NCBI GenBank assembly: GCA_017654855.1 | Contig: CM030338.1 | Coordinates: 558,001-622,000 of the forward strand | Origin: Podospora anserina | Taxonomy: Eukaryota | Length of the DNA stretch: 64,000 bases | Direction of reading: 5' to 3' | Part shown: one piece after another, positions 1 through 64,000 of the stretch | Numbering within the stretch: position 1 is the stretch's first letter | How the letters are laid out: each line of letters opens with the position of its first letter | The notes under the pieces: generated by a model | Databases searched by the model: none | What the model was told of the DNA's origin: nothing | What the model saw: only the letters and a program-made list of their open reading frames with translations | Translations under genes and position numbers: made by a program

Positions 1-62
1 AGGAGGAGGAGGAGGGTCGCGAGTCTGAAGGTGTAATGCAAAAGAGTGGAAGGGTGTATCAT
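1..62 (-). CDS. 5' end of a possible secreted protein running off the window
   Basis: ATG at 62 reads MIHPSTLLHYTFRLATLLLL, signal-peptide-like; only 20 codons visible. Confidence 0.3.
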   Translation of the reverse strand, partial: MIHPSTLLHYTFRLATLLLL

Positions 63-480
63 GACCTCTTTGGATATGGAATGTGAGGCTGGATAATGAC
101 TGGAGTTACGGAGTTGGATAAGCATGCGGTTGTCACCTTGTGAGTCGTTGGGGTCTTGGGCTAATGATACCTACGGTACTTTGTTGGATAGCAGATTAGC
201 CATCGGCTGACATCTCTTTATTGTTGTTAATACTTAATAAACATACTCATCTCCTGAACATCATCACATGCGCCGGTGACAATAACTCGGGGCAACAAAG
301 AAAGTTGTAATAATTGGTACGAATGAAATTAGATTGGTTCTTATCGATCCTGTCCCATGACTTTTGTCTAGGGCTTTTTGCGATGTAGGGCTCGGCCGTT
401 GAGCAAGGTGTGCCAGGCCTTCAGGAATATTTCCTGGTTGCTTTACATCTGCTGGCTAGGTATGCTGTCCACGCTCCCCT

Positions 481-805
481 TACCTCTTTTTGGAAGGGGC
501 GGACATGCTCTCCAACATGTTGCTCAGAGTACGGATGTTCTTCTGAGACTTTTGAAAGTCGTACTTGGGGGCTTACCGTTGGGGGTAGAAACAGGAGGGA
601 GGCTGGCAAGCATGTTTCCAAGCTTGCTGAGGTTCTGTCTGCCCTGCTGGACGTTGTACTTGGCAGGCTGGGGCCTGGGGCCGTACGAAACCTGAGCGGG
701 AGGCCCGGCCCAAGACTGACTCTGCTTCGTCGTGTTACTCCTCGAACACTTGGCTGAGTCCCGAGTTGGGTTGAGCAGGTTGCTGATGTTCATTCTGAAA
801 GACAT
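481..805 (-). CDS. small hypothetical protein with two pseudo-repeats (one frameshift)
   Basis: ORF 524-805 starts MSFRMNISNLLNP; adding one base to the homopolymer at 567-571 continues into PKYDFQKSQKNIRTLSNMLESM, similar to upstream AKYNVQQGRQNLSKLGNMLASL. Confidence 0.4.
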
Positions 806-1904
806 CTTTGGTTATGGTGTCGGTAGGGACTGACTTGGTTGGGTATATATATATACACATATTCGTTGACAAATGGAATAGATGGTTGTGATTGATTGAC
901 TGAGGTGCGTTGGCCTGAAGAATTGAATTTGATGGTGAACTAGAGGGCTCTATATATCTACTTCGAGTCACAAAGAATCATGTCCCGTGGCAGTAGAGGA
1001 TCGCTTGAACATAGGAGTTGTTCTTTAAAATAGCGGTTACAACAAAGGAGCCCTCCGCAAATAAGGATTTCCTTTTTTGCAAGGAAAGATATTGTAATCG
1101 TCAAATAGGAAAGACAAAGGCACGTTCTTCTCATAGTAACAAGTCTATTATCGGCATCAGTAACTTGCAAGGAACTGCATCTTAGCTGATCCTCAAGCTA
1201 TGCTACCTGTTATTTGGACTGCCTTTCCTTGGAAGATCGTTCGATCATGTCTAGACCAACTTACAACCATGAGAGTCGTTGCACTTTTAATTTTAAAGCA
1301 AATACTTTATCGGCTCAGTTTCGATCTTAGCTGCAGCTGTTGGATCCGCAGCCCGTACGTTCCATAAGGCCGCCCCCCTTTTTACCCCTTTCAGTCCGGA
1401 TGGTTCAACGTCCCTGCATCATGCTACATCTAGTACGGACCATGGATATGAATGGTAAGAATGCGGGGCACTGATACCCACCAAGTCGCACACGAGGTGA
1501 CACTGCAGGCTGTTGACGAACAAGCCCAGGGGATGCAGCTTATGATTTGACAGTTAGCAGTCATATTCTACCATCTCTTCCTTTGACATAGGTAAAAGTG
1601 AGCTGTAAGTGCAAGCGAACCAAGAAATATGGTTGGCTTGGAATTTAATGCAACCTCACATGATGGCTAACCGTTCTGTCGCGAGATGGGCGACTACTTG
1701 AAGCCTCATTCACACACCGAGCGTTTCTCAGCCCCCCGTTCCACTGATTCAGTCGTACATCACCGCTGATGTCTGGTCATTCCGGTTTGGCTCCCCAGTC
1801 CCTTCCAGAGATCAAGTCTCACTGCTCATCCATAAAACCCTCTTTGTCCTCATCACGGTTCCTGCATCCATTAACCTCCTGTAATCATGCCCACAGCAGC
1901 TAAC

Positions 1905-2480
1905 ATGACCCGCCTTTTTGTCTCTGTACTTGCGCTCTTTCTTGCCAGGTAGCATCCCCCTTCAAGAACTACATATTTCATCGCAGACTAATCTCGAGCA
2001 GCACCCTCGCAAATAAAATCTCCACACCACGCAGGGCCGGCTGCTCCTCATTCACCACCCGCTACAGCACCGTAACCGAGCACTTCCCAACCGCCACCAT
2101 CACCGAAACAGACGACGGACACTCCCCGCCAACCACAATGGAGACGACCAGCCTACCTAACTACTGCACATTCACCGGCACCCAGACTTTCTACTCCAGC
2201 AGCGGGTGCGATCTAACCTGCTCGACTGGCTTTTGTATCATTGATGGTAAATTTGCTATCTCTGCTGACCCGGTGAATGGAGAGTAGGTGTGCTGATGAC
2301 AAGAAAATAGCTGCCGCCACCAGGTCATGCGGCTGTTCGAGCGTCGAGATTGAAATAGTGACGACGACGGTGTGCCCGACCAGGACGCCTTGCTATCAGT
2401 GTTATACCGGGTGGGGGACGTTCTTTTATGATTTGCCTTGTCCTACTTCTGTGCCGGTGCCTACTGGCTACGGGGTGTAA
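1905..2480 (+). CDS. small secreted Cys/Thr-rich protein, 3 exons
   Basis: Signal peptide MTRLFVSVLALFLAS; GT..AG introns ~1949-2001 and ~2247-2310; Cys-rich C-terminus (CDLTCSTGFC, SCGC, CPTRTPCYQC); alternative ATG at 1887. Confidence 0.7.
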
Positions 2481-2936
2481 GATACGGGATGTGTATATAG
2501 AGAACAATAAGGGGCAAGGGGTCGTTCTTGTGGGGATTGGAATCTAGAATGGTGCTGATGCTGTGTGGAGACAGGGGTCAATAGGGGTAAATAGGGGCCA
2601 AGCTTACTCTGTCAATAGGTAGTCATCTTAGTGTTCTTTGCAAGCCGTCTTTTATTTTTTTCTCTACGCCACTGGTTTACAGAAAGCAAGGAACTACCAC
2701 GGAAAGCTTAGGGATTGAATGAAAAGGGACGAGTCCGCTCAGACCTCCTATGGTGGCGCGCAACACCACTGACCTCGACATTGCGTCACCTACACGTCGT
2801 ACTCTGGAAATGGCTTTCCTCCGATTTCTAGTCTTTACAGGAGACGGTTTCGGTTAAAGTGATAGGGTATATGATTTGTGTTAAATTATTTGGCTTTACT
2901 TCACCACTCCAGCATAGGTACACCACCGACGCCAGC

Positions 2937-3387
2937 ATGAACCGTGTCATCCTCCGCCCAGTTCAACGCAGCTTCATGGCCGGTACCGGCTGCATGCCTC
3001 CGCTGCTTCCTCCTATCCGTCCCATTTCTGGCGTTTCCATCAAGAGAAGCATGGCATTTGTCACTCGTAAACCAGGCTCAACCTACATTCCCAAATTCAG
3101 ACCTGGAGATAACAAGTAGGTCATGACAGAGGTCAGGGCTGTTTCTTGAATAGGCAGGCACTGACCAGCTCTGCATTAGACTGACAACTCTAATCGGCGC
3201 CATCTTCGTGCTTGGCGGTATCTACGTCTTTCAGTCTGGACGTGGCTTTCCCAACGGGGATGTAGCGGAGAAGTACCTGCCAAAGGATGTTGGGAACCAT
3301 CGACAGGGAACGGTGAACAAGGACTACAAGGCTTACAATGCTTGGGTCACTGAAGGGAAGAAGTCATCATCTGTTGGCAAAAGCTGA
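2937..3387 (+). CDS. small single-pass membrane protein, probably mitochondrial
   Basis: Arg-rich, acid-free N-terminus MNRVILRPVQRSF; intron ~3116-3179 (GTAGGT..CTGAC..TAG); hydrophobic LIGAIFVLGGIYVF; TGA at 3385-3387. Confidence 0.6.
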
Positions 3388-3736
3388 GGGTTTGTTAGTC
3401 TGTTATCATGTTGATTTTAAGCATTGTGAATAAAAAAAAGGTTTGGCATTCTACACACATGTCGACAGAAACTCGCTAGCAAATTGGGCAAGTTTTGTTA
3501 TATAGGTTCATACTTCTGCCGGCGAATCTAGTATCAAATGTGAAATGTATCCAAGGTAGCTACTCTTAGAACAGGAAAGAAAGTAGGGCCGAGGCTATGC
3601 TAGACCCGTGCGATCAATGTGAAAAAGAAATGCTGTCATCGTCTCCCACGCACCCCCACCCCTCCGTTCAGAATCGTCCAGATCCCGCCCTCACGCCCAC
3701 CCGTTTGCTTGTCAAGACTGACTAGGGTGCTAGCCC

Positions 3737-4356
3737 TTAGCAGAAACCGACATTGGGGAGGGTGTAACCGTAGCTCACTGTCCCCTGGCCAAACGAGAAC
3801 CAGCCTGGAGTCGTGGTGCCGCAGTGGCTAGTAGTTTGACCGAGAAAGTTGTGGATCTCATTGCGGCGGCAGGTCGTTCCTCTGTCTCCCTGGTAGTTGC
3901 AGCCATATGCAAAGGCACCATTCACGCCTGCGTTGGATGTTAGTTGGAATGACACCACTTCGATTGATGAAAAGGATATTGTATTGACTTACTCGACAAA
4001 ACCCTCGGTGCGTTGAAAAACCAACCGTCGCCACAACCGTTGGCGAGCGCGTTGATAGCGTTCTGGCGGTTATTGGAATCAAGCCATCCGGCTCGGTCGT
4101 AGTCGCAGTGAGGGCCAAAACTGCCCTGGCGCTTGTGCAGCGAGGCCACTTCGGCAGGCGCGGTGATGTTCACATCTGCGACACGCTCAAAGGCGACTGA
4201 TCCATCATCGGCCAGCTTTTCGATGTAGATACCATCTGGAAGACCCTCAGGCAACCCAGCCTTAGCCACGTTACTGGCACTGGCCTCGGTGGGGAGAGCG
4301 AGGGCAGTGTTGAAAGCGGCCAAGGCGGCAAGAACAGAGGAGAATGAGGCCTTCAT
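3737..4356 (-). CDS. secreted Kex2-processed small protein with 6 Cys (effector/antimicrobial-like)
   Basis: Signal peptide, prodomain ending LHKR; intron ~3929-3991 (GTAAGT..CTAAC..CAG) joins ORFs 3940-4356 and 3737-3958. Confidence 0.8.
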
Positions 4357-5197
4357 TTTGATGGAAAGGACTTGGTTGTTTGGTCGCCGAGAAGATTGCT
4401 GTTAGGCTGGTGGGCGATGAGGTTGTAGGTGTTGTGAAGAAAGAAGAGCAGTTGAGAGAGACGGGATACGGGGCTCTTATACTTGGAGTTTCTGTTCTAC
4501 GATGCAAGTTCAGCCTATCCACCATCTCTGAAATGGGAAGTTGTAAACGAACAAGGTGGGAACTGAGCCTTGTCGTCTCCTTGATTCAGTGATTCGTACA
4601 GTGGCTCCTAAAGCCGAGCATCTACAACAGCTCACCTACATGCCCAGTTGCTGACGAAAACGACTGACTGGAGTCAATATCATGATATCTCACAAAGGCA
4701 AGTGAGCAAGTGGACCAGTGGTAGGGCCTTGGCATCAGCATGTAGTTACTCCAGTGAAAAGATTCAGCAGCTCGTAACTCCCTTTTTGGTTCTACGCTGC
4801 AGGAACATCAGCACCACTGTGGACTAAGCAAGGAGGGAGTCTGCATGATGACATAAGGGTCGAAAAGGGCTGTTCGTGAAGTGTCAGCTTGCCATCCCGG
4901 GCATGTACGCAAGACGCTAATCTCATAACCGAGAGCTTTGAGATTGTAGCGAAGGGCGACGTTATGCACTTCTATTATAAATCCTAGACCCGCTTGATCA
5001 GTCAGGTTCTTACTCAGTGCCGTTGGGAAACCTTATGTAACCTCAGACTGACCGACTACCTAACCTAGTTAGTTCTTCAACAGCCGAGGCATGACCTGGC
5101 CCAGTGCCTCCCTGGCCCAGTAATCCTATATTATCAAACTCTTACCCCTATTGGCACTTGCAGGATCAAATGAAGGCTCTCACAGGTCGCAAGTCCA

Positions 5198-8100
5198 TTA
5201 TGCAGACCGAGGGTTGTTGTTTGGGTCGCCAAATAATAGCCCTAGCTCTTCTTCGGACAACCGGTTCGGTCCATGCCATGGTTGTACAGAAGGGAAGCCA
5301 TATACTCTGGGAATAGAAATTGCAAGATCCATAGGGGTTTTGTTATCATTGTTCAGTGTATTCCGTGAACAACCCGAGTTCGTGAGCAACTTGGCCATTT
5401 CCCCGCTCAACTGTGCGTCTTGATCACCTCGACTGAAATAAAAGGCGGCGTAATGCAAGGCGTTCCATCCATTGGAACCGACAGCGTTCACATCAACCCC
5501 ACCTGCGATGATGCGGGCCGCAGCTCTCGGGTATAAGTTCATGACTGCATGATGAAGGGGTGTTCTTTGGTCTTTGTCTCGAAGATTCGGGTCGGCTCCA
5601 TGACGGAGAAGATGGTCACACACTGTTTCAAGTACTTCGTCAAGGGAAGACTCTGCCAAACCCTGCGGTCCATCTACACAGGCTTGAGGGTAACCGCCAT
5701 GGTCGCAGTGCCCAGCACTGTCTCGATGTGTTTTGGGGTCCCTGAAGAGCGTTGTATGCTGTGTAGGAAGGGCGTTGATCTCGGCAGCACGTGCCGTCAG
5801 TTTCATCAAGAGGGCGTCATAGTAAGGCCAGAACTCTTTCATCGTCTTCAAATTGTCGATGGCCGTTTGCAAAGCCCCGTCCCCGTACGACTTCACGAGG
5901 TGAACCACCAAGCGATCAATCATTTCGACACCGTCTCTCTCCAAGGTAGCCAAGCATCCACCGTCGACGGTCTCGTTCTGGCGCTCAAGATCGGCGCCGG
6001 ACTGTAAGAGTTCGTCCAACAACAATGAATCATGCGCCGCGCTCCTGTCAAATGCTGTTATCAGACCCCCTGTGGGACTGGGAGCACCTCCCACGTCATC
6101 AGGGTGCACGCCTCTCTCCAATAAGGCAAGAACACCCGTAGCAAGACGATTTCGAATCATGTAGCCCAGGACAGTCTCTTCGTTCCTGCGCATTCTTCTC
6201 CATGCGTTGGACTGCGGATGCTGGAGCCTGTCGAGGAGCCGTGGATTCCACGCCTGATACATCTCAACACCCCTAAAATAATCATCAAGAGCCCAGAGAG
6301 TGTGTAGGTGAATTATTTTGACTGTGGTGGTGAGCTCAGAGTGTTCAGGCAGGTCGAGTGCGTTGAGGCAACCTGTGACAAGCGCCATATATCCACGGCC
6401 TAGGGGGTTTTGCTGCAGCGAGCTGTCAAGCAGTCCGAAGCCCGGGCCTGTAAGGAAGAACTCCCTGACTGTTTCGTGAACAAACTGTACACGGCCGTCG
6501 GCATTGTACTCAATCAAACCGCGCGACGTGCTGTTGATAAGCCTGAGGATTCGATCTGTAGGTGGCGGAGCGGCAGGGTGAATGTATCCCCAATCTGACA
6601 AATTTTGCCTGGTTGGAGCTCCGCTGATGCTGGACAATCGGACCGCCAGATGAAGAAATCGAATTCCTCCCTCAGCTCGGGTTCTGGGAATCTTGGGAGG
6701 GGCGTCTGAAGAGTGACCGTTTCCGGTTCGTGGCAAGTAGTCCTTATGAAGTAGTACCCATTGAATGAGGGGCACGGAGAATGTAAGCTCGTCAGGGGTG
6801 AGGCTGCGGAAGAGTTGGTGGTATAAGTCCTCCATGTCTTTCGGTACACCCTTCACTCTCTTGGCCACTTTGCTCATGGGTTGCCCGGAATTGATATCTC
6901 GCACAACAAGCTCCACCACCAAAACGACCCAGAGAAAAACACCTGACGCCATTTCCTCCAGGAACGCTTGAATCGCATGTGCTTCGTTTCTCTCGCTAGC
7001 GGGGATAAAACGCAACTTGTCTCGGATGTATGTTGAGATATCAGAGTCATTGTGTGCCTCGACAACGACTTCTGGGCAGTTGAGAATCCTGATGGCCGGA
7101 TAATGTCTGCTTGAGAGGCAGATGTTGAGCAAGACTTCGCCTTCCAATGCGGTTTGTGCAAGCCGATCAATGAAGTAGACGGCTTCGCGTACGCTTTCTT
7201 CGCTGCACTCATCAAGAGCATCAATGAAGATGAACGTGCGCCGGGTACTGCTTTCTTTGAATGCTTTCTCAAAAAAGCTCTCCAGCTCCAGCCCTGACCA
7301 TGGAAGATAACTGCCACCATCGCAACTCTGCCTTCTCTGGTAGGTCTGGGAGAATGTGGCCAAGATTTGGCAGTCCTGGAGGCATAGTTGGTGGAGGACT
7401 GACCGAAGGAGACCAAGAGGCGACTTTTCCATGGCATTCCCACGAGCATTGAAGTAGAAGCTCGCAACATTGCTGCGACTCCCCTCAAGACATTCCAGCT
7501 GAGCAAGTGCGTATTTCATCACCGTGGATTTTCCGGCTCCTGGCTTTCCTTTCAACCACAGAAGCCCGCGGTCGGTTGAAGCTCTCTTTCTCGAGTACCA
7601 AGTTTGGAAAACACTGGAATGGTAAAACCACTCGCATGTTTTTGGTATGGCATTCTTGATCGTCCGTTGTCTGCTAAACATTGCTTCATAGTAGAGACTG
7701 CCCAAACACTCCTCTGGAAAGGTTGATTAGCGACTCGAAGGATTTCAGAAAATGATTATGGGATGTCGCTTACTTTTCTCCTCCTCAGATATGCTCAAAT
7801 TTGACTTGACACTGGCGGAGTTTATCCCCCTTTGGATTTCTCCCAGCACCTTGAGGTAATTTGGATCATCTCGCCCGCTGAATTTGGTCATGTTTCGATG
7901 GTCTGCATGTATAACTTCTGCATGCTCTCGGGGGTCATCGAGTAACGACGATGTATCCGGCACTATCTGTCAGTCGAGTTAGCCCACATCCATAGCCCTG
8001 TGAGGTTCAGCATGAAAATAGGTACCTTTCCATTCAAAAGACCGAGGTTTGCACCCGACAAGGCTTGGCTTTCCTGAAAGGTTTTGACCAGAAACCCATA

Positions 8101-8906
8101 TGTGCGCCATTGTTGGAGAAATGACTCCCGGGAGAGTTCTAGCTCTGGTGAATCAAGGCCCAGAGCTCGAATAATTGTCTCGTTACTGTCCACTCTCAGG
8201 ATGGTGCTGGCGACCTTTCTGACCATGTCTCCAAGTCGTGCAAATTCATGACTACCTCTATGCGGTGTGCCTAGGAATATCACAGCTGCTGTCGACTGGA
8301 TGATATTCTGAATGTGCGAATCTTCGTCGGCCTGCGATCGTCGCAACATTTCTTTGACGATCAAGCCTCCCAGTGAATGCGCGACGAACACGATCTTTCG
8401 GTCTTGAGGTCTTATTCGGTTGAGGGCATAAAGGAGGTTTTTCGCATGTCCAAACAAACTGGACTTGTCGGTTGGTGCATAGCCTTTGCTGATAACTGTA
8501 TCGTAACCCCACACCATGATTCTTGCATTCGGGCAGTCTGGCGGGAGCAAATCCCCTGGCCAATACACACCATCGTCAACAGACGATGATGCGACTGATG
8601 GCCCCGCATTGCCAACGGGGGCGGAGCTACCAGATTTCGGACTCATAAGCTCAGCAAGTGCTCCTTTCCAACGTTTCCGCGACGAGCTATCACGCCGCTG
8701 ATCTTGGGTCCTCGACGTATATAACCAGGTTCGTTTTGGGTGACCTTGAAGGCCATGAACAAGTATGATGCTGCGATACTCAGTATTCAACATGGGACTA
8801 ACATCCAGGCCTAGACTTACTCTGCTACAGGGCTGCCGTTACTCGTCTCTCCTTGTACAGGGTGTAGGATTGTGAAACCTTGAGCTTGAATTTTGTCAAG
8901 GGCCAT
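5198..8906 (-). CDS. NLR-like protein: SesB-type alpha/beta hydrolase + NACHT + ankyrin repeats
   Basis: IILVHGLQG, VAHSLGG, FLGTPHRGS, ADHRNMTKF; Walker A GKPGAGKS, Walker B FIFIDALDEC; ankyrin TPLHHA, NALHYAA; introns ~8772-8820, ~7964-8025, ~7715-7773. Confidence 0.88.
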
Positions 8907-9905
8907 GGTGGACGGGTATCAGCAGCTTCCCGATGATGTTTATTTTGGTTAAAACTCAACCGAAAACGGGAACTTGAGGTAGGTATTGGTGTAAGTGATT
9001 GGGGGGGGGGGGCGACTCAATCCCCAAAAGCCGAAATGGCAGTTGAGAAGTAACCTGTATAGGGCTTGTGCCATGAATGCAATGCAACCTGACACGGTCG
9101 AATGAAATGCGTTCTTTGTGACCAAGGTTACTATGCAGTCTACTCCTCCGAAGGGAACGGTCGACATAAACGCAATTCCGTGGATAAGTACTCCGTAGAA
9201 GGTTCAACTTGGCCCCCACCCACCCTCATCTATTTATTTATCTGTGCCAGTCAGTTGCATCTGTACCGGGACTGGACCGGATGCCCCGTCACCAATCACA
9301 ACACTCATAATCTGTGAGTGAAATAAGATCACCAGCCGATCATACCACATAGAAGTGGCTACAACCACCCATGTGTAATTGGGCCTTATCTATGGACGCT
9401 CTATCTCGGCCCCCAATTCATCTTTCTGGGCACCCACCACCTGATGTTGTAGTAGAACTTGATAGCTCATGACATTCCTCGAATTGGAGGAAAGAAAAGT
9501 GCCTCTGTACTGAAGTTGTGAGGCCGTATCTTGAACCCAAGGTAGGTTCGAGACCTGCTGGCGTCAACCTGTGGGGATGCGGGGGATAGTACAGTGGTCA
9601 CAAAGTAGAAGGCTGGGCAGCCGAGCTTCGTTAGGTTTCCCAAGGCTTGGATGGTCTTCTATGTGAACAACGCATCATGAAAACTATGACAGTATCCCAG
9701 CTTTCATTGGAAATTACCTACTTAGCAACTCCATCAACTCTTCAACCACCATTTTTGTGGTCATTTCTACCATCAGAAACGTAGCTTGTCTTGGCACTGA
9801 GCCAACACGCGCACAGACCACCGTCAATGACCTCATCGAAGCTATTCCCACCCTTTTTTCCCCTCCTTCAACACACTTTGTCAACAAACAGCCCCCTCCT
9901 CAACC

Positions 9906-10943
9906 ATGGCGACCACCCCCTCCAACAAAATGCGCCCAAAGCCCCATCTCCCACCCAACCTCCCCTCCCTCGTCGCAACCGCCTTCTCCCGCTCCGTCGC
10001 CACCAAAACCGTCAACTTCTACCCCACCTCCGTCACCCTTCTAACCATCAACTCCATTCCTGTATGGTTCCCTCTCCCTTTTTCCGTACCTTCCCCTCCC
10101 TAACTAACATGTCAGTTCCAACTCCGCTACTCGCCCTCCCTAGCCTCAAAACCCAAACCCCCCAGCGTCACAACCCCCAAGCTCTTCTTCAACCCCTTCG
10201 CCTCCCCCACACAAGAAATGCTCATCACCCCTTTCGGAACGAGCCCCCCATCGCACAACCTAGTCCTCAACAAATTCGCCGTCGTCCCCGAGCACTTCAT
10301 CCTCTCCACCTCAGCCTTCAAACCCCAAACTCACCTCCTCGAAGCAGACGACTTGGCAGCTGCCTACGCGTGTATTGATGCGTACGCCCGGCACAACAAA
10401 GAGTTGTTCGTCTTCTTTAATTCAGGAGACCACAGCGGGGCGAGCCAGCCCCATCGCCATCTGCAATTGCTCCCGGTGGAGAACATGAAGGAGGGGTTGG
10501 AGGGGGAATGGGATGTTCTTGCTAAGGGATTGACAGACCCAAACACAAGGGGGAAGTTACCGTTTGAGGTTTTTGCTAGGGATATTGAAGGGTTGGGTGG
10601 TGATGGAGAGGAACTGAGGAGGGTGTATCTGGAGTTGTACAACCAAGCCTGTGAAGCAGTGTTGGGAGTAGCGGAGGATATCAAACACGAGGGCGAAGCG
10701 CAGATAAGTTACAACCTCGCCATGACAAACAACACAATGGCGGTGGTGCCGCGGTTGACAGAGGGAGGGGTGGTCAAGGATAAAGACGGGCAAGAGGTGG
10801 GAAACCTAGCGCTCAACGGGACTGTCCTCGCGGGGACGGCGCTGGTAAGGTCAGAGATGGAGTGGAATGCCCTGAGAGAGGATCCAGACCAAGTCAACCA
10901 AGTGTTGGGGAGGATAGGTGTGCCTAACCGGGCCAGGATGTAA
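9906..10943 (+). CDS. APA2: ATP adenylyltransferase / Ap4A phosphorylase
   Basis: LNKFAVVPEHFIL, FFNSGDHSGASQPHRHLQ, SYNLAMT, LNGTVLAG motifs; intron ~10062-10115. Confidence 0.88.
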
Positions 10944-11124
10944 ATACGCCCACAACTCATTATGCTAATAACTACTTCTTTTTGTCTGCCACCTTCCCGT
11001 TTTTGAACACCACTTTACATGCGTTGGATACCAAAATAGGCCAGCCACCCGTATCGGTAAATAGAAAACAATGTCATGAAAGGAAACACACCGAGCAACT
11101 CATTCAGCAGCACAAAAAGACACA

Positions 11125-13159
11125 TCACTCACGACCATACCGACAACCACCCCCTTGCCCCCGCAGCATGTCCCCAAAAGCCGCTCTCATGACTCTGGTA
11201 TTCTGCTCAAAGAACGGCACCCTGGGATCCTTGCCCAGCGCCGTCTGCTCCCCCACCAACTCATCCCACTTCTTGCGGCAAGTCGAATTACCAAAGTGAT
11301 AGCTGCCCCCGTTCTGGACAATATACTCGGCCACCTTCTTCCACGGAACCTTGGTCGACTGTGGGCCATCCGAATTATTGTCACGAATCGAGGTAGGGGG
11401 TGATAGCTCGCGGACACCTCGCTCGAGAAGGATCAACTGGTATTTCACATGTACATCAGCCTCAAACCTTTGTTGTTGAAGCCCAAAAAAACTTACATCC
11501 ATCTCGGACCACTCCGGCTTCCTCACCCTCTCCTCCCTACTCTTGGTCAGAGCACGATACCGGCCTCGGAGAGTCGACTCGGCCTCAGTGTAGCCACCCT
11601 CCTGGCGGATTTGCTTGTACGTCATTCCCTTTTGCCGGCTGGCGATAAGGAACTCGTCCTTGGCCTTGCGATCGGCCAACTCGGCCTCGGTCACTTCTTC
11701 GCCGGCTTCGTACAAGGATGGACTCGGACCTGGCGTAGACTGAGAACGAGTGCGAGGGTTCGGTGTCAAGGCTGGCAGAGCTGCGGGATGTCTCGGTTTG
11801 GCGGCCAGCTTGCTGGTCTTTCTGACTGAAGGTGACATGGGCTCGGCTGAGCTCTTTGACCGGCGAGACTTGCTTCCTTGAGGGGTGGCCGGTTTTTCAT
11901 TGCTCTTGAGCACGGCAGCTGCCAGTAGGCGTGGCACCGGTCGGTCAGGTAGAGTCTTGCGTCCTTTGGACGGGCGGTGTTGCTCGGCAATTTCCATGGG
12001 ATGAGAGGACGTAGCAAAAGAGGACGAGGCAATAGAGGACGAGTCCGCCAGAAAGCTTGTTCGGATGGACTCGGACGATGAGGCATGGGGAAGATCAGAG
12101 TCGCAGGCACAGGATTGAAACATGGGCAGATGATTGTGTACCGAGTTCGGGTTCCAGATCCAAGCATCGGCTTGGTGTGGGGAAGCAGGTCTAATGCACG
12201 GAAGCGTCTTGTTCCCGAGGTGCTCTTTCGATGCTGGCCAGGGGGATCGAAGAGGTTCGCTGCTGTCTCTCATAGCCATGGCTTCCAACATGTCTGACGC
12301 GCCAGTTGACGAGAAGCTGCCGCTGGAGGAATCGTAAAGCATATTTGGAAATGGGTTGCTGAGATAGTCGAAGTCATCATCCTCCGACATCGCACTTGGA
12401 GCAGAGAATGGGAGGTCTTGCAGAGGAAGTCCATGACCCAGCCCATGGTCCGTTTGTGGGAGCGTGTTGTGGCCCAAGGTGTAGTGATGGCTCTGATTGT
12501 AGTCCATCATCACAGCGTTGGCTCCGAACCCGGTCTCTTGATCCCAGTGGTCTCCACCATGAGAAGAGACAAACGAAGTTACCGCGGCCGGTCCACCGCT
12601 CTGTTGCCAATAGGAGGGGTTGGAGAGGCCCTGTTCAGAAAGAAGGTTTGCGGTGGTCGACTCATGCCAGTTTGTCCTCGGATCTGTTGGCTGAGACTGA
12701 GGGTGGGAATAATGTGAAACTGAAACATAAGGTGAAGAGCGATTCAAACCAGTCTGTTCGTCTGCTGCCTGTTTTCGATCAAAGTCGCACCTGTCAGTCG
12801 TCCAGTTTTACAGACGGGGCAGCAACAAAGAACTTGAAAAAGAAAAACAAAAAAAAGAACGAGCGACAACAAGATGACAAAACAATCAGACGTACCAGAA
12901 AAGTCGCACTGTTGCCTATGCTGCCTGATCGCATGGGAAAAGCTCTCTGATGGTAAATCCCAAGGCCAGAAGGTGGCGAGTGCTGGGATCCACTCTCATC
13001 GACCCCGTTGGTGTTGAGCAGCGAGGTCGTGTTGAAAGACATGTCGTGGGGCATGAGGAGCTGTGGTGTTTTAGCGATGTCTGACTTGAATTCTGCTGCC
13101 CAAGCTGCAGAAGGAAGAAGGTCCTGTACAGGCCAGAGCATATCTACCTGGGGTCTCAT
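11125..13159 (-). CDS. fungal protein with C-terminal Myb/SANT-like domain
   Basis: GMTYKQIR..AESTLRGRYRALTK..RVRKPEW and VPWKKVAEYI..FGNSTCRKKW; low-complexity N-terminus; introns near 11440-11495 and 12770-12895; start uncertain. Confidence 0.7.
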
Positions 13160-15742
13160 CAAGTTGATAAACAAGTCGAGGCCGCCCTTCGCCGGCAGAC
13201 CGCACTCGCCTCTGCTGTTCAACTCCCAACCATCCAACTGTCTTGCTTGTCTTTGGCTGGCCTTCTTGCCACGGAGCCCCTCTCTTCTTCTCCTGTCTAT
13301 CTTCACCGCTGCTTTCGATTTCTCTGCTGCTCTCGAATTGGGGATGGACGTGCCCCAATGACCTTCGTCCATTTGTGAAGAGCCCCGCTTGAAAAGCATG
13401 GAGCGACTGGTGATGATGGGTATCCGGCTTGAAAGGTTCGTCGGGCAGCTAATGCCGCAATGTTGAGCGGTCAAGGTGAACGATGTTGGTTCGTTATGCA
13501 GGTCTGGTGTAGCTTCCCGTTGAAAAGAACCGCTGGGGACGAAGCTCAGGCCTCTCTGATAGCTTTGGAATTGGATGAGCGTTGAGTTGACGACAGTTGG
13601 AAATGGAGTGACGGTCTGTCAGGGATGACTTCAAGGAATAGGCGAGGGGGTAGCTAGAATAACAAGGACAGCTGTGGCGGTTGAAAAGGGCCCGCCAAGG
13701 AAAGGAAAGGAAGTCGGAGCGGAATGACATCTTTGCTCCCCACCGTGTGACGGCCGACTTGAGGGCTAAAACAAGGGGATAGTTGACTTGGCTTTCTCCC
13801 CAATCTGATATCTCATTTCTTGTAGATTAGCAAAGGGGCCATTGTATGCCACAAGGTCCCAAGCTTGCTCGAATCGGACGACAAATTCCCGAAAAGAGAA
13901 CCAGACGGCCTCGAGCCCCGAGCTGAGAGTCTGCCCACCTACCATAAACCACCTACTTTGCTGTTGATCAAGTCCCCGTCCTTATGTCCACCGGCCCGCA
14001 TCACGATGGGGCCCGGCCGAGACTGCCGTAACACATCCCACACCTCATAACCCCTTTGGGACTCATGGATATTAGATCGCGGGGTGAGTGACCAGGATAG
14101 GACGTGGATGTCGTAATATCAAGTTTGAGGTTCGCTCACTACGGGTGGCAAGACTGGTCACGGCCATCTGCCTATTGGGGGAATCCGTGTGGGTCTGTCT
14201 GTCTGGACTTCGCCGTTGACGGCTCTGCCTGAACGGTTAGCTACCGCCAACCAGAGCTCTCCTTGCCCAGCCAGAAACGATCAGTACATGGGTAACCAAT
14301 TGTTTGATTCCAAATGTGATGGATCAAGTGAGGGAGACACTTTGAGCAGCTGCAAACAGGAGATATCTCCGGAACGACGCATGGTATGACCTGTGTCGTC
14401 TGGACGGCTTCGGCCGCTTTCATGATGGATCTAGCGAAGCAATAGGCTGTGCGCCAAATCACTTTGCATGCTGTTCTGCCATGTGGGCAACAGGAGAGCA
14501 AGTAGCTAACGACCCTCGTGGGTTTGAATCAATGTTTCCAGGTTGTGGGAAAAGGAGCGGGCCGGTTGATCGTGTTCGATTGGCGAGACCAGGCTGGTGG
14601 TGATGGAATAACCCCGGGCTGCAGCTATGGCCTGCATATGTCAGTCCTAGTTGGGCGCATGCCACGAACGAGTTTTACTGCCGCTCGCAGATCTGACCCA
14701 CTGCCGAGAGAGACAAACAACAGAAGTATCACATCTTTCAAGAGTGCCCCCCCACTCCCAGTAGATGGGGAGACCTACAAATCGAGACCGGCGAAGAAAG
14801 CCAAATGCAGTTGCAGATTCCCCTTTGGGAGCCCCCTACATCCCACTGGGGCCGGGAGCTATCTCGGACATACAGTGGTGAAGGATCATACCACCCTTGT
14901 CCTGGCAGGGGCCGTTTCCCACACGATGGCTCGAGGCATGCGAATATCCGTCGAGCTGTCGCCGCAAGCCTTAGCGGGTCACGGCTTGTGTTCCGGATAG
15001 TTGTGCATTGGGCGCATAATGGCGACGACGAGACGACAGATGTTCGGATGAGGTGGAGCTGAGATGGACTCGAGTCTGAATTCGTCATATTCGCCGCAGG
15101 TCCGACGGGAGACCTTATTTCTACTCTCATGAATATCTGACATGTCTGATGACTATGAGCAGAATATTTGCGGGGTTGCGTTCGAGGGGAGGCGAGGGGA
15201 AAGGTCGTTTGACGGGGATGGCGATGGGGATATGCCGTTTGATTTTGGTCTGTCAAAGAAAGTAGGTCCAGTTGCAGAATGCAGATTGCGTCCGCAGTGG
15301 AGATGGGAGGTTCATGGGTCACACACAGGCTAGGTTTGGAGGAAAAAGTCGCTCACTCGCTCTCTTCTTGGACGAGGAGGACCTTTTGGTCAGTGACGGC
15401 CCTCTGATTGGCCAGTGCCGATAGCATAACCCGGAAGGCACTGAGCAGGGCAGGGAAAAAGAAACTGACAAGAGCTATCCGTTATCGTGCCCTCCTGGCT
15501 ATCTGAGGCCTACAGCCTGTTTGTCTGAGCCGTGAAATTCGCCGTCTCGGAACCATCCCATCTTCACCCGCTGCCCGAGTGGAGCATATGCCCTTCAAAC
15601 GGTGCCTCTTTTCTCACCTCGTGCCAGGACTGTGGGCCAGGACTGTGGGCCTCAGGCCATCAAAACTTGGGCATCATCGAGCATCCAAGCTACATCATCT
15701 TTGAAGCAGCTGCAAAGCTACCTGTCAAAGTACGTACCCATT

Positions 15743-16843
15743 TCACAATGCTGCCATTCCTTCCCGGCCCCGAATTTCCAGCTGCTGATCCAAAACACTC
15801 GATACCATCTCCTCCATGCTGTGCCATCGAGTGATGCCGAGCTCCTTCTCGGTACGGCTCGTATCGACAGTGAAAGGCTCGTCGTATGGGCCCTCAATGT
15901 TGACGGGTATGGCGGGATATTTTGTCTTGACAAACTCCACAACATCATCATAGCATGTTGGGTCCCCAACCACCAAGTATTCAGTCACCAACTCTTCCCG
16001 ACCCAACTCCACATCAAGACTTCGCAGCACCGTCAAGCTTACATCACGGACATCCACCATTGACGCAGGCACAACCGGCTTGCCACCAGGGGGGTTGGTG
16101 AGAGTTGCCATGAGATAGGCATTGACGCCGTTTGGCTTGGATGTTTGTTGGGTGAGATCCCTCCCGAGGACAAAGGTCGGATGCAACGTCACTAAGGAGA
16201 ACTGAGGCTCATGAACCCGCATCCATCCAATCGTGGCTCGATGAGCGAGGATTTTGGAGGTTGCGTACTTGGCTCCATGGCCCGCGGGGCCAGACGGGAA
16301 GGACATCTCCGGGTTGATGGCAAGGGTTGGATTGATACCGGCTATTGTTCAAACCAGTCCGGTTTGTCATTCATAATCTGTTTGCGGGACTTTATTTGGA
16401 TTGCTTCGCTTACCTTTGACTTCCAGACCAGGGGTGTTCATGCTGTCCGGGGGCATCAAGGCCAAGATGGACGACATGATGATTACTCTCTTCACGGCCG
16501 GCGTCTCCGCAGCAGCATTTAATATTGCTTCAGTCCCTGCGACAGCGGGTTGCAGATATTCAGTCTTGAAGTCGTCACCTTTGCCTGGTATGGGTGAGGC
16601 GAGATGGAAGATGGCATTGATATCGTTGGACAGAGCGGACCGAATTGCCTCGGCGTTGTCGATGTTGGGGATGACGGCAAAGTCGAGCTTGGAAGCGTGC
16701 TGGGGGAACCGTGCCTTGACCTCCTCAACTTGAGCCTCCCGCCTGACACTCAAGCGAAGTTGGTGGCCCGCCTTGAGGGCATCGAGCACGACTTGAGAGC
16801 CGATGAAGCCGGTGCCGCCGGTGATGAAGATTCGCAACGCCAT
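15743..16843 (-). CDS. NAD(P)-dependent epimerase/aldehyde reductase (extended SDR)
   Basis: ITGGTGFIG, HLASP, YATSK, VDVRDV; intron ~16342-16413. Confidence 0.9.
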
Positions 16844-17361
16844 GATCGATGTGGTGCTACTGGCTGGTGTTGTGATATGAAAGAAAGGGGTGCTTGATAC
16901 CTTAAGTAGGTGATACGATCTCTGGTGTCATGTGATCTCTTCCCCTCGCTACAATGAGATTTGCCTGTTGGTCATTAGTGATACATGGTTGGTGTGTTGG
17001 GCGCAGAAAAGGGATCAATAATCACTGCGTTGATGTAACTTTGCTGAGCGAATAATTCTCAAAACCGACAACACGTGTGACGTGTGGAGAATGTTGATGA
17101 TTACAACAGCATCGCATTGTTGATCAGTGATCATGTATGTAATCACCACCTGGCCTCCCAGGCCATGCCACCTCGGCATCATTATTCAACAAATCCATGC
17201 CGACAAATCAATCTCTGGCGTGATGTGTCGTACATTATACTTGCCCTAATCAAGACGAAATGTTACAAAAGAGCATGACTGCTCTCCAATAGCTGGCACC
17301 TCTCACTCTTCACTTCCAAACAGCATCGCCCCTCCACCCTCTATCACCCCCAAACCACACC

Positions 17362-17920
17362 ATGCCCCTCTGGCTCATCTACCACCCCCTCCAAACCTTC
17401 ACCACCCCCGAATCCAAATCCGCCCTCGTCAAATCCATAACCTCAATCTACACCTCCTCCGGCCTCCCCGCCTTCTACGTAGTCATCAACTTCATTCCCC
17501 TCTCCCCCGATGACAACACCTTCATCGGCGGGGAGCCCTCCTCTGCCCGATCCAAACCCTTCATCCGCTTTGTAGCCGAGCACATCGCCGTCCACGTCAG
17601 TCACAACCCCGGCAGTCAAGAGCGAACAATCAAGCGGATCGACGACGCTTTGCGACCGCATGTGGAGGAGAAGGGGTATGACTGGGAGTGGCACGTTGAC
17701 GAGACGCCTAGGGCGTTGTGGAAGATCAATGGCTTTGTTCCGCCTCCTTGTAAGCAACCCCGAGACGAGATCGAGGAAAGGAGGGGAGGATGCTGCCTAG
17801 TGAACAGTTGGGAGCAAGGCCGAGAAGGAGTGGGCTGAGTTGAACAGGCCGGTGCCGTGGGAGGAGGAGGAAAAGGAGGGAAACCAAAGGGGTGATCGGA
17901 GGTATGTGGTATCGATGTGA
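17362..17920 (+). CDS. tautomerase superfamily (cis-CaaD-like) protein
   Basis: N-terminal Met-Pro (MPLWLIYHP), LPAFYVVINF, DWEWHVDETPRALWKING; intron ~17750-17807. Confidence 0.85.
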
Positions 17921-17996
17921 TTACAAGCGGTATGCTATGCTATATGTATGTCCAACGGCACCTGATCTATCCTATTCTTCTCGCCTTCTATCGCTT

Positions 17997-19094
17997 TCAA
18001 ATCCCGGGCAACCCAATGATGCTCCTGAGGGCGGGCACGTTCCGGGGGAGAATATACGTAGTGTACAGAGCCGTCAAGGCGACAAGCAGCCCAGTGAGCT
18101 GTAGTCAAAGTTAGCCTCTCTTCACTCGACATGACAAGAAGCGAAAACATACCTTCTCAAACCAAGTATGGAAATAAATCGCCGTCATCAACAACATCCA
18201 AGCACACAACCCCACCACTCCCACCGCCACTTTCCCCCCATGCCCCAACCCCTCCATCACCCCCGTCCCCCTCCCAATATCCTCCCCCTGATACCTCACC
18301 TCCCTCTCCACCTCCGCCGTCGCCCCCTTAACCGCCCCATCAGCCATCACAACCGCCCTCTCCTCCCTCACAAACCTCACCCACCTTCCAACAACCCACC
18401 CAACCTCCTGCAACAAAAAACAACTCCCCAACACCAACAAAAACACATGCCCCGAGATATCATGGCCCCCCGACCACCTCCCCCCAGCACTCTTGCACGC
18501 CGCCGCAGTAAAAACCTCCTTGACACCCACATCCCCCGCATCCTTCTCGGAAATCTCCGCCATCTTAACCTGACACTTCCCCCCCGTAAACCTAAACCCC
18601 CTATCGATAATCGCCGGCCCAAAAAACCACTGCGTCACAAACACCCACCACGCCGTCACCACCGCCCATCGTATCGTCGCCCGGCTCTTTTGCGCCGATG
18701 TCCTGACAGCGGGGTGCGTGAAAATAAAGAGGAAGAAAGAAAATGTTATCCACCCCCACCCGCGCTTCACAAAGAGGACGTTGAAAAGGTTATTTTTGCG
18801 GGCAAAGTAGGATGGGGAGAGGGAGCCCTGGTCGTGGGATTGGGTGAGGGGGTTGTAGGTGGAGGATTGGACGTCTGGAGATAAGACGGCGAAGAAGGTG
18901 CCGAAGATGAGGAGGAAGGGGTAGATGCTCAGGAGGGCGAGCTCGGTTGGGGTGGGGAGGAGGGGGTTGTTTCTTGGTGGCGCGGTTCGGGTTGTTGTTG
19001 AGGAGGAGATGTGGACTGTTTGGGAGGAGGGGGAGAGGGAAGAAGGGGAGACGTGTCGGCGGGAGGGGCCGGAGGGCGGTGGTGGTGAGTCCAT
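17997..19094 (-). CDS. SCS3: FIT family acyl-CoA diphosphatase (Scs3p/FIT2)
   Basis: NVLFVKRGWGW, WFFGPAIIDR, GHDISGHVFLL, TAIYFHTWFEK; intron ~18100-18152; last exon LTGLLVAL..GLPGI*. Confidence 0.9.
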
Positions 19095-19979
19095 CGTTTG
19101 GCCCGTCGTGTTTTTCTTTTGAGGATGGAAAGGTTTGTTGGGTTATACTCGTTCGGGTGGAGTCGCGTTTGGTGGTTGCATTGGAGAGGATAGCAAGAGG
19201 TTCGTAGAGTAAAGAAACAGGAGTATTAAACACGAGGATAAAACGTCGTTGCGAGAGCGCAGGCTCGACAAAGAAGCTGGCTTGGTGATGTTTTGGAGCA
19301 AAGTCGCAAATCGCAAATTCGAAAGCTATGACGTTGTTCAACACTGCCTTGGCAACTGCTTTGGACCGGTCGTGATCGCGCCGAGGCTTGTTGATTATGT
19401 AACATTCGCCGAAGCTCGGACCTCAACGCCACGAATCCCCGAGCACACAAAAAAACGGGAGGCGGGAATGGCGTCGTTTTTTTGTCCGATTCTCATCACA
19501 AATGATCAATCACACGTCAAGAAAATGACATCTCAGAAAAATACGCCTCGCAGCCATTTTTGTTTGTACTACCTAGTAAGTTCGTGTTGTCCACTGCGCT
19601 GTATAGTATCCCCTGTTTTCCCCAGCCAGCCACGGCTCTCAAATCATGCATCCATTCATGCAGCTTTCCCCCCTTCCTAGAACGCCATGGCCCAAACAAA
19701 TGAACATGGAGAAGAAAAAAGAAAAGAAAATCATGGGTAAATGCCGCTTGGGCCACAGTTCGAAGAAGAGAAAGAAAACAAAAGACCACCAATGCAGATA
19801 GAAAGAAAAAAGCACAAATCCATGTCCCACCCCCCGCTTTCTGTCCCTCAGGGTATCTCATAAACTAATCCCGCGCAATCCCATCCCTTTGTTTTTTCCC
19901 GTTTCCTTTATCTGCTCCCACAGGAAGGACGGTTCCCAGTAGAACCCTTCCCAGAGGAAGAACCCCTCCCAGCCGCGCT

Positions 19980-22346
19980 CTAGGCAGCCTGGGCCTGAGG
20001 CTCCGACGTGAACAGCGCAAGGGTGGCGCAAAAGTTGTTCCTGTTGTCCTTGTCGAGAGCAACGCCCTCGCCGTTGACAGTCAACATGTTGACGCTGGCC
20101 TTGGTGCTAAGGCCGTAAAAGTGCACCGCCGAGTCCTCGAGAGACACCATGTTGACCTGGCAGTCCTGGCTCTTGACGCAGTCCTGGCCGTAGTTGTCAA
20201 AGAAGGAGTAGAGACCCGCGCCGTAGATGAAGATGTCCTTGGAGTTAATAGCCCGGACACCCCACGCTCTCTTGCAGGTCGGGTCGCTCGAGTTGGCGCA
20301 CGACTTCTCAAAGTCAGGGTCGGCATAGGTGGGGTTGACGGTGAAGGGCTTGGTCGCGTCGGGGTTGCCTTGGAAGTACGGGGTCTCGGTCTGGATGAGG
20401 GCGAGCCAGATGTTGGAGGCGTTGTTGAACTGGTAGTTTTGGAGGACCGAGTGCTCAGAGGCGGTGGCCCAGCCCCAGACGGGTCCTTCTCCCTCGATGA
20501 GGACACCGCGGCCGTTGAAGACATCAATCTGACCGTCCTTGGCCTCGGGCTCGAGAGAGTGGTCGGCAACCCAATACCACGTGTTCTCGAGGTAGGCGCT
20601 ACCACCGGCCGGGATGTGGAGCATCATGAAAGAACCAAAGCACTGCTCGGGAATGGTGTTGGTGACGTTGGGGTTCTTTGCACACTGCTCCAGTTCAAGC
20701 TCGGTGCCGCGGTACCCACCGATGCGGGTGTGGACATCCCAGAGGCCGGCAGCGCCAGGCGTAGTACCCTTGACGTTCCACTCCATGATGATGGCGCCGG
20801 GCTGGGGACCAGCAGTGCCGAAGATGAGATCAGACATCTCAACGTTGCCAACATCACCGGGCTGGCCAACCTGGAAGACGGGCTTGGGGTTGGCCTGGTC
20901 CTTGAAGAACTGGTCACCTCCAGCAAGGATCAGAGGCCAAATCTCGCCAGTGATTTTGATGTCCTTGGGGACCTTGACAGTCTTGGTGATGATGTAGGCA
21001 CCATGGTCAAAGTAGACAACTTGATCAGGAGTAACGCTGTCAAAGATCTTCTGGATGGCGTCGGTGTCGTCCGTCTTGCCATCGCCCTTGGCACCTTGGG
21101 ACTTGACGCTGACAAAGTTGCCAACCGGGACGTCCTCGTATTGAGGCTTGGTGCGGGTGAAGACCTTGCCAGTGGCCTGGTCGAGCAGAGAGGCAGGCTT
21201 CCGGACGTTCTGCTGGGCGCTTTGTACAGCACGGCCGGCAGCAGCTCCGCTGACAGCTCCGCCGTAGGTCTTGCCTTGGACGAAAAAGTCCACCTTTTGG
21301 TTGCCCTCGAGAATCACAGACTGGGTGGCATTGTTCAGAACAGCCTGCTGAGAACCCGAGAAGTCAACGTTGTCCAGAATGAGGGTGCCATTGGTCTGGG
21401 GAGAATCGGGGTTGTAGGCAGTCTTGATACCGGTGGGGGTGTTGGTAAAAACGCTGTCAACCATCAAGACAGACCCGACAGTCTGACCCTCAGGCCCACC
21501 GTTGGACATGTCAATACCGACTTGGCAGTCGTTGATGTGAACGTCCTGGAAAGTCCAAGCCCAGTTCCAGTTCATGTAGATGGCAGTCTGGCAGCGGTTG
21601 AAGGTGAGGTTGCGGGTAGTGAACTGCTGATTGCCAAAGAAGGCACCATACTGGCCACCATTGAAAGTAAGATCAACCATGAAACCGCCGGAGCCGTTGT
21701 CCATGAAGATACCCAGCTGCTTGTTCGCGGAACCACCGTCCTCACGCATGTTGAAGACAATATTGTGCAGACTGGTGGCCTGGGCGACCTGCCAGTGGAT
21801 GCCGGCACCCTTGTCGAATGGCATGTCCTTGATGTCGATGACAAAGTTGCGAACCTGGCGGAAGAAGTTGTTCTGGTTGGTCCACCAGTTGCGGCCGTCA
21901 TTCTCGTAGGGATCAGCGTCAATCACGGCCATGCCTTCAAAGTCGGCGGTGGCCTTGAGAGTCGGAGGGTTGATGGCATCACCGACCATCTGGGTGTAGT
22001 AGTAGGGAATGATCGGCTTGCTGACGCGGTAGGTGCCGGGAGGGAAGTACACAAGACCGGGAGTCGTGGTCTGAGAGGTGCAGCCGAGACCACAGCGGTT
22101 CTGGTCGCTGATGGCCCTGTTGATGGCCTCGGTATCATCGGTGGCGCCATCGCCCTTGGCACCGTAGTCTTGAACATTGCGGAAGACCTTGTAGTTGGCA
22201 GGGTCGGCGTTGAAGGCAGCATTACCTTGCCGCTTGATGGTACTGAGCCACCAGCCAGATTCCTGGCGAGGGGCTGGGGCCGCAACGGAAGGTGAGACGA
22301 CCCCTATCGCCAGTAATAGTAACGTGGAGAGTTTTGAGAGACCCAT
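19980..22346 (-). CDS. secreted GH55 exo-beta-1,3-glucanase
   Basis: Signal peptide; two YGAKGDG/QGAKGDG..DDT beta-helix starts; NQNNFFRQVRNF, HWQVAQATSL, IQTETPYFQ. Confidence 0.95.
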   Translation of the reverse strand: MGLSKLSTLLLLAIGVVSPSVAAPAPRQESGWWLSTIKRQGNAAFNADPANYKVFRNVQDYGAKGDGATDDTEAINRAISDQNRCGLGCTSQTTTPGLVYFPPGTYRVSKPIIPYYYTQMVGDAINPPTLKATADFEGMAVIDADPYENDGRNWWTNQNNFFRQVRNFVIDIKDMPFDKGAGIHWQVAQATSLHNIVFNMREDGGSANKQLGIFMDNGSGGFMVDLTFNGGQYGAFFGNQQFTTRNLTFNRCQTAIYMNWNWAWTFQDVHINDCQVGIDMSNGGPEGQTVGSVLMVDSVFTNTPTGIKTAYNPDSPQTNGTLILDNVDFSGSQQAVLNNATQSVILEGNQKVDFFVQGKTYGGAVSGAAAGRAVQSAQQNVRKPASLLDQATGKVFTRTKPQYEDVPVGNFVSVKSQGAKGDGKTDDTDAIQKIFDSVTPDQVVYFDHGAYIITKTVKVPKDIKITGEIWPLILAGGDQFFKDQANPKPVFQVGQPGDVGNVEMSDLIFGTAGPQPGAIIMEWNVKGTTPGAAGLWDVHTRIGGYRGTELELEQCAKNPNVTNTIPEQCFGSFMMLHIPAGGSAYLENTWYWVADHSLEPEAKDGQIDVFNGRGVLIEGEGPVWGWATASEHSVLQNYQFNNASNIWLALIQTETPYFQGNPDATKPFTVNPTYADPDFEKSCANSSDPTCKRAWGVRAINSKDIFIYGAGLYSFFDNYGQDCVKSQDCQVNMVSLEDSAVHFYGLSTKASVNMLTVNGEGVALDKDNRNNFCATLALFTSEPQAQAA

Positions 22347-25300
22347 CGTGGTAATGCCAGCTATCTCGTAATGGTGGTGCTGTCAAAAGTGAGTGTTATG
22401 GTGTAGAGTCGAAAAGGAAGTGGAAAACTGAGAAGATGTTAGACCAGCTATTTTTCAGAAGTGGGAAAAAGGAAAAAAGGAAAAAAAAACAAGAATGAGT
22501 GTCCAGCTCCAGCTGAGTGTGGTGTCAAGTTTGCTTAAGCAGCGAGGAAGAAGAAAAGACAAACGAGGAAGGTGCGAAAAGAAGAAATATAAGGTCGCGT
22601 GAAGCAGAGCGCGCGTGCCAGGCCGTCAAGGTGCTCGCCCCAAAAATTGGGATGAATGGCATTGTTGGAAGCCAGAGCAACCTTTGCCATCCTCCCAGGT
22701 CCCTCTCTTCTAGACAAAGCTATGGAGGTGAAGCTCCATGTGGTTCCCACGCTCCACTTCCATCACTTGAGTGTTTGTCCATGTGTTTATCCCAATGTAG
22801 AGAGCACGAATAGAAAGGTGATCAGATGAAGACTTACTTTGTGAAATGTGCCGGCCCAGCCAGGTTTGCTGATTCACTGCCGGCAGAGAGCGACTCGGGA
22901 GTGTGAGGAGAAGAGAGATGAAGTGACCGTCAGATTGGGATGTTGGAAGATGTGGTAGTTAAACAGCCCAAGCCTGTTGTTTACGCTGAGTGAGGGTGAG
23001 AAAAGGGTCCGGGGGCTGCATTGGTGTCCGGCGGCATCCAGTCTTATACTGCATGTGTCGGTCCATGTGTCCCATGTTTCATCAGACAGGGTTTCCTGGA
23101 CGTATCTGACGGCATTCATAGCTGGTGGCAAGTGAATAGCCGCCCCATGATCACTGCTGTCTTGCACCACGCAGGTACAAGCACGACAAGGTCCGCCGTG
23201 ACAGCAGTACCAACCTGGCCTCGGGGGATATGTGGGGTCTGGACAAGCATTGATCTGCCGCCGGGTGCCTTGAAAGCATAGGAACGTCAGCCTTCCCCAC
23301 CCCCCCATACCGGCGCGAGGGGCAGTATTGTCACTGGCGGGCAGAGGGGGGAAGAGGTATGGGGCAAGGTACCTGGGGTGATGGAGGCGATGACTCTTGG
23401 ACAGCTCATGGGCGAATCATCATCCCATGGACCTTAAGATCTTGCATGGTTGACAGCTCTAGAAATCGGGCCTCACTCGGTGGGGACTGATCTTGAAGAA
23501 AAGAAACACGGGGTTCGCCGGGCTCGCAATTGGCTGGGAGCACCAGGTGGTCCAAACATGCTACCGTAGCAGTAGCTCCATAGCTCGGCACAGCAGACAG
23601 CAGGCAAGCTCTTGGGTCTGGCGACAGGATAACAAGGCATCAGACGGCACGACCAGGTGGAAGGTTGGGCAGGATACAAGGTTGATATTCAAGGGGGGTT
23701 CTTCATGCAACCGTCGATCGCTGCGGGTGCTGTGGTGCTCTGGAATGGAATGATGTCTCCGTGTCGGTGTTGTGGCGCACACAGGGGGCGGCTTCACAGG
23801 GACTGGTGGAAGATCGCCGAGGCGGGTCTTGGCAGAGATGGTGGCTTGATCTTATCTTGTGGAGTGCATCCACACATCAAGAACCGAAGCGCTTGGGCCG
23901 TGAGAAACAATTGGCCACTGGACACTTGGAGAGGAGAGAAACTGCGAGATATTACTTTGAGGCGGTGATGGAAAACTAGTGGTGTATGTAGAATTCGACC
24001 GAGAGAAATTGACTGGTGGTGCCCTGTCTATTTCTTGATGGCCTCACCATCTCTTGCTGTGTGCAAAACGACCGCCGGTTGTGGCAGCGTTTCAAAACCC
24101 AGTGTGGGGTCTCTGGGGATACCTTAAAGTAGAACTCCACTGGCTTTGTAACCCCACCATTCCCGGGCGGCTCTTCCCAGCCATTCAGTGCCGCCCCCAC
24201 CACCGTCTTCTCACACACATCCACACATGCACACACATCACAGCCTGTTCTGCAGTGTTTGAGAAACTTCCCCTTGCGGACCTGCCGCCCGCTGTGAGTG
24301 GCCCATTGCAACCCATGGCGCCACCAGAGGCATCTACGCGGCGTAGAACAGGGGGACAACTGCCTCCCGTTGCTGTCGGCAGACGTCCTCCGTCGTACTA
24401 CCACCCTACCAATGCTTCGTGGCTTACCTCCGCGTGTCTCACAAACTTTGAGTGCGCTATAATATGGGACGGAAACAGCAAGCACCCCATAAGGTAGCCA
24501 GAGCACACCCATAGCCATTCTCTTGGCCATGAGTTTGCCGCAGATATATTGACCTCCTCGCTTGCTTCCTTCCTCAGGGTCATTTATTTCTTCATCATCA
24601 ATCTCCATCACATCACAGGCAGGGCAGTTAGTTTGTCGTCCATTCCAGGGTTCAAGTTACTCGGCCGAACCTACACAAACACTTGCACAAATTTCCTTTT
24701 CCCCTTGTTCTTCAGCTGCCTACCTACGTTTGAGTATCCTCTCCCAACTTGACCTATTCTCCGTCCAGGAACATTTCGGTCTGTCTCGCGGCCGTCTTTT
24801 TCTCGCCGGTGAATATCTTTGTCATCACCAGCCATGTCTCTCGATTTGTTCCATCATTCTCTTCTTGGCAGGCACATGCAAGACAAGTCACCAGTAGAGC
24901 CGCCGCCAGACACATCACATCGTCAACCTGAGACACTGGAGGCTACGTTGCAGTTACATGCACACAGTTGAGGGAGGGGGGACTTTCGACTCGATGGTGG
25001 AAGAATATTCTTGTTCTGACCTCAAGATTCTCTTGCTTTCAATACTTTATGCATCGACGTCGCCTTGTTTGCCGTAGCCTCCATGAAAATTCCGCCGACG
25101 ATAACGTTTGATCATAAGCCCATTCCTTGGTCATCATATATCCGCCGCTGCCAGTCCAGATCCTCCATTGTCAATGGGACGTTGTGGCAACCGGCAAAGC
25201 GGTGGCAAACCCTCCCGACTCGCGGGCGGCACGCACGGAACCCATCCCCTGACCACCCTCTCGCTCTCGGTCCTTTCCCTCCGTTTGTGTCACCGGACCG

Positions 25301-26239
25301 GTCGGCAGGCCAATGGCACAACTTCGGGGGTCAGGAGAAGAACCAACAACTCCTTAACAATCCCAAGACATACATAATATTGCTTCCAGACATATAAAAT
25401 AAAAAACCCCTCCCAAAAAACGTGGTCACCATGACACAAACAAACTCTACCCAGAGCCTCGCTCCTCCACAAACCCCTCCCAGCAAAGCCAGCCACGTGT
25501 CCTGCCTCCTTGAGTGCTCTCCTCTTCCTGCCCCTTTCCTCCTGCAGTGCCCATGTCACCCCGTGTTGACCAAGAGTCCAACGTGTGACCGACTGAATAG
25601 CATCAAGCAGTGCCTTCACGTCTCCATTCACAGCATCAAATGCTGTCTAATACCCCAAAATTCCTCAACATGTCAAAAGCACACAGAAACGGCATGATTC
25701 CCTCCGTGAGCTTATTTTTGTTTTGTCGGTTGTGAAAAAAAGTGTAACAATTAAAATACTTCTATAATAGCAGAGGCACCAGTCCCCTGTATCTCATCTC
25801 TACCCCTGATAAACCGCGAAAAGCTCAAAGACTTTGCAAAAAAATTTAAAAAAATTTAAAAAAGATGAAGAAAAAGAAAGGCGTCGAGATGCTCGCTTCC
25901 CTTGTCTCCATCCAATCCATCCACCCATTCATTCAACACTCATTCCTCCATTCTCCCACTCGGAACCAACATACATATCCATCCTTCCACACATATCCAG
26001 GACATACATTTGCCCTCATCCTCGTCAATCTCGTCCCATCCAATCCGTCCGTCCCATCCTGCCCAAAGAGAGAAGAAAAAAAGCACAAACAACTCCCCAG
26101 TCGCAATGCAAAATGAACAAGACAAGGCCAGAAAAAGAAAAAAACCAGCCTCAAAAAGCAATGGCTAGTCCAAGGCTCCCTAAGTGTAAAATGCCAGCAA
26201 TCGCTAATGCCGCGCCCAAAAAAGACAAAATCACCTATG

Positions 26240-28550
26240 TCAAAGCCACTCCTGCTGCTGCTGCTGCTGCTGCTCCCCCCTACAACCCAAACCCAAACCC
26301 ACCTCCTCCACAACCCGCCTCCTACTCTCCAACATCTCCACCCCCTCCACCCCCGCCCCAAAATCCAAAATCAAAATCTTTGGATCCTGCCCCGAACTCA
26401 CAATCCTCCTATAATCACTCTTCGCACTCAAAACCCAACTCGAATGCCACTTTGGAAAATCCAACAGCGGCTGCCCTGTCTCCATATCCCAAACCTTAAT
26501 GTCGCTATCATAGCTCCCGCTCACCAGCCGCCCCGACACAGAGTCCACGTGCAGGCTCCTGACAAGGTTATCATGCGCCTTCATCTCCCTGACACACTCT
26601 CCCGTGTTGGCGTCCCAGATCCGGATGATCTTGTCGTTGCCCGCAGACGCGATCCACCTCCCGTCTTCGGAAAACTGGCTGCACGCCAGGCCCTTGGTGT
26701 GCCCGACGAATTCTTGAATGTTTTTGCCCGAGTCAATGTTCCAGAGCTTGACCTTGAAGTCGCCGCTGCAGGAGACGATGGTGTTGCCCCGCATTTGGAC
26801 TGCGTTGACGGGGCCCGAGTGGCCGCGGAGCTGCTTGATCAGGGCGCCTGTTGCGCGGTCCCAGACACAGATGGAGATGTCCTTGCTGCAGGTGACAATG
26901 TGCTTGTCGTCAAAGACGAGATCCAAAACAGCGGCCGAGTGGTGGGCTAGTTTGCGGATGGGGCGATAGCCGGAGCGTATGCTGTAGACGATGCAGGTCG
27001 CGTCCGAGGAGCCGGTGACGAGGATTTCGTCGTCGTACTGGAGGCAGAGGATGGAGGCTTTGTGGTGCATGGAAGGGGAGAGGATGGTGGGGACGGAGTG
27101 GTGAGCGCGGACTGTGGCGCGGGGGAGACCGTCGGGGCCAGGAGTCGGGTCGAGGTCGGGGAGGTGAGCGTAGTGAATTGGGTTGCCGCTGGGGTCATAG
27201 ACGATGGAGAGGGCGGGATCGTTGACCACTTCCGGGGAACCGATGACGAGTTTGCAGGCGTAGGTGCGCATATCCCAGACCCGGATGGTGCGGTCGCGAG
27301 ATCCGGTGATGATTTTGTCTCTGTTGTTCGGTTAGCTGAGCCACAAGATGAAAGACAAGAAGTAAAACATACTCATCGAATTGCAGGCAATAAATGCTGT
27401 CGGTGTGACCGTTCAAATACACCGGGCGAGCCTTGCCCTCTTTCCAGTTGCGATCGAGCTGCTCCTTGGCCCTGTATATGTTCTTCCAGTCATTCCCGGG
27501 GTGAACAAACGGAACTCCCAAACCACTCCCGGGCTGGATACTTCCACCCGTGGCATAAGCCGTCGTCTTTTCCCGCAAGAACGACTCCCGCCAGACATGC
27601 CGGTTCTCGACAACATGAGCCCAGCGCTTGTTGACCAGACTGGCCGTCCCCAAAGTCGGGCCATCGAGCTCGGCGAGGATAAGAATAGCCAGCTCCGTTG
27701 GCAGCTGCGAGATAAAGTCAACCTTGACAATGTCGGTCTTCTCGCTGCTCCCATAAGATGACAGCTCGCCCTTGGAGCCACCACCCGCATCGATCTCGGA
27801 GGAGCTTGTCAAGGCAATTCCGATGCCGCTCTCGCTGTCACCAAAGAAATCATCATCGAGCCAGCTCGGGTGCGGCCTCTGGAACTCCATAAATTCGTAT
27901 CCTTGCCTACCACTGCAGGCAATGGCTGCCGCCGCTTGCCTCGCAGCAGCACCCGTGTTGCGCGGGATAATGGGAGGCTGCCCGCCGGACCCGGGGACGG
28001 GGAAGGTCGGCGATTGGATGGTCGCGAGATCATGTCCAAAGGCGCGCTCACCATGACCGGTGTACAGCACCCTCGAATGGCGATGGAAGCTTGTGGCTTG
28101 CCGCAGACGGTGCCATGTGGAGTGAGACGTGGCAGGTCGGTCGCAGTTTGCCGGGGACGAGCTCAGAAAGGGGGACTTTGAGTCGTGGCTGTCTGTGGAA
28201 AAGACCGTGGAAGCGGGGATCGAGGTGCGCCGGTGCATGAAGCCTTTGACGTTTGTTTTGAAAGAGACAGAAGCCCGTCGGAGCATCCTCTTGATGTTTC
28301 CCTGGTGCGGTGCCTTGGAGGAGCCGGGTGCTCCGTCGTGGTCATGCACATGGACATGCTCCCGCCCGGAGAAGCCGTGGCTCCTGCTCTTCTCCAGAGA
28401 CAGGCGAGCAAAGTCTTCAAAACCATTGTCCTCCAGCGCCAACAATCCCGAATCCTGTCGCGTCGCAAAAGACAAGCTCACGCCTCGAGCGCGCGACGAC
28501 ACGGGGTGCGCCGAGTTGCGCCTAGGGCGAGTGGATGACTGGGTGGACAT
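26240..28550 (-). CDS. F-box/WD40 protein (beta-TrCP/Pof11-like)
   Basis: F-box DFISQLPTELAILIL; multiple GH..WD repeats; intron ~27323-27371; C-terminal polyQ. Confidence 0.9.
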
Positions 28551-28628
28551 GATGACGGACGCTTTGGAGAATGTAATGCGGAGGAAAACGAAGCGGATGG
28601 GTCAAGCCGACGTGTGTTACGGCTTGGG

Positions 28629-28660
28629 CGTCGTCGTCGTCGTCGTCGTCGTCGTTGTCG
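28629..28660 (+). repeat. (GTC)n microsatellite upstream of the F-box gene
   Basis: cgtcgtcgtcgtcgtcgtcgtcgtcgttgtcg. Confidence 0.85.
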
Positions 28661-30608
28661 AGCAGAGAAACGGCAGAACCGAGGGGCAGGCTCGAGCCCG
28701 TATCCGTAGTGGAAGCCGATTAATGGTGATGGAGCGGTCTGCGTGATGCGCCGGCTCCCAAGGTTCTGTCTGTGATGACTGACTGACTGCCCTTGCCCTC
28801 GTAACGGGTGACTTGACGATGGGCAACCTGCGTCCCCTGATATGATATGCTCGCTCGCTCCCCTATTTACGGATGTCACTCTCCCTCGGTCGCGGTGGCG
28901 GATAGCGAACGGGTAGGTCCCTGAACAATTTTTCAGGGTCGAAGGGTCGAATCGAGAAGGTCGGGACGTCCTGGTTGGCAGGGCCTTGCATGGGCAGACC
29001 AGTGGGGACGAACGGATTTGAGCGATAGCGTGCCTTGATCTCTGGGGGGCGAACTGGCACTCGGCAACGAGAAACTTGGAAAGGGGGAGTAATGGATGAT
29101 CGACTTTCTGTTGGTCCTGTCTCTCTCCAATCTGTCTGTTGCGACGCAGGGCTGGAATCTCCGAGTCAGGGCAGGCTGAGCTGTTTCTTTGTCTACGGCA
29201 GGGGAAACAACATCGACAACAAAGGCATTTAACGACGGACGGGTAGATTAAAAATGTAGGTGAGATTGTAGAGGACAGAAAAGAAAGAGGGCTGATGAGA
29301 GGCGTGTGCGGCACCTGAAGAAGACTGCTTCTGTTTTGGTTGTCTTGGACTCTTGTTGGGGGGGACTCAGGTGCGGCACGGCCTGTGCTGTGGTCCAGGC
29401 TCAGGGCTTGGACTTGGCTCTTGGCAGTGCTTGTTTGGCCGGGTGACCAGAGAGATTCTGCAGATGGAGGAAAGGGATACGAATGCTTCATAAGCATCAA
29501 GGGATGCTGCCAGGTTTACATTTTCTGTTTTGGAATCTACAGGCGGTGAGATGCATGCTACAAAAGCGCGGTGGCTGATGTGTATTTTTTTTGTTTGTTG
29601 ACGTTAATGCTGTTGTTGCCTTCAAAGTTAGCGATGGGGAGGCGGGCTTGGAAAAGGCCAATGTGAGGAGATCGGTAGCGATGCAAATCATTTATCCAAA
29701 ACGGTAACTCTACACTACAAAAGACCATTTGGTGTCTTTGCAACACTCAGGGTCTTCAGGGTTCTCCAAGCCGCCCAGTCCTCGCTTTCTAGGTGCTTGC
29801 GAAACTGTATGTCTACACTAACTTTCTGGTAAAACAGATCTAGCTGGGTGCCCGAAGCCACGAGGTGGTGGCCTTGCTCAAACGGCTGCGAAAACCTTGA
29901 ACAATGGGGACATCCTCCCGTCTTTTTCTCGCCAGGGCAGACAAGAAAGAGTTCCCGGAGTGGCCGTTCCCTTTCTTCAGGAGCAGCACACCGCTTTGTT
30001 ATTTTGTTGATTCCGTTCTGGAAGCTGGTTGGTGGTTGAGACACATCTCTCTGCACGTCTCACCGATACCAGAGCCACATTCAAGCCTCTCTTTGGTCCT
30101 CCTCAACCCCGCCATGGCCCGCCGACGTGAGGCGGGGAGCTGAACTTCAGCCAACGGCCTTCCCCAGATTTGCTCAGCCGCAATCCCGGACAACGGCCCA
30201 CAACATCCTTCCACAAGGTCATCCCTGGAACACCATCTCGAAGTCTCATTCTGGTGGGGTCTTGATCTTGGACGTCATTGGCTTTGATTTCTTCTTTTAT
30301 TTGGCAGCCGACACTTCGTACCAAGATGCGCTGTCTTCGGGAGTTGTCGACGCTGACATCATTGGACAAGATGCCATTCCAAACTGGATTGCGGGATATC
30401 TGGCCGCCGCCAATCAGCCTTCAGGGACACTACCGCGGCGTGATTATGTCAGGTCTGAGGAGCCTTCACATGATTCCACTTTGCCCATCACCAGTTCAAT
30501 CCGCTGACTTGACCCCTCACAAGTGACGACGGCGTCAAGAAGTTGCCGTCAGATTGCAGCAAGATCATCATCAGCAAACCAGTTCTTGAATCTTTCACTT
30601 AACACACA

Positions 30609-31775
30609 ATGGCCACGACTTCAAGTGCCTTTCCTCCGCTTCCTCTACCTAATGGCATCATCGAAGACTACATCGACTGCACATCATCTTGTGGTCTCAC
30701 CTTCCATGTGCTCAAAGCAGGAAAACCAGGAAAACCCCTCGTTTTATTCACCCACGGCTACCCGGAGCTGGCCTACTCATGGCGCAAAGTTCTACCCGCC
30801 GTTGCCGAAGCAGGCTACTTTTGTGTGGCTCCAGACCAGCGTGGATACGGCCGAACAACTGGGTGGCCTCGGAGAAACTTTGAAGATACCGACCTGGCAG
30901 AATGGTCTCTGACAAATCTAGTGCGCGATTTGGTGTGTCTGGTTTACAAGTTGGGATATACCCAAGTACGCAGCATTGTTGGGCATGACTTTGGCGCTGT
31001 GAGCGCTGCCGTGGCGGCCTTGATACGGCCAGACATGTTTCTCTCCACGGTTCACATGAGCCACCCTTATCACCCCCCTTCAACTCCCCCTCTCAGTAGC
31101 CCGAAGGACGGAAAAGATATACACACGGATTTGGCTGCTCTTTCTCCGCCGAGAAAACATTACAAGTGGTACAGCTCAACTGCTCCGGCTGCCAAGGATT
31201 GGGACGTGCCACCCCAAGGGCTTGAGGCCTTCCTCAGAGGCTATTTTCACCTCAAGTCGGCCGACTGGGAGAAGAACGAGCCCTACCCACTGGATGCCTG
31301 GACTGCGGACCAGTTGGCGAAAATGCCAGAGTACTACATCATGCGCCGAGACCAAACAATGCCAACGATGGTCCATGAAAACATGGTGGGAGAGGATGCT
31401 TCCAAGACCGAAAGGTGGCTGAGCAAGGACGAGATGGAGCTCTATTGTTCTGAGTGGAAGCGAACTGGCTTCCAGGGCGCTCTGAACTGGTATCGAGCAC
31501 AAACCGTGGGGGTCCAGGATAACAAGAAGGCTGCAGGTGACATGTGGCTATTTGCTGGAAAAAAGATTGAGGTTCCGGTTGCATTCATCAGCGGAGTCAA
31601 GGACTGGGGAAACTACCAACGACCTGGAGCTCTCCAAGGGTACGAGAACGAGGAATGGGTCAAAAACGGAATGTTCAGGGGCGCGACGTTGGTTGAGGGG
31701 GCTGGACACTGGGTACAGCAAGAGCAGCCGGATGCTGTGATTCGGGAGATTCTCAAGTTCCTCCAGTCCCTGTGA
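30609..31775 (+). CDS. epoxide hydrolase (alpha/beta hydrolase)
   Basis: HGYPELAYSW, APDQRGYG, VGHDFGA, LNWYR, GAGHWVQQEQP. Confidence 0.92.
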   Translation: MATTSSAFPPLPLPNGIIEDYIDCTSSCGLTFHVLKAGKPGKPLVLFTHGYPELAYSWRKVLPAVAEAGYFCVAPDQRGYGRTTGWPRRNFEDTDLAEWSLTNLVRDLVCLVYKLGYTQVRSIVGHDFGAVSAAVAALIRPDMFLSTVHMSHPYHPPSTPPLSSPKDGKDIHTDLAALSPPRKHYKWYSSTAPAAKDWDVPPQGLEAFLRGYFHLKSADWEKNEPYPLDAWTADQLAKMPEYYIMRRDQTMPTMVHENMVGEDASKTERWLSKDEMELYCSEWKRTGFQGALNWYRAQTVGVQDNKKAAGDMWLFAGKKIEVPVAFISGVKDWGNYQRPGALQGYENEEWVKNGMFRGATLVEGAGHWVQQEQPDAVIREILKFLQSL

Positions 31776-33483
31776 TCGACTTTGTTCTGGAAGCAGATCG
31801 AAGGACTCCCTTCCGCCGCCTTCGCTTGCGGCTGATGTTTGAAAGCCGGACCTTGCCGTCAAGCCGAGGATATCGTGTCTTCCATGCACATCTCAAACAA
31901 CTCACCGTTGGGGGCGGGGGGAGGGGTGGTCAAGAACGAGCCGATAAGTCCGACCTTCAACAAAGAAACAGCGAAGAATTTGCAACCACATCGTCATCAC
32001 GGCCTGGATGGAGACACGCCGAACCCGGAATGCGTATATTGCTTTAATATCGGAGCGGACGGAGGTCCCACCCGCCAGGTCAGGGCGAGGTTCTAGAAAG
32101 GAATTGGTTGTTCTCTGCAGGAACGCCTCATATCGAGGCAATATGTGCAAATGACCGCAGCATCCTCATCTTCTCTATAGCCCGGTTTGCCTCTTCTGCC
32201 AAGGTTCATTGCAAGAAAGTCTGATAGGATGCTACAACGTTGGCGCAGCTGTGTAAGCGTCCGCAGACTGAATATATCGTCACATGGCCAACGGGAAACA
32301 ACAACGTGTGTTGAACAAGTCTGTCACGGAGCCGCAAAGTCGGTACTTTGAATTTATCCCCATCCCCAGTCTCATGCACACGTTGTCGGGTGACGCCCCT
32401 CGTGCGAGCTGCTTGTGAGCCTGCATTCTCGCTCACCAGTCGCCTTCGAGAAATGTTCTACTTCAACAATAGAGTTACTATTGTAGCTGGCCAAGGCGGG
32501 TGGCTAGTGATACAGTTGCCTCTTGAGGTTGCCATGGACAATGAGCCTGAATTTGAACTGGACATCATGGGCAGCAATACCTCACTCCCATCCCGCGATG
32601 ATACCAAACCTCAGTCGACAACACCACTCTAGCGCGGCTCTCCCAACTCGTGATTCGGGAAATTGGAGCTGTCACCGACTCGCACGCCGTCGACCGTTAG
32701 GAAAGGCCCACAGGAACTGTGTTGTACGCAGCAGTGTCAAGGTGAACGGGAAGGGGTACTCCGGGCCCAATGCGGAAGGCATACGCCGTCTTATGCCGAA
32801 TCAGACCAGACCGGGTTGGTGGAACCTTGGCGTAATACAACCTTGACGAGAATCGCTACCGCTTTTAGGGCTGTAAAGTACGGTAGTCGCCATGCGGGCT
32901 GCGGGGAGGCACGTGGAAAACTTGGTCGAACCCACCCCGTCCCCGGATCCCGTTCTGGGGAGCCTTGTCCCTGTTCCCCGCATTTTGCTGGTTTTCGCCC
33001 GAGCGTGGCAGGGCTTGGGGTTCCAAAGAAGATTCTCACCTGTGAGCCTCCCACTGTCTCTTGTTGTTGGGCATAGGACGGCTAATGTCTTGCCTGCGAC
33101 ACTGTAATTCAGCCGAAAGCCATCAAACCCCACAGAGTTACTAAATCTCGGCTTCTTTTGTTCCATGGCCAATGCTAGTTCGGGTTCTCGCCGAAGCACG
33201 GATGCTTCCATTGTTCGTTGTCACGTTATGCTGGACGCCACGCCGTGACAATGGACCAGAACCAAACGACACAGGCATGGTAGCTCTCGAAGAGAGATAG
33301 CTGCGGACAGAACCAGATGGCCGAGAAGCATGGGGTTGATCTGGAAGATCCACGGGGGTCAGAAGAGGATAAAAGATGGCTGATCGCCCTTCCAGAGGTG
33401 AAAGGTCTCGGGTAGTCAGTCGTCAAGGAGCCAGCAGGATATCTCACTTCATAGAGTTGGGTATACCGAATCTCACGATCAAG

Positions 33484-34769
33484 ATGCACTCCCGCAACGT
33501 CCTCGCCGCCGCCGTGGCGTTGGCTGGCGCCCCGAGCGTCCATGCCGTCCTTCGATTCTCGTGCTCAGAGCTTGTGACCGAGCGTCTCGATCCGTATGTC
33601 TTTTTTCGGACCAGCCATGAGCAGGTTGAGTGCTAACAGGTCATGACAGCCTCGTCTTCCCAGGTGCTATGCAGTCTCCTCACGTCCACCAGATCGTCGG
33701 TGGCAACATGTTCAACGTGACCATGGACCCCAACAGACACAACATTGGCGAGGAGGCCACCTGCACAACCTGCACCTTCTCTGAGGATTTCTCCAACTAC
33801 TGGACGGCCATCCTTTACTTCCGTGCCCGCAACGGCACCTTGATCCGGGTCCCGCAGCGGCCCAACATTGACTTTGACGGTGCCCGTGGCGGCGGTATGA
33901 CCGTCTACTACACGGCCACCTATCAAAACCACAAGCCCACCGCCTTCCAGCCCGGCTTCCGCATGATTGTCGGTAACCCCATGTACCGCACCCAGGCCGA
34001 GGCGTCTCGCTACCGCCAGATGACCTTCACCTGCCTCGAGACCCTCTCGACCCGCACCGGCGAGACCACCGAGATGCCCAAGCAGCCCTGCAGAGAGGGC
34101 ATCATGTCCAACGTCCGCTTCCCCACCTGCTGGGACGGCAAGACTCTCGACCCCCCCGATCACTCCTCCCACGTCGCCTACCCCAGCAGCGGGACCTTTG
34201 AGTCAGGCGGCCCCTGCCCCGCCTCCCACCCCGTCCGCATCCCCCAGCTATTTTACGAGGTCCTCTGGGACACCCGCCGCTTCAACGACCGCAGCCTCTG
34301 GCCCGAGGACGGCTCCCAGCCGTTTGTCTGGTCGTACGGCGACTACACCGGCTACGGCACCCACGGCGATTACGTCTTTGGGTGGAAGGGCGACTCCCTC
34401 CAGCGTGCCATGGATGCCAACTGCGACTTTTACTGCCCTCAGCTCAAGACGCAGAGCATTGCTACTGGTAACCAGTGCAGACAGAACCAGAAGGTGGCCG
34501 AGAACATTGACGGGCCGTTTGATCGTTTGCCTGGGAATGTGGAGATTACCGGGCCTCAGCCTGGGGCTTCCAACCCTAATCCTGGCAACGGCGGCGGTAG
34601 TACTCAGACTCCTGTGCAGCCTACTCCTGTGCCCAACCCTGGGAATGGTGGCGGCTGCAGTGTTCAGAAGTGGGGACAGTGCGGTGGTCAGGGGTGGAGC
34701 GGGTGCACTGTTTGCGCTTCGGGGTCGACTTGCCGGGCGCAGAACCAGTGGTATTCTCAGTGCTTGTAA
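33484..34769 (+). CDS. secreted DUF1996 protein with C-terminal CBM1
   Basis: Signal peptide; [38 protein letters not shown] linker; CBM1 [19 protein letters not shown]; intron ~33594-33649. Confidence 0.9.
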
Positions 34770-34985
34770 GGGGGTTGTTGTTGTTGAGGGAGAGGATGAT
34801 CAGGGGGGATGAGGAGGGGAAGAGAGAGATTTATTGTAAATAGTACCTTGTGTGTCGTACATAATAAACCTTGAAAAGATGGATACTTGCATACAGTCAT
34901 CCATCATCACGATGACTTTTATATTTAACCAGGTTGTTGTTGAAACTCACCTTTTTCACTCACCTTTGTCCCATCATCGGAAAAA

Positions 34986-37260
34986 TCAAATCCCAGAATC
35001 GGTCTGCACGATCGGATCCCTGTTGTCCCACCTCCTCCAGCTCTCACACCCCAACTGCACGGGCAGCAAATCCCCGTTGTAATCGGGTATCTCCCTCGGC
35101 CTGACCACAAGCTGCAGTGCCAGCCCTGTTTTTTTGTCAGCCTCAAACAAAAACAAAAAAAACAAAAAAAACAGAAGGGGGGTTAACTGACCAGAACTAG
35201 CATGCCAAGCAATATGGCAATGCATCAACCACGCCCCCGGATTATCCGGCTTAAACGCCAGAGCAAGATACCCGCCACTGGGCAACAGCGCTGTATCCCG
35301 TCTGGCAGGGTTATCGAATTTAAAGTCCCTGGGAGAGTTGACTGGATCGTAAGGTTTCCAGTCCTGGTTGAGGATTACAAAATCAGAGCCGTGGAGGTGG
35401 ATGGGGTGCCCGGTGGGGATGGCGGTGAAGTTGGGGTCTGGGTTGAAGAGGAAGGAGCCGTCTACGATTAGGTAGACGAAGCCGTAGGATTGTTCGACTT
35501 TGACAAGTGTCAGCTAGGTTGGTTGGGTTGGGTGAGGGAAACGGGTGTTCAAATTTGGTAGGGGAAAAGCGGGACTTACATCTGGTGATAGAAGAAAACG
35601 GCGGGTTGGTAAACGGGTCGAGGATGGTCGGCATACTGAAATTCACCCAGAGTGGTTGGGAAGTCGGGCCGTTGGCTAGGAGCCAGTGTTTGAAGGGCAG
35701 TTGGGGGTATAAATCCGGGTTGGCGTTCTTTTCATACCCGGCCGTGAATGACCCATGGGAGACGTCGTTGCTGGGTTTGGCGGACACCTCCCAGGGGACG
35801 ATGGGGATGAGGCGGTCTTGGCTGATGTGGGATTCGTCGATGCAGGTGTCGTTTACGCCTTTGTGCTTGACCGAGGTTGAGTCGGGGTAGGGGAGCTTGG
35901 GGGCGCCTTCGTAGGCGATGAAGGAGGTTGTTTCTTTGACCTGGGTGAACTCGCCTTTTTGGTTCTTGCGGAAGGCGCTGCAGCCGGCTGCGGGGGTGGT
36001 GCGCATCCAGTAGAGGCTGGGCTCTTGGTTGGCTTCTACCACGACGGTGTAGCGCTGACCTGGGAGAAGGTTAGTAGTTGTCTGGTCAAGGAGGAGGTTA
36101 GGTACGCACCAATGCCCAGCAAAAGAGAGGTTGTGGTGTAAGGCTTGATGGCGACCAAGTCACTGGCTATCACAGTCATGGTGTGGTTGTCGATGGAAAA
36201 AACAAAGCTTGATGCAGCAGATCCGTTGATCAGTCTGAGCAGATGCTTTTTGCCTGGTTTAAACATGGTCTTGAAGTAGTTGTTCGTCCATCTTCCATTG
36301 GATTGTTTGAAGGCTCCGATGCCGTTAACGACAATGTTATCGGCCTTGGGAGGGGTCTCGTTGCCGCAGTCGTAGGCCTCACAGTTGAAGGCGGCAAACG
36401 AAGTGTTGTAGAGCCAGTCAGCGACCATGATGGGACCATTGTCAATATCCCACTCGGCACTAGTTGGGCCGTGAATAATGAGTGGACCAGCCACGCCGTC
36501 GGGATATTGAAGAGAATAATGTGAGTGATACCAGGTATGTCCGTACTGCCTCGCTCGGAACTCGTACGTGTATTCCTCGCCATACGCGATTGGACATTGA
36601 GTGACACCGTTGACGCCGTCCATGTCGTTGCTGTAAAGCTGACGGAGGCCGTGCCAGTGGATGGTAGTCCCATTGTCGCGATACTTGTTTCTGACATGGA
36701 CGACAATCTTATCACCCCAGCAGGCCTCAATGATGGGCCCTGGATAGGTGCCGTTCAGAGCTACTCCGTTGATCTTGGGTTGACCATCGGGCCTAAGGTC
36801 AGCTTGGTCGACGGTGAGCCAGTACTATTGAGCACGTTAGCAATTATATCATGGCCAATGCAGAACACAAGATATCAACTTGCCTCTCGTGTTATGCCAA
36901 AAGGGGTTGTAACTTCGTCTGTACAATCATGAGCAATTGCAGTGTCAACAAGGGGCTTGATGTGGAAGATATACAATCATCATTGATGTCGTAGTCTTTG
37001 AACTTTACACGTCTCTGCCAGCATGTCCTGGAGACATTATTGCATGGCTTGTACCCATTGTATCTGAGAGCGGGATAGACACAGTCTCTAACTGGATCGA
37101 TCCGTGGACTGTAGGCGCCTGCAAAGTCGGCCGCGCTGTATGTCGCGGGGGGAGTAGGAACGAACAGAGGCTGTTGAGGTGAAAAGAGGGCGTCGAAAGG
37201 AGAAAACGAGGTGAAAGCAGCATGGCTGAGGAAGTCGAGACATGTTTTGAGGAAACCCAT
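34986..37260 (-). CDS. laccase-like multicopper oxidase (AA1), multi-exon
   Basis: IHWHG, WYHSH, HPIHLHG, WLMHCHIAWH..GL; C-terminal DSGI. Confidence 0.93.
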
Positions 37261-38149
37261 CTTGTAAGAGTCAAGATGAGAGTTGTCCGGGTCGTTCTTC
37301 TGTCTACCATGAGGATTCCACCCTCACTTAAGTGCAGGCAAGTAGGGCCTGATGTAGCCCAGCCATCCGTCAACCCCTCATTTTGGCGATAATCGGCCGG
37401 AATTTGCAGCGCCTTCCAGCTGCGTCTAGAGCGAATCACTACTGATAAAGCTATGCCATGATGATCCTTCTGGCTTGACTGTGCATGAAGAGCGTGGCGT
37501 TATCGTTTGCGGTTGACGCGCCTTTGTTCATCTTTAATTCGTTGTCATGGTGTGAAATGGCAGTCCATGCAAGCCGTGTCGAGGATGTTGTGCGCATCTG
37601 TCTGAAAGTGGAAGCTATCGACATCGAGGGACAGCTGAGTTGAGGGTAGGGACGAGCTGAGGCGGGTGGCGGCCAGTCAAAAGCGATGGTGGCTCTGTAA
37701 GAGAGGTAGGGTTTGGCCAATGCTGTGAGATGCCACATCACCCACTTCTAACTCTTGACAGGAGGAGAAGAAAGTGCTGATAGTCGGCATCGTGCAGGAG
37801 GTTACATTTGTCCTACCGCCTCCGACTCGAATGACGGGTTCCGGCCCGGTGTTCGGGTATTGCATTTCCGATGAAGGTTTTATGCCCAGCGGGAAAACAT
37901 TGTGTGGTGTTGGTTAACTTCTTTGATGTTGCATTACAAAGCAATACACCCACTTGGTCGAAGCACAAGGTCTTTATCCACCACCATCAAGCTTTTCAAC
38001 CCCGACAGCGCAGAGTCTGACAGCATTGACAATCATTCAATCTCTGTTGACTCGGCCTTATCATCTTCATTGCAGTTAGTTCCGGATGCAAGACCATGAT
38101 TATAAATGCGATGCAGCAAGTTGTTACCCTCGACTCGCTTCGTCATACC

Positions 38150-38470
38150 TGTAACAATACCGGAATGTGTTCATAATTTGCCACGTGACTTCTCGCCGCT
38201 TTATCCAAACTAAATTAGGCGGAGCTCAGGACCGGCTCATCTGCGACTCCAGTCTGCTCACCTTGCTCAGGGACTGCTCAGGGTCTGCTCACCTTGCTCA
38301 TGTATTGCTCAGAATTTGCTCACCCTCCTCCGAAAGTGCGCTCTCAAGAATTGTCAATTTGTGCCTAGCAGCCTGACCTCCTCCTTACTCAACATCAAAC
38401 ATGTGCTAGCTCATCTTAACTTGAATGTCTCTACCAATATGCAGATTGTAAGCTACGTCTTGCCTTTACA
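38150..38470. mobile_element. possible solo LTR containing a TGCTCA array
   Basis: TGTAA..TTACA ends, 321 bp, about 7 TGCTCA copies at 38254-38322; no matching target duplication. Confidence 0.35.
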
Positions 38471-38517
38471 CTGCTGTAAGGAGAATTAGCTGCTGGAGCG
38501 GTGAGGTAGAAACACTG

Positions 38518-38770
38518 AAGCCGTTTTTGGAGTCGTTCGACTCAGGATATTGAAGGTTATGACAAGGGCCTTTGCCAGAGCCGAAAACAGCTTCTTGATG
38601 TAGCTAGTATGCGGAGCAGTCTACAAAATGAAAATTATGTGTTCGTCTAATATCTATAATTCGAGCCGCTGGCTGGAGCCGGTTTTGGAGTCGTTCGACC
38701 CTGCAGGTATTGAGGATGCCAGAAACACTCCTTGATGTAGTTAGTGCGGAGCTAGTCTACAAAATGAAAA
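38518..38770 (+). repeat. imperfect direct repeat pair
   Basis: TTTTGGAGTCGTTCGAC at ~38525 and ~38682; CTTGATGTAG..GCGGAGC..AGTCTACAAAATGAAAA at ~38594 and ~38731. Confidence 0.8.
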
Positions 38771-39293
38771 AACCTGCTTCATTTAAATAGCAAAGGGGTG
38801 GGCATTGCAAACTACGACCGCAGGGCCAGTGTGTGTTCCCATCACTGGTCTCAGGGGGCCGAGAATATATGCAACAATGGCTATATTCTTAGCGCTAGAC
38901 CTGAGTGCGGATGTAGGACTCTTGCAAGTAATCAAGACATTTTCCGTCTGCATATCTACCTGCCTGTAGGGGATGTTGGCCGGTGTCCCAAACCCAACCC
39001 AGCGAGGGTAATCTCCGTTGCCACCTGAAACCGTATACTGTACGCTTGTGAAAACGGCATGAGGAAGGTCGAGAGGAGGCTGTATCTACCCATTGTCTTG
39101 TCTACCTAGGCTACGTATCTATAAATGGCCAGCATTTCTCTTCAGATCTCTTTTTTTTCCTTACTGCTCCCACTCTCTACAATTCCCCTCTACGTTTTTA
39201 TCTTCTGTCATTGTCTAAGAACTCAGAGGGGCGTCTCATATCCTTCTACTCTATCTATCTACACATTTTGAACTTCCCAAATGATCGCTCAAA

Positions 39294-40895
39294 ATGAACG
39301 CAAGCAGCAAATCTAGCAAAGGTGGCCGAGCTACCAAGAAAGCTAGTGTACGGGTCACTTATCACCAGGCAAGAATGAGCGAAAAGGTAGGAGCAAAAGC
39401 CCAATATTTATTGATGTCCTTTTTAAGTTCCCAAAACCCAACTAAGCTCAGCAGTTATCATATTCCACCGTCTACACCTTCCAACTCCACACTAGGAGAG
39501 CAGAAGCCGACCAAGGGATTCAGAATCGAGGAGGGAGGAAGGCGACAGACCCGAACGATCTGATTAAAGCGGCGTTGCAGGATGGGCTCACTGAGGAAAA
39601 ATCTGAGATTGACGATAAACCCGTCCGCAGAAAGCTTAGTGATACCACTGAGCCGCGGTATGTCTGGATGATGAAGATCTGGGAAGCATATGTTGTGGAG
39701 ATCGCTGTGTTGAATTTAGTGCTAACATAAATCAGGTACGCAGCAAAAACTCGAAGCATCAGACCCGTGCGACATGAAAACAGTGAAGCATTTCACCGAG
39801 ACCGTCTCACGGTCAACCAAGTGGCGGTTAGATAAGTATCTGGAAAGGCCAACACTAAAGTCCATACGAGTCAAAATGCGAAGATTCATATTGCAATAGG
39901 AAAGAATAACTAATAAATCCATTCCCAAACCGTCAACGATAGCGTGTGCTATATAAGTATAAAAAAATAGCTCATTTTATATTTCCGCCATCTAATATAA
40001 TAAAGTATATTCAATATGTGCTCAGGTATAAAATTCCTCTGTCGGTAGAGGAAAAAGCACCGACAAACTTGACGATAGAAAACTACACAGCTATAGAAAA
40101 GCATCTCTGGTTGTTTAACCACCATAATTATGTACATGAAGGGAGCCGAGTAGACCAAAGCGCGCTGTTAAACTTACATGCTTACACCAGTGCGAGGTTA
40201 AAGGAAATATATAAAGCGACGTACAAGGTCAGTTTACTTATATAATAAACAGATAGGATATATACTAACTTGTTACAACCCTGGTATAGGACGGTTGTGG
40301 GGCCACGGGAATAAGGGGAGCCAATCACAGTGAAGGCAGAGTGATCAGTGTGATCAGGGCACTGAGCAGACTGAGCAGAGGTGATCAGTGTGATCAGGGC
40401 ACTGAGCAGACTGAGCCGAGGTGATCAGTGGCCTTGGGAGACTGATCACGGCTTGGCACAAGGACTATATATACGGAGGAACTGGCTGGTGTAGATAGAC
40501 AGTTCCGCAGTATGCAATTCAAGCTTGTATTCACGGCATCTTGTGTTTACATCGAGACATCTTGTTGTGCACTGTTTAGCTGCACCGAACCAATTGTCAG
40601 AAGTTACCTTCAACCCGTATCCCTTTCAGAGGTTCTGTACAGGGGTTCGTCACATAACTGCTTATAAGTACGATCTTTTTTATATGGTTATATGGTAAGA
40701 TGGATAACCTGAGATTAAAATATGGTTCAAGAGGGATTTGGCTAAAGATATGTAAAATACTCCAAAGAAGTGAGTCAGACATTTCCATCATTTCTCCTTA
40801 TTTTTAGCGCGTTATTGACGGATTGGTGCAGACCAAAAGATCCTCTGTACGAGAGACTGAAACCCATTCCCCCGCTTTTCGTAAATAGTCTCTTG
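39294..40895 (+). pseudogene. truncated DUF3435 tyrosine recombinase (Starship captain-like)
   Basis: KTVKHFTE..RPTLKSIR..FILQ*ER; HLW..NYVHEGSRVDQSALLNLHAYTSARLKEI; DLFYMVIW*DG*PEIK..KRDLAKDM; PLYERL..PLFVNSLL; RIP-type stops; solo LTR inside an intron; 3' half missing. Confidence 0.7.
40271..40654 (+). mobile_element. solo LTR (crapaud-like family), TSD TAACT
   Basis: TGTTACA..TTCGTCACA; TAACT at 40266-40270 and 40655-40659; internal 40-bp tandem repeats. Confidence 0.9.
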
Positions 40896-41215
40896 TGTTA
40901 GTATAAAAGTGTTGTTAGAAATCCTGCAAACCTAAACAACCTAGCCCAGGTTGGCCCAAGCTCCTTGTGGAGCCAGTTATGGTTATCTAAACAGTAGACC
41001 CCCCCAAAACTAAGCAAAAAGAGACCCTTTTCTATACTCCCTTTAGTAACATCCTCTTTGTCACAGTAGGTAAGGCAGAACACTGAAACAAAGCAAACAG
41101 TATTGCTTAGACCAATTGATTGAATTGCAAGTTGAAGAAGAAAAGAAGGAAAATATCGACAAAGGCTTGCAGGGCAGGGCTTTTGATTCCAGCCGACCGA
41201 GCTTTGACCACCTGT

Positions 41216-41486
41216 TGGCTTGGGGTGCGGCCACAAGCCTAAGGGTATGAATGAGGAAGTGGGGCTCTCGGAGGATTCGGGGGGTTCAGGGGTTATGTAT
41301 ATAAGCTATCTGCTTCTCACATTCTATTTTAGACAAGACATCGACTTCTACTTCTTCAAATTTTGTGCCTTGCACGCGTGCAGGCAATTCTGGCCCTCTG
41401 ATTAGGCCAATCCGGTGCTTATTATATGGCCTGCAAGCCCATAGTGCCTTTTCTTTGTCCTGCGTGAAGTGCGGCCTGCGAGCAAG
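41216..41486 (+). mobile_element. diverged, truncated LTR related to the 46833-58692 element
   Basis: TGGCTTGGGGTGCGGCCACA.. aligns along its length with 46833-47105 with many substitutions. Confidence 0.85.
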
Positions 41487-41759
41487 TGTCACGGTCCAGT
41501 ATCGGCCAATCAGGAGTGGATCGAGGACCGTCTGTAAGTCAACGGTCCACGGTCCCAAGGTCTATATATACGGAGGAACTGGCTGGTGTAGATAGACAGT
41601 TCCGCAGTATGCAATACAAGTCACAATCGTTGGTATCTTAGCTATTGTGATTGAGATAAGCTATTTGTTGTATACTGTTTAGCTGTACCGAACCAGGATT
41701 GTTCAGAAGTGCCTTCAACCAATATCCCTTTCAGAGGTTCTGGATAGGGGTTCGTCACA
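41487..41759 (+). mobile_element. LTR (crapaud-like), short 5' variant
   Basis: TGTCACGG..TATATATACGGAGGAACTGG..GGGGTTCGTCACA. Confidence 0.85.
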
Positions 41760-42182
41760 GAAAGGGATACTGGTTGAAGGCACTTCTGAACAATCCTGGT
41801 TCGGTACAGCTAAACAGTGTACAACAAATGGCTTGTCTCAATCACAACAGTCTAGATACCAACGATTGTGACTTGTATTGCATACTGCGGAACTATCTAT
41901 CTACACCAGCCAGTTCCTCCGTATATATAGACCTTGGGACCGTGAGGTGCTCGCCCTGCTACGGCCCCGATCATCCTTAGCACATTGCATCCTGCAACAT
42001 GCTCGTCGTGCTATGCCTCCGATCACTCTTAGCATCTTGCATCCTGCAGAGTGCTCGTGGACCTTGGTGCCATAGCACTTTTGTCCAACCCTGATTGGCT
42101 GTTCCCTGACTTCCTTAATGATTGGCTGGGGACGTCCTGCGCCCCACATGTGGCGTGGCCTGCTGTTCGGTTAACTGTGACA
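41760..42182 (-). mobile_element. LTR (crapaud-like), inverted and 3'-truncated, fused to the previous LTR
   Basis: Reverse complement of ~41547-41733 followed by a different 5' half ending GTGACA. Confidence 0.85.
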
Positions 42183-42399
42183 CTGCGCCAATAGCCATTC
42201 GAGCCTATATTCTACAGGCCTCAATAGCACTTATTTCAACAGAAACCCAGGTATTATTTTCCTTACTTTATAAGTAACTATCTAGCTGTCCCATTTACCT
42301 TCTTTATAGCCGTATAAATAAACTCCCAGACCTCCGTTAATTCTATAAGCTGATTTTATATTTTTTTACTCACCTCTACTAAATTCTGGAGAAGATACG

Positions 42400-43096
42400 T
42401 TTACTACCGTAAAGCGCTGCAGCAGTCCCTGCACCGTCGTATCTAGGCTGCCTGACAGCGAGGCAAAAGACTTGTGTCTCTATGTCCCGGGCTGATGGCG
42501 TCACGCTCGAATCTCTGTGGCTAGGCCTCTCTACGGAGCACAAGATCTCGATAAGAAACCAGCTCAACGACATATTTCGTGCGCTCCGCGATGGACCGCA
42601 CGCCCAAGATGTTTATCAGGGTGACAAGCCAAGGTTTGGCGGCTTCGCATCTGCCATCTGCAAGGACATGAGGAGACAGCAACGCCTGAGCGAGCGCGCG
42701 ATTGAGACTGAAGCGCAATTCAACGATTTCCTGTGTCACCAACCTGGGAGATCTGCCACTCCTGGATAACCATGATCCGGTCTGCAATGAGAGACGACCA
42801 CCGGCTCATCATGACACACGGCGATCTACATCCAAGAAACATCATGGTCAAGTGGGAAGTCGACGGAAGGGGAAGCGCGCCTGACCAAACGGAGAGCAAG
42901 ATCCGAGTCACGGCGCCCTTGGATTGGGAACTGAGCGGCTGGTATCCGGAGCATTGGGAGTTTGTCAAAGCGCTCTCTACAATCAAGGCGCATGGGAAAT
43001 TGTCCGACTGGCTTGAATACCTCCCGACAGACGCCAATTGGGTCATGGCCAGTTGAATATTCCATTGATACACTTCTCGACCGGTGGCTAGGATGA
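42400..43096 (+). pseudogene. APH-family phosphotransferase/kinase remnant
   Basis: THGDLHPRNIMV, LDWELSGWYPEHWE; frameshifts ~42762 and ~43035; 5' part AT-rich with stops. Confidence 0.8.
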
Positions 43097-43546
43097 AACA
43101 CTGAGAGCAGGTAGGCGGTTGCTGTTAACCACCAACTTTGGGGCGCAGAAAGGTTTTATTGCTCGAGGAATTGGACTGCAAAGGAGATTACCTTGATCAA
43201 TCAAGCACTTTGTTTATGGCTGTTGCAACCTACCTATTTTTGACCTTACTTATCGCGTGATTTGACCGTCTTGCAGGCGCCAGTCGACAAATTTGGACCA
43301 ACCCCGCCGACGGGGCGCTTGCTTGCAGAGTGGGGCTCACTCTTTGTTCTCACACGCCTTCTATTCTTGGGGTGCCAAAGTAAAGTCCGTTACGTCCCTG
43401 GGCCGCCAGCTTTCACAATCTTCTCGCCTTGACAAACTTCCAGTCCTCCTTTTTCTTAATCTGGTCAAACTCAACTTCGCATTCCACACGTGACATGGCC
43501 ATATCAAGCTCGCCGTCCGTCAAACTACATCATTCAGAAGCCAGCC

Positions 43547-44404
43547 ATGACCGACTTTGGACCCATCCATGTCGTAGAGCCTCGCGCTCCGCACAACCAC
43601 ACCATAATTCTCCTTCACGGCCGTGGTTGTACCGGCGAAGAATTCGCCGAGGAGCTCTTTGAGTCCAAGCTCTCCACCGGCAAGACACTGCAAGAACACC
43701 TCGGACCCTGGCGCTGGGTCTTCCCGTCGTCGGCTGAGTTGTGGAGCACGGCGTTTGAGGAGGACATGCCGGCGTGGTTTGAGGCGCACTCCCTGACGAA
43801 CCCCACGGCGAGACAAGACTTGCAGATGGCTGGGATCAGGGACTCGGTGCGCTACCTGACCCGACTGCTCGGTCAAGAGGTTGACAGGCTGGGCGGTGGC
43901 TCTGGCAAGGTGGTGCTGGGCGGAATCAGCCAGGGAGGTGCTATCGGGCTGTGGTCTTTGCTCTGTGCGGGTGCCGACGGCGCAGCCGGACGTCTGGGGG
44001 GATTTGTCGGGGCGAGCACTTGGCTCCCGTTCGCTGACGAGCTTGAGCGGCACCTTGGCCGGGAGGCTCAGGCGCAGCAAGACACCATCCGGGCTGCTGA
44101 CACCGGAGAGGTTGACTCTGATGCTTTCGTGGAGGAGATGGCTGGCGCGACACGGGGGACGCTACGGGAGCCGAATGCTTCCCAGCATGGCTTGTTGTCA
44201 GTTCCAGTGTTCCTGGGCCATGGGACGGACGATGCTTATGTGGATGTCAGTTTGGGGCGGCGGGCAGCTGTTGTTCTGGGCAAAATTGGCCTAAGGGTTG
44301 AATGGCGCGAGTATTCAGGGGCAGAGCAGGAAGGACACTGGCTTAAGGAACCGGAGGAGCTGGACGATATCGTACGGTTTCTGGAGTCCATATCAGCCGT
44401 CTAG
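43547..44404 (+). CDS. phospholipase/carboxylesterase (acyl-protein thioesterase-like)
   Basis: LLHGRG, PAWF, GGISQGG, HGTDD, EGHW. Confidence 0.9.
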   Translation: MTDFGPIHVVEPRAPHNHTIILLHGRGCTGEEFAEELFESKLSTGKTLQEHLGPWRWVFPSSAELWSTAFEEDMPAWFEAHSLTNPTARQDLQMAGIRDSVRYLTRLLGQEVDRLGGGSGKVVLGGISQGGAIGLWSLLCAGADGAAGRLGGFVGASTWLPFADELERHLGREAQAQQDTIRAADTGEVDSDAFVEEMAGATRGTLREPNASQHGLLSVPVFLGHGTDDAYVDVSLGRRAAVVLGKIGLRVEWREYSGAEQEGHWLKEPEELDDIVRFLESISAV

Positions 44405-44479
44405 TGCGCATATATAGCCGAGATACGATTGAGCAGTTGAGCAATATGCTTGCTTGTTACAACTTGATGCTGTTTAGTA

Positions 44480-46352
44480 ACGTGCGTGATAAGCGAGCCG
44501 AACAGACAAGCGAGCCGAACACTTTCCAACGCAGCGCAACCCTCCGACTTCTTTCACCAACTTTACCACCAATTCGCTATAAATTCACTTCCAACCGAAT
44601 CTCGAATTATTTTAGCCCTCGAAGCTATCAAAAACGACCCAAATCTTAGTCTTCGACGCGCAGCTAAGCTTTACAACGTACCAATTACAACTCTCCATAA
44701 CCGACGCGCTGGCCGGCTTACACGACGCAATATATTAACTAACTTACGTAAGCTTACCGATTTAGAAAAAAAACGATTATTTAATATATTATTAAGCTAT
44801 ATATACGCACATTCCATCCTCGGCTTTCGTATATAAAAAATATAGCCAATCGATTACTACGTAAACGTAACGTGCCTTCTATTAGCGTACGATAGGCTTA
44901 TAACTTCGTTAAACGCTAGCCAGAACTTCGGACGCGTTTTACACGTAAATATAGTTATTAAAGGGTTAAATATAAAGATTTAAAGGTTATTAATAAGTGA
45001 TTTACTTTCGTATAGAATACTAAAGTTAAATATAATATTATAAATAACGATATTTATAACTTCGACGAGATTAGGTTTATAATAAATATTATTTTCGCGA
45101 ATATAATAATTATAATTTTTAATAACTATAATAAAGCGAAACTGGCCCAGCCTAATAACCGTAAATAAGTAACGGTAGTTTAAGAAATTAATATTTTTAA
45201 TTAGGCTATTCGTCTTTTTATTATTTTAACTGTATAATATTACTTTATTAATTAATATATTAAATATAATTTACTATTTATTTAGTATATTATAATTATT
45301 AATAATAATTAAATTATTAATATAATAAGCTTAAATTAAATTAAATACTTTAATTATTATATAATGTCCCGTATAAAAAATAAATATCGGTTATTAATCC
45401 TCGATAGTTACGAAAGCTACTACTCGACTAAATTCAAACACTATTATTAATAAAATAATATTATTACGTTCTATATACCTCTATATTCCTCCTACTTCCT
45501 CTAACTACTTAATATTAATTACTTTAAGCCGCTAAAATAAATATACGGTCGTTAAATCGAGGATTTAATATATATATATATTAATTATATAAATAAATTC
45601 GAATTCCTTTATATTTTCCGCGAAGCCTTTTTCGCCTCTATATTAAAAAAAATATATAGGATAACTTTATAGGTACTAACTTTATATTATATAATTTAAA
45701 AAAAGTACTTTTTAAGCTAAATATAAAGCTTTGTACGTTAATACCTTTAAATTTATAGCCCGGCATTATATAACTTTAATATGTCGAACCCCTGTACAGA
45801 ACCTTTGAAAGGGATACTAGTTAAAGGTAACTTCTAATAATTAGTTCGGTGCAGCTAAATAGTGCACAATAAGATGTCTCAATGTAAATATAAGATACCG
45901 TAAATATAATTGTGAATTGCATACTGCGGAACTGTCTATTTACACTAGCTAGTTCCTCCGTATATATAGACCTTAGGACCGTAAGGTACTTACCTTACTA
46001 TGGCCCCGATCACCCCTAGCACATTGCATCCTGCAACGTGCTTGTCGTGCTATGCCTTTGATTACCCTTAGTATCTTGCATCCTATAGATTACTCGTGAG
46101 CCTTAGCGCCATAGTACTTTTGTCCTGGCCTGATTAGCTTGTTCCCTGGCTTCCTTAATAATTAGCTAGGGGCGACTTACGCCCCACATGTGGCGCGACC
46201 TGCCGTTAGGTTAACTGTAACATTTAAGTCTTTTAAATATTATATAACCCTCGAGAAACTAATTTATAATTAACGCTTATTAAAATTCATATTACTAATT
46301 ATTAAAATAATTCCTTAACTTTAATATTAATTACTATAAACTAGTTTATTAA
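44480..46352 (+). mobile_element. RIP-degraded pogo/Fot1-type DNA transposon, truncated
   Basis: TA|ACGT terminus with tandem AAGCGAGCCGAAC; HTH ESRIILALEAI..SLRRAAKLYNVP.TTL; NFDE motif near 45058; extreme TpA enrichment. Confidence 0.88.
45780..46222 (-). mobile_element. solo LTR (crapaud-like), TSD TTTAA, partly RIP-mutated
   Basis: Homologous to 41760-42182; TTTAA at 45775-45779 and 46223-46227. Confidence 0.88.
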
Positions 46353-46832
46353 TGTTAAAAGGTAAGCCCTGATAGGCCTATAATATAAAACCTATACAAG
46401 GTTGCTGTAAAATACAGCAGTGCGTAAGCGGAAGCGGGAGGATACGACGGCAGTAGCGAAGGAAAGTAAAGCACTGTAATACAATGAGGTATAAGGAATA
46501 AGAATTGCCTTTAGCTTTAGCTTTTAGCTTTAGCTTTAAGCTTTTGCCCTTAAGGAAAGAAAGAGAACTATACTATAAGAGAGAGGAGAGGTCTATATAT
46601 AGGCCTTCGTAGGCCTACTATAGGTCCTGTAGGCCCTAGAAGCCCCTATACTACTTTGGGGTATTTAGTGGGCTTAAGTGGGTTTAGTGTAGACTTATGG
46701 AAATCCATAGAACCTTCGGTAGCAGAGGTGCCCTGTAAATTACACTATTATAGCAACTTACTACGTAAACCTGTAGCTACTTTAAAAGGTTCTAGTATCC
46801 ATTAACTAAGCCTTAAGCTACAGTAGCCCTAT
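46353..46832. mobile_element. RIP-degraded repeat (probable LTR element) that received the large insertion; continues after 58692
   Basis: TGTTA start, TATA-like motif, TpA-rich; similar decayed sequence at 58693-58742 and 59236-59784. Confidence 0.5.
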
Positions 46833-47195
46833 TGGTTTGGGGTGCGGCCACAGGCCTGAGAGTATGAGTAAGGAAGCGGGGCTCTCAGAGGACTCAGGGG
46901 TTCAGGGGTCATGTATATAAGCGGTCTGCTTCGGACATTCTATTTTAGACAGGACATCGACTTTTATTCTTTTCTTCGTATTTTGTGCCTTGCACGCGTG
47001 CAGGCAATTCTGGCCCTCTGATCAGGCCAATCCGGTGCTTATTATGTGGCCTGCGAGCCCATAGTGTCTTTTCTTTGTCCTACGTGAAGTGCGGCCTGCG
47101 AGCGAGTCACTGTCACGCAGGTGTGTTCATTCTGAGACCTGTTGAGGGTATATTTGTGGTGTTGTGGTTGTTTTGTGTGTTTTCTCACCATTTCA
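46833..47195 (+). repeat. 5' LTR
   Basis: Identical by eye to 58330-58692; TATATAA at ~46914; palindrome TGCACGCGTGCA at 46991. Confidence 0.95.
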
Positions 47196-47774
47196 AATGG
47201 AGGTCGTGCCCGGGTTGAGCAAAGCTCAGGGTCCAAACTGGACTCACAAGCCCTGGGTACTGGAGGAAGTGCGAAGCCACGAACGACAACAAGCACCGAC
47301 AACTTCACTGAACCCCGCGAGGTTCAACGGAAACGATTCTTCTCCGTCTGATCGGATAAAGCTCTTTCATCATCGACCAAACTCTAAACTTTCTGCCCGC
47401 GAGTGGAGAGTCAAGTGTGTGGTCCGGATGGGACCGGGAAGTGAACTAAGAGCATTGGTTGAGACTAGCTCGTTAGTGGACCTTATCTCCGCGTCAACTA
47501 TCAAAGTCCTCTCCTATCTTTGGTTAGGAGGAATCCTCCTGGTGTGTTGTTTAGCGATGGTGGACAATCGTGGGGATTTCCGGGTCAGTTTGACTCAGGA
47601 CATCGGGAACCCAAAAGCAAGGAGACGAGGACACTTTCCCTCTGATCTGGGTAGATGTAACTCATGCCCACATACTGGAGTTGCAAGGGACAACCGTCTT
47701 CATATTTCCAACAACATACACAAGGAAAAGCCATACCACCAACGCAAACGCAACAGCAATCATCGAGTATCGAC

Positions 47775-50700
47775 ATGTCCGACAATGTCCCACCCATCGC
47801 TTCGGCTAGCCTTCCCGGCGACAACCAGGGGTATCAAGCTCCTACGGCTCGTTCCGTGGTAGAAGTGGCCATTCCGGCGGCCAGGTCCCCGGAATCATCA
47901 CCATTCGTCCTCTCCCCGGCTGCGAACCGCGCTCACCCTGAAGATGCTGAGACCCCTCGCCCCTTTCTGATCAAGGTGGCCCGACTGCAAGGCCCAACGC
48001 TCCTGACGTGCCAGGTGGACCTCGTACCCACCCAAATCCTGCTGCTTGGAATCATACTGCGCCTCCCACTCGGCATGCCGGATATCCCGCTCCTCTTCCT
48101 GGGTTCGCGCATCAATTCCAGCAACCCGGATACCCATATCCCATAGGAGCTTACCCCGACTATCGCCACTTCCAGGGGTCCCCTACGTCTGATCATCCAA
48201 CCCCCTATCCCATGGTGCCTATGTATTTTCCTCAGCGTGAATTCCCTGATCCGAAGAAAGTCGGTTTTAAGAGCAACTTCAAGGGAAGCACTTTACGGAA
48301 TATCTGGAGCGTTTCGAGAATGCCTGTGAAGAGTACCATGTCGTGGAATTTACCTCTCGCGTTCGCAAGTTCAAATCCTGGTGTGACTTCGATGTGGGAA
48401 AACAGATTGACGAATGTGTAGACCTACCTACACCCACCGATACTTGGCCTGTCCTGGTTGTCCGCCTTAAACGCCTCTTTAAGATCTATGACCCCCGACA
48501 AGACGAAGATATCCACAGGGAGTTGGATGACTTCTACGCCAAGGTTATCCCTGAAGGTGTGGGCGAGTTAAGGAAGGTTGTTTTTGACCACTCCAAACTG
48601 CTCTCTCGAGTGCCGACCGGGGAGAAAGAGGCAGTAAGAGCCAGGGTTGCCAGCCGCTTTTGGATGAAATTCTCCGAGTCAATGAGGATGACCCTTATCA
48701 ACCGAGGAGGATCCGAACGTCGTTTAAGATCCATGAATTTTATTACCTGGAGCGATTGGATTAATGATGTGATCGAAGATGGGTATGACGTGGGAGGAAG
48801 AATCTACAAGGAGGACAAATCAACCATTGCACCCTCCCCTGCTGCCTCTGATCAGGCGGCCGAGGTGCTCGACCAGTACATGGCGGTTAACGCTATGGTA
48901 GACAGAGAGATGGCACTGCAGCATTTGAGGGCGAATATCTACGGTGGTTTCTCTGCACCGGGAAACGGCAAATCTGGGATAATGAGGACCCGCGTTCAAC
49001 ACCTAGAAGACCAGGCACCTTACTCCCTGGATTTTGGCATTGGCCCTAATGGGGAAATGGATTCGTCTTTCAATACCTTCCCCATTGTTGATACTAAGAC
49101 CCAGTTCGGAAGATCAGGGGGGCAGTACCGCGATAGCCCTCCCCCACCAAGAAGGTGCTTCTGGTGCGGCAAGACTGGCCATTACGCTAAGTCGACGGAG
49201 TGTCCGAAGAAGGAGTATGATGAGGCGTGGGGACTGTGCCATACTGAAGGAGGCAGAGTGTGTATCGGTAAGAAGGAGTGGCCGGAGAGTGAAAAAGCGT
49301 GGCTTGATCAAGAGGATGTGAGGAAGGCGCAGCGTGAAGGGAAGGTTGGCGACCTGGTTCGTGCTGCAATTTCGTTGAAACCAGAACTGAATAGGGCCTA
49401 TGAAGCTTACACGAAATGGGCTGAGCACTGGGAAGCTCGTGAGGGCAAGGGATACAGGCCCGAGGTCTCTCTGATCAGAGGGAGGGAGCAGACAGCTACT
49501 CAGATGGCCAGGGCTATGGATGTCAGGTTAAACAGGCTTCATGGGTACTCCAAACCCTACGTACCGTTTAACGAGAACTCAGCCAGTGACTACATTACTA
49601 GGAATGCCTTGCAACGCTGCTCAGCAGAGAAGTGGTCGCCTAGGAGCATTCTGAAGCGCTCTGATGATGCCCCAGTGGTCGTCTGCAACCAAGAGGTGGA
49701 AGTGGGGGTAGGCGCGCAAGGAGCGAAGAGAGTAAGGATCGAGGATCTGCCGAAAGAGGATATGGATGACCCAGCCTCAGCCGAAAATCCGAAAGTGGTA
49801 CTCACCCCCGCGCAAGAGAAGCCAAAGGTAGTTGAGGAGGGAGTCTCGTCCGATCAGGGAAATGGAGTCCGGAGTGGCTCAAGGTTGCCTGATGGTGAGG
49901 CAGAGGACTCTGGGGATTACATTGCCGAGAAAGCCAAAAAGTACGCCTGTGGTCAGACTAAGTTCACACTGGAAGAGCATTGTAGGGTTTCACCCACATT
50001 TGCTTACCGGTTGATGGATTACGTGAAGAGTGTGGCCGAGGATGCTGAGGTGATCGAGTGGCGTGGATCTTCCAAGAGTACCCCGGATGGAAAGAGAGAA
50101 GTCCCACAGAAGGGGGAGGCCTTGCCGTCAACGGTTCGGACGAATTTTCAGACGGCTGGACACAGCAAGACTCCTCCGTCTGATCAGAGGAAGACTGTCC
50201 CTGCTTTGTACGGGATCACGGCGGATGGTGAGTATGGTGTGGTCGAGGGAGGCATCTGGGAGAAGATCATCGAAGGCAAGGTCCAACCGGGTGACAGCCC
50301 AGAAGAGCGATTGCGGACTCTGCTGTCTACGCCCATTGGCCGGCTTTCCGGTAGTGAGCGAACTCTCCTGGGAGCCGTCACTCGAACCCACAACGTCCCA
50401 TCGCTATATTGTAACTTCGTCTCACCAACTTCAGAGAAGGTGCTGGCAATGTTGGACACAGGCTCGGAGTGCAACCTGATCAGTAGGGCTGTAGCTGAGA
50501 GGTTCTGTCTACCGATGGTGTCGACGAACCTACAGTCTAAAGGCCTTCATGGAGATCCGGTTGCGTTTATAGGTGAGACTCAGGCTCCAGTAGTGCTGGC
50601 TGGGGTTCCAATTTTGTGTCATTTCTTCGTTATTGATAACACTGAGGCTCTGGGTTTCCATGACCTGCTATTGGGCATCCGTTCTTCACGGATACGAGCC

Positions 50701-50855
50701 TCACCCTTGATTTTATGAAGGGCTGTATGATTAGCGCGAATATGTTGTATGGGGGAAAGCTGATTAAGGCCCACGTGGTAAAAAAGGAGGTGATTGATAA
50801 GATGAAGGCGGAATATAACGGCAGGGATCGAGGTAATGCCTCTCCTGCCAGCTGA
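47775..50855 (+). CDS. gag: Gag with CCHC zinc knuckle + aspartic protease (frameshifts in homopolymers)
   Basis: MSDNVPP start; CFWCGKTGHYAKSTEC; AMLDTGSECNLI; DLLLGI; single-base gaps ~47963, ~48283, ~50678; in-frame TGA 50853-50855. Confidence 0.85.
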
Positions 50856-50864
50856 CCCTTACAG

Positions 50865-53800
50865 GTGTTTAAGGGATTGGTTAATGAAGGAGTACCTGTC
50901 CCTGAGTGGGTAACGGAGGAGCTGGAGGAAGGGGATGAAGTGATTGGGGGACTGAATGAAGGAGCTGGGCGTTCTTTGCTTAATTTTATTTTGGGGGAGT
51001 CAAGTTTGCCGTTATTAAATTATTGCCTAGCGTCTGATATTATTTCTTATAAAAACAAAGAAAAGGGGGATGTTAGGAGCAAGGGAGGAAAGAATATTAG
51101 TGATCAGAGGGAAGGAAAGAAGGGAGGTATAAGGGACTGCCAGAAAGAGAAGTCTTTGTTTCAGCCTGGAAGAGTGGAAATTACGACAAGAACTCTAACT
51201 TCGGACGAAATCTCAGGAAAGAACGACCGCCACCACCGACCTTCATAACAGGTCTGCATTTAGTACCGTCGCCACCACTGCCAAAGACATCGCCGCCGTC
51301 TGATCAGAGGACTAGCAGGATAACCCCATTTAAGCCCGATATGGCATCCTTATGCTTGGGGATATTTAACTGGTCCCTCACTCAACCAGGTCAGCGCAGC
51401 CTCTTCACTACACAACCACATAGACGTCATCCACCTCCGCCCCCTTCTGAGAAGAAAAACAACATGAAGACCAGCCTGATCACCACTTTTGAACAGGCCT
51501 GGCCAACGCCTGCGGATATTGTTACTACTGCTACGATGTACAAGAGGGTAGATAAGAAGGTGAAGCCGGTTGATAATGCTGGGTCAGATGGTAGCACTCC
51601 TGAAGGAGATCCGAACTGGAAAGTAAGGAGATGGGCGGCAGTCAAGGAATCCCTACAATACGGCTCAGAATTCGACGATATTGTGGTCCCTAAGTTTTCT
51701 GAAATGATCAGAGGGTCACGCCTCACTCCAGAACGCTTAGCCGATCTGATCAGACAAACCACCGACATTTTGACAGATCAGGAGGTTAAAGTGTTTACGG
51801 CAATCTTATTCGCAAGGGAGGCTGCACTGGCATGGGACTTCACCGAGTGTGGACAGATCCTTGAAGAAGTCTTCCCTGCTCAACACATCAGGACTATCCC
51901 TCACAAAGCGTGGCAAAGCAAGTCTATTCCGATCCCGAAGCCACTCGTGGGGAAAGTCATCGATCTCCTTAGGGAACGAATCAAGAGAAATATTATTGAG
52001 GAAGCGCATGGTCCCTACCGCAACAACTGGTTCCTAGTAAAGAAAAAGGATGGTGGCCTCCGTCTGATCAACGATGCCCAGAGATACAATAAGGTTACGC
52101 AACGAGATGCCTTTATCCCACCAAGCACTGAGGAGTTCAGCGAGGACTTTGCAGGGTGCCTTATTACCTCCTTGCTTGACTTCTTCTCCGGATACGACCA
52201 AGTCAAATTAGCCCTGACGAGCCGAGACCTCACTACCTTCGCGACACCTATCGGCCTATTCAGGATGTGTACCCTACCTCAAGGAGCTACCAACTCAGTG
52301 GCCCAGTTCCAAAGAGCCGTGACCAGAGTCTTTCAAGATCTCATCCCACAGGTGTGTCGGCCATACCTGGACGATATCGCAGTGAAAGGGCCAAGGTGGG
52401 ACTACAATGGTGAAGAAGAAAGGCCAGGAGTTAGGAAGTGGGTCCTGGAGCACTTGAAGAATATCGACGCAGTCTTGCTCAACTGTGAGCTTGCAGGAGC
52501 CACAATTGCAGCCGTGAAATCCCTTTGGTGCAGACGGGAAGCTGTTATCCTTGGCTATTCCTGTACACCGGACGGGCGCCTCCTGATCAGACAAAGATAG
52601 TGAAGATAAGGGAATGGCGAACTTGCCACAGTCTTAAGGATGTTCGCGCCTTCCTGGGGATCACCGGCTACTATCGGCTATGGGTACCTCTCTTCAATCT
52701 GATCGCAGTTCCGCTGTATTTCTTGATGAGGAAGGACACGAGATGGGAATGGACGGAAGCTCAACAGGGTGCGATGGAGTGGCTTGCCTTTCTGATCACA
52801 GAGGCACCGTGTCTGGCTTCTCTGACGTTTGATGACGACCGTTTCGGTAGAATCTTTGTTATTTTTGATGCAAGCTTGACGGGGTGGGGAGCGGTGATTG
52901 AACAAGTAGGACCTGATGGAAAACGGCACCCTTGTCGGTTTGAGAGTGGTATTTGGAGCCCGGCTGAACAGAGGTATGATGCCACCAAGAGGGAGTTGAG
53001 AGGACTGTTGTATACTTTGAGGAGATTTAGAAGGTATCTTTTCGGGGTACACTTTACGGTGGAAACGGACGCTCAAGTGGTAGTCCACCAAGTCCAGGGG
53101 GCGGCTAGTGACGTTCCCGGCGCCTTGATGATGAGATGGCTGGGATGGATTAGACTTTTCGACTTCACAATTGTTCACATCCCTGGGAGTAAGAACCTTG
53201 TGGCAGACGCACTATCGAGAAAGCCACCTGGCCCCTCTGATCTGAGGGAGAAGGAGTTAGAGCCAGACATTGATGATGAGGTTGACGCAAGGATCTGGAA
53301 GAACGATATCCAGGAAGTAAGTGTCTGGCGGGTGAATATCAGGAAGAAGAAAAAGGAAGTTATTGGGCAAGGCCCCTACTTGAATGGACTGTGGTCTCCT
53401 CACTCCCATGCTATCGCCGAGTTCCTCGCGACTGGTGCGGAGCCAAGGGCTAAGACGAGGTTTGACGTTCAGACCATCAAGAATGACGCCCTGAAAATGA
53501 TTCTCGAAGACGGAGTTTTGTTTCTTAAGCCAAACAAAGGAGGCTTTCCCCCCAGGAGAATTGTTGACCCTCTGATCGAGCGGGAAAGAGTCTTCAATGC
53601 GTGTCACAACGAGATGGGCCACAAAGGACGGGAAGCTACCTATGCCCGAGTAGTAGAAAACTACTACTGGAAGGGTATGTACGCTGACGTCGAGGCTTGG
53701 ATCAAGACATGTAGGCAATGTCAACAATGGAGCCCGAAGCGTTGGGAGGACTGGCACTTATATACTGAGCCTTTAGCTACCCCATTTGCGAAGTGGCATT

Positions 53801-55004
53801 TAGACGTTCAGTTCTTACCAACGGCTTCGGGAGAAAAAGCCTACCTTCTGGAAGCGAGGGATGACTTGACTGGGTATCCAGAAGCGAAGGTCTTGAGCTC
53901 AGGCAAGGCTTCTGGGGTTGAGAACTTTATCCTGCACGATATCATCCTCAGATGGGGTCACCCTCTGATCGTGGTGGTGGACGGCGGATCAGAATTTAGG
54001 AAGGAAGCTGCTGAGATTTTAGAGAGGCTAGGAGTTCTTCGGGTGGTGGTCTCACCTTACAACGCAAGAGCAAATGGAGTGACGGAGTCTGGTCACATCC
54101 CAATTGCATCGATGCTGGCAAAAATGACGGATGGGACGGGGAAGAAGTGGAAGCAGTGGCTCCCTTATGTGTTGTTTGCTGATAGGACCACGACACGAGG
54201 TATTCATGGGTACAGTGCTTTCTATCTGGCACATGGGTTTAACCCCATTACGCCGATCGAAAAGGACGTACCGTCATGGAGAGTCGTCCAGTGGGAAAAG
54301 ATTGGCTTCGACAGATCAGGGAGACACTGGAAGGAGAGAGCGACTATGGATTTAATAGAGGCAAGGGCGAGACTATTGAAATCCCAGGAGATGAATCTGA
54401 CTCTGGTGGCTGAGAGGGTTGGCATGGCAAGACAGAAAGCCGCGGCAAGAAAGAACAGAAAAGGGATTCGCAGCATTAGGCCTGAGAATAGCATGATCAG
54501 AAGGGGGGACTTGGTGTTGGTGTATAAAATGGATAGAAAGTTGGATATGAGTGTGGTAAGGAAGCTACAGTACCGCTGGGACGGCCCTTTCAGAGTGAGG
54601 AAGGTCGAACCAGGCAACACTTGCTACTTCCTGGAGACACTGGATGGGGTGCCATTGCGAGCTTCTTACACGCCAAACAGGGTAAAGAAGTTTTTAGGTT
54701 GGAAGACGTGTATGTAGATGAAGAGGATACGGACATGCAGCCAGGACTAGGGAGAGTTGAGCAGGTGCCTGGGAATGGAGTGAAGGAAGGCGTGGATATG
54801 GTGGAAGATGAGGATGAAGAAGAAGAGATAGTGGAAGAAACACCAGGGAGAATGATGACCAGGGGGAAGACTTGGATGGAACGGAAGAATGCTGAGGTGC
54901 AGAAGAGATTTGAGAAGGGCAAAAGTATAGAGGTGGTCCTGAAGAAGGGTAGACCAGAGGACTTCTTGGGTGATCAGGGGGAGACGATGACGAAGGCGTT
55001 GTAG
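50865..55004 (+). CDS. pol: Pol: reverse transcriptase, RNase H, integrase (frameshifts in homopolymers)
   Basis: YKRVDKKVKPV, LDFFSGYDQ, LPQGATNS, YLDD; FDASLTGWG, VADALSR; HNEMGH..CRQC, HLD..VDGGSEF..TE; WDGPF; gaps ~51110, ~52581, ~54693. Confidence 0.92.
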
Positions 55005-55225
55005 TTGTTGTTTTTCTTTAAGAGGGTACTGAAGCTTGTGTTGTGAGAACAGAGCTGTGGGAGCTGTCTGTTCTCAAAGGGAGGAAAGACACTAAGGGAG
55101 GTGATTGATTGGGGTGAAGATCATCGCATTGAATTTTTAATTTTTTCTTTTTCTTTTCCTGTCATTTCTTTTTCCGATTCACTCCTCTCTTTATGCCCCT
55201 TCCTCTGATCTGAGGAAGTGGAAGA

Positions 55226-56297
55226 CTATTCTTTTTCTTTCTTCTTCTCCTTCTTCTTATCCATCTGCTGTTTCCTAAGCTCTTTGTACTCAGCCCGCTG
55301 TTCTTCCCACTCCTGGTCCCAATCGACTTCCTCACCACCAGGAATCAAGCTCACGGCACCACGATCCAACTTCGATAACCCACCACTACCAAGATCCTTG
55401 AAGTAAGGGCTGTCCTCATCAACACTGGACCATGAGCAATGGATACCCTTATGCCAGCAGTTCCCGCATTTCCAATCGAGGTCCTCTCTTCCCACACAAC
55501 CGAAGTATGGCCACATCACCTTAGTTTTGGTCCCATCGGGGGGAACGTCACGAAAAGACCGGCGATAGCTCTGATCGCACTCATCACATGGATTGGCATG
55601 ACTGAATCCAACATGTTAGTGTCAGGCTAAGTCTGATCAGGGGGGCGGCACTTACAGTAACCCGGTGGCCTGGACAAATAAGCCTTTAGAGCGATGAGCC
55701 CGCTTGACGATTTCGAAGAGCCAGCGCCCGAAGAACCACCCATTGGACCGTTCGACGAAAATCCGCCTAACGGAACCGGTCGACAACGCCTTGGAGATGT
55801 AATCAGTGACAGTCTTGTCCGCACCAATGTCCTTGAAAAGTAGCTGCCACTCTTTCTTACCCCCTTCTTCGTCGGATCAGGGAGGAACCACTCAAGGTAG
55901 AGGGAGCAGCCACGTGTTTGGGATCTAGAGGGGAAATCTTGAGGTACCAAAGAGCAGCCTGATGGGGGAGAGAAATGTCGTGATAAGCATTAGCACCTTT
56001 GGGCATGGTGGAGTCGTGAACGCAAGTAGGACGCCGAACCCAGACGTGCCTCTTGTAAGCAACGCCTTGATTGTTGGGAGCACGGGTGAGGTCGGTGGGA
56101 CGATGAGTGAGGGTAGCAAGCAAAGGCTCTTGAGTAGGGTCTATGGCGACCTCGGACCAGTCGTACGCAGCAAGGTCAAGGACTCCCTCGACCTGACTGG
56201 GAAGTTTTTTGGCGAAAGAGGTCGTGGATACCTGGGTAGTAAGGTCGTCGACCGCCTGATCGGACGAAGCAGCAGGTTTCCTCAAAGAAGAGGCCAT
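55226..56297 (-). CDS. antisense accessory gene: Cys-rich DUF3716-like protein, one intron
   Basis: TATAAATA (minus) at 56367-56374; intron 55602-55655 GTAAGT..CTAAC..CAG; spliced GLFVQATGLLHANPCDEC..PYFGCV..CGNCWHKGIHCS; Lys-rich tail; needs three single-base homopolymer corrections. Confidence 0.68.
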
Positions 56298-56635
56298 TGG
56301 GAGGAAGCGGTTAATAAGTACTGAAAAAGATGAGGAGTGAGCGGGAATGAGGAGAACTGGCATGGGTATTTATAACCAGAGGATAGGACGGTGCGACTGG
56401 TCCTACAGACCTCTACAGGAGGAGACTCATCAGAGCGCTCTTTCCTCCTCAAACGGCTTACGCAACTATCTGATGATCTTGCCTTACAAGCCAGGCAGAC
56501 AACAGAGAACAAAGACTCACCGAAGACCTTCTTCCCTCTTTAACTCTCCATTCCAAAAAATTCCTCACTTCCTCTCGACAACCCTCTGATCACAGATCAC
56601 ACCACACACTACTCCCTCTCAATTCTCACAGAACG

Positions 56636-58114
56636 ATGTCATCAACGCTTTTTACAAAGTCCATTCACGACATGTCATGGGAAGAATTCACCGCCACCAA
56701 GAAATTCGGCCCTCCCAATGATCTCGTTAAAGAGATTATTCGGAAAGCGCGCCTTCAAGGTATCGACAGGGTCTATGGCTCTGGTCCCCCGCGCGGCATC
56801 TTCCTTCCCCAAGGCGATGACACTCTCTGGCCTGTTCGTTTTGGCCTTAACCTGGTTGCCGACCCAGGAGATCATGTTGTGGGAAGGCGGCCCGACTGGA
56901 TCAACACCACTTTCGTGGAGCAGTTTTCGATTGACACTATCAAATATCTTTTTCCTGGCTTGAGAATAACGACCCCCCCTGATCGGACTCACATCTACGG
57001 TATCCATGTAGCTTCCCTCACTTGCGCTATGTATGACCTTCAAGGTCAACTAGAGGCCAAGCAGTGGCTCACTAGCTCGGTCCTTACCTGCGCTCTTCGG
57101 TACTCTCTTCAGGGAATCCTCGAGCGTTGTATATGGATCCCTGGAGAGCCTCTGAACCCTGTTATGATGAAGTCGTCGATGCGCTTTTTCCTGCCTAACG
57201 ACAACCACAACGCCTTTGACCGACGATACTGGGTCCTCCCCATTCATGTCAACAACGGAAGCCACTGGGCAGTGGGCATCTACGACGTTGCTACTGGCAT
57301 TTTGGTTTATATGGACTCGTCGAAGGATTGGAAGGGGTATCAAGCTAATGCTATTTCTTGCCTGGTATCTTACATCCGTCACGCTTTCCACTGCAGCCTT
57401 GACGTGAAAGTGAGGAGGCCAGCTTGCGGTGAACAGGGCGGGGCGTGGGAATGTGGTCTTTGGGTCTTGGAGCACTGCCGTACCTACTTTCAGGGAGGTG
57501 TTTCGTACGGTGAAGAGGAGGATTTAACGGTAGTAAAGGCTTGGAGAGGAGATCGTTGCTACAGAGACTGCAAGACCGTGGGCGTTGCGGGGAAGAAGAT
57601 GATGAGGTTGTGGATGGCTTATGTGAAAAGGTCTTTGGGTTGTGAGCCTGATCAGAGGGTGCGTGATAAGAAATGGAGGAGGAGGGGCCTGGAGGACTTG
57701 ATGGACGCGGAAGGATTCAACCTGCCAAGCACCCTCTCGTCTCCTTTCAAGTCTCCACCAATTCCCCGGTTTGCTTCCCTCCCTGGTTCTCCGTTAGCTT
57801 TGGTTACTACTGTTGAGGGAGATGAGTGCGTCGTGGGTCTTCCCTCTGATCATGAAGGGTTTGGACCAAGTAGCGTGTCGAGCAACTCTCAACGACCAAG
57901 CAGGGTAGCAACCCCCTTTGGGTTCCGCACTCCTGTGACAATGGACTCGCCGCTCCTCTCTGGGCCTGTAATTGCCCGTCCCCTACTTATGACCACTCAG
58001 GATCGCCAACAACACACCTTTCGCCTGATCACACACCTGGTTTCATGGGATGGGAGTGGGCTCCTGGAGTTCCTCAGAGACGAAGGGAGGAGGTCGTTAG
58101 GTCACCAGTTGTGA
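56636..58114 (+). CDS. Ulp1/SENP-like cysteine protease (peptidase C48) inside the retrotransposon
   Basis: QWLTS; WVLPIHVNNGSHWAV (His); YMDS (Asp); EQGGAWECGLWV (Gln, Cys); intronless 492-aa ORF. Confidence 0.88.
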   Translation: MSSTLFTKSIHDMSWEEFTATKKFGPPNDLVKEIIRKARLQGIDRVYGSGPPRGIFLPQGDDTLWPVRFGLNLVADPGDHVVGRRPDWINTTFVEQFSIDTIKYLFPGLRITTPPDRTHIYGIHVASLTCAMYDLQGQLEAKQWLTSSVLTCALRYSLQGILERCIWIPGEPLNPVMMKSSMRFFLPNDNHNAFDRRYWVLPIHVNNGSHWAVGIYDVATGILVYMDSSKDWKGYQANAISCLVSYIRHAFHCSLDVKVRRPACGEQGGAWECGLWVLEHCRTYFQGGVSYGEEEDLTVVKAWRGDRCYRDCKTVGVAGKKMMRLWMAYVKRSLGCEPDQRVRDKKWRRRGLEDLMDAEGFNLPSTLSSPFKSPPIPRFASLPGSPLALVTTVEGDECVVGLPSDHEGFGPSSVSSNSQRPSRVATPFGFRTPVTMDSPLLSGPVIARPLLMTTQDRQQHTFRLITHLVSWDGSGLLEFLRDEGRRSLGHQL

Positions 58115-58329
58115 TGGCTCGACAGGGACGGAGGTATGCTCTGAGATCCGAGAAGTGAGGGTGCTCTTCTCTCTGATCAAGGGAGAATGGATAAAGGGAT
58201 AGCAGGATTACATCGTTTTCCCTTCTTTCTGCTGAACGATATTTTCTTTTTTTTTTGGTTTGTAAGGGATTTTTTTCTTGTGTACGCATTTGCCCACTGG
58301 TTTGTAGTGGTCAAATGCGAAGGGAGGTT

Positions 58330-58692
58330 TGGTTTGGGGTGCGGCCACAGGCCTGAGAGTATGAGTAAGGAAGCGGGGCTCTCAGAGGACTCAGGGGTTC
58401 AGGGGTCATGTATATAAGCGGTCTGCTTCGGACATTCTATTTTAGACAGGACATCGACTTTTATTCTTTTCTTCGTATTTTGTGCCTTGCACGCGTGCAG
58501 GCAATTCTGGCCCTCTGATCAGGCCAATCCGGTGCTTATTATGTGGCCTGCGAGCCCATAGTGTCTTTTCTTTGTCCTACGTGAAGTGCGGCCTGCGAGC
58601 GAGTCACTGTCACGCAGGTGTGTTCATTCTGAGACCTGTTGAGGGTATATTTGTGGTGTTGTGGTTGTTTTGTGTGTTTTCTCACCATTTCA
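58330..58692 (+). repeat. 3' LTR
   Basis: Direct repeat of 46833-47195. Confidence 0.95.
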
Positions 58693-58742
58693 CTATAAGC
58701 CTTTAAGGGTCCTTTATAAAGAATATTTTAAAGGGATCTAAG

Positions 58743-59230
58743 TATTATAACCTTAGTATAGGATAGTTATGGGGCTATAGGAATAAAGGGCTAATCGGGA
58801 GAACGTATAGGGAAGCTAATTATAGTGAAGGTAGAGTAATTAATATAATTAGGGCACTAAGCAAACTAAGTAGAGTAATTAATATAATTAAAGTACTAAG
58901 TAAACTAAGTAAAGGTAATTAGTGTAATTAAGGCACTAAGCAGATTAAGTAGAGGTAATTAGTGTGATTAGGGCACTGAGCAGACTAAGCCGAGGTAATC
59001 AGTGGCCTTAGGAGACTAATTACGGCTTGGTATAAGGACTATATATACGGAGAAACTAGCTAGTATAGATAAACAGTTCCGTAATATATAATTTAGCTTA
59101 TATTTACGGTATTTAGTGTTTATATTGAGATATTTTATTGTGCACTATTTAGCTGCACCGAACCAGGATTATTTAGAAGTTATTTTTAATTAGTATTCCT
59201 TTTAGAGGTTCTGGATAGGGGTTCGTCACA
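58743..59230 (+). mobile_element. RIP-mutated solo LTR (same variant as 40271-40654, more tandem units), TSD CTAAG
   Basis: C>T/G>A version of 40271-40654; CTAAG at 58738-58742 and 59231-59235. Confidence 0.88.
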
Positions 59231-59784
59231 CTAAGCCGGGAAGTTCCATTACTGCTTATAGCAGTACTGCCCACTATAATATTAATCTGTAGGGCAGTAA
59301 GTAAGGCACTTAGTAGTACCCACACATTAACAAAAATATAATACTTAATATTTATTAAGGGAGTTAAGATCGTTTTATTTAGTTAGTAAATTAGCCGCTA
59401 AAACTTTTATATTAGTATAGGTAGGAGCATAGTTAAGGCTTTCCTAACGAAAGATTTATTAAATAATAAAATCTTTTTAGCCGTAAGAAAGTCGCTATTG
59501 GTTTTTATAGGCAAGGTTCCTTAGTAGGGTACTATTAATATAGTGCTTTAGGGTAGAACGTAGAATCCCATATTTATTAAACGCTTTTCGCTGGCTTATA
59601 CTAGCGGTAATGTCTTTCTGGGTATTTTTAATATCCTCCTCGGTATATTTGGCTATTGTTGGGTACCTAGAGTAAAAAAAAGTAAAAGAAAAGCTTCATT
59701 TTTGGTCTCTGTGGGTGGAATATAAAGTGTGTGTTGATATTGGGAGGCTTTCGGAGGTCCAGGGTTGTGGAGGGTTTAATGTGG

Positions 59785-60203
59785 TGTCACAGACTAACCA
59801 TATAGCAAGGCAGAGTGGGGACTGCAGCAGGCCGTAGTGACCAGTCAAGTAACAGATAACAGCGGGGCTGCAGGATAGTGGGGCGCTCACCTCCTGGCAA
59901 AGGTAAGCCGGCCCGCCAGGAGCGCTGGGTGAGCGAGGTGAGCCAGGATGGATCACCAGGAGCGCTTGGTGATCGAGGTGATCCAGGTACGGAGGTACCT
60001 AGAGGATTAAGGTCTATATATACGGAGGAACTGGCCGGTGTAAATAGACAGTTCCGCAGTATGCAATTCAGCTTGTATTTACGGTATCTAGTGTTTACAT
60101 TAAAGATATCTTATTGTGCACTGTTTAGCTACACCGAACTAATTATTAGAAGTTACCTTCAACCAGTATCCCTTTCAGAGGTTCTGTACAGGGGTTCGTT
60201 ATA
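59785..60203 (+). mobile_element. solo LTR (crapaud-like, another 5' variant), TSD TGTGG
   Basis: TGTCACAG start, conserved TATATATACGGAGGAACTGG 3' half; TGTGG on both sides. Confidence 0.88.
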
Positions 60204-60280
60204 TGTGGGTAGATGGCTTGGGTAGTTTAAACTTACCTGGGCCATATCCATATGTGGTCCACTTCCTTGTTATCCAACCT

Positions 60281-60748
60281 ACCGGTTGAAAGCGAACTTC
60301 TAGATAATGGATCGGTGTAGCTAAACAGTGCACAACAAGATATCTCGATGTAAACACTCAGGATACCGTGAATACAAACTGTGATTACATACTACGGAAC
60401 TATCTACAAGCTATCTAGTTCCTCCATATATATAGACCTAATGCCAAGACCTGGATCATTCTGTTTCTTCGTGGATCGTGACTGACTCCCAAGGATCATT
60501 CATGATCTCCTTATGCCCTGGATGATCCACTCCCTATTGGTCTATTCTCCTCTCCTCTGATTGGTCACCGCGTCTCTACTTCCCAATTAGTTGTTCTTTT
60601 CGGGTGTCTACATCATATTCGTAACACATTGAGACATATTGTTGTGTACTACTTAGCTGCACCGATCTATTATCTAGAAGTTCGCCTTTAACCGGTATCC
60701 CTTTTAAAGGTTTTGGACAGGGGATCGTCACAACAAGGGATCGTCACA
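60281..60748. mobile_element. diverged LTR fragments in both orientations
   Basis: Minus-strand copy ~60281-60626 abutting a plus-strand 3' end ~60627-60732; GGGATCGTCACA duplicated. Confidence 0.7.
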
Positions 60749-61081
60749 TTTTGGCAAACTAGTAAGAACCTCTGAAAGAATCCTCAACTTCAGAGGTCTC
60801 CAAAACTACCTGAACAGAGATTGAGGATAAAAAACCGTTGAAAGAACCTCTGAAAGCTTAAAGCCACAACGGCTATAACGCCCACAGGTGCGAAGAAAAG
60901 AACCTTCTATCACCGCGCACTGGCCAACACGCTCAGCCATATTAGGTAAGATAAGATAGGATGCAGCATTCGATTACGCCGACACATAAAACAAAAACCC
61001 ATTATAACTACGCCACTTAGCTACGGTGGCCAGAGACTTTAGTGTGTATGGATGCTCGTCGCCAAGCACTCGCTGGTGAGC

Positions 61082-64000
61082 TTAAGCACAGTTCTTCATC
61101 AGTGCTAAAGCGTCTGCGTGTCGTCCTTGGCTTTTCCAAGTATAAGCGAGGTTAGCCATACTCGTTAACGTATCTGGGTGATCGGCCCCAAGCTTGGTCT
61201 TCCGAGTCTCCATCACCTGCACCTCCAGCTTCTCGGCCTCCTCCCACCGGCCCTGGCTCCTGTATGTCGACGCTAGGTTGGCCATGCTCGTCAGCGTATC
61301 TGGGTGATCGGCCCCAAGCTTGGTCTTGCTCGTCTCCATCACCTGCACTTCCAGCTTCTCGGCCTCCTCCCACCGGCCCTGCCTCCTGTATGTCGACGCT
61401 AGGTTGGCCATGCTCGTCAGCGTGTCTGGGTGATCGGCCCCAAGCTTGGTCTTCCGAGTCTCCATCACCTGCACCTCCAGCTTCTCGGCCTCCTCCCACC
61501 GGCCCTGGCTCCCGTATGTCGACGCTAGGTTGGCCATGCTCGTTAGCGTAGAAGGGTGATCGGCCCCAAGCTTGGTCTTCCGAGTCTCCATCACCTGTAC
61601 GTCCAGCTTCTCGGCCTCCTCCCACCGGCCCTGGTTCCAAAATGTCGACGCTAGGTTGGCCATGCTCGTTAGCGTAGAAGGGTGATCGGCCCCAAGCTTG
61701 GTCTTCCGAGTCTCCATTACCTGCACCTCCAGCTTCTCGGCCTCCTCCCACCGGCCCTGGTTCCTGTATGTCGACGCTAGGTTGGCCATGCTCGTCAGCG
61801 TATCTGGGTGATCGGCCCCAAGCTTGGTCTTGCTTATCTCCATCACCTCCACGTCTAGCTTCTCGGCCTCCTCCCACCGGCCCTGGTTCCAAAATGTCGA
61901 CGCTAGGTTGGCCATGCTCGTCAGCGTATCTGGGTGATCGGCCCCAAGCTTGGTCTTCCGAGTCTCCATCACCTGCACTTCCAGCTTCTCGGCCTCCTCC
62001 CACCGGCCCTGGCTCCCGTATGTCGACGCTAGGTTGGCCATGCTCGTTAGCGTAGAAGGGTGATCGGCCCCAAGCGTAGTCTTCCGAGTCTCCATCACCT
62101 GTACGTCCAGCTTCTCGGCCTCCTCCCACCGGCCCTGGTTCCAAAATGTCGACGCTAGGTTGGCCATGCTCGTCAGCGTATCTGGGTGATCGGCCCCAAG
62201 CTTGGTCTTGCTCGTCTCCATCACCTGCACCTCCAGCTTCTCGGCCTCCTCCCACCGGCCCTGGCTCCTGTATGTCGACGCTAGGTTGGCCATGCTCGTC
62301 AGCGTATCTGGGTGATCGGCCCCAAGCTTGGTCTTGCTCGTCTCCATCACCTGCACTTCCAGCTTCTCGGCCTCCTCCCACCGGCCCTGCCTCCTGTATG
62401 TCGACGCTAGGTTGGCCATGCTCGTCAGCGTGTCTGGGTGATCGGCCCCAAGCTTGGTCTTCCGAGTCTCCATCACCTGCACCTCCAGCTTCTCGGCCTC
62501 CTCCCACCGGCCCTGGTTCCAAAATGTCGACGCTAGGTTGGCCATGCTCGTTAGCGTAGAAGGGTGATCGGCCCCAAGCTTGGTCTTCCGAGTCTCCATT
62601 ACCTGCACCTCCAGCTTCTCGGCCTCCTCCCACCGGCCCTGGTTCCTGTATGTCGACGCTAGGTTGGCCATGCTCGTCAGCGTATCTGGGTGATCGGCCC
62701 CAAGCTTGGTCTTGCTCGTCTCCATCACCTGCACTTCCAGCTTCTCGGCCTCCTCCCACCGGCCCTGCCTCCTGTATGTCGACGCTAGGTTGGCCATGCT
62801 CGTCAGCGTATCTGGGTGATCGGCCCCAAGCTTGGTCTTCCGAGTCTCCATCACCTGCACCTCCAGCTTCTCGGCCTCCTCCCACCGGCCCTGGCTCCTG
62901 TATGTCGACGCTAGGTTGGCCATGCTCGTCAGCGTGTCTGGGTGATCGGCCCCAAGCTTGGTCTTGCTCGTCTCCATTACCTGCACCTCCAGCTTCTCGG
63001 CCTCCTCCCACCGGCCCTGGTTCCTGTATGTCGACGCTAGGTTGGCCATGCTCGTCAGCGTAGAAGGGTGATCGGCCCCAAGCTTGGTCTTGCTCGTCTC
63101 CATCACCTGCACTTCCAGCTTCTCGGCCTCCTCCCACCGGCCCTGGCTCCTGTATGTCGACGCTAGGTTGGCCATGCTCGTTAGCGTAGAAGGGTGATCG
63201 GCCCCAAGCGTAGTCTTCCGAGTCTCCATCACCTGTACGTCCAGCTTCTCGGCCTCCTCCCACCGGCCTTCGTCGTAATATATTCTTCCTATCGTCGCCC
63301 CGATGAAACTTGGATTTCTCAAAAAATACTCCCGTTCCTGGCCATCATCCCCATGAATATCTGGCAAGTGTCCAGCTAGATGTCGACGGAAATCAGGCTG
63401 TTCCTCCTCGATGTTCTGACAGCACGCTGCCAAAACAAATACCATATACCACTGCTGCCATGGCCAGCTTCGGTGGCTTAGCATTGCCCGCCACCGAACC
63501 AGGCCATGCATTGTCACGCCAGCCCACCCCCCATCGACTCGCTGCAACAAGCTATAACGGAGCAGTAGACGGCAGCCCTGCTGATATCGAAAATCATCCC
63601 ATTTGTCTCCATCGAGTGGAAGGAATTGCTGGAGTTCAAAGGGCATCCCTTCGCTCTCCTCTTCCCCCATATTAGCCTTGACTTTTTCCATGCCAAGACT
63701 GGCCAGACGAAACATCTCATCCTGGATAATACCGCCCTTAAAATGTGCAAGAAACGTCAGCAATACATCAGGTCGCAGGCCTTTATTTTCCATCGCGATT
63801 TTCTCGAGCGTGGTGTCCCATACTGTCCACACCGTCTTCTCCGTCGCCAATAACCCTCTAAAAAAGTCCATCTGGAGGAGCTCGTCGCGGTGCCTCTCAT
63901 AGTCCGCGAGGTATCGCTGCAAAGCCTTGTCAGAAGGAGAATGGCTACCGATATAGGCGCCAGCAATATCAATGGCAAGTGCTAAGAATTCCAGCTTTTT
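61082..64000 (-). CDS. NLR-like protein (probably NB-ARC) with highly conserved TPR repeats; 5' part outside the window
   Basis: FLALAIDIAGAYI, TVWTVWDTT, LLRYSLL..MHGLV post-NOD motifs; about 17 repeats of 42 aa GRWEEAEKL..LGADHP.TLTSMANLAST. Confidence 0.9.
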   Translation of the reverse strand, partial: KKLEFLALAIDIAGAYIGSHSPSDKALQRYLADYERHRDELLQMDFFRGLLATEKTVWTVWDTTLEKIAMENKGLRPDVLLTFLAHFKGGIIQDEMFRLASLGMEKVKANMGEEESEGMPFELQQFLPLDGDKWDDFRYQQGCRLLLRYSLLQRVDGGWAGVTMHGLVRWRAMLSHRSWPWQQWYMVFVLAACCQNIEEEQPDFRRHLAGHLPDIHGDDGQEREYFLRNPSFIGATIGRIYYDEGRWEEAEKLDVQVMETRKTTLGADHPSTLTSMANLASTYRSQGRWEEAEKLEVQVMETSKTKLGADHPSTLTSMANLASTYRNQGRWEEAEKLEVQVMETSKTKLGADHPDTLTSMANLASTYRSQGRWEEAEKLEVQVMETRKTKLGADHPDTLTSMANLASTYRRQGRWEEAEKLEVQVMETSKTKLGADHPDTLTSMANLASTYRNQGRWEEAEKLEVQVMETRKTKLGADHPSTLTSMANLASTFWNQGRWEEAEKLEVQVMETRKTKLGADHPDTLTSMANLASTYRRQGRWEEAEKLEVQVMETSKTKLGADHPDTLTSMANLASTYRSQGRWEEAEKLEVQVMETSKTKLGADHPDTLTSMANLASTFWNQGRWEEAEKLDVQVMETRKTTLGADHPSTLTSMANLASTYGSQGRWEEAEKLEVQVMETRKTKLGADHPDTLTSMANLASTFWNQGRWEEAEKLDVEVMEISKTKLGADHPDTLTSMANLASTYRNQGRWEEAEKLEVQVMETRKTKLGADHPSTLTSMANLASTFWNQGRWEEAEKLDVQVMETRKTKLGADHPSTLTSMANLASTYGSQGRWEEAEKLEVQVMETRKTKLGADHPDTLTSMANLASTYRRQGRWEEAEKLEVQVMETSKTKLGADHPDTLTSMANLASTYRSQGRWEEAEKLEVQVMETRKTKLGADHPDTLTSMANLAYTWKSQGRHADALALMKNCA
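61135..63270 (-). repeat. 126-bp tandem array encoding the TPR repeats
   Basis: Near-identical units at 126-bp period. Confidence 0.97.

Follow-up and report, generated by a model that had tools for sequence, protein, structure and literature searches.

The window analyzed here is a 64-kb stretch of the Podospora anserina genome (64,000 nucleotides), and it contains a recently inserted Ty3/gypsy-type LTR retrotransposon of this filamentous ascomycete, 11,860 bp long (positions 46833-58692), in transposon-rich, AT-rich surroundings (Table 1). The 5′ LTR carries TATATAA at ~46915 and one site of the motif described below (47014-47029), and the 3′ LTR carries a site at 58511-58526; no long internal repeats besides the LTRs were found in the element. 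ORF1 gives Pfam matches to Asp_protease_2 and, weakly, to the zinc knuckle zf-CCHC_6. With the ORF1 of relatives as query, tblastn matches at 48277-50780, and the N-terminal parts of the relatives' ORF1 show no Pfam domain besides the protease. The Pfam matches of the element run in the order protease, RT, RNase H, integrase. The rve core gave no Pfam match at E≤0.01 in the window copy, whose pol is 50-57% identical to relatives carrying PF00078, PF17919, PF17921 and PF00665.

The window copy departs from its relatives by at least three frame changes: ORF1 is split across several frames and pol is read in three, with changes at 51104-51248 and 52576/52582. Compared with contigs of four sequencing runs, the window shows 1-2-nt homopolymer differences (seven places shown, 11 more), and the frame breaks of the window copy, where visible, coincide with such differences; in ORF1, one-base differences at 47725 and 47959 are seen against all four runs. 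In two runs that we guess to be RNA, the element is present as one unspliced 11.5-kb contig, and no splice joints were seen in them that would confirm the intron assumed in the original prediction.

Beyond pol lie two genes that the original prediction had regarded as cargo. Both are found at the same place in all five closest relatives (L001-L005, of which L001 and L002 are near-identical), and they are conserved genes of the retrotransposon family, not cargo. The antisense gene belongs to the DUF3716 family (PF12511), which is widespread in ascomycetes and has six invariant cysteines: the ORF of L005 scores 35.8 bits against a 22-bit cut-off, and 47/47 aligned relatives match. The window copy of this gene is recognized by a tblastn match only (E 5.7e-11), with its Cys-rich part readable; it is interrupted and read in three frames, with indel differences from the sequencing runs at 55538, 55553, 55859 and 55901 and looks broken near 55633 by a short segment that contains a CTAAC box. 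By tblastn, DUF3716 is found only in the window element, L001-L005 and L019, and the 3.2-kb contig L020 gave no match. The predicted DUF3716 model is confident (pLDDT 89.7) and gives no hint of DNA binding. As a whole it has no PDB match at E≤0.001 with Foldseek and a best Z of 2.1 with VIA-align wide; a profile search of the PDB returned 0 matches, and among 47 members no DNA-binding Pfam family, zinc-cluster included, matches at E≤1 except DM (2/47). A Zn2Cys6-like pattern (CX2C...C...CX2C...C) is present, but with 44 residues where the Gal4 zinc cluster has 6, and with no Zn_clus Pfam match at E≤1. The ESM Atlas yields only DUF3716 clusters of Ascomycota, and ten longer members show no informative extra domain.

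The second of these genes is, by its sequence, a member of the peptidase C48 (Ulp1/SENP) family and a predicted protease. Its Pfam score is 18.0 bits in the window copy, under the 20.7 cut-off, and 26.5-33.8 in L003, L004 and L005. BLASTP connects it to L001 (E 1e-22) and L005 (3e-17), and the family profile matches yeast Ulp1 (1euv, E=1e-12). In the alignment, H263-W264, Q320 and C326-G327 are invariant, while the Asp position is D in 4/5 sequences and N in L001.

Table 1. Features of the retrotransposon and of related LTRs in the 64-kb window
Feature	Position	Strand	Details or basis
LTR-like repeat of another family (X), TG...CA	40273..40657	+	40-bp tandem repeat with 6 TGATCA(G) words at 40336-40450
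Older LTR of the element's family, truncated	41215-41487	+	89% identity; motif changed to CTGATTAG
Target-site duplication CTAT	46829..46832 and 58693-58696	.	Read from flanks
5′ LTR	46833..47195	+	363 bp, TG...CA; exact identity with 58330-58692
Dyad-motif array, 41 sites, core CTGATC and/or GATCAG	47014..58526	.	Mean gap 287 bp
ORF1, gag-like and aspartic protease	47146..50780	+	Pfam; tblastn with relatives' ORF1
Putative primer-binding-site-like TGG... stretch	47198..47220	+	Two bases past 5′ LTR; from sequence alone
Best full dyad CTCTCTGATCAGAGGG	49467..49482	.	15/16 match to 16-mer
pol: RT, RNase H, integrase zinc domain	50862..54717	+	Pfam RVT_1, RT_RNaseH_2, Integrase_H2C2; tblastn with relatives
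Other best full dyad CCCTCTGATCTGAGGG	53233-53248	.	15/16 match to 16-mer
Antisense accessory gene, DUF3716 family, Cys-rich C-terminal part	55391..56369	-	tblastn with antisense ORFs of L005, L001 and L003 and with P0130
Ulp1-like (peptidase C48) ORF	56477..58114	+	Pfam, BLASTP, family profile
3′ LTR	58330..58692	+	100% identical to 5′ LTR

The element is studded with a dyad motif. The original prediction had formulated it as a two-armed palindromic 16-mer, CCCTCTGATCAGAGGG. This word has 0 exact copies and is a consensus only, and about half of the sites turned out to be one-armed. Nonetheless, 24/24 of the positions first picked out by eye show a central GATC flanked by one partial arm or more. 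At ≤2 mismatches, the 16-mer matches four times (49467, 50176, 51296 and 53233), all inside the element, whereas 100 shuffles average 0.06 such matches; the matches at 50176 and 51296 reach 14/16, and the mean match is 11.2/16 inside the element vs 8.7/16 outside. The true signal is the shorter core CTGATC/GATCAG. The element holds 31 copies of CTGATC on its + strand and 21 on its - strand, where 2.5 are expected per strand, and 41 distinct core sites in the element compare with 27 in the remaining 52,141 bp, a density 6.7-fold higher inside. All 11 exact copies of CTGATCAG in the window lie in the element (47018, 48848, 49471, 50180, 50476, 51300, 51746, 52583, 55633, 57648 and 58515), with 0 outside, while dinucleotide shuffles of the window give a mean of 1.36 and at most 5. 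For TCTGATC on both strands, 33/37 copies are inside the element (window shuffles: mean 10.6, largest 18). An unbiased k-mer scan ranks the motif words top at k=6, 7 and 8.

The sites occur whatever the reading frame, as had been proposed: they lie in LTRs, leader, ORFs and spacers, and each of the three codon phases is used. There are 2.5-4.7 sites per kb in the LTRs, leader, gag-PR, RT, RH-IN, spacers, antisense gene and Ulp1-like ORF, with no site in the 107-bp spacer2; the 31 ORF sites place the G of GATC in codon phase 0 (15 sites), 2 (13) or 1 (3). The excess also persists against codon-preserving shuffles, a check that the original prediction had called for. Five ORF pieces contain 21 copies of CTGATC (synonymous-codon shuffles: mean 4.4, max 11) and 8 of CTGATCAG (mean 0.8), counts reached by 0/1000 shuffles for either word, and the motif words of four relatives withstand the same treatment (0/500 each). 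At one equivalent place, the window element encodes DPLIER and L004 encodes DSDQER, the word being shifted by one base. The synonymous shuffling, the use of three codon phases and this shift bear out the earlier suggestion of selection on nucleic acid: judging by sequence, selection or another directed process works on the nucleic acid, not on the protein. The sites are moreover spaced more evenly than chance (CV 0.55 vs 0.96, P=0.0002). In all, spacing is more even than random in 5/5 elements tested (P 0.0002 to 0.03), which fits a need to cover the element's full length.

Symmetric variants of the motif are found in metagenomic relatives at a density similar to or higher than that of the window element. 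CTGATCAG itself is common to L004 and L005, which hold 40 and 26 copies and have a pol identity of only 41-46%. In L004, the 40 copies compare with 0.45 expected, and its 12.8 kb contain 63 TGATCA, of which 47/63 have C at -1 and 51/63 have G at +1. In L005, 41 TGATCA all lie within 4278-16196, and its 4,231-bp flank has 0 CTGATC, 0 GATCAG and 0 TGATCA. The closest relatives (52-57% identity) use other words, namely TCCGATCGGA, which is the variant of L003 (GATCGGA 31 times), and the further symmetric variant CCCTCTG-NN-CAGAGGG. L001 carries TCTG-NN-CAGA 18 times with 10 different central dinucleotides, and its centre is self-complementary (GC) in only 2/18 sites. L001/L002 (23 vs 3.6 expected), L004 and L005 have clearly more CTG-NN-CAG than expected, and the window element has 14 vs 3.0 expected. 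Among 58 loci of at least 2.5 kb, the exact dyads CTGATCAG and CCGATCGG reach three or more copies in the window element, L004, L005, L003, L019 and L020 alone, with CCGATCGG also present twice in L005. More distant relatives have dispersed, strand-specific family words, such as a 25-29-nt hairpin in L012 (12+/1-) and AGCGAA in L047 (51+/16-). The step from TCTGATCAGA to TCCGATCGGA changes the two arms jointly, and L001 has a free centre, as half-site reading by a dimer predicts.

Outside the element, the motif shows no excess in host genes of the other 52 kb, where 21 core sites are found besides the array of a second LTR family, X. The X LTR holds its 6 TGATCA(G) words directly upstream of a TATA box, the position of a DNA-level control element. 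A transition-degraded copy of X lies at 58745-59230, and its array (58827-58994) reads TAATTAG/TAATTAA where the intact one (40336-40450) has TGATCAG. RIP-type transitions are thus seen in old copies of both families (41215-41487 and 58827-58994), in agreement with the expectation that repeat-induced point mutation erases the motif.

We tentatively propose that the array offers sites in double-stranded DNA to a dimeric factor, probably encoded by the element, by analogy with the VANC anti-silencing proteins of plants. The element keeps a two-fold symmetric word, Y-C-Y-G-N-N-C-R-G-R, about every 290 bp in coding and non-coding parts alike, in the form (CCCT)CTGATCAG(AGGG) in the window copy. 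A sequence-specific protein would bind the duplex word as a dimer, one arm per subunit; a dimeric DNA-binding protein, which had also been suggested at the outset, is the reading we prefer. Symmetric changes of the word from one closely related family to another make it most likely that the element itself encodes the reader, which would co-evolve with the word, and the Cys-rich DUF3716 protein is the candidate. The most likely purpose would be to label the element's DNA from end to end; a trans-acting activity, which might be the Ulp1-like protease, would thereby keep it transcribed and protected from chromatin silencing. The one-armed sites, about half of the total, are not needed by a strict dimer model and count against the dimer, and the link between motif and accessory genes is confounded with phylogeny, the carriers being simply the closest relatives.

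The same sites might instead be read as RNA. Palindromes would then pair between genomic RNA copies or with opposite half-sites, or be bound by the Gag zinc knuckle, providing many small dimerization or packaging contacts and a preference for the element's own RNA. Location cannot separate DNA from RNA because every part of an LTR element, even U3, also occurs in its RNA. The element replicates via RNA, its words are self-complementary, and the runs guessed to be RNA contain it unspliced in one contig; short palindromes also act in Ty1 and retroviral RNA dimerization, and the nucleocapsid of murine leukemia virus prefers Py-Py-Py-G words such as UCUG. The strand-specific words and hairpins of L012 and L047 point to a single-strand (RNA) reading there, which could hold for the window element, where TCTGATC is biased to the + strand (19 vs 6, p=0.015). 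This 7-mer bias has the opposite sign in L005 (8 vs 28), however, and one-armed sites occur in both orientations (20 vs 10 in the element, 21 vs 33 in L004, 14 vs 23 in L005; none significant). An 8-bp palindrome alone forms no stable hairpin, and the local hairpin raised as an alternative by the original prediction finds no support in predicted structure, which at the 41 sites equals that of 300 control places (MFE -17.8 vs -16.9, p=0.16; pairing 0.48 vs 0.50, p=0.34). In L001, the mostly non-self-complementary centre would leave two 4-bp core arms around a mismatch unless outer arms pair. Retroviral and Ty dimerization-packaging signals share with the array their short palindromes on retroelement RNA and their family specificity, but the known ones are one or a few structured sites in the 5′ leader rather than genome-wide, whereas the element has 41 sites throughout, spread over 11.5 kb. 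We regard an RNA-level signal as unlikely.

The other explanations appear weaker. A host DNA-binding protein, be it an activator or a nucleosome-displacing factor, could be recruited by several retrotransposon families of the fungus. The same word in a second, unrelated-looking LTR family of the genome, X, is as compatible with a host factor as with one from the element, and CTGATCAG is common to L004 and L005 despite their low pol identity. Yet the closest relatives bear different words, which a fast-evolving element factor explains more easily, and neither the lack of excess in host genes nor sites every 290 bp within coding sequence, unusual for an enhancer, speak for a host factor, which we hold to be quite unlikely. 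That the words are landing pads, which the integration machinery or a tether would recognize and so guide new copies into resident family members or next to them, is highly unlikely: the target-site duplication CTAT differs from the word's centre, an element packed with its own target would risk self-integration, and even spacing is not predicted. Some gypsy-like Drosophila elements do insert into short palindromes, and this copy does sit in a transposon-rich, AT-rich region, 135-300 bp from the degraded TGATCAG array of X and 5.3 kb from the older LTR of its own family. Least credible is an array with no function, arising as a by-product of codon or amino-acid usage, from mutational bias in reverse transcription, or through internal duplication. 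Some sites do lie in codons for conserved peptides (PDQ where RT joins RNase H, PSDQRE), and the motif residues are of average conservation, with no protein cost detectable at the 10 sites (23 residues) in RH-IN (identity 0.50 vs 0.51). But synonymous shuffles never reach the observed counts in the element or the four relatives, sites also lie in non-coding parts and the antisense gene, their spacing is even, variants change symmetrically, and the only long repeats are the LTRs.

The proposed duplex-DNA label is reminiscent of several known systems. DNA uptake sequences and Chi are over-represented words marking whole bacterial chromosomes; they too are dense short words in genes (in several frames) and spacers that mark 'self' for a protein, but they mark whole bacterial chromosomes, whereas the label is confined to one mobile element family in a eukaryotic genome. 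TE-encoded VANC proteins act on VANDAL (Mutator-like) DNA transposons of Arabidopsis; they are reported to be sequence-specific for their own family and localized in non-coding regions, related VANCs differ in their targets, and the targets form tandem repeats (PMC5735166). As there, a short word has accumulated in its own family, related families have different words, the reader is proposed to be a protein of the element that acts in trans, and words are repeated near control regions (compare the X LTR array). VANCs, however, belong to plant DNA transposons, whereas the window element is a fungal retrotransposon with an evenly spaced dyad, known from sequence alone, that runs through coding sequence. 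The VANC family corresponds to DUF1985 (10.1101/2024.09.27.615353); no such Pfam family was found in any scanned ORF, and the accessory genes are DUF3716 and peptidase C48. Ulp1-domain genes occur in Ginger1 and Mutator-like elements, with the domain fused to the DNA transposase (PMC2836005). These likewise combine an Ulp1-type cysteine protease domain with a gypsy-type integrase or transposase in a mobile element; the window element differs in being an LTR retrotransposon with a separate Ulp1-like ORF 3′ of pol, paired with an antisense DUF3716 gene. In the literature, we found Ulp1 in mobile elements only in DNA transposons. DUF3716 proteins as accessory genes of a fungal mobile element have a parallel in REP9-1 and REP9-2, DUF3716 genes in an IS3EU-type DNA transposon of Zymoseptoria tritici; the element class differs, and the relevant passages mention no motif array (PMC8232023). 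Palindromic motifs near retrotransposons are reported in work on MoISW2 of Magnaporthe (PMC11481914) and, compared by description only, may resemble the element's word.

A wider version of the proposal holds that a clade of ascomycete retrotransposons carries a family-specific, two-fold symmetric barcode every 200-600 bp along its entire DNA, including coding sequence, read by its own DUF3716 protein, which would bring a SUMO-type protease to chromatin or cDNA and so defeat silencing; we consider this doubtful. It is similarly uncertain, and rather improbable, that we are dealing with a form of self-recognition and anti-silencing not yet described for any retrotransposon or fungus, with co-evolution of word and reader from TCTGATCAGA to TCCGATCGGA. 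Our literature search found no description of such motif arrays.

Taken together, the family variants suggest an undescribed tag by which a factor recognizes the element's own nucleic acid. Even without a mechanism, the words can be used to recognize and classify elements and to date their decay, because transition mutations destroy the word, as at 41.2 kb and 58.8 kb. If the proposed reading is true, the genes of mobile elements can themselves contain an address label that is dense and able to evolve. Such a label would constrain codon choice and protein sequence element-wide, a level of selection usually left out of account for retrotransposons. It would give DUF3716, widespread in ascomycetes and present also in DNA transposons, a testable function, and would offer a handle on how fungal retrotransposons remain active in the face of heterochromatin and repeat-induced point mutation, in the form of a defined word of 8-16 bp, two accessory genes conserved in the family and natural variants.

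The original prediction had described an enriched palindromic motif scattered through the LTR retrotransposon of the window, regardless of reading frame. When k-mers of the element were ranked without bias, CTGATC (k = 6), TCTGATC (k = 7) and TCTGATCA (k = 8) came out on top. CTGATC occurs 31 times on the plus strand and 21 times on the minus strand (2.5 expected on each), and the element holds 41 distinct core sites versus 27 in the remaining 52,141 bp, a 6.7-fold ratio in density. CTGATCAG is present 11 times in the element and nowhere else in the window (shuffle mean, 1.36), and TCTGATC, counted on both strands, 33 times inside and four times outside (shuffle mean, 10.6; largest, 18). When synonymous codons were shuffled in the five ORF pieces, none of 1,000 shuffles reached the observed 21 copies of CTGATC (mean, 4.4; maximum, 11) or eight of CTGATCAG (0.8). 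Sites occur at 2.5–4.7 per kb in all compartments except one 107-bp spacer and fall in each of the three codon phases (15, 13 and 3 of 31 ORF sites), the least-used being the one in which CTGATC makes a TGA stop. Their spacing is more regular than expected by chance (CV 0.55 vs 0.96, P = 0.0002), with a widest gap of 669 bp vs 1231 expected. Counts, shuffles, compartments, codon phases and spacing thus all bear out the enrichment. The 16-mer palindrome first put forward holds as a consensus and not as an exact word: it has no exact match in the window and four sites with at most two mismatches (0.06 expected), and about half of the sites are one-armed.

Features of the window element and of the neighboring repeats
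Feature	Position	Remarks
LTR retrotransposon	46833-58692	11,860 bp
LTR pair		363 bp each, 100% identical, TG...CA ends, CTAT on both flanks
Weak zinc knuckle and aspartic protease	48271-50718	Pfam
Reverse transcriptase	51104-52600	Pfam
RNase H and integrase zinc domain	52489-54717	Pfam
Antisense DUF3716 gene	56369 to 55391	minus strand
Peptidase C48 (Ulp1)	56477-58114	Pfam, weak match
X repeat, LTR-like, other family	40273-40657	TG...CA, CCAAT and TATA boxes
Degraded X copy	58745-59230	AT-rich, directly 3' of the element
Truncated LTR, element's own family	41215-41487	89% identity
Module of ~200 bp	40460-40655, 41557-41757, 41760-41935, 45779-45975, 59034-59230, 60009-60199, 60280-60462	
Host phospholipase/carboxylesterase gene	43460-44404	Pfam E=3.5e-26; ordinary gene between repeat clusters

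The closest proteins to those of the element in a 5.8-billion-protein collection are 50–57% identical, the named ones coming from Paecilomyces, Podospora and Penicillium, which places the host among the filamentous ascomycetes. Its flanks are AT-rich (GC 0.32–0.35 at 44–47 kb) and crowded with degraded repeats. The element is present in at least 20 runs from nine studies, contig depth suggesting a copy number of ~5 in one run (~520 vs ~110 in flanking contigs) and of one in another. The single copy in run X11, which carries a second organism label, shows ten G-to-A changes and one T-to-C across window positions 47530-54174; eight of the ten G-to-A changes fall at TpG, the context of repeat-induced point mutation, and the pattern looks like a light, one-strand form of that process.

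Alignment with the relatives shows the reading frame of the window copy shifting near 50670-50680, again between 51104 and 51248, and once more at 52576/52582. The RT-to-RNase H change (-1, 52576-52590) falls exactly on a CTGATCAG site (CGC CTC followed by C CTG ATC AG), where a -1 shift at 52576/52582 would bring back the relatives' spacing; it may be an error, a mutation or a programmed event. At 47725, 47959, 54690, 55538, 55553, 55859 and 55901 the contigs of four public runs all depart from the window by 1–2 nt; all seven of these listed differences lie in homopolymers, and 11 more exist beyond them. Several frame breaks outside pol are therefore likely to be assembly errors or private to the window copy.

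Metagenome contigs scanned with a pol alignment returned 80 related loci. The nearest five, L001–L005, repeat the pattern with words of their own. L004 (46% pol identity) and L005 (41%) carry CTGATCAG: L004 has 63 copies of TGATCA in 12.8 kb and 40 of CTGATCAG (0.45 expected), and all 41 TGATCA of L005 lie within the element, whose LTR copies are at 4232-4358 and 16150-16276, its 4,231-bp flank being free of any of these words. L003 (52%) carries TCCGATCGGA, with GATCGGA present 31 times, and the near-identical L001 and L002 (54%) carry CCCTCTG-NN-CAGAGGG, with 18 copies of TCTG-NN-CAGA around ten different centers. In all of them the excess holds under synonymous shuffling (0/500 each) and the spacing is even (P 0.005–0.03). 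In the set of 58 loci that reach 2.5 kb in length, only the window element, L004 and L005 hold more than one exact CTGATCAG, and only L003, L019 and L020 hold three or more copies of CCGATCGG.

Certain pol positions bear a site in several elements despite their differing words (e.g., alignment columns 232, 859 and 1231); the PSDQRE codons of L001 (CCC TCT GAC CAG AGG GAG) have as counterpart PSDRIK in L003 (CCC TCC GAT CGG ATA AAG). At one place the window element and L004 carry the same word offset by one base, encoding DPLIER and DSDQER, respectively. The majority of pol sites are lineage-specific, and protein conservation at motif residues is average.

Dispersed family words are also present in distant loci, some palindromic and others strand-specific. 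The palindrome CGTACG recurs in L026 (17 vs 0.5 expected) and L037, CTCGC-TTAG-GCGAG in L074–L076 and L079, and TTCG-GCAG-CGAA in L068 and L069. L012 (302-9461) has 13 copies over 9.8 kb of a 25–29-nt near-palindrome, tcttCGTGAGCC-C-GGCTCAcgaaga, in a 12+/1- orientation that makes it a strand-specific hairpin word; L047 and L060 share the strand-biased (G)AAGCGAA(A), with AGCGAA at 51+/16- in L047. Of the distant loci examined, L010, L013 and L058 yielded no such word.

The antisense DUF3716 gene and the Ulp1-like ORF, initially taken for cargo, are family genes, since both occur in all of L001–L005. In all five, an ORF of 560–690 residues lies 3' of pol; it matches peptidase C48 and can be aligned with the window ORF, and an opposite-strand DUF3716-family gene sits between pol and this ORF. 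Within the Ulp1-like family His-Trp, Gln and Cys-Gly are invariant, and its profile matches yeast Ulp1 (1euv, E=1e-12). DUF3716 has six invariant cysteines (CX2C-X44-C-X10-CX2C-X8-C); the predicted model of the L005 protein (12934-13800, minus strand) is confident (pLDDT 89.7), and the searches run against solved structures gave no hit for it. DUF3716 genes have been reported within an IS3EU-type DNA transposon in Zymoseptoria (PMC8232023), and Ulp1 domains are known from DNA transposons of the Ginger1 and Mutator-like kinds (PMC2836005). On the L004 contig the genes come in the order DUF3716, Ulp1-like, gag, pol, so this contig is a circular permutation or covers two tandem copies.

A second repeat family of the window, X, includes a 40-bp tandem repeat (40336-40430) with TGATCAG twice per unit, placing six TGATCA(G) words within ~110 bp immediately upstream of its TATA box, an arrangement compatible with action on DNA near a promoter. 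In the degraded X copy these words have become TAATTAG or TAATTAA. The truncated LTR differs mostly by transitions, its motif reading CTGATTAG, and after it comes the 200-bp module from the 3' part of the X repeat. This module, which starts at a TATATATACGG box, has at least seven occurrences, in either orientation and with one head-to-head pair (41548-41944), and resembles a small unit that moves or recombines.

Common to the clade is a dyad in which two bases separate C-Y-G from C-R-G, the outer arms being rich in pyrimidines and in purines, respectively. Because both arms change together between families, the center is free in one family, and the dyad is too short for self-folding in two, the simplest reader of the word would be a protein dimer on duplex DNA. 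Local RNA folding gives no signal at the sites, and one-armed sites occur in either orientation without consistent bias. An RNA dimerization or packaging signal appears unlikely. Sites for a host factor, kept in play by the words upstream of the X-family TATA box, are a somewhat weaker candidate still; the fast and symmetrical change of the word between close relatives favors a reader that would be encoded by the element itself. As the sites cover the whole element evenly, a function exerted locally along its length would be favored. We regard landing pads for integration as improbable, and the absence of any function as even more so.

The VANC system, which belongs to the VANDAL transposons of Arabidopsis, offers the closest precedent (PMC5735166). 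By this analogy we therefore propose, tentatively, that the dyads may form an array for self-recognition by a factor that activates the element or counters its silencing; DUF3716 is the candidate reader of this array, and the candidate effector is the Ulp1-like protease. The literature searched, with the motifs of one paper left uncompared, contained no description of dyads that are dense, evenly spaced and family-specific and run through retrotransposon coding sequence. Element-specific recognition words are of an already known kind; there is a fair chance that the array itself represents a new kind of system.

Follow-up and report, generated by a model that had tools for sequence, protein, structure and literature searches.

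Antisense genes, the DUF3716 domain (in one DNA transposon) and Ulp1 proteases are each known singly from transposons. Their combination is not found in the literature searched, which held no fungal LTR element with a DUF3716-like/Ulp1-like pair or a palindrome array and had most subscription papers and supplements outside its range. Antisense genes lying after pol have been described in plants and in the Boty elements of Botrytis, according to the available text of PMC7264820. One of them is brtn, an additional antisense gene of the Boty-like Ty3/Gypsy elements in Botrytis cinerea and Sclerotinia (Zhao et al. 2011, as cited in the available portions of PMC7264820 and PMC8365987). The DUF3716 domain is found in REP9-1 and REP9-2 of the Zymoseptoria IS3EU transposon, and a transposon-borne DUF3716 gene alters the sporulation of that host, as reported in the accessible part of PMC8232023. 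A Fusarium DUF3716 protein has been called orthologous to Neurospora NCU05718, and NCU05718 directly binds double-stranded TTAGGG (available text of PMC10776026 and PMC4650311). Ulp1 domains, in turn, are carried by the DNA transposons Ginger1 and Mutator/KAONASHI, where the accessible text of PMC2836005 leaves their function unresolved.

The VANC protein of VANDAL, a Mutator-like element of Arabidopsis, is a case where both motif binding and demethylation have been demonstrated (PMC5735166, PMC13317346, in the portions available). VANDALs are plant DNA transposons with an accessory gene and a short motif enriched in the cognate element, including the introns of the accessory gene; in the same portions these motifs are described as non-palindromic, non-coding and arising by tandem repeats, and some VANDALs also have a Ulp1 domain (PMC13317346). 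In the available parts of PMC7264820 and PMC2836005 the roles of the antisense accessory genes and of the transposon-borne Ulp1 proteases are left open, and it is a wider question how transposons of fungi remain active in the face of RIP and heterochromatin. Among the Ty3 elements of Podospora, crapaud is about 7.3 kb long (800 bp is given as about 11% of it) and has two ORFs and a chromodomain (PMC10787394, in part), and the available accounts of grenouille in PMC10787394 and bioRxiv 10.64898/2025.12.02.690432 mention no accessory genes.

The window, by which we mean the whole stretch of 64,000 nucleotides analysed here, contains an 11.9-kb Ty3/Gypsy retrotransposon at 46833-58692. It has identical LTRs of 363 bp with TG...CA ends, a 4-bp target-site duplication, a polypurine tract, and the gag-PR-RT-RH-IN order typical of this class. 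The element is young, and its two accessory genes stand back to back in the interval from pol to the 3' LTR; its features are as follows.

46833..47195, plus strand: 5' LTR, TG...CA, 363 bp, with the 4-bp target-site duplication before it and a motif copy at 47017.
47017..58523, no strand: palindrome TCTG-AT-CAGA and variants, 14 sites with at most one mismatch in 11.5 kb, against 1 in the 45 kb outside.
48664..50718, plus strand: gag-protease ORF in its assembled form, with below-cut-off matches to a zinc knuckle and an aspartyl protease.
51341..52600, plus strand: part of pol with the reverse transcriptase (RVT_1, E 2e-14); the reads lack the break at its end.
52726..55004, plus strand: RNase H-integrase part of pol, with no Pfam match for a chromodomain.
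55204..55213, no strand: motif copy just behind the antisense stop codon; the relatives L088 and L084 have one at a like place.
55226..55601, minus strand: antisense exon 2, with a six-Cys DUF3716-like domain and a C-terminal Lys/Glu-rich helix (predicted, pLDDT 79-88); stop at 55226.
55602..55655, minus strand: intron, 54 nt, phase-2 GT-AG (donor GTAAGT, branch site CTAAC, acceptor CAG); motif copy at 55632.
55656..56297, minus strand: antisense exon 1 from the likely start ATG, with a conserved N-terminal domain without a Pfam family; single-base errors near 55860 and 55902.
56367..56374, minus strand: TATAAATA box, TATA-type by sequence, 70 nt upstream of the likely start codon.
56585..56594, no strand: a copy of the motif within the leader of the Ulp1-like gene, matched by one at a like place in L088.
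56636..58114, plus strand: Ulp1-like (Peptidase_C48) protease gene; His, Asp, Gln and Cys present; 18.2 bits against a cut-off of 20.7.
58330..58692, plus strand: 3' LTR, identical to the 5' LTR, with the polypurine tract before and the target-site duplication after it.

With its 11.9 kb, four genes and no chromodomain match, the element is not crapaud, though like crapaud and grenouille it belongs to a multi-copy, RIP-hit Ty3 family of Podospora. The 3' region of the element has 42 matches in the genome. Among the 30 loci retrieved, L001-L004 are about 99% identical, L012 is a fragment diverged by about 8-10%, and in 22 gene-covering copies nearly all differences are C-to-T or G-to-A, the type that marks RIP. 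With about 22 copies so heavily hit, the module carried by the element evidently does not stop RIP. Like the brtn-bearing elements, this fungal Ty3/Gypsy element has a protein-coding gene in antisense orientation after pol and before the 3' LTR, a likeness of position; the available accounts of brtn (PMC7264820, PMC8365987) say nothing of an intron, a DUF3716 domain, a Ulp1 partner or a motif array. From the stop of the gag-protease ORF to the first ATG of RT there are about 620 bp (50718-51341), a stretch with homopolymer differences from the reads, and in L088 gag and pol are two long adjoining ORFs.

An earlier note on this DNA had proposed a hidden, spliced, antisense DUF3716-like gene in the retrotransposon. 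This gene is almost certainly real, judging from its continuous product, its conserved intron site, an 18-residue gap in the alignments and a bias of divergence to third positions: compared with L012, codon positions 3, 1 and 2 differ at 41, 24 and 12 sites (331 third positions). The product, put at about 340 aa, has 338 aa when counted from the ATG at 56297, as in the protein P0038 of a public contig. The TATAAATA box assigned to the gene is indeed there, at 56374-56367 on the minus strand. Another ATG, at 56363, is probably absent from the transcript because it lies just 3 nt behind this TATA box.

Three homopolymers, at ~55540, ~55862 and ~55903, had been singled out for a check at the level of reads. 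The last two (about 55860 and 55902) turned out to be assembly errors, whereas the first is not a frame break. The contigs of all four sequencing runs compared differ from the window in homopolymers near 55538, 55553, 55860 and 55902, and the same differences from the window are found in the copies L002, L003, L004 and L012. Since the frame breaks are missing from the contigs of 4/4 runs and from four other copies, they are assembly errors; the pair at 55538 and 55553 sums to three bases, so that a few codons are altered and the frame is unbroken. Exon 1 is open as assembled in copy L003, to which 14 of the 22 RIP-hit copies align without gaps, and elsewhere every assembled copy has homopolymer indels of its own. 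Genuine frameshifts and programmed shifting are ruled out, as both the reads and the other copies are open. Homopolymer errors of this kind hide such genes in long-read assemblies.

The intron, which the earlier note called canonical, has the expected splice signals, an exact joint in P0038 and the same site in relatives, and on four lines of sequence evidence it is real. The public contig encodes the 338-aa P0038 continuously, with the exons joined exactly at the GT-AG boundaries, and has the strain variant at 55600 that is also present in three RNA-like runs; formally, this contig could also reflect a precise genomic loss of the intron. A full HMMER scan, for which L003 was read through the intron with X at stops, found 33 homologs, compared with 1, 1 and 3 matches in word-indexed protein searches. 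Against nine continuous homologs the 18 intron-encoded residues appear as an exact insertion, P0038 crosses the exon junction without a gap in the homolog alignment, and 10 of the 33 homologs stop at the same site, two residues past a conserved Gly. A phase-2 GT-AG intron is located at the same codon in 9/9 metagenome loci (near-duplicates among them, about six being independent) as well as in L040, a distant paralog in the same genome; these introns are 50-76 nt long and mostly not multiples of three. The contig sets X1, X5 and X8, guessed to be RNA and made of contigs that drop rarer forms, contain the unspliced form and no joint at the intron.

It was also claimed that the antisense intron outlasts reverse transcription, and the 54-nt intron is kept in all of the loci that cover the site (27 of 30). 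The reasoning is sound and accords with what is established for retroelements: in the packaged sense RNA an intron of the opposite strand goes unseen and is never spliced out, so that it is copied intact and persists.

The encoded protein begins with a conserved N-terminal domain that no Pfam family covers, followed by a six-Cys domain and, at the C-terminal end, a helix rich in Lys and Glu. The pattern Q.TG..PCxxC..PYFGCV..CGNC..CS, from which its family had been called, is found at about 55681-55436. As to the call itself, the likeness to DUF3716 held up and formal membership did not. In a Pfam scan of P0038 the sole match is DUF3716 (PF12511), with 14.3 bits against a cut-off of 22 and an E value of 0.038; among the 22 homologs scanned, DUF3716 matched in 16 and the cut-off was passed by six. 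A profile of the antisense-protein family compared with six host DUF3716 domains gave a probability of 96.9% and an E value of 1.7e-10. The six residues C220, C223, C249, C259, C262 and C269 are invariant in 10/10 full-length sequences and follow the DUF3716 order G..PCxxC...F.C...CxNC...C. With a score below the cut-off and a profile match of this strength, the protein is, by sequence, a long-loop DUF3716-like protein and not a formal member of the family. It has in common with REP9-1, REP9-2 and NCU05718 the six-Cys domain with conserved residues in the same order. Unlike them, it has a 25-residue loop between Cys2 and Cys3, a Pfam score below the cut-off and a fused, conserved N-terminal domain, and its gene is antisense in a retrotransposon.

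The Zn(II)2Cys6 cluster (PF00172) is spaced C-x2-C-x6-C-x5-12-C-x2-C-x6-8-C. The cysteines of the antisense protein are spaced x2, x25, x9, x2 and x6, and the 25 residues from Cys2 to Cys3 make it something other than a canonical Zn2Cys6; P0038 itself has no Zn_clus match, and 2 of 17 members match at E about 0.3. Structure prediction gave a mean pLDDT of 56.6 with an alignment-based model that included the 18 intron-derived residues, and 35.3 with a single-sequence model. Foldseek with the moderate model found no PDB match at E 0.001 or better, a VIA-align fold search found no clear match (best Z 2.0), and profile searches of PDB sequences returned nothing significant; these failed matches do not show a new fold. 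Viral contigs contained no relative.

The neighbouring sense gene encodes the Ulp1-like protein, which is identical to a database entry labelled Podospora anserina, with a UniRef label of ubiquitin-like protease family. Its counterpart in L088 scores 17.1 bits for Peptidase_C48, also under the cut-off of 20.7. The His, Gln and Cys of the predicted catalytic site align in both elements, and the Asp of the Podospora protein is an Asn in L088. The putative Ulp1 catalytic domain of this gene, carried by a mobile element, recalls those of Ginger1 and Mutator/KAONASHI; unlike them, it belongs to an LTR retrotransposon, where the protease has a gene of its own in sense orientation that stands back to back with a DUF3716-like gene. 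The two genes were thought to share a divergent promoter of ~340 bp. The distance from ATG to ATG, 56297-56636, is indeed 339 bp, and the motif copy placed in this region is present at 56582-56595, but the sharing found no support, as there is no TATA toward the protease. Just 5' of the protease ATG, a pyrimidine-rich tract at 56595-56638 ends in CAG and resembles a splice acceptor; expression of the protease may thus depend on splicing of the LTR transcript rather than on a promoter of its own. The contigs have no joint at this tract. An upstream in-frame ATG, at 56473, is present in other copies of the protease gene.

The layout of the four genes is conserved in a distant element. L087 and L088, two contigs of one element, contain gag, pol, the antisense homolog and the Ulp1-like gene in the same order and orientation, with identities of 53% in the RNase H-integrase region, 25% in Ulp1 and 26% in the antisense protein. 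A partial layout is seen in L082, which has a divergent Ulp1 piece, and in L084, which has a convergent pol end; L086 and L089 are too short for their layout to be judged. In L083, L085 and L090 the homologs are found beside host-like genes, away from LTR elements, and with 0-2 motif sites. The distant paralog L040 (G000:C1:5834444 region) is 28% identical, has the same intron and no motif site in the surrounding 20 kb. This region, with L074-L077, contains a duplicated segment with an SNF2/helicase-like ORF and another Ulp1-like ORF, and gives the impression of being the cargo of a large mobile element. A conserved CTTCCCTTTCGAATT-like stretch is located 30-60 nt upstream of the homolog start codon in L082, L084, L086 and L089, followed by a possible stem-loop in L082 and L086; it was not seen in the element of the window.

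The element also keeps a dispersed palindrome, TCTG-NN-CAGA, from one end to the other. With up to two mismatches and an intact GATC core there are 33 sites in the element, and CTGATCAG occurs 11 times in it and not once in the other 52 kb of the window. L088 has 18 perfect copies of TCTG-NN-CAGA, where 0.27 are expected, and none with spacers of 0, 1 or 3-6. A matrix built from L088 alone recovers 12 sites in the element of the window and none in the other 52 kb. Eight of the 14 best sites fall, dispersed, in the four sense ORFs, and the in-ORF counts stand well above those of synonymous-codon shuffles (8 against 0.86 and 14 against 0.62, or 9- and 22-fold). Three pol sites are common to the element of the window and L088 and most are not, which means that the sites turn over and the word persists. 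From these counts, the inverted repeat is element-specific and selected. A single site gives little specificity, given that the 12-bp word is found 53 times genome-wide compared with 35 for a control, a mild enrichment.

These results bear directly on the view that the antisense gene is a captured host gene, or a passenger without a role for the element, and that the word simply results from codon use or from a bias in mutation. The homologs that adjoin host-like genes in L083, L085 and L090 would suit such an origin. A passenger would hardly be expected to keep its layout across elements with about 50% pol divergence, to diverge with a bias to third positions, or to be accompanied by a 9- and 22-fold motif excess over synonymous shuffles; the shuffles and the third-position bias have already largely refuted this view, and we consider it highly improbable.

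A more specific suggestion is that the protein acts on the RNA of the element, in the manner of Rev or CERV, in export, packaging or splicing control, with the word as an RNA signal. A retrotransposon accessory protein with such a role is on record, as CERV of the Caenorhabditis elegans Cer1 element is required for the export of genomic RNA (available text of PMC10309623), and the word is palindromic and found throughout the transcribed region. What speaks for DNA is the form of the word itself. A two-base loop cannot close an RNA hairpin, the flanks of the motif pair no more than expected by chance and have no pairing covariation, which argues against RNA hairpins and points to double-stranded DNA, and in L088 the spacer is constant in length and free in sequence, as would suit a dimer on dsDNA. 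The hairpin reading of the motif was rejected on the flank pairing, and an RNA role for the protein seems quite improbable. The spacing of the sites is somewhat more even than random, gaps under 120 bp being scarce (P 0.003-0.13); nucleosome-like periodicity was not significant in a Rayleigh test over nine site definitions (best P 0.15) or in a pair-distance test over nine definitions and two distance limits (best P 0.10).

If the word is read as DNA, its reader could still be something other than the antisense protein. The word may be a docking site for a host factor (a DUF3716 protein or another transcription or chromatin factor) or for the integrase, and the antisense protein may have a different task, for instance in directing integration or in an action on host genes. 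Several DUF3716 proteins are encoded by the host, with at least 7 places over the cut-off (8 matches), and these could be the true readers of the word; elements whose antisense proteins are just 26% identical have the word in common, which would suit a slowly changing host reader; a transposon-borne DUF3716 gene does change host sporulation in Zymoseptoria (PMC8232023, in part); and there are homologs without motif arrays. Against this stands the distribution of the sites. The motif is kept inside the antisense intron of the window's element, L088, L082, L084 and L086, and behind the antisense stop in several relatives. It is absent from the intron in L083, L085, L090 and L040, and the L089 intron has TCTAGTTAGA, which looks like a RIP-mutated copy. 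The spacer depends on the family, being AT in 10 of 11 sites of the window's element and mixed in L088. Nine control regions at other integrase-like matches of the same genome contain neither accessory gene and 0-2 sites per 10 kb, with the reservation that just four of the nine are clearly RT/integrase-like, at 21-29% identity, and may be old relics. We consider a host factor or the integrase as reader unlikely, though worth keeping in mind.

We lean slightly toward the reading in which the antisense protein itself binds the word. It would be a nuclear, probably dimeric, zinc-dependent factor that reads TCTG-NN-CAGA on double-stranded DNA and thereby marks the copies of its own family, favouring their transcription or shielding them from heterochromatin, with the deSUMOylase as its possible catalytic partner. 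Feedback control could come from the motif copies within the intron of its gene, past its stop codon and in the leader of the protease. That the element thus encodes its own DNA-binding regulator of TCTG-NN-CAGA, working like Arabidopsis VANC, is by analogy an evenly balanced proposition. An anti-silencing outcome is a more tentative proposal. More tentative still is the generalization that a fungal Ty3/Gypsy clade may encode a module of self-recognition and anti-silencing, in which a DUF3716-like reader on a family-specific palindrome in coding sequence would bring an element-encoded deSUMOylase to strip SUMO-dependent heterochromatin. Counting against the best reading are the homologs with few or no sites (L083, L085, L090 and L040). 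Moreover, gene and motif occur together in about four independent relatives, a co-occurrence that common descent could explain by itself.

The same protein could also bind the word to the opposite effect, repressing or timing the element as a form of copy-number control that limits host damage and exposure to RIP, perhaps with a contribution from the antisense transcript. This would draw on the same motif evidence, as sites in the bodies of ORFs could block chromatin as well as open it, and a regulatory role of antisense transcripts has been raised in the accessible text of PMC7264820. The antisense transcript is, however, predicted to overlap pol little or not at all, and the pairing with a deSUMOylase-like gene echoes the Ulp1-bearing VANDAL elements, which escape silencing (PMC13317346, in the text available). 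Self-repression is accordingly given a very low probability.

The comparison with VANC can be made at several points. The Podospora element, like the VANDALs, has an accessory gene together with a short motif enriched in the cognate element, the intron of the accessory gene included, and its Ulp1-like gene recalls the Ulp1 domain of some VANDALs (PMC5735166, PMC13317346, in the portions available). Unlike the VANC targets, its motif is a dispersed palindrome, largely inside the ORFs of a fungal retrotransposon, and does not form tandem repeats. A module that works like VANC without being a member of the VANC system is thus a description to which, by analogy, we would give about an even chance. 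A tractable model fungus offers here, within a single element, candidates for the reader and the enzyme and a precise candidate for the binding word. If the reading proved true, there would be a fungal retroelement counterpart of VANC, DUF3716 would be a sequence-specific reader used by transposons, and a DUF3716-like protein on a transposon would have its first molecular function.

Some further traces of the family are found in the genome and around the element. L078 (G000:C8:3603000-3612999) is a distant and heavily mutated relative in which gag, pol, the antisense gene region and Ulp1 are still detectable. The L012 fragment (L012:1490-2760; G000:C1:5806718-5807979) is a lone piece of 1.26 kb that covers the antisense gene almost exactly and keeps the intron; its divergence has no RIP pattern, it contains stops and frameshifts, and it is away from any pol, among other mobile-looking ORFs. 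A second short fragment is found at C1:6017186. In the window, a solo-LTR-like copy of the family (41211-41487, 85-94% identical) is located about 5.6 kb upstream of the element. A second repeat family flanks the element in both orientations (40336-41944, 45779-46139 and 58831-60856), and includes an inverted pair of 185 bp at 41548-41944 as well as copies decayed in a RIP-like manner. Further downstream, at 61020-63335, a 126-bp (42-codon) unit is repeated in 17 tandem copies within a long minus-strand ORF (61082-63871).
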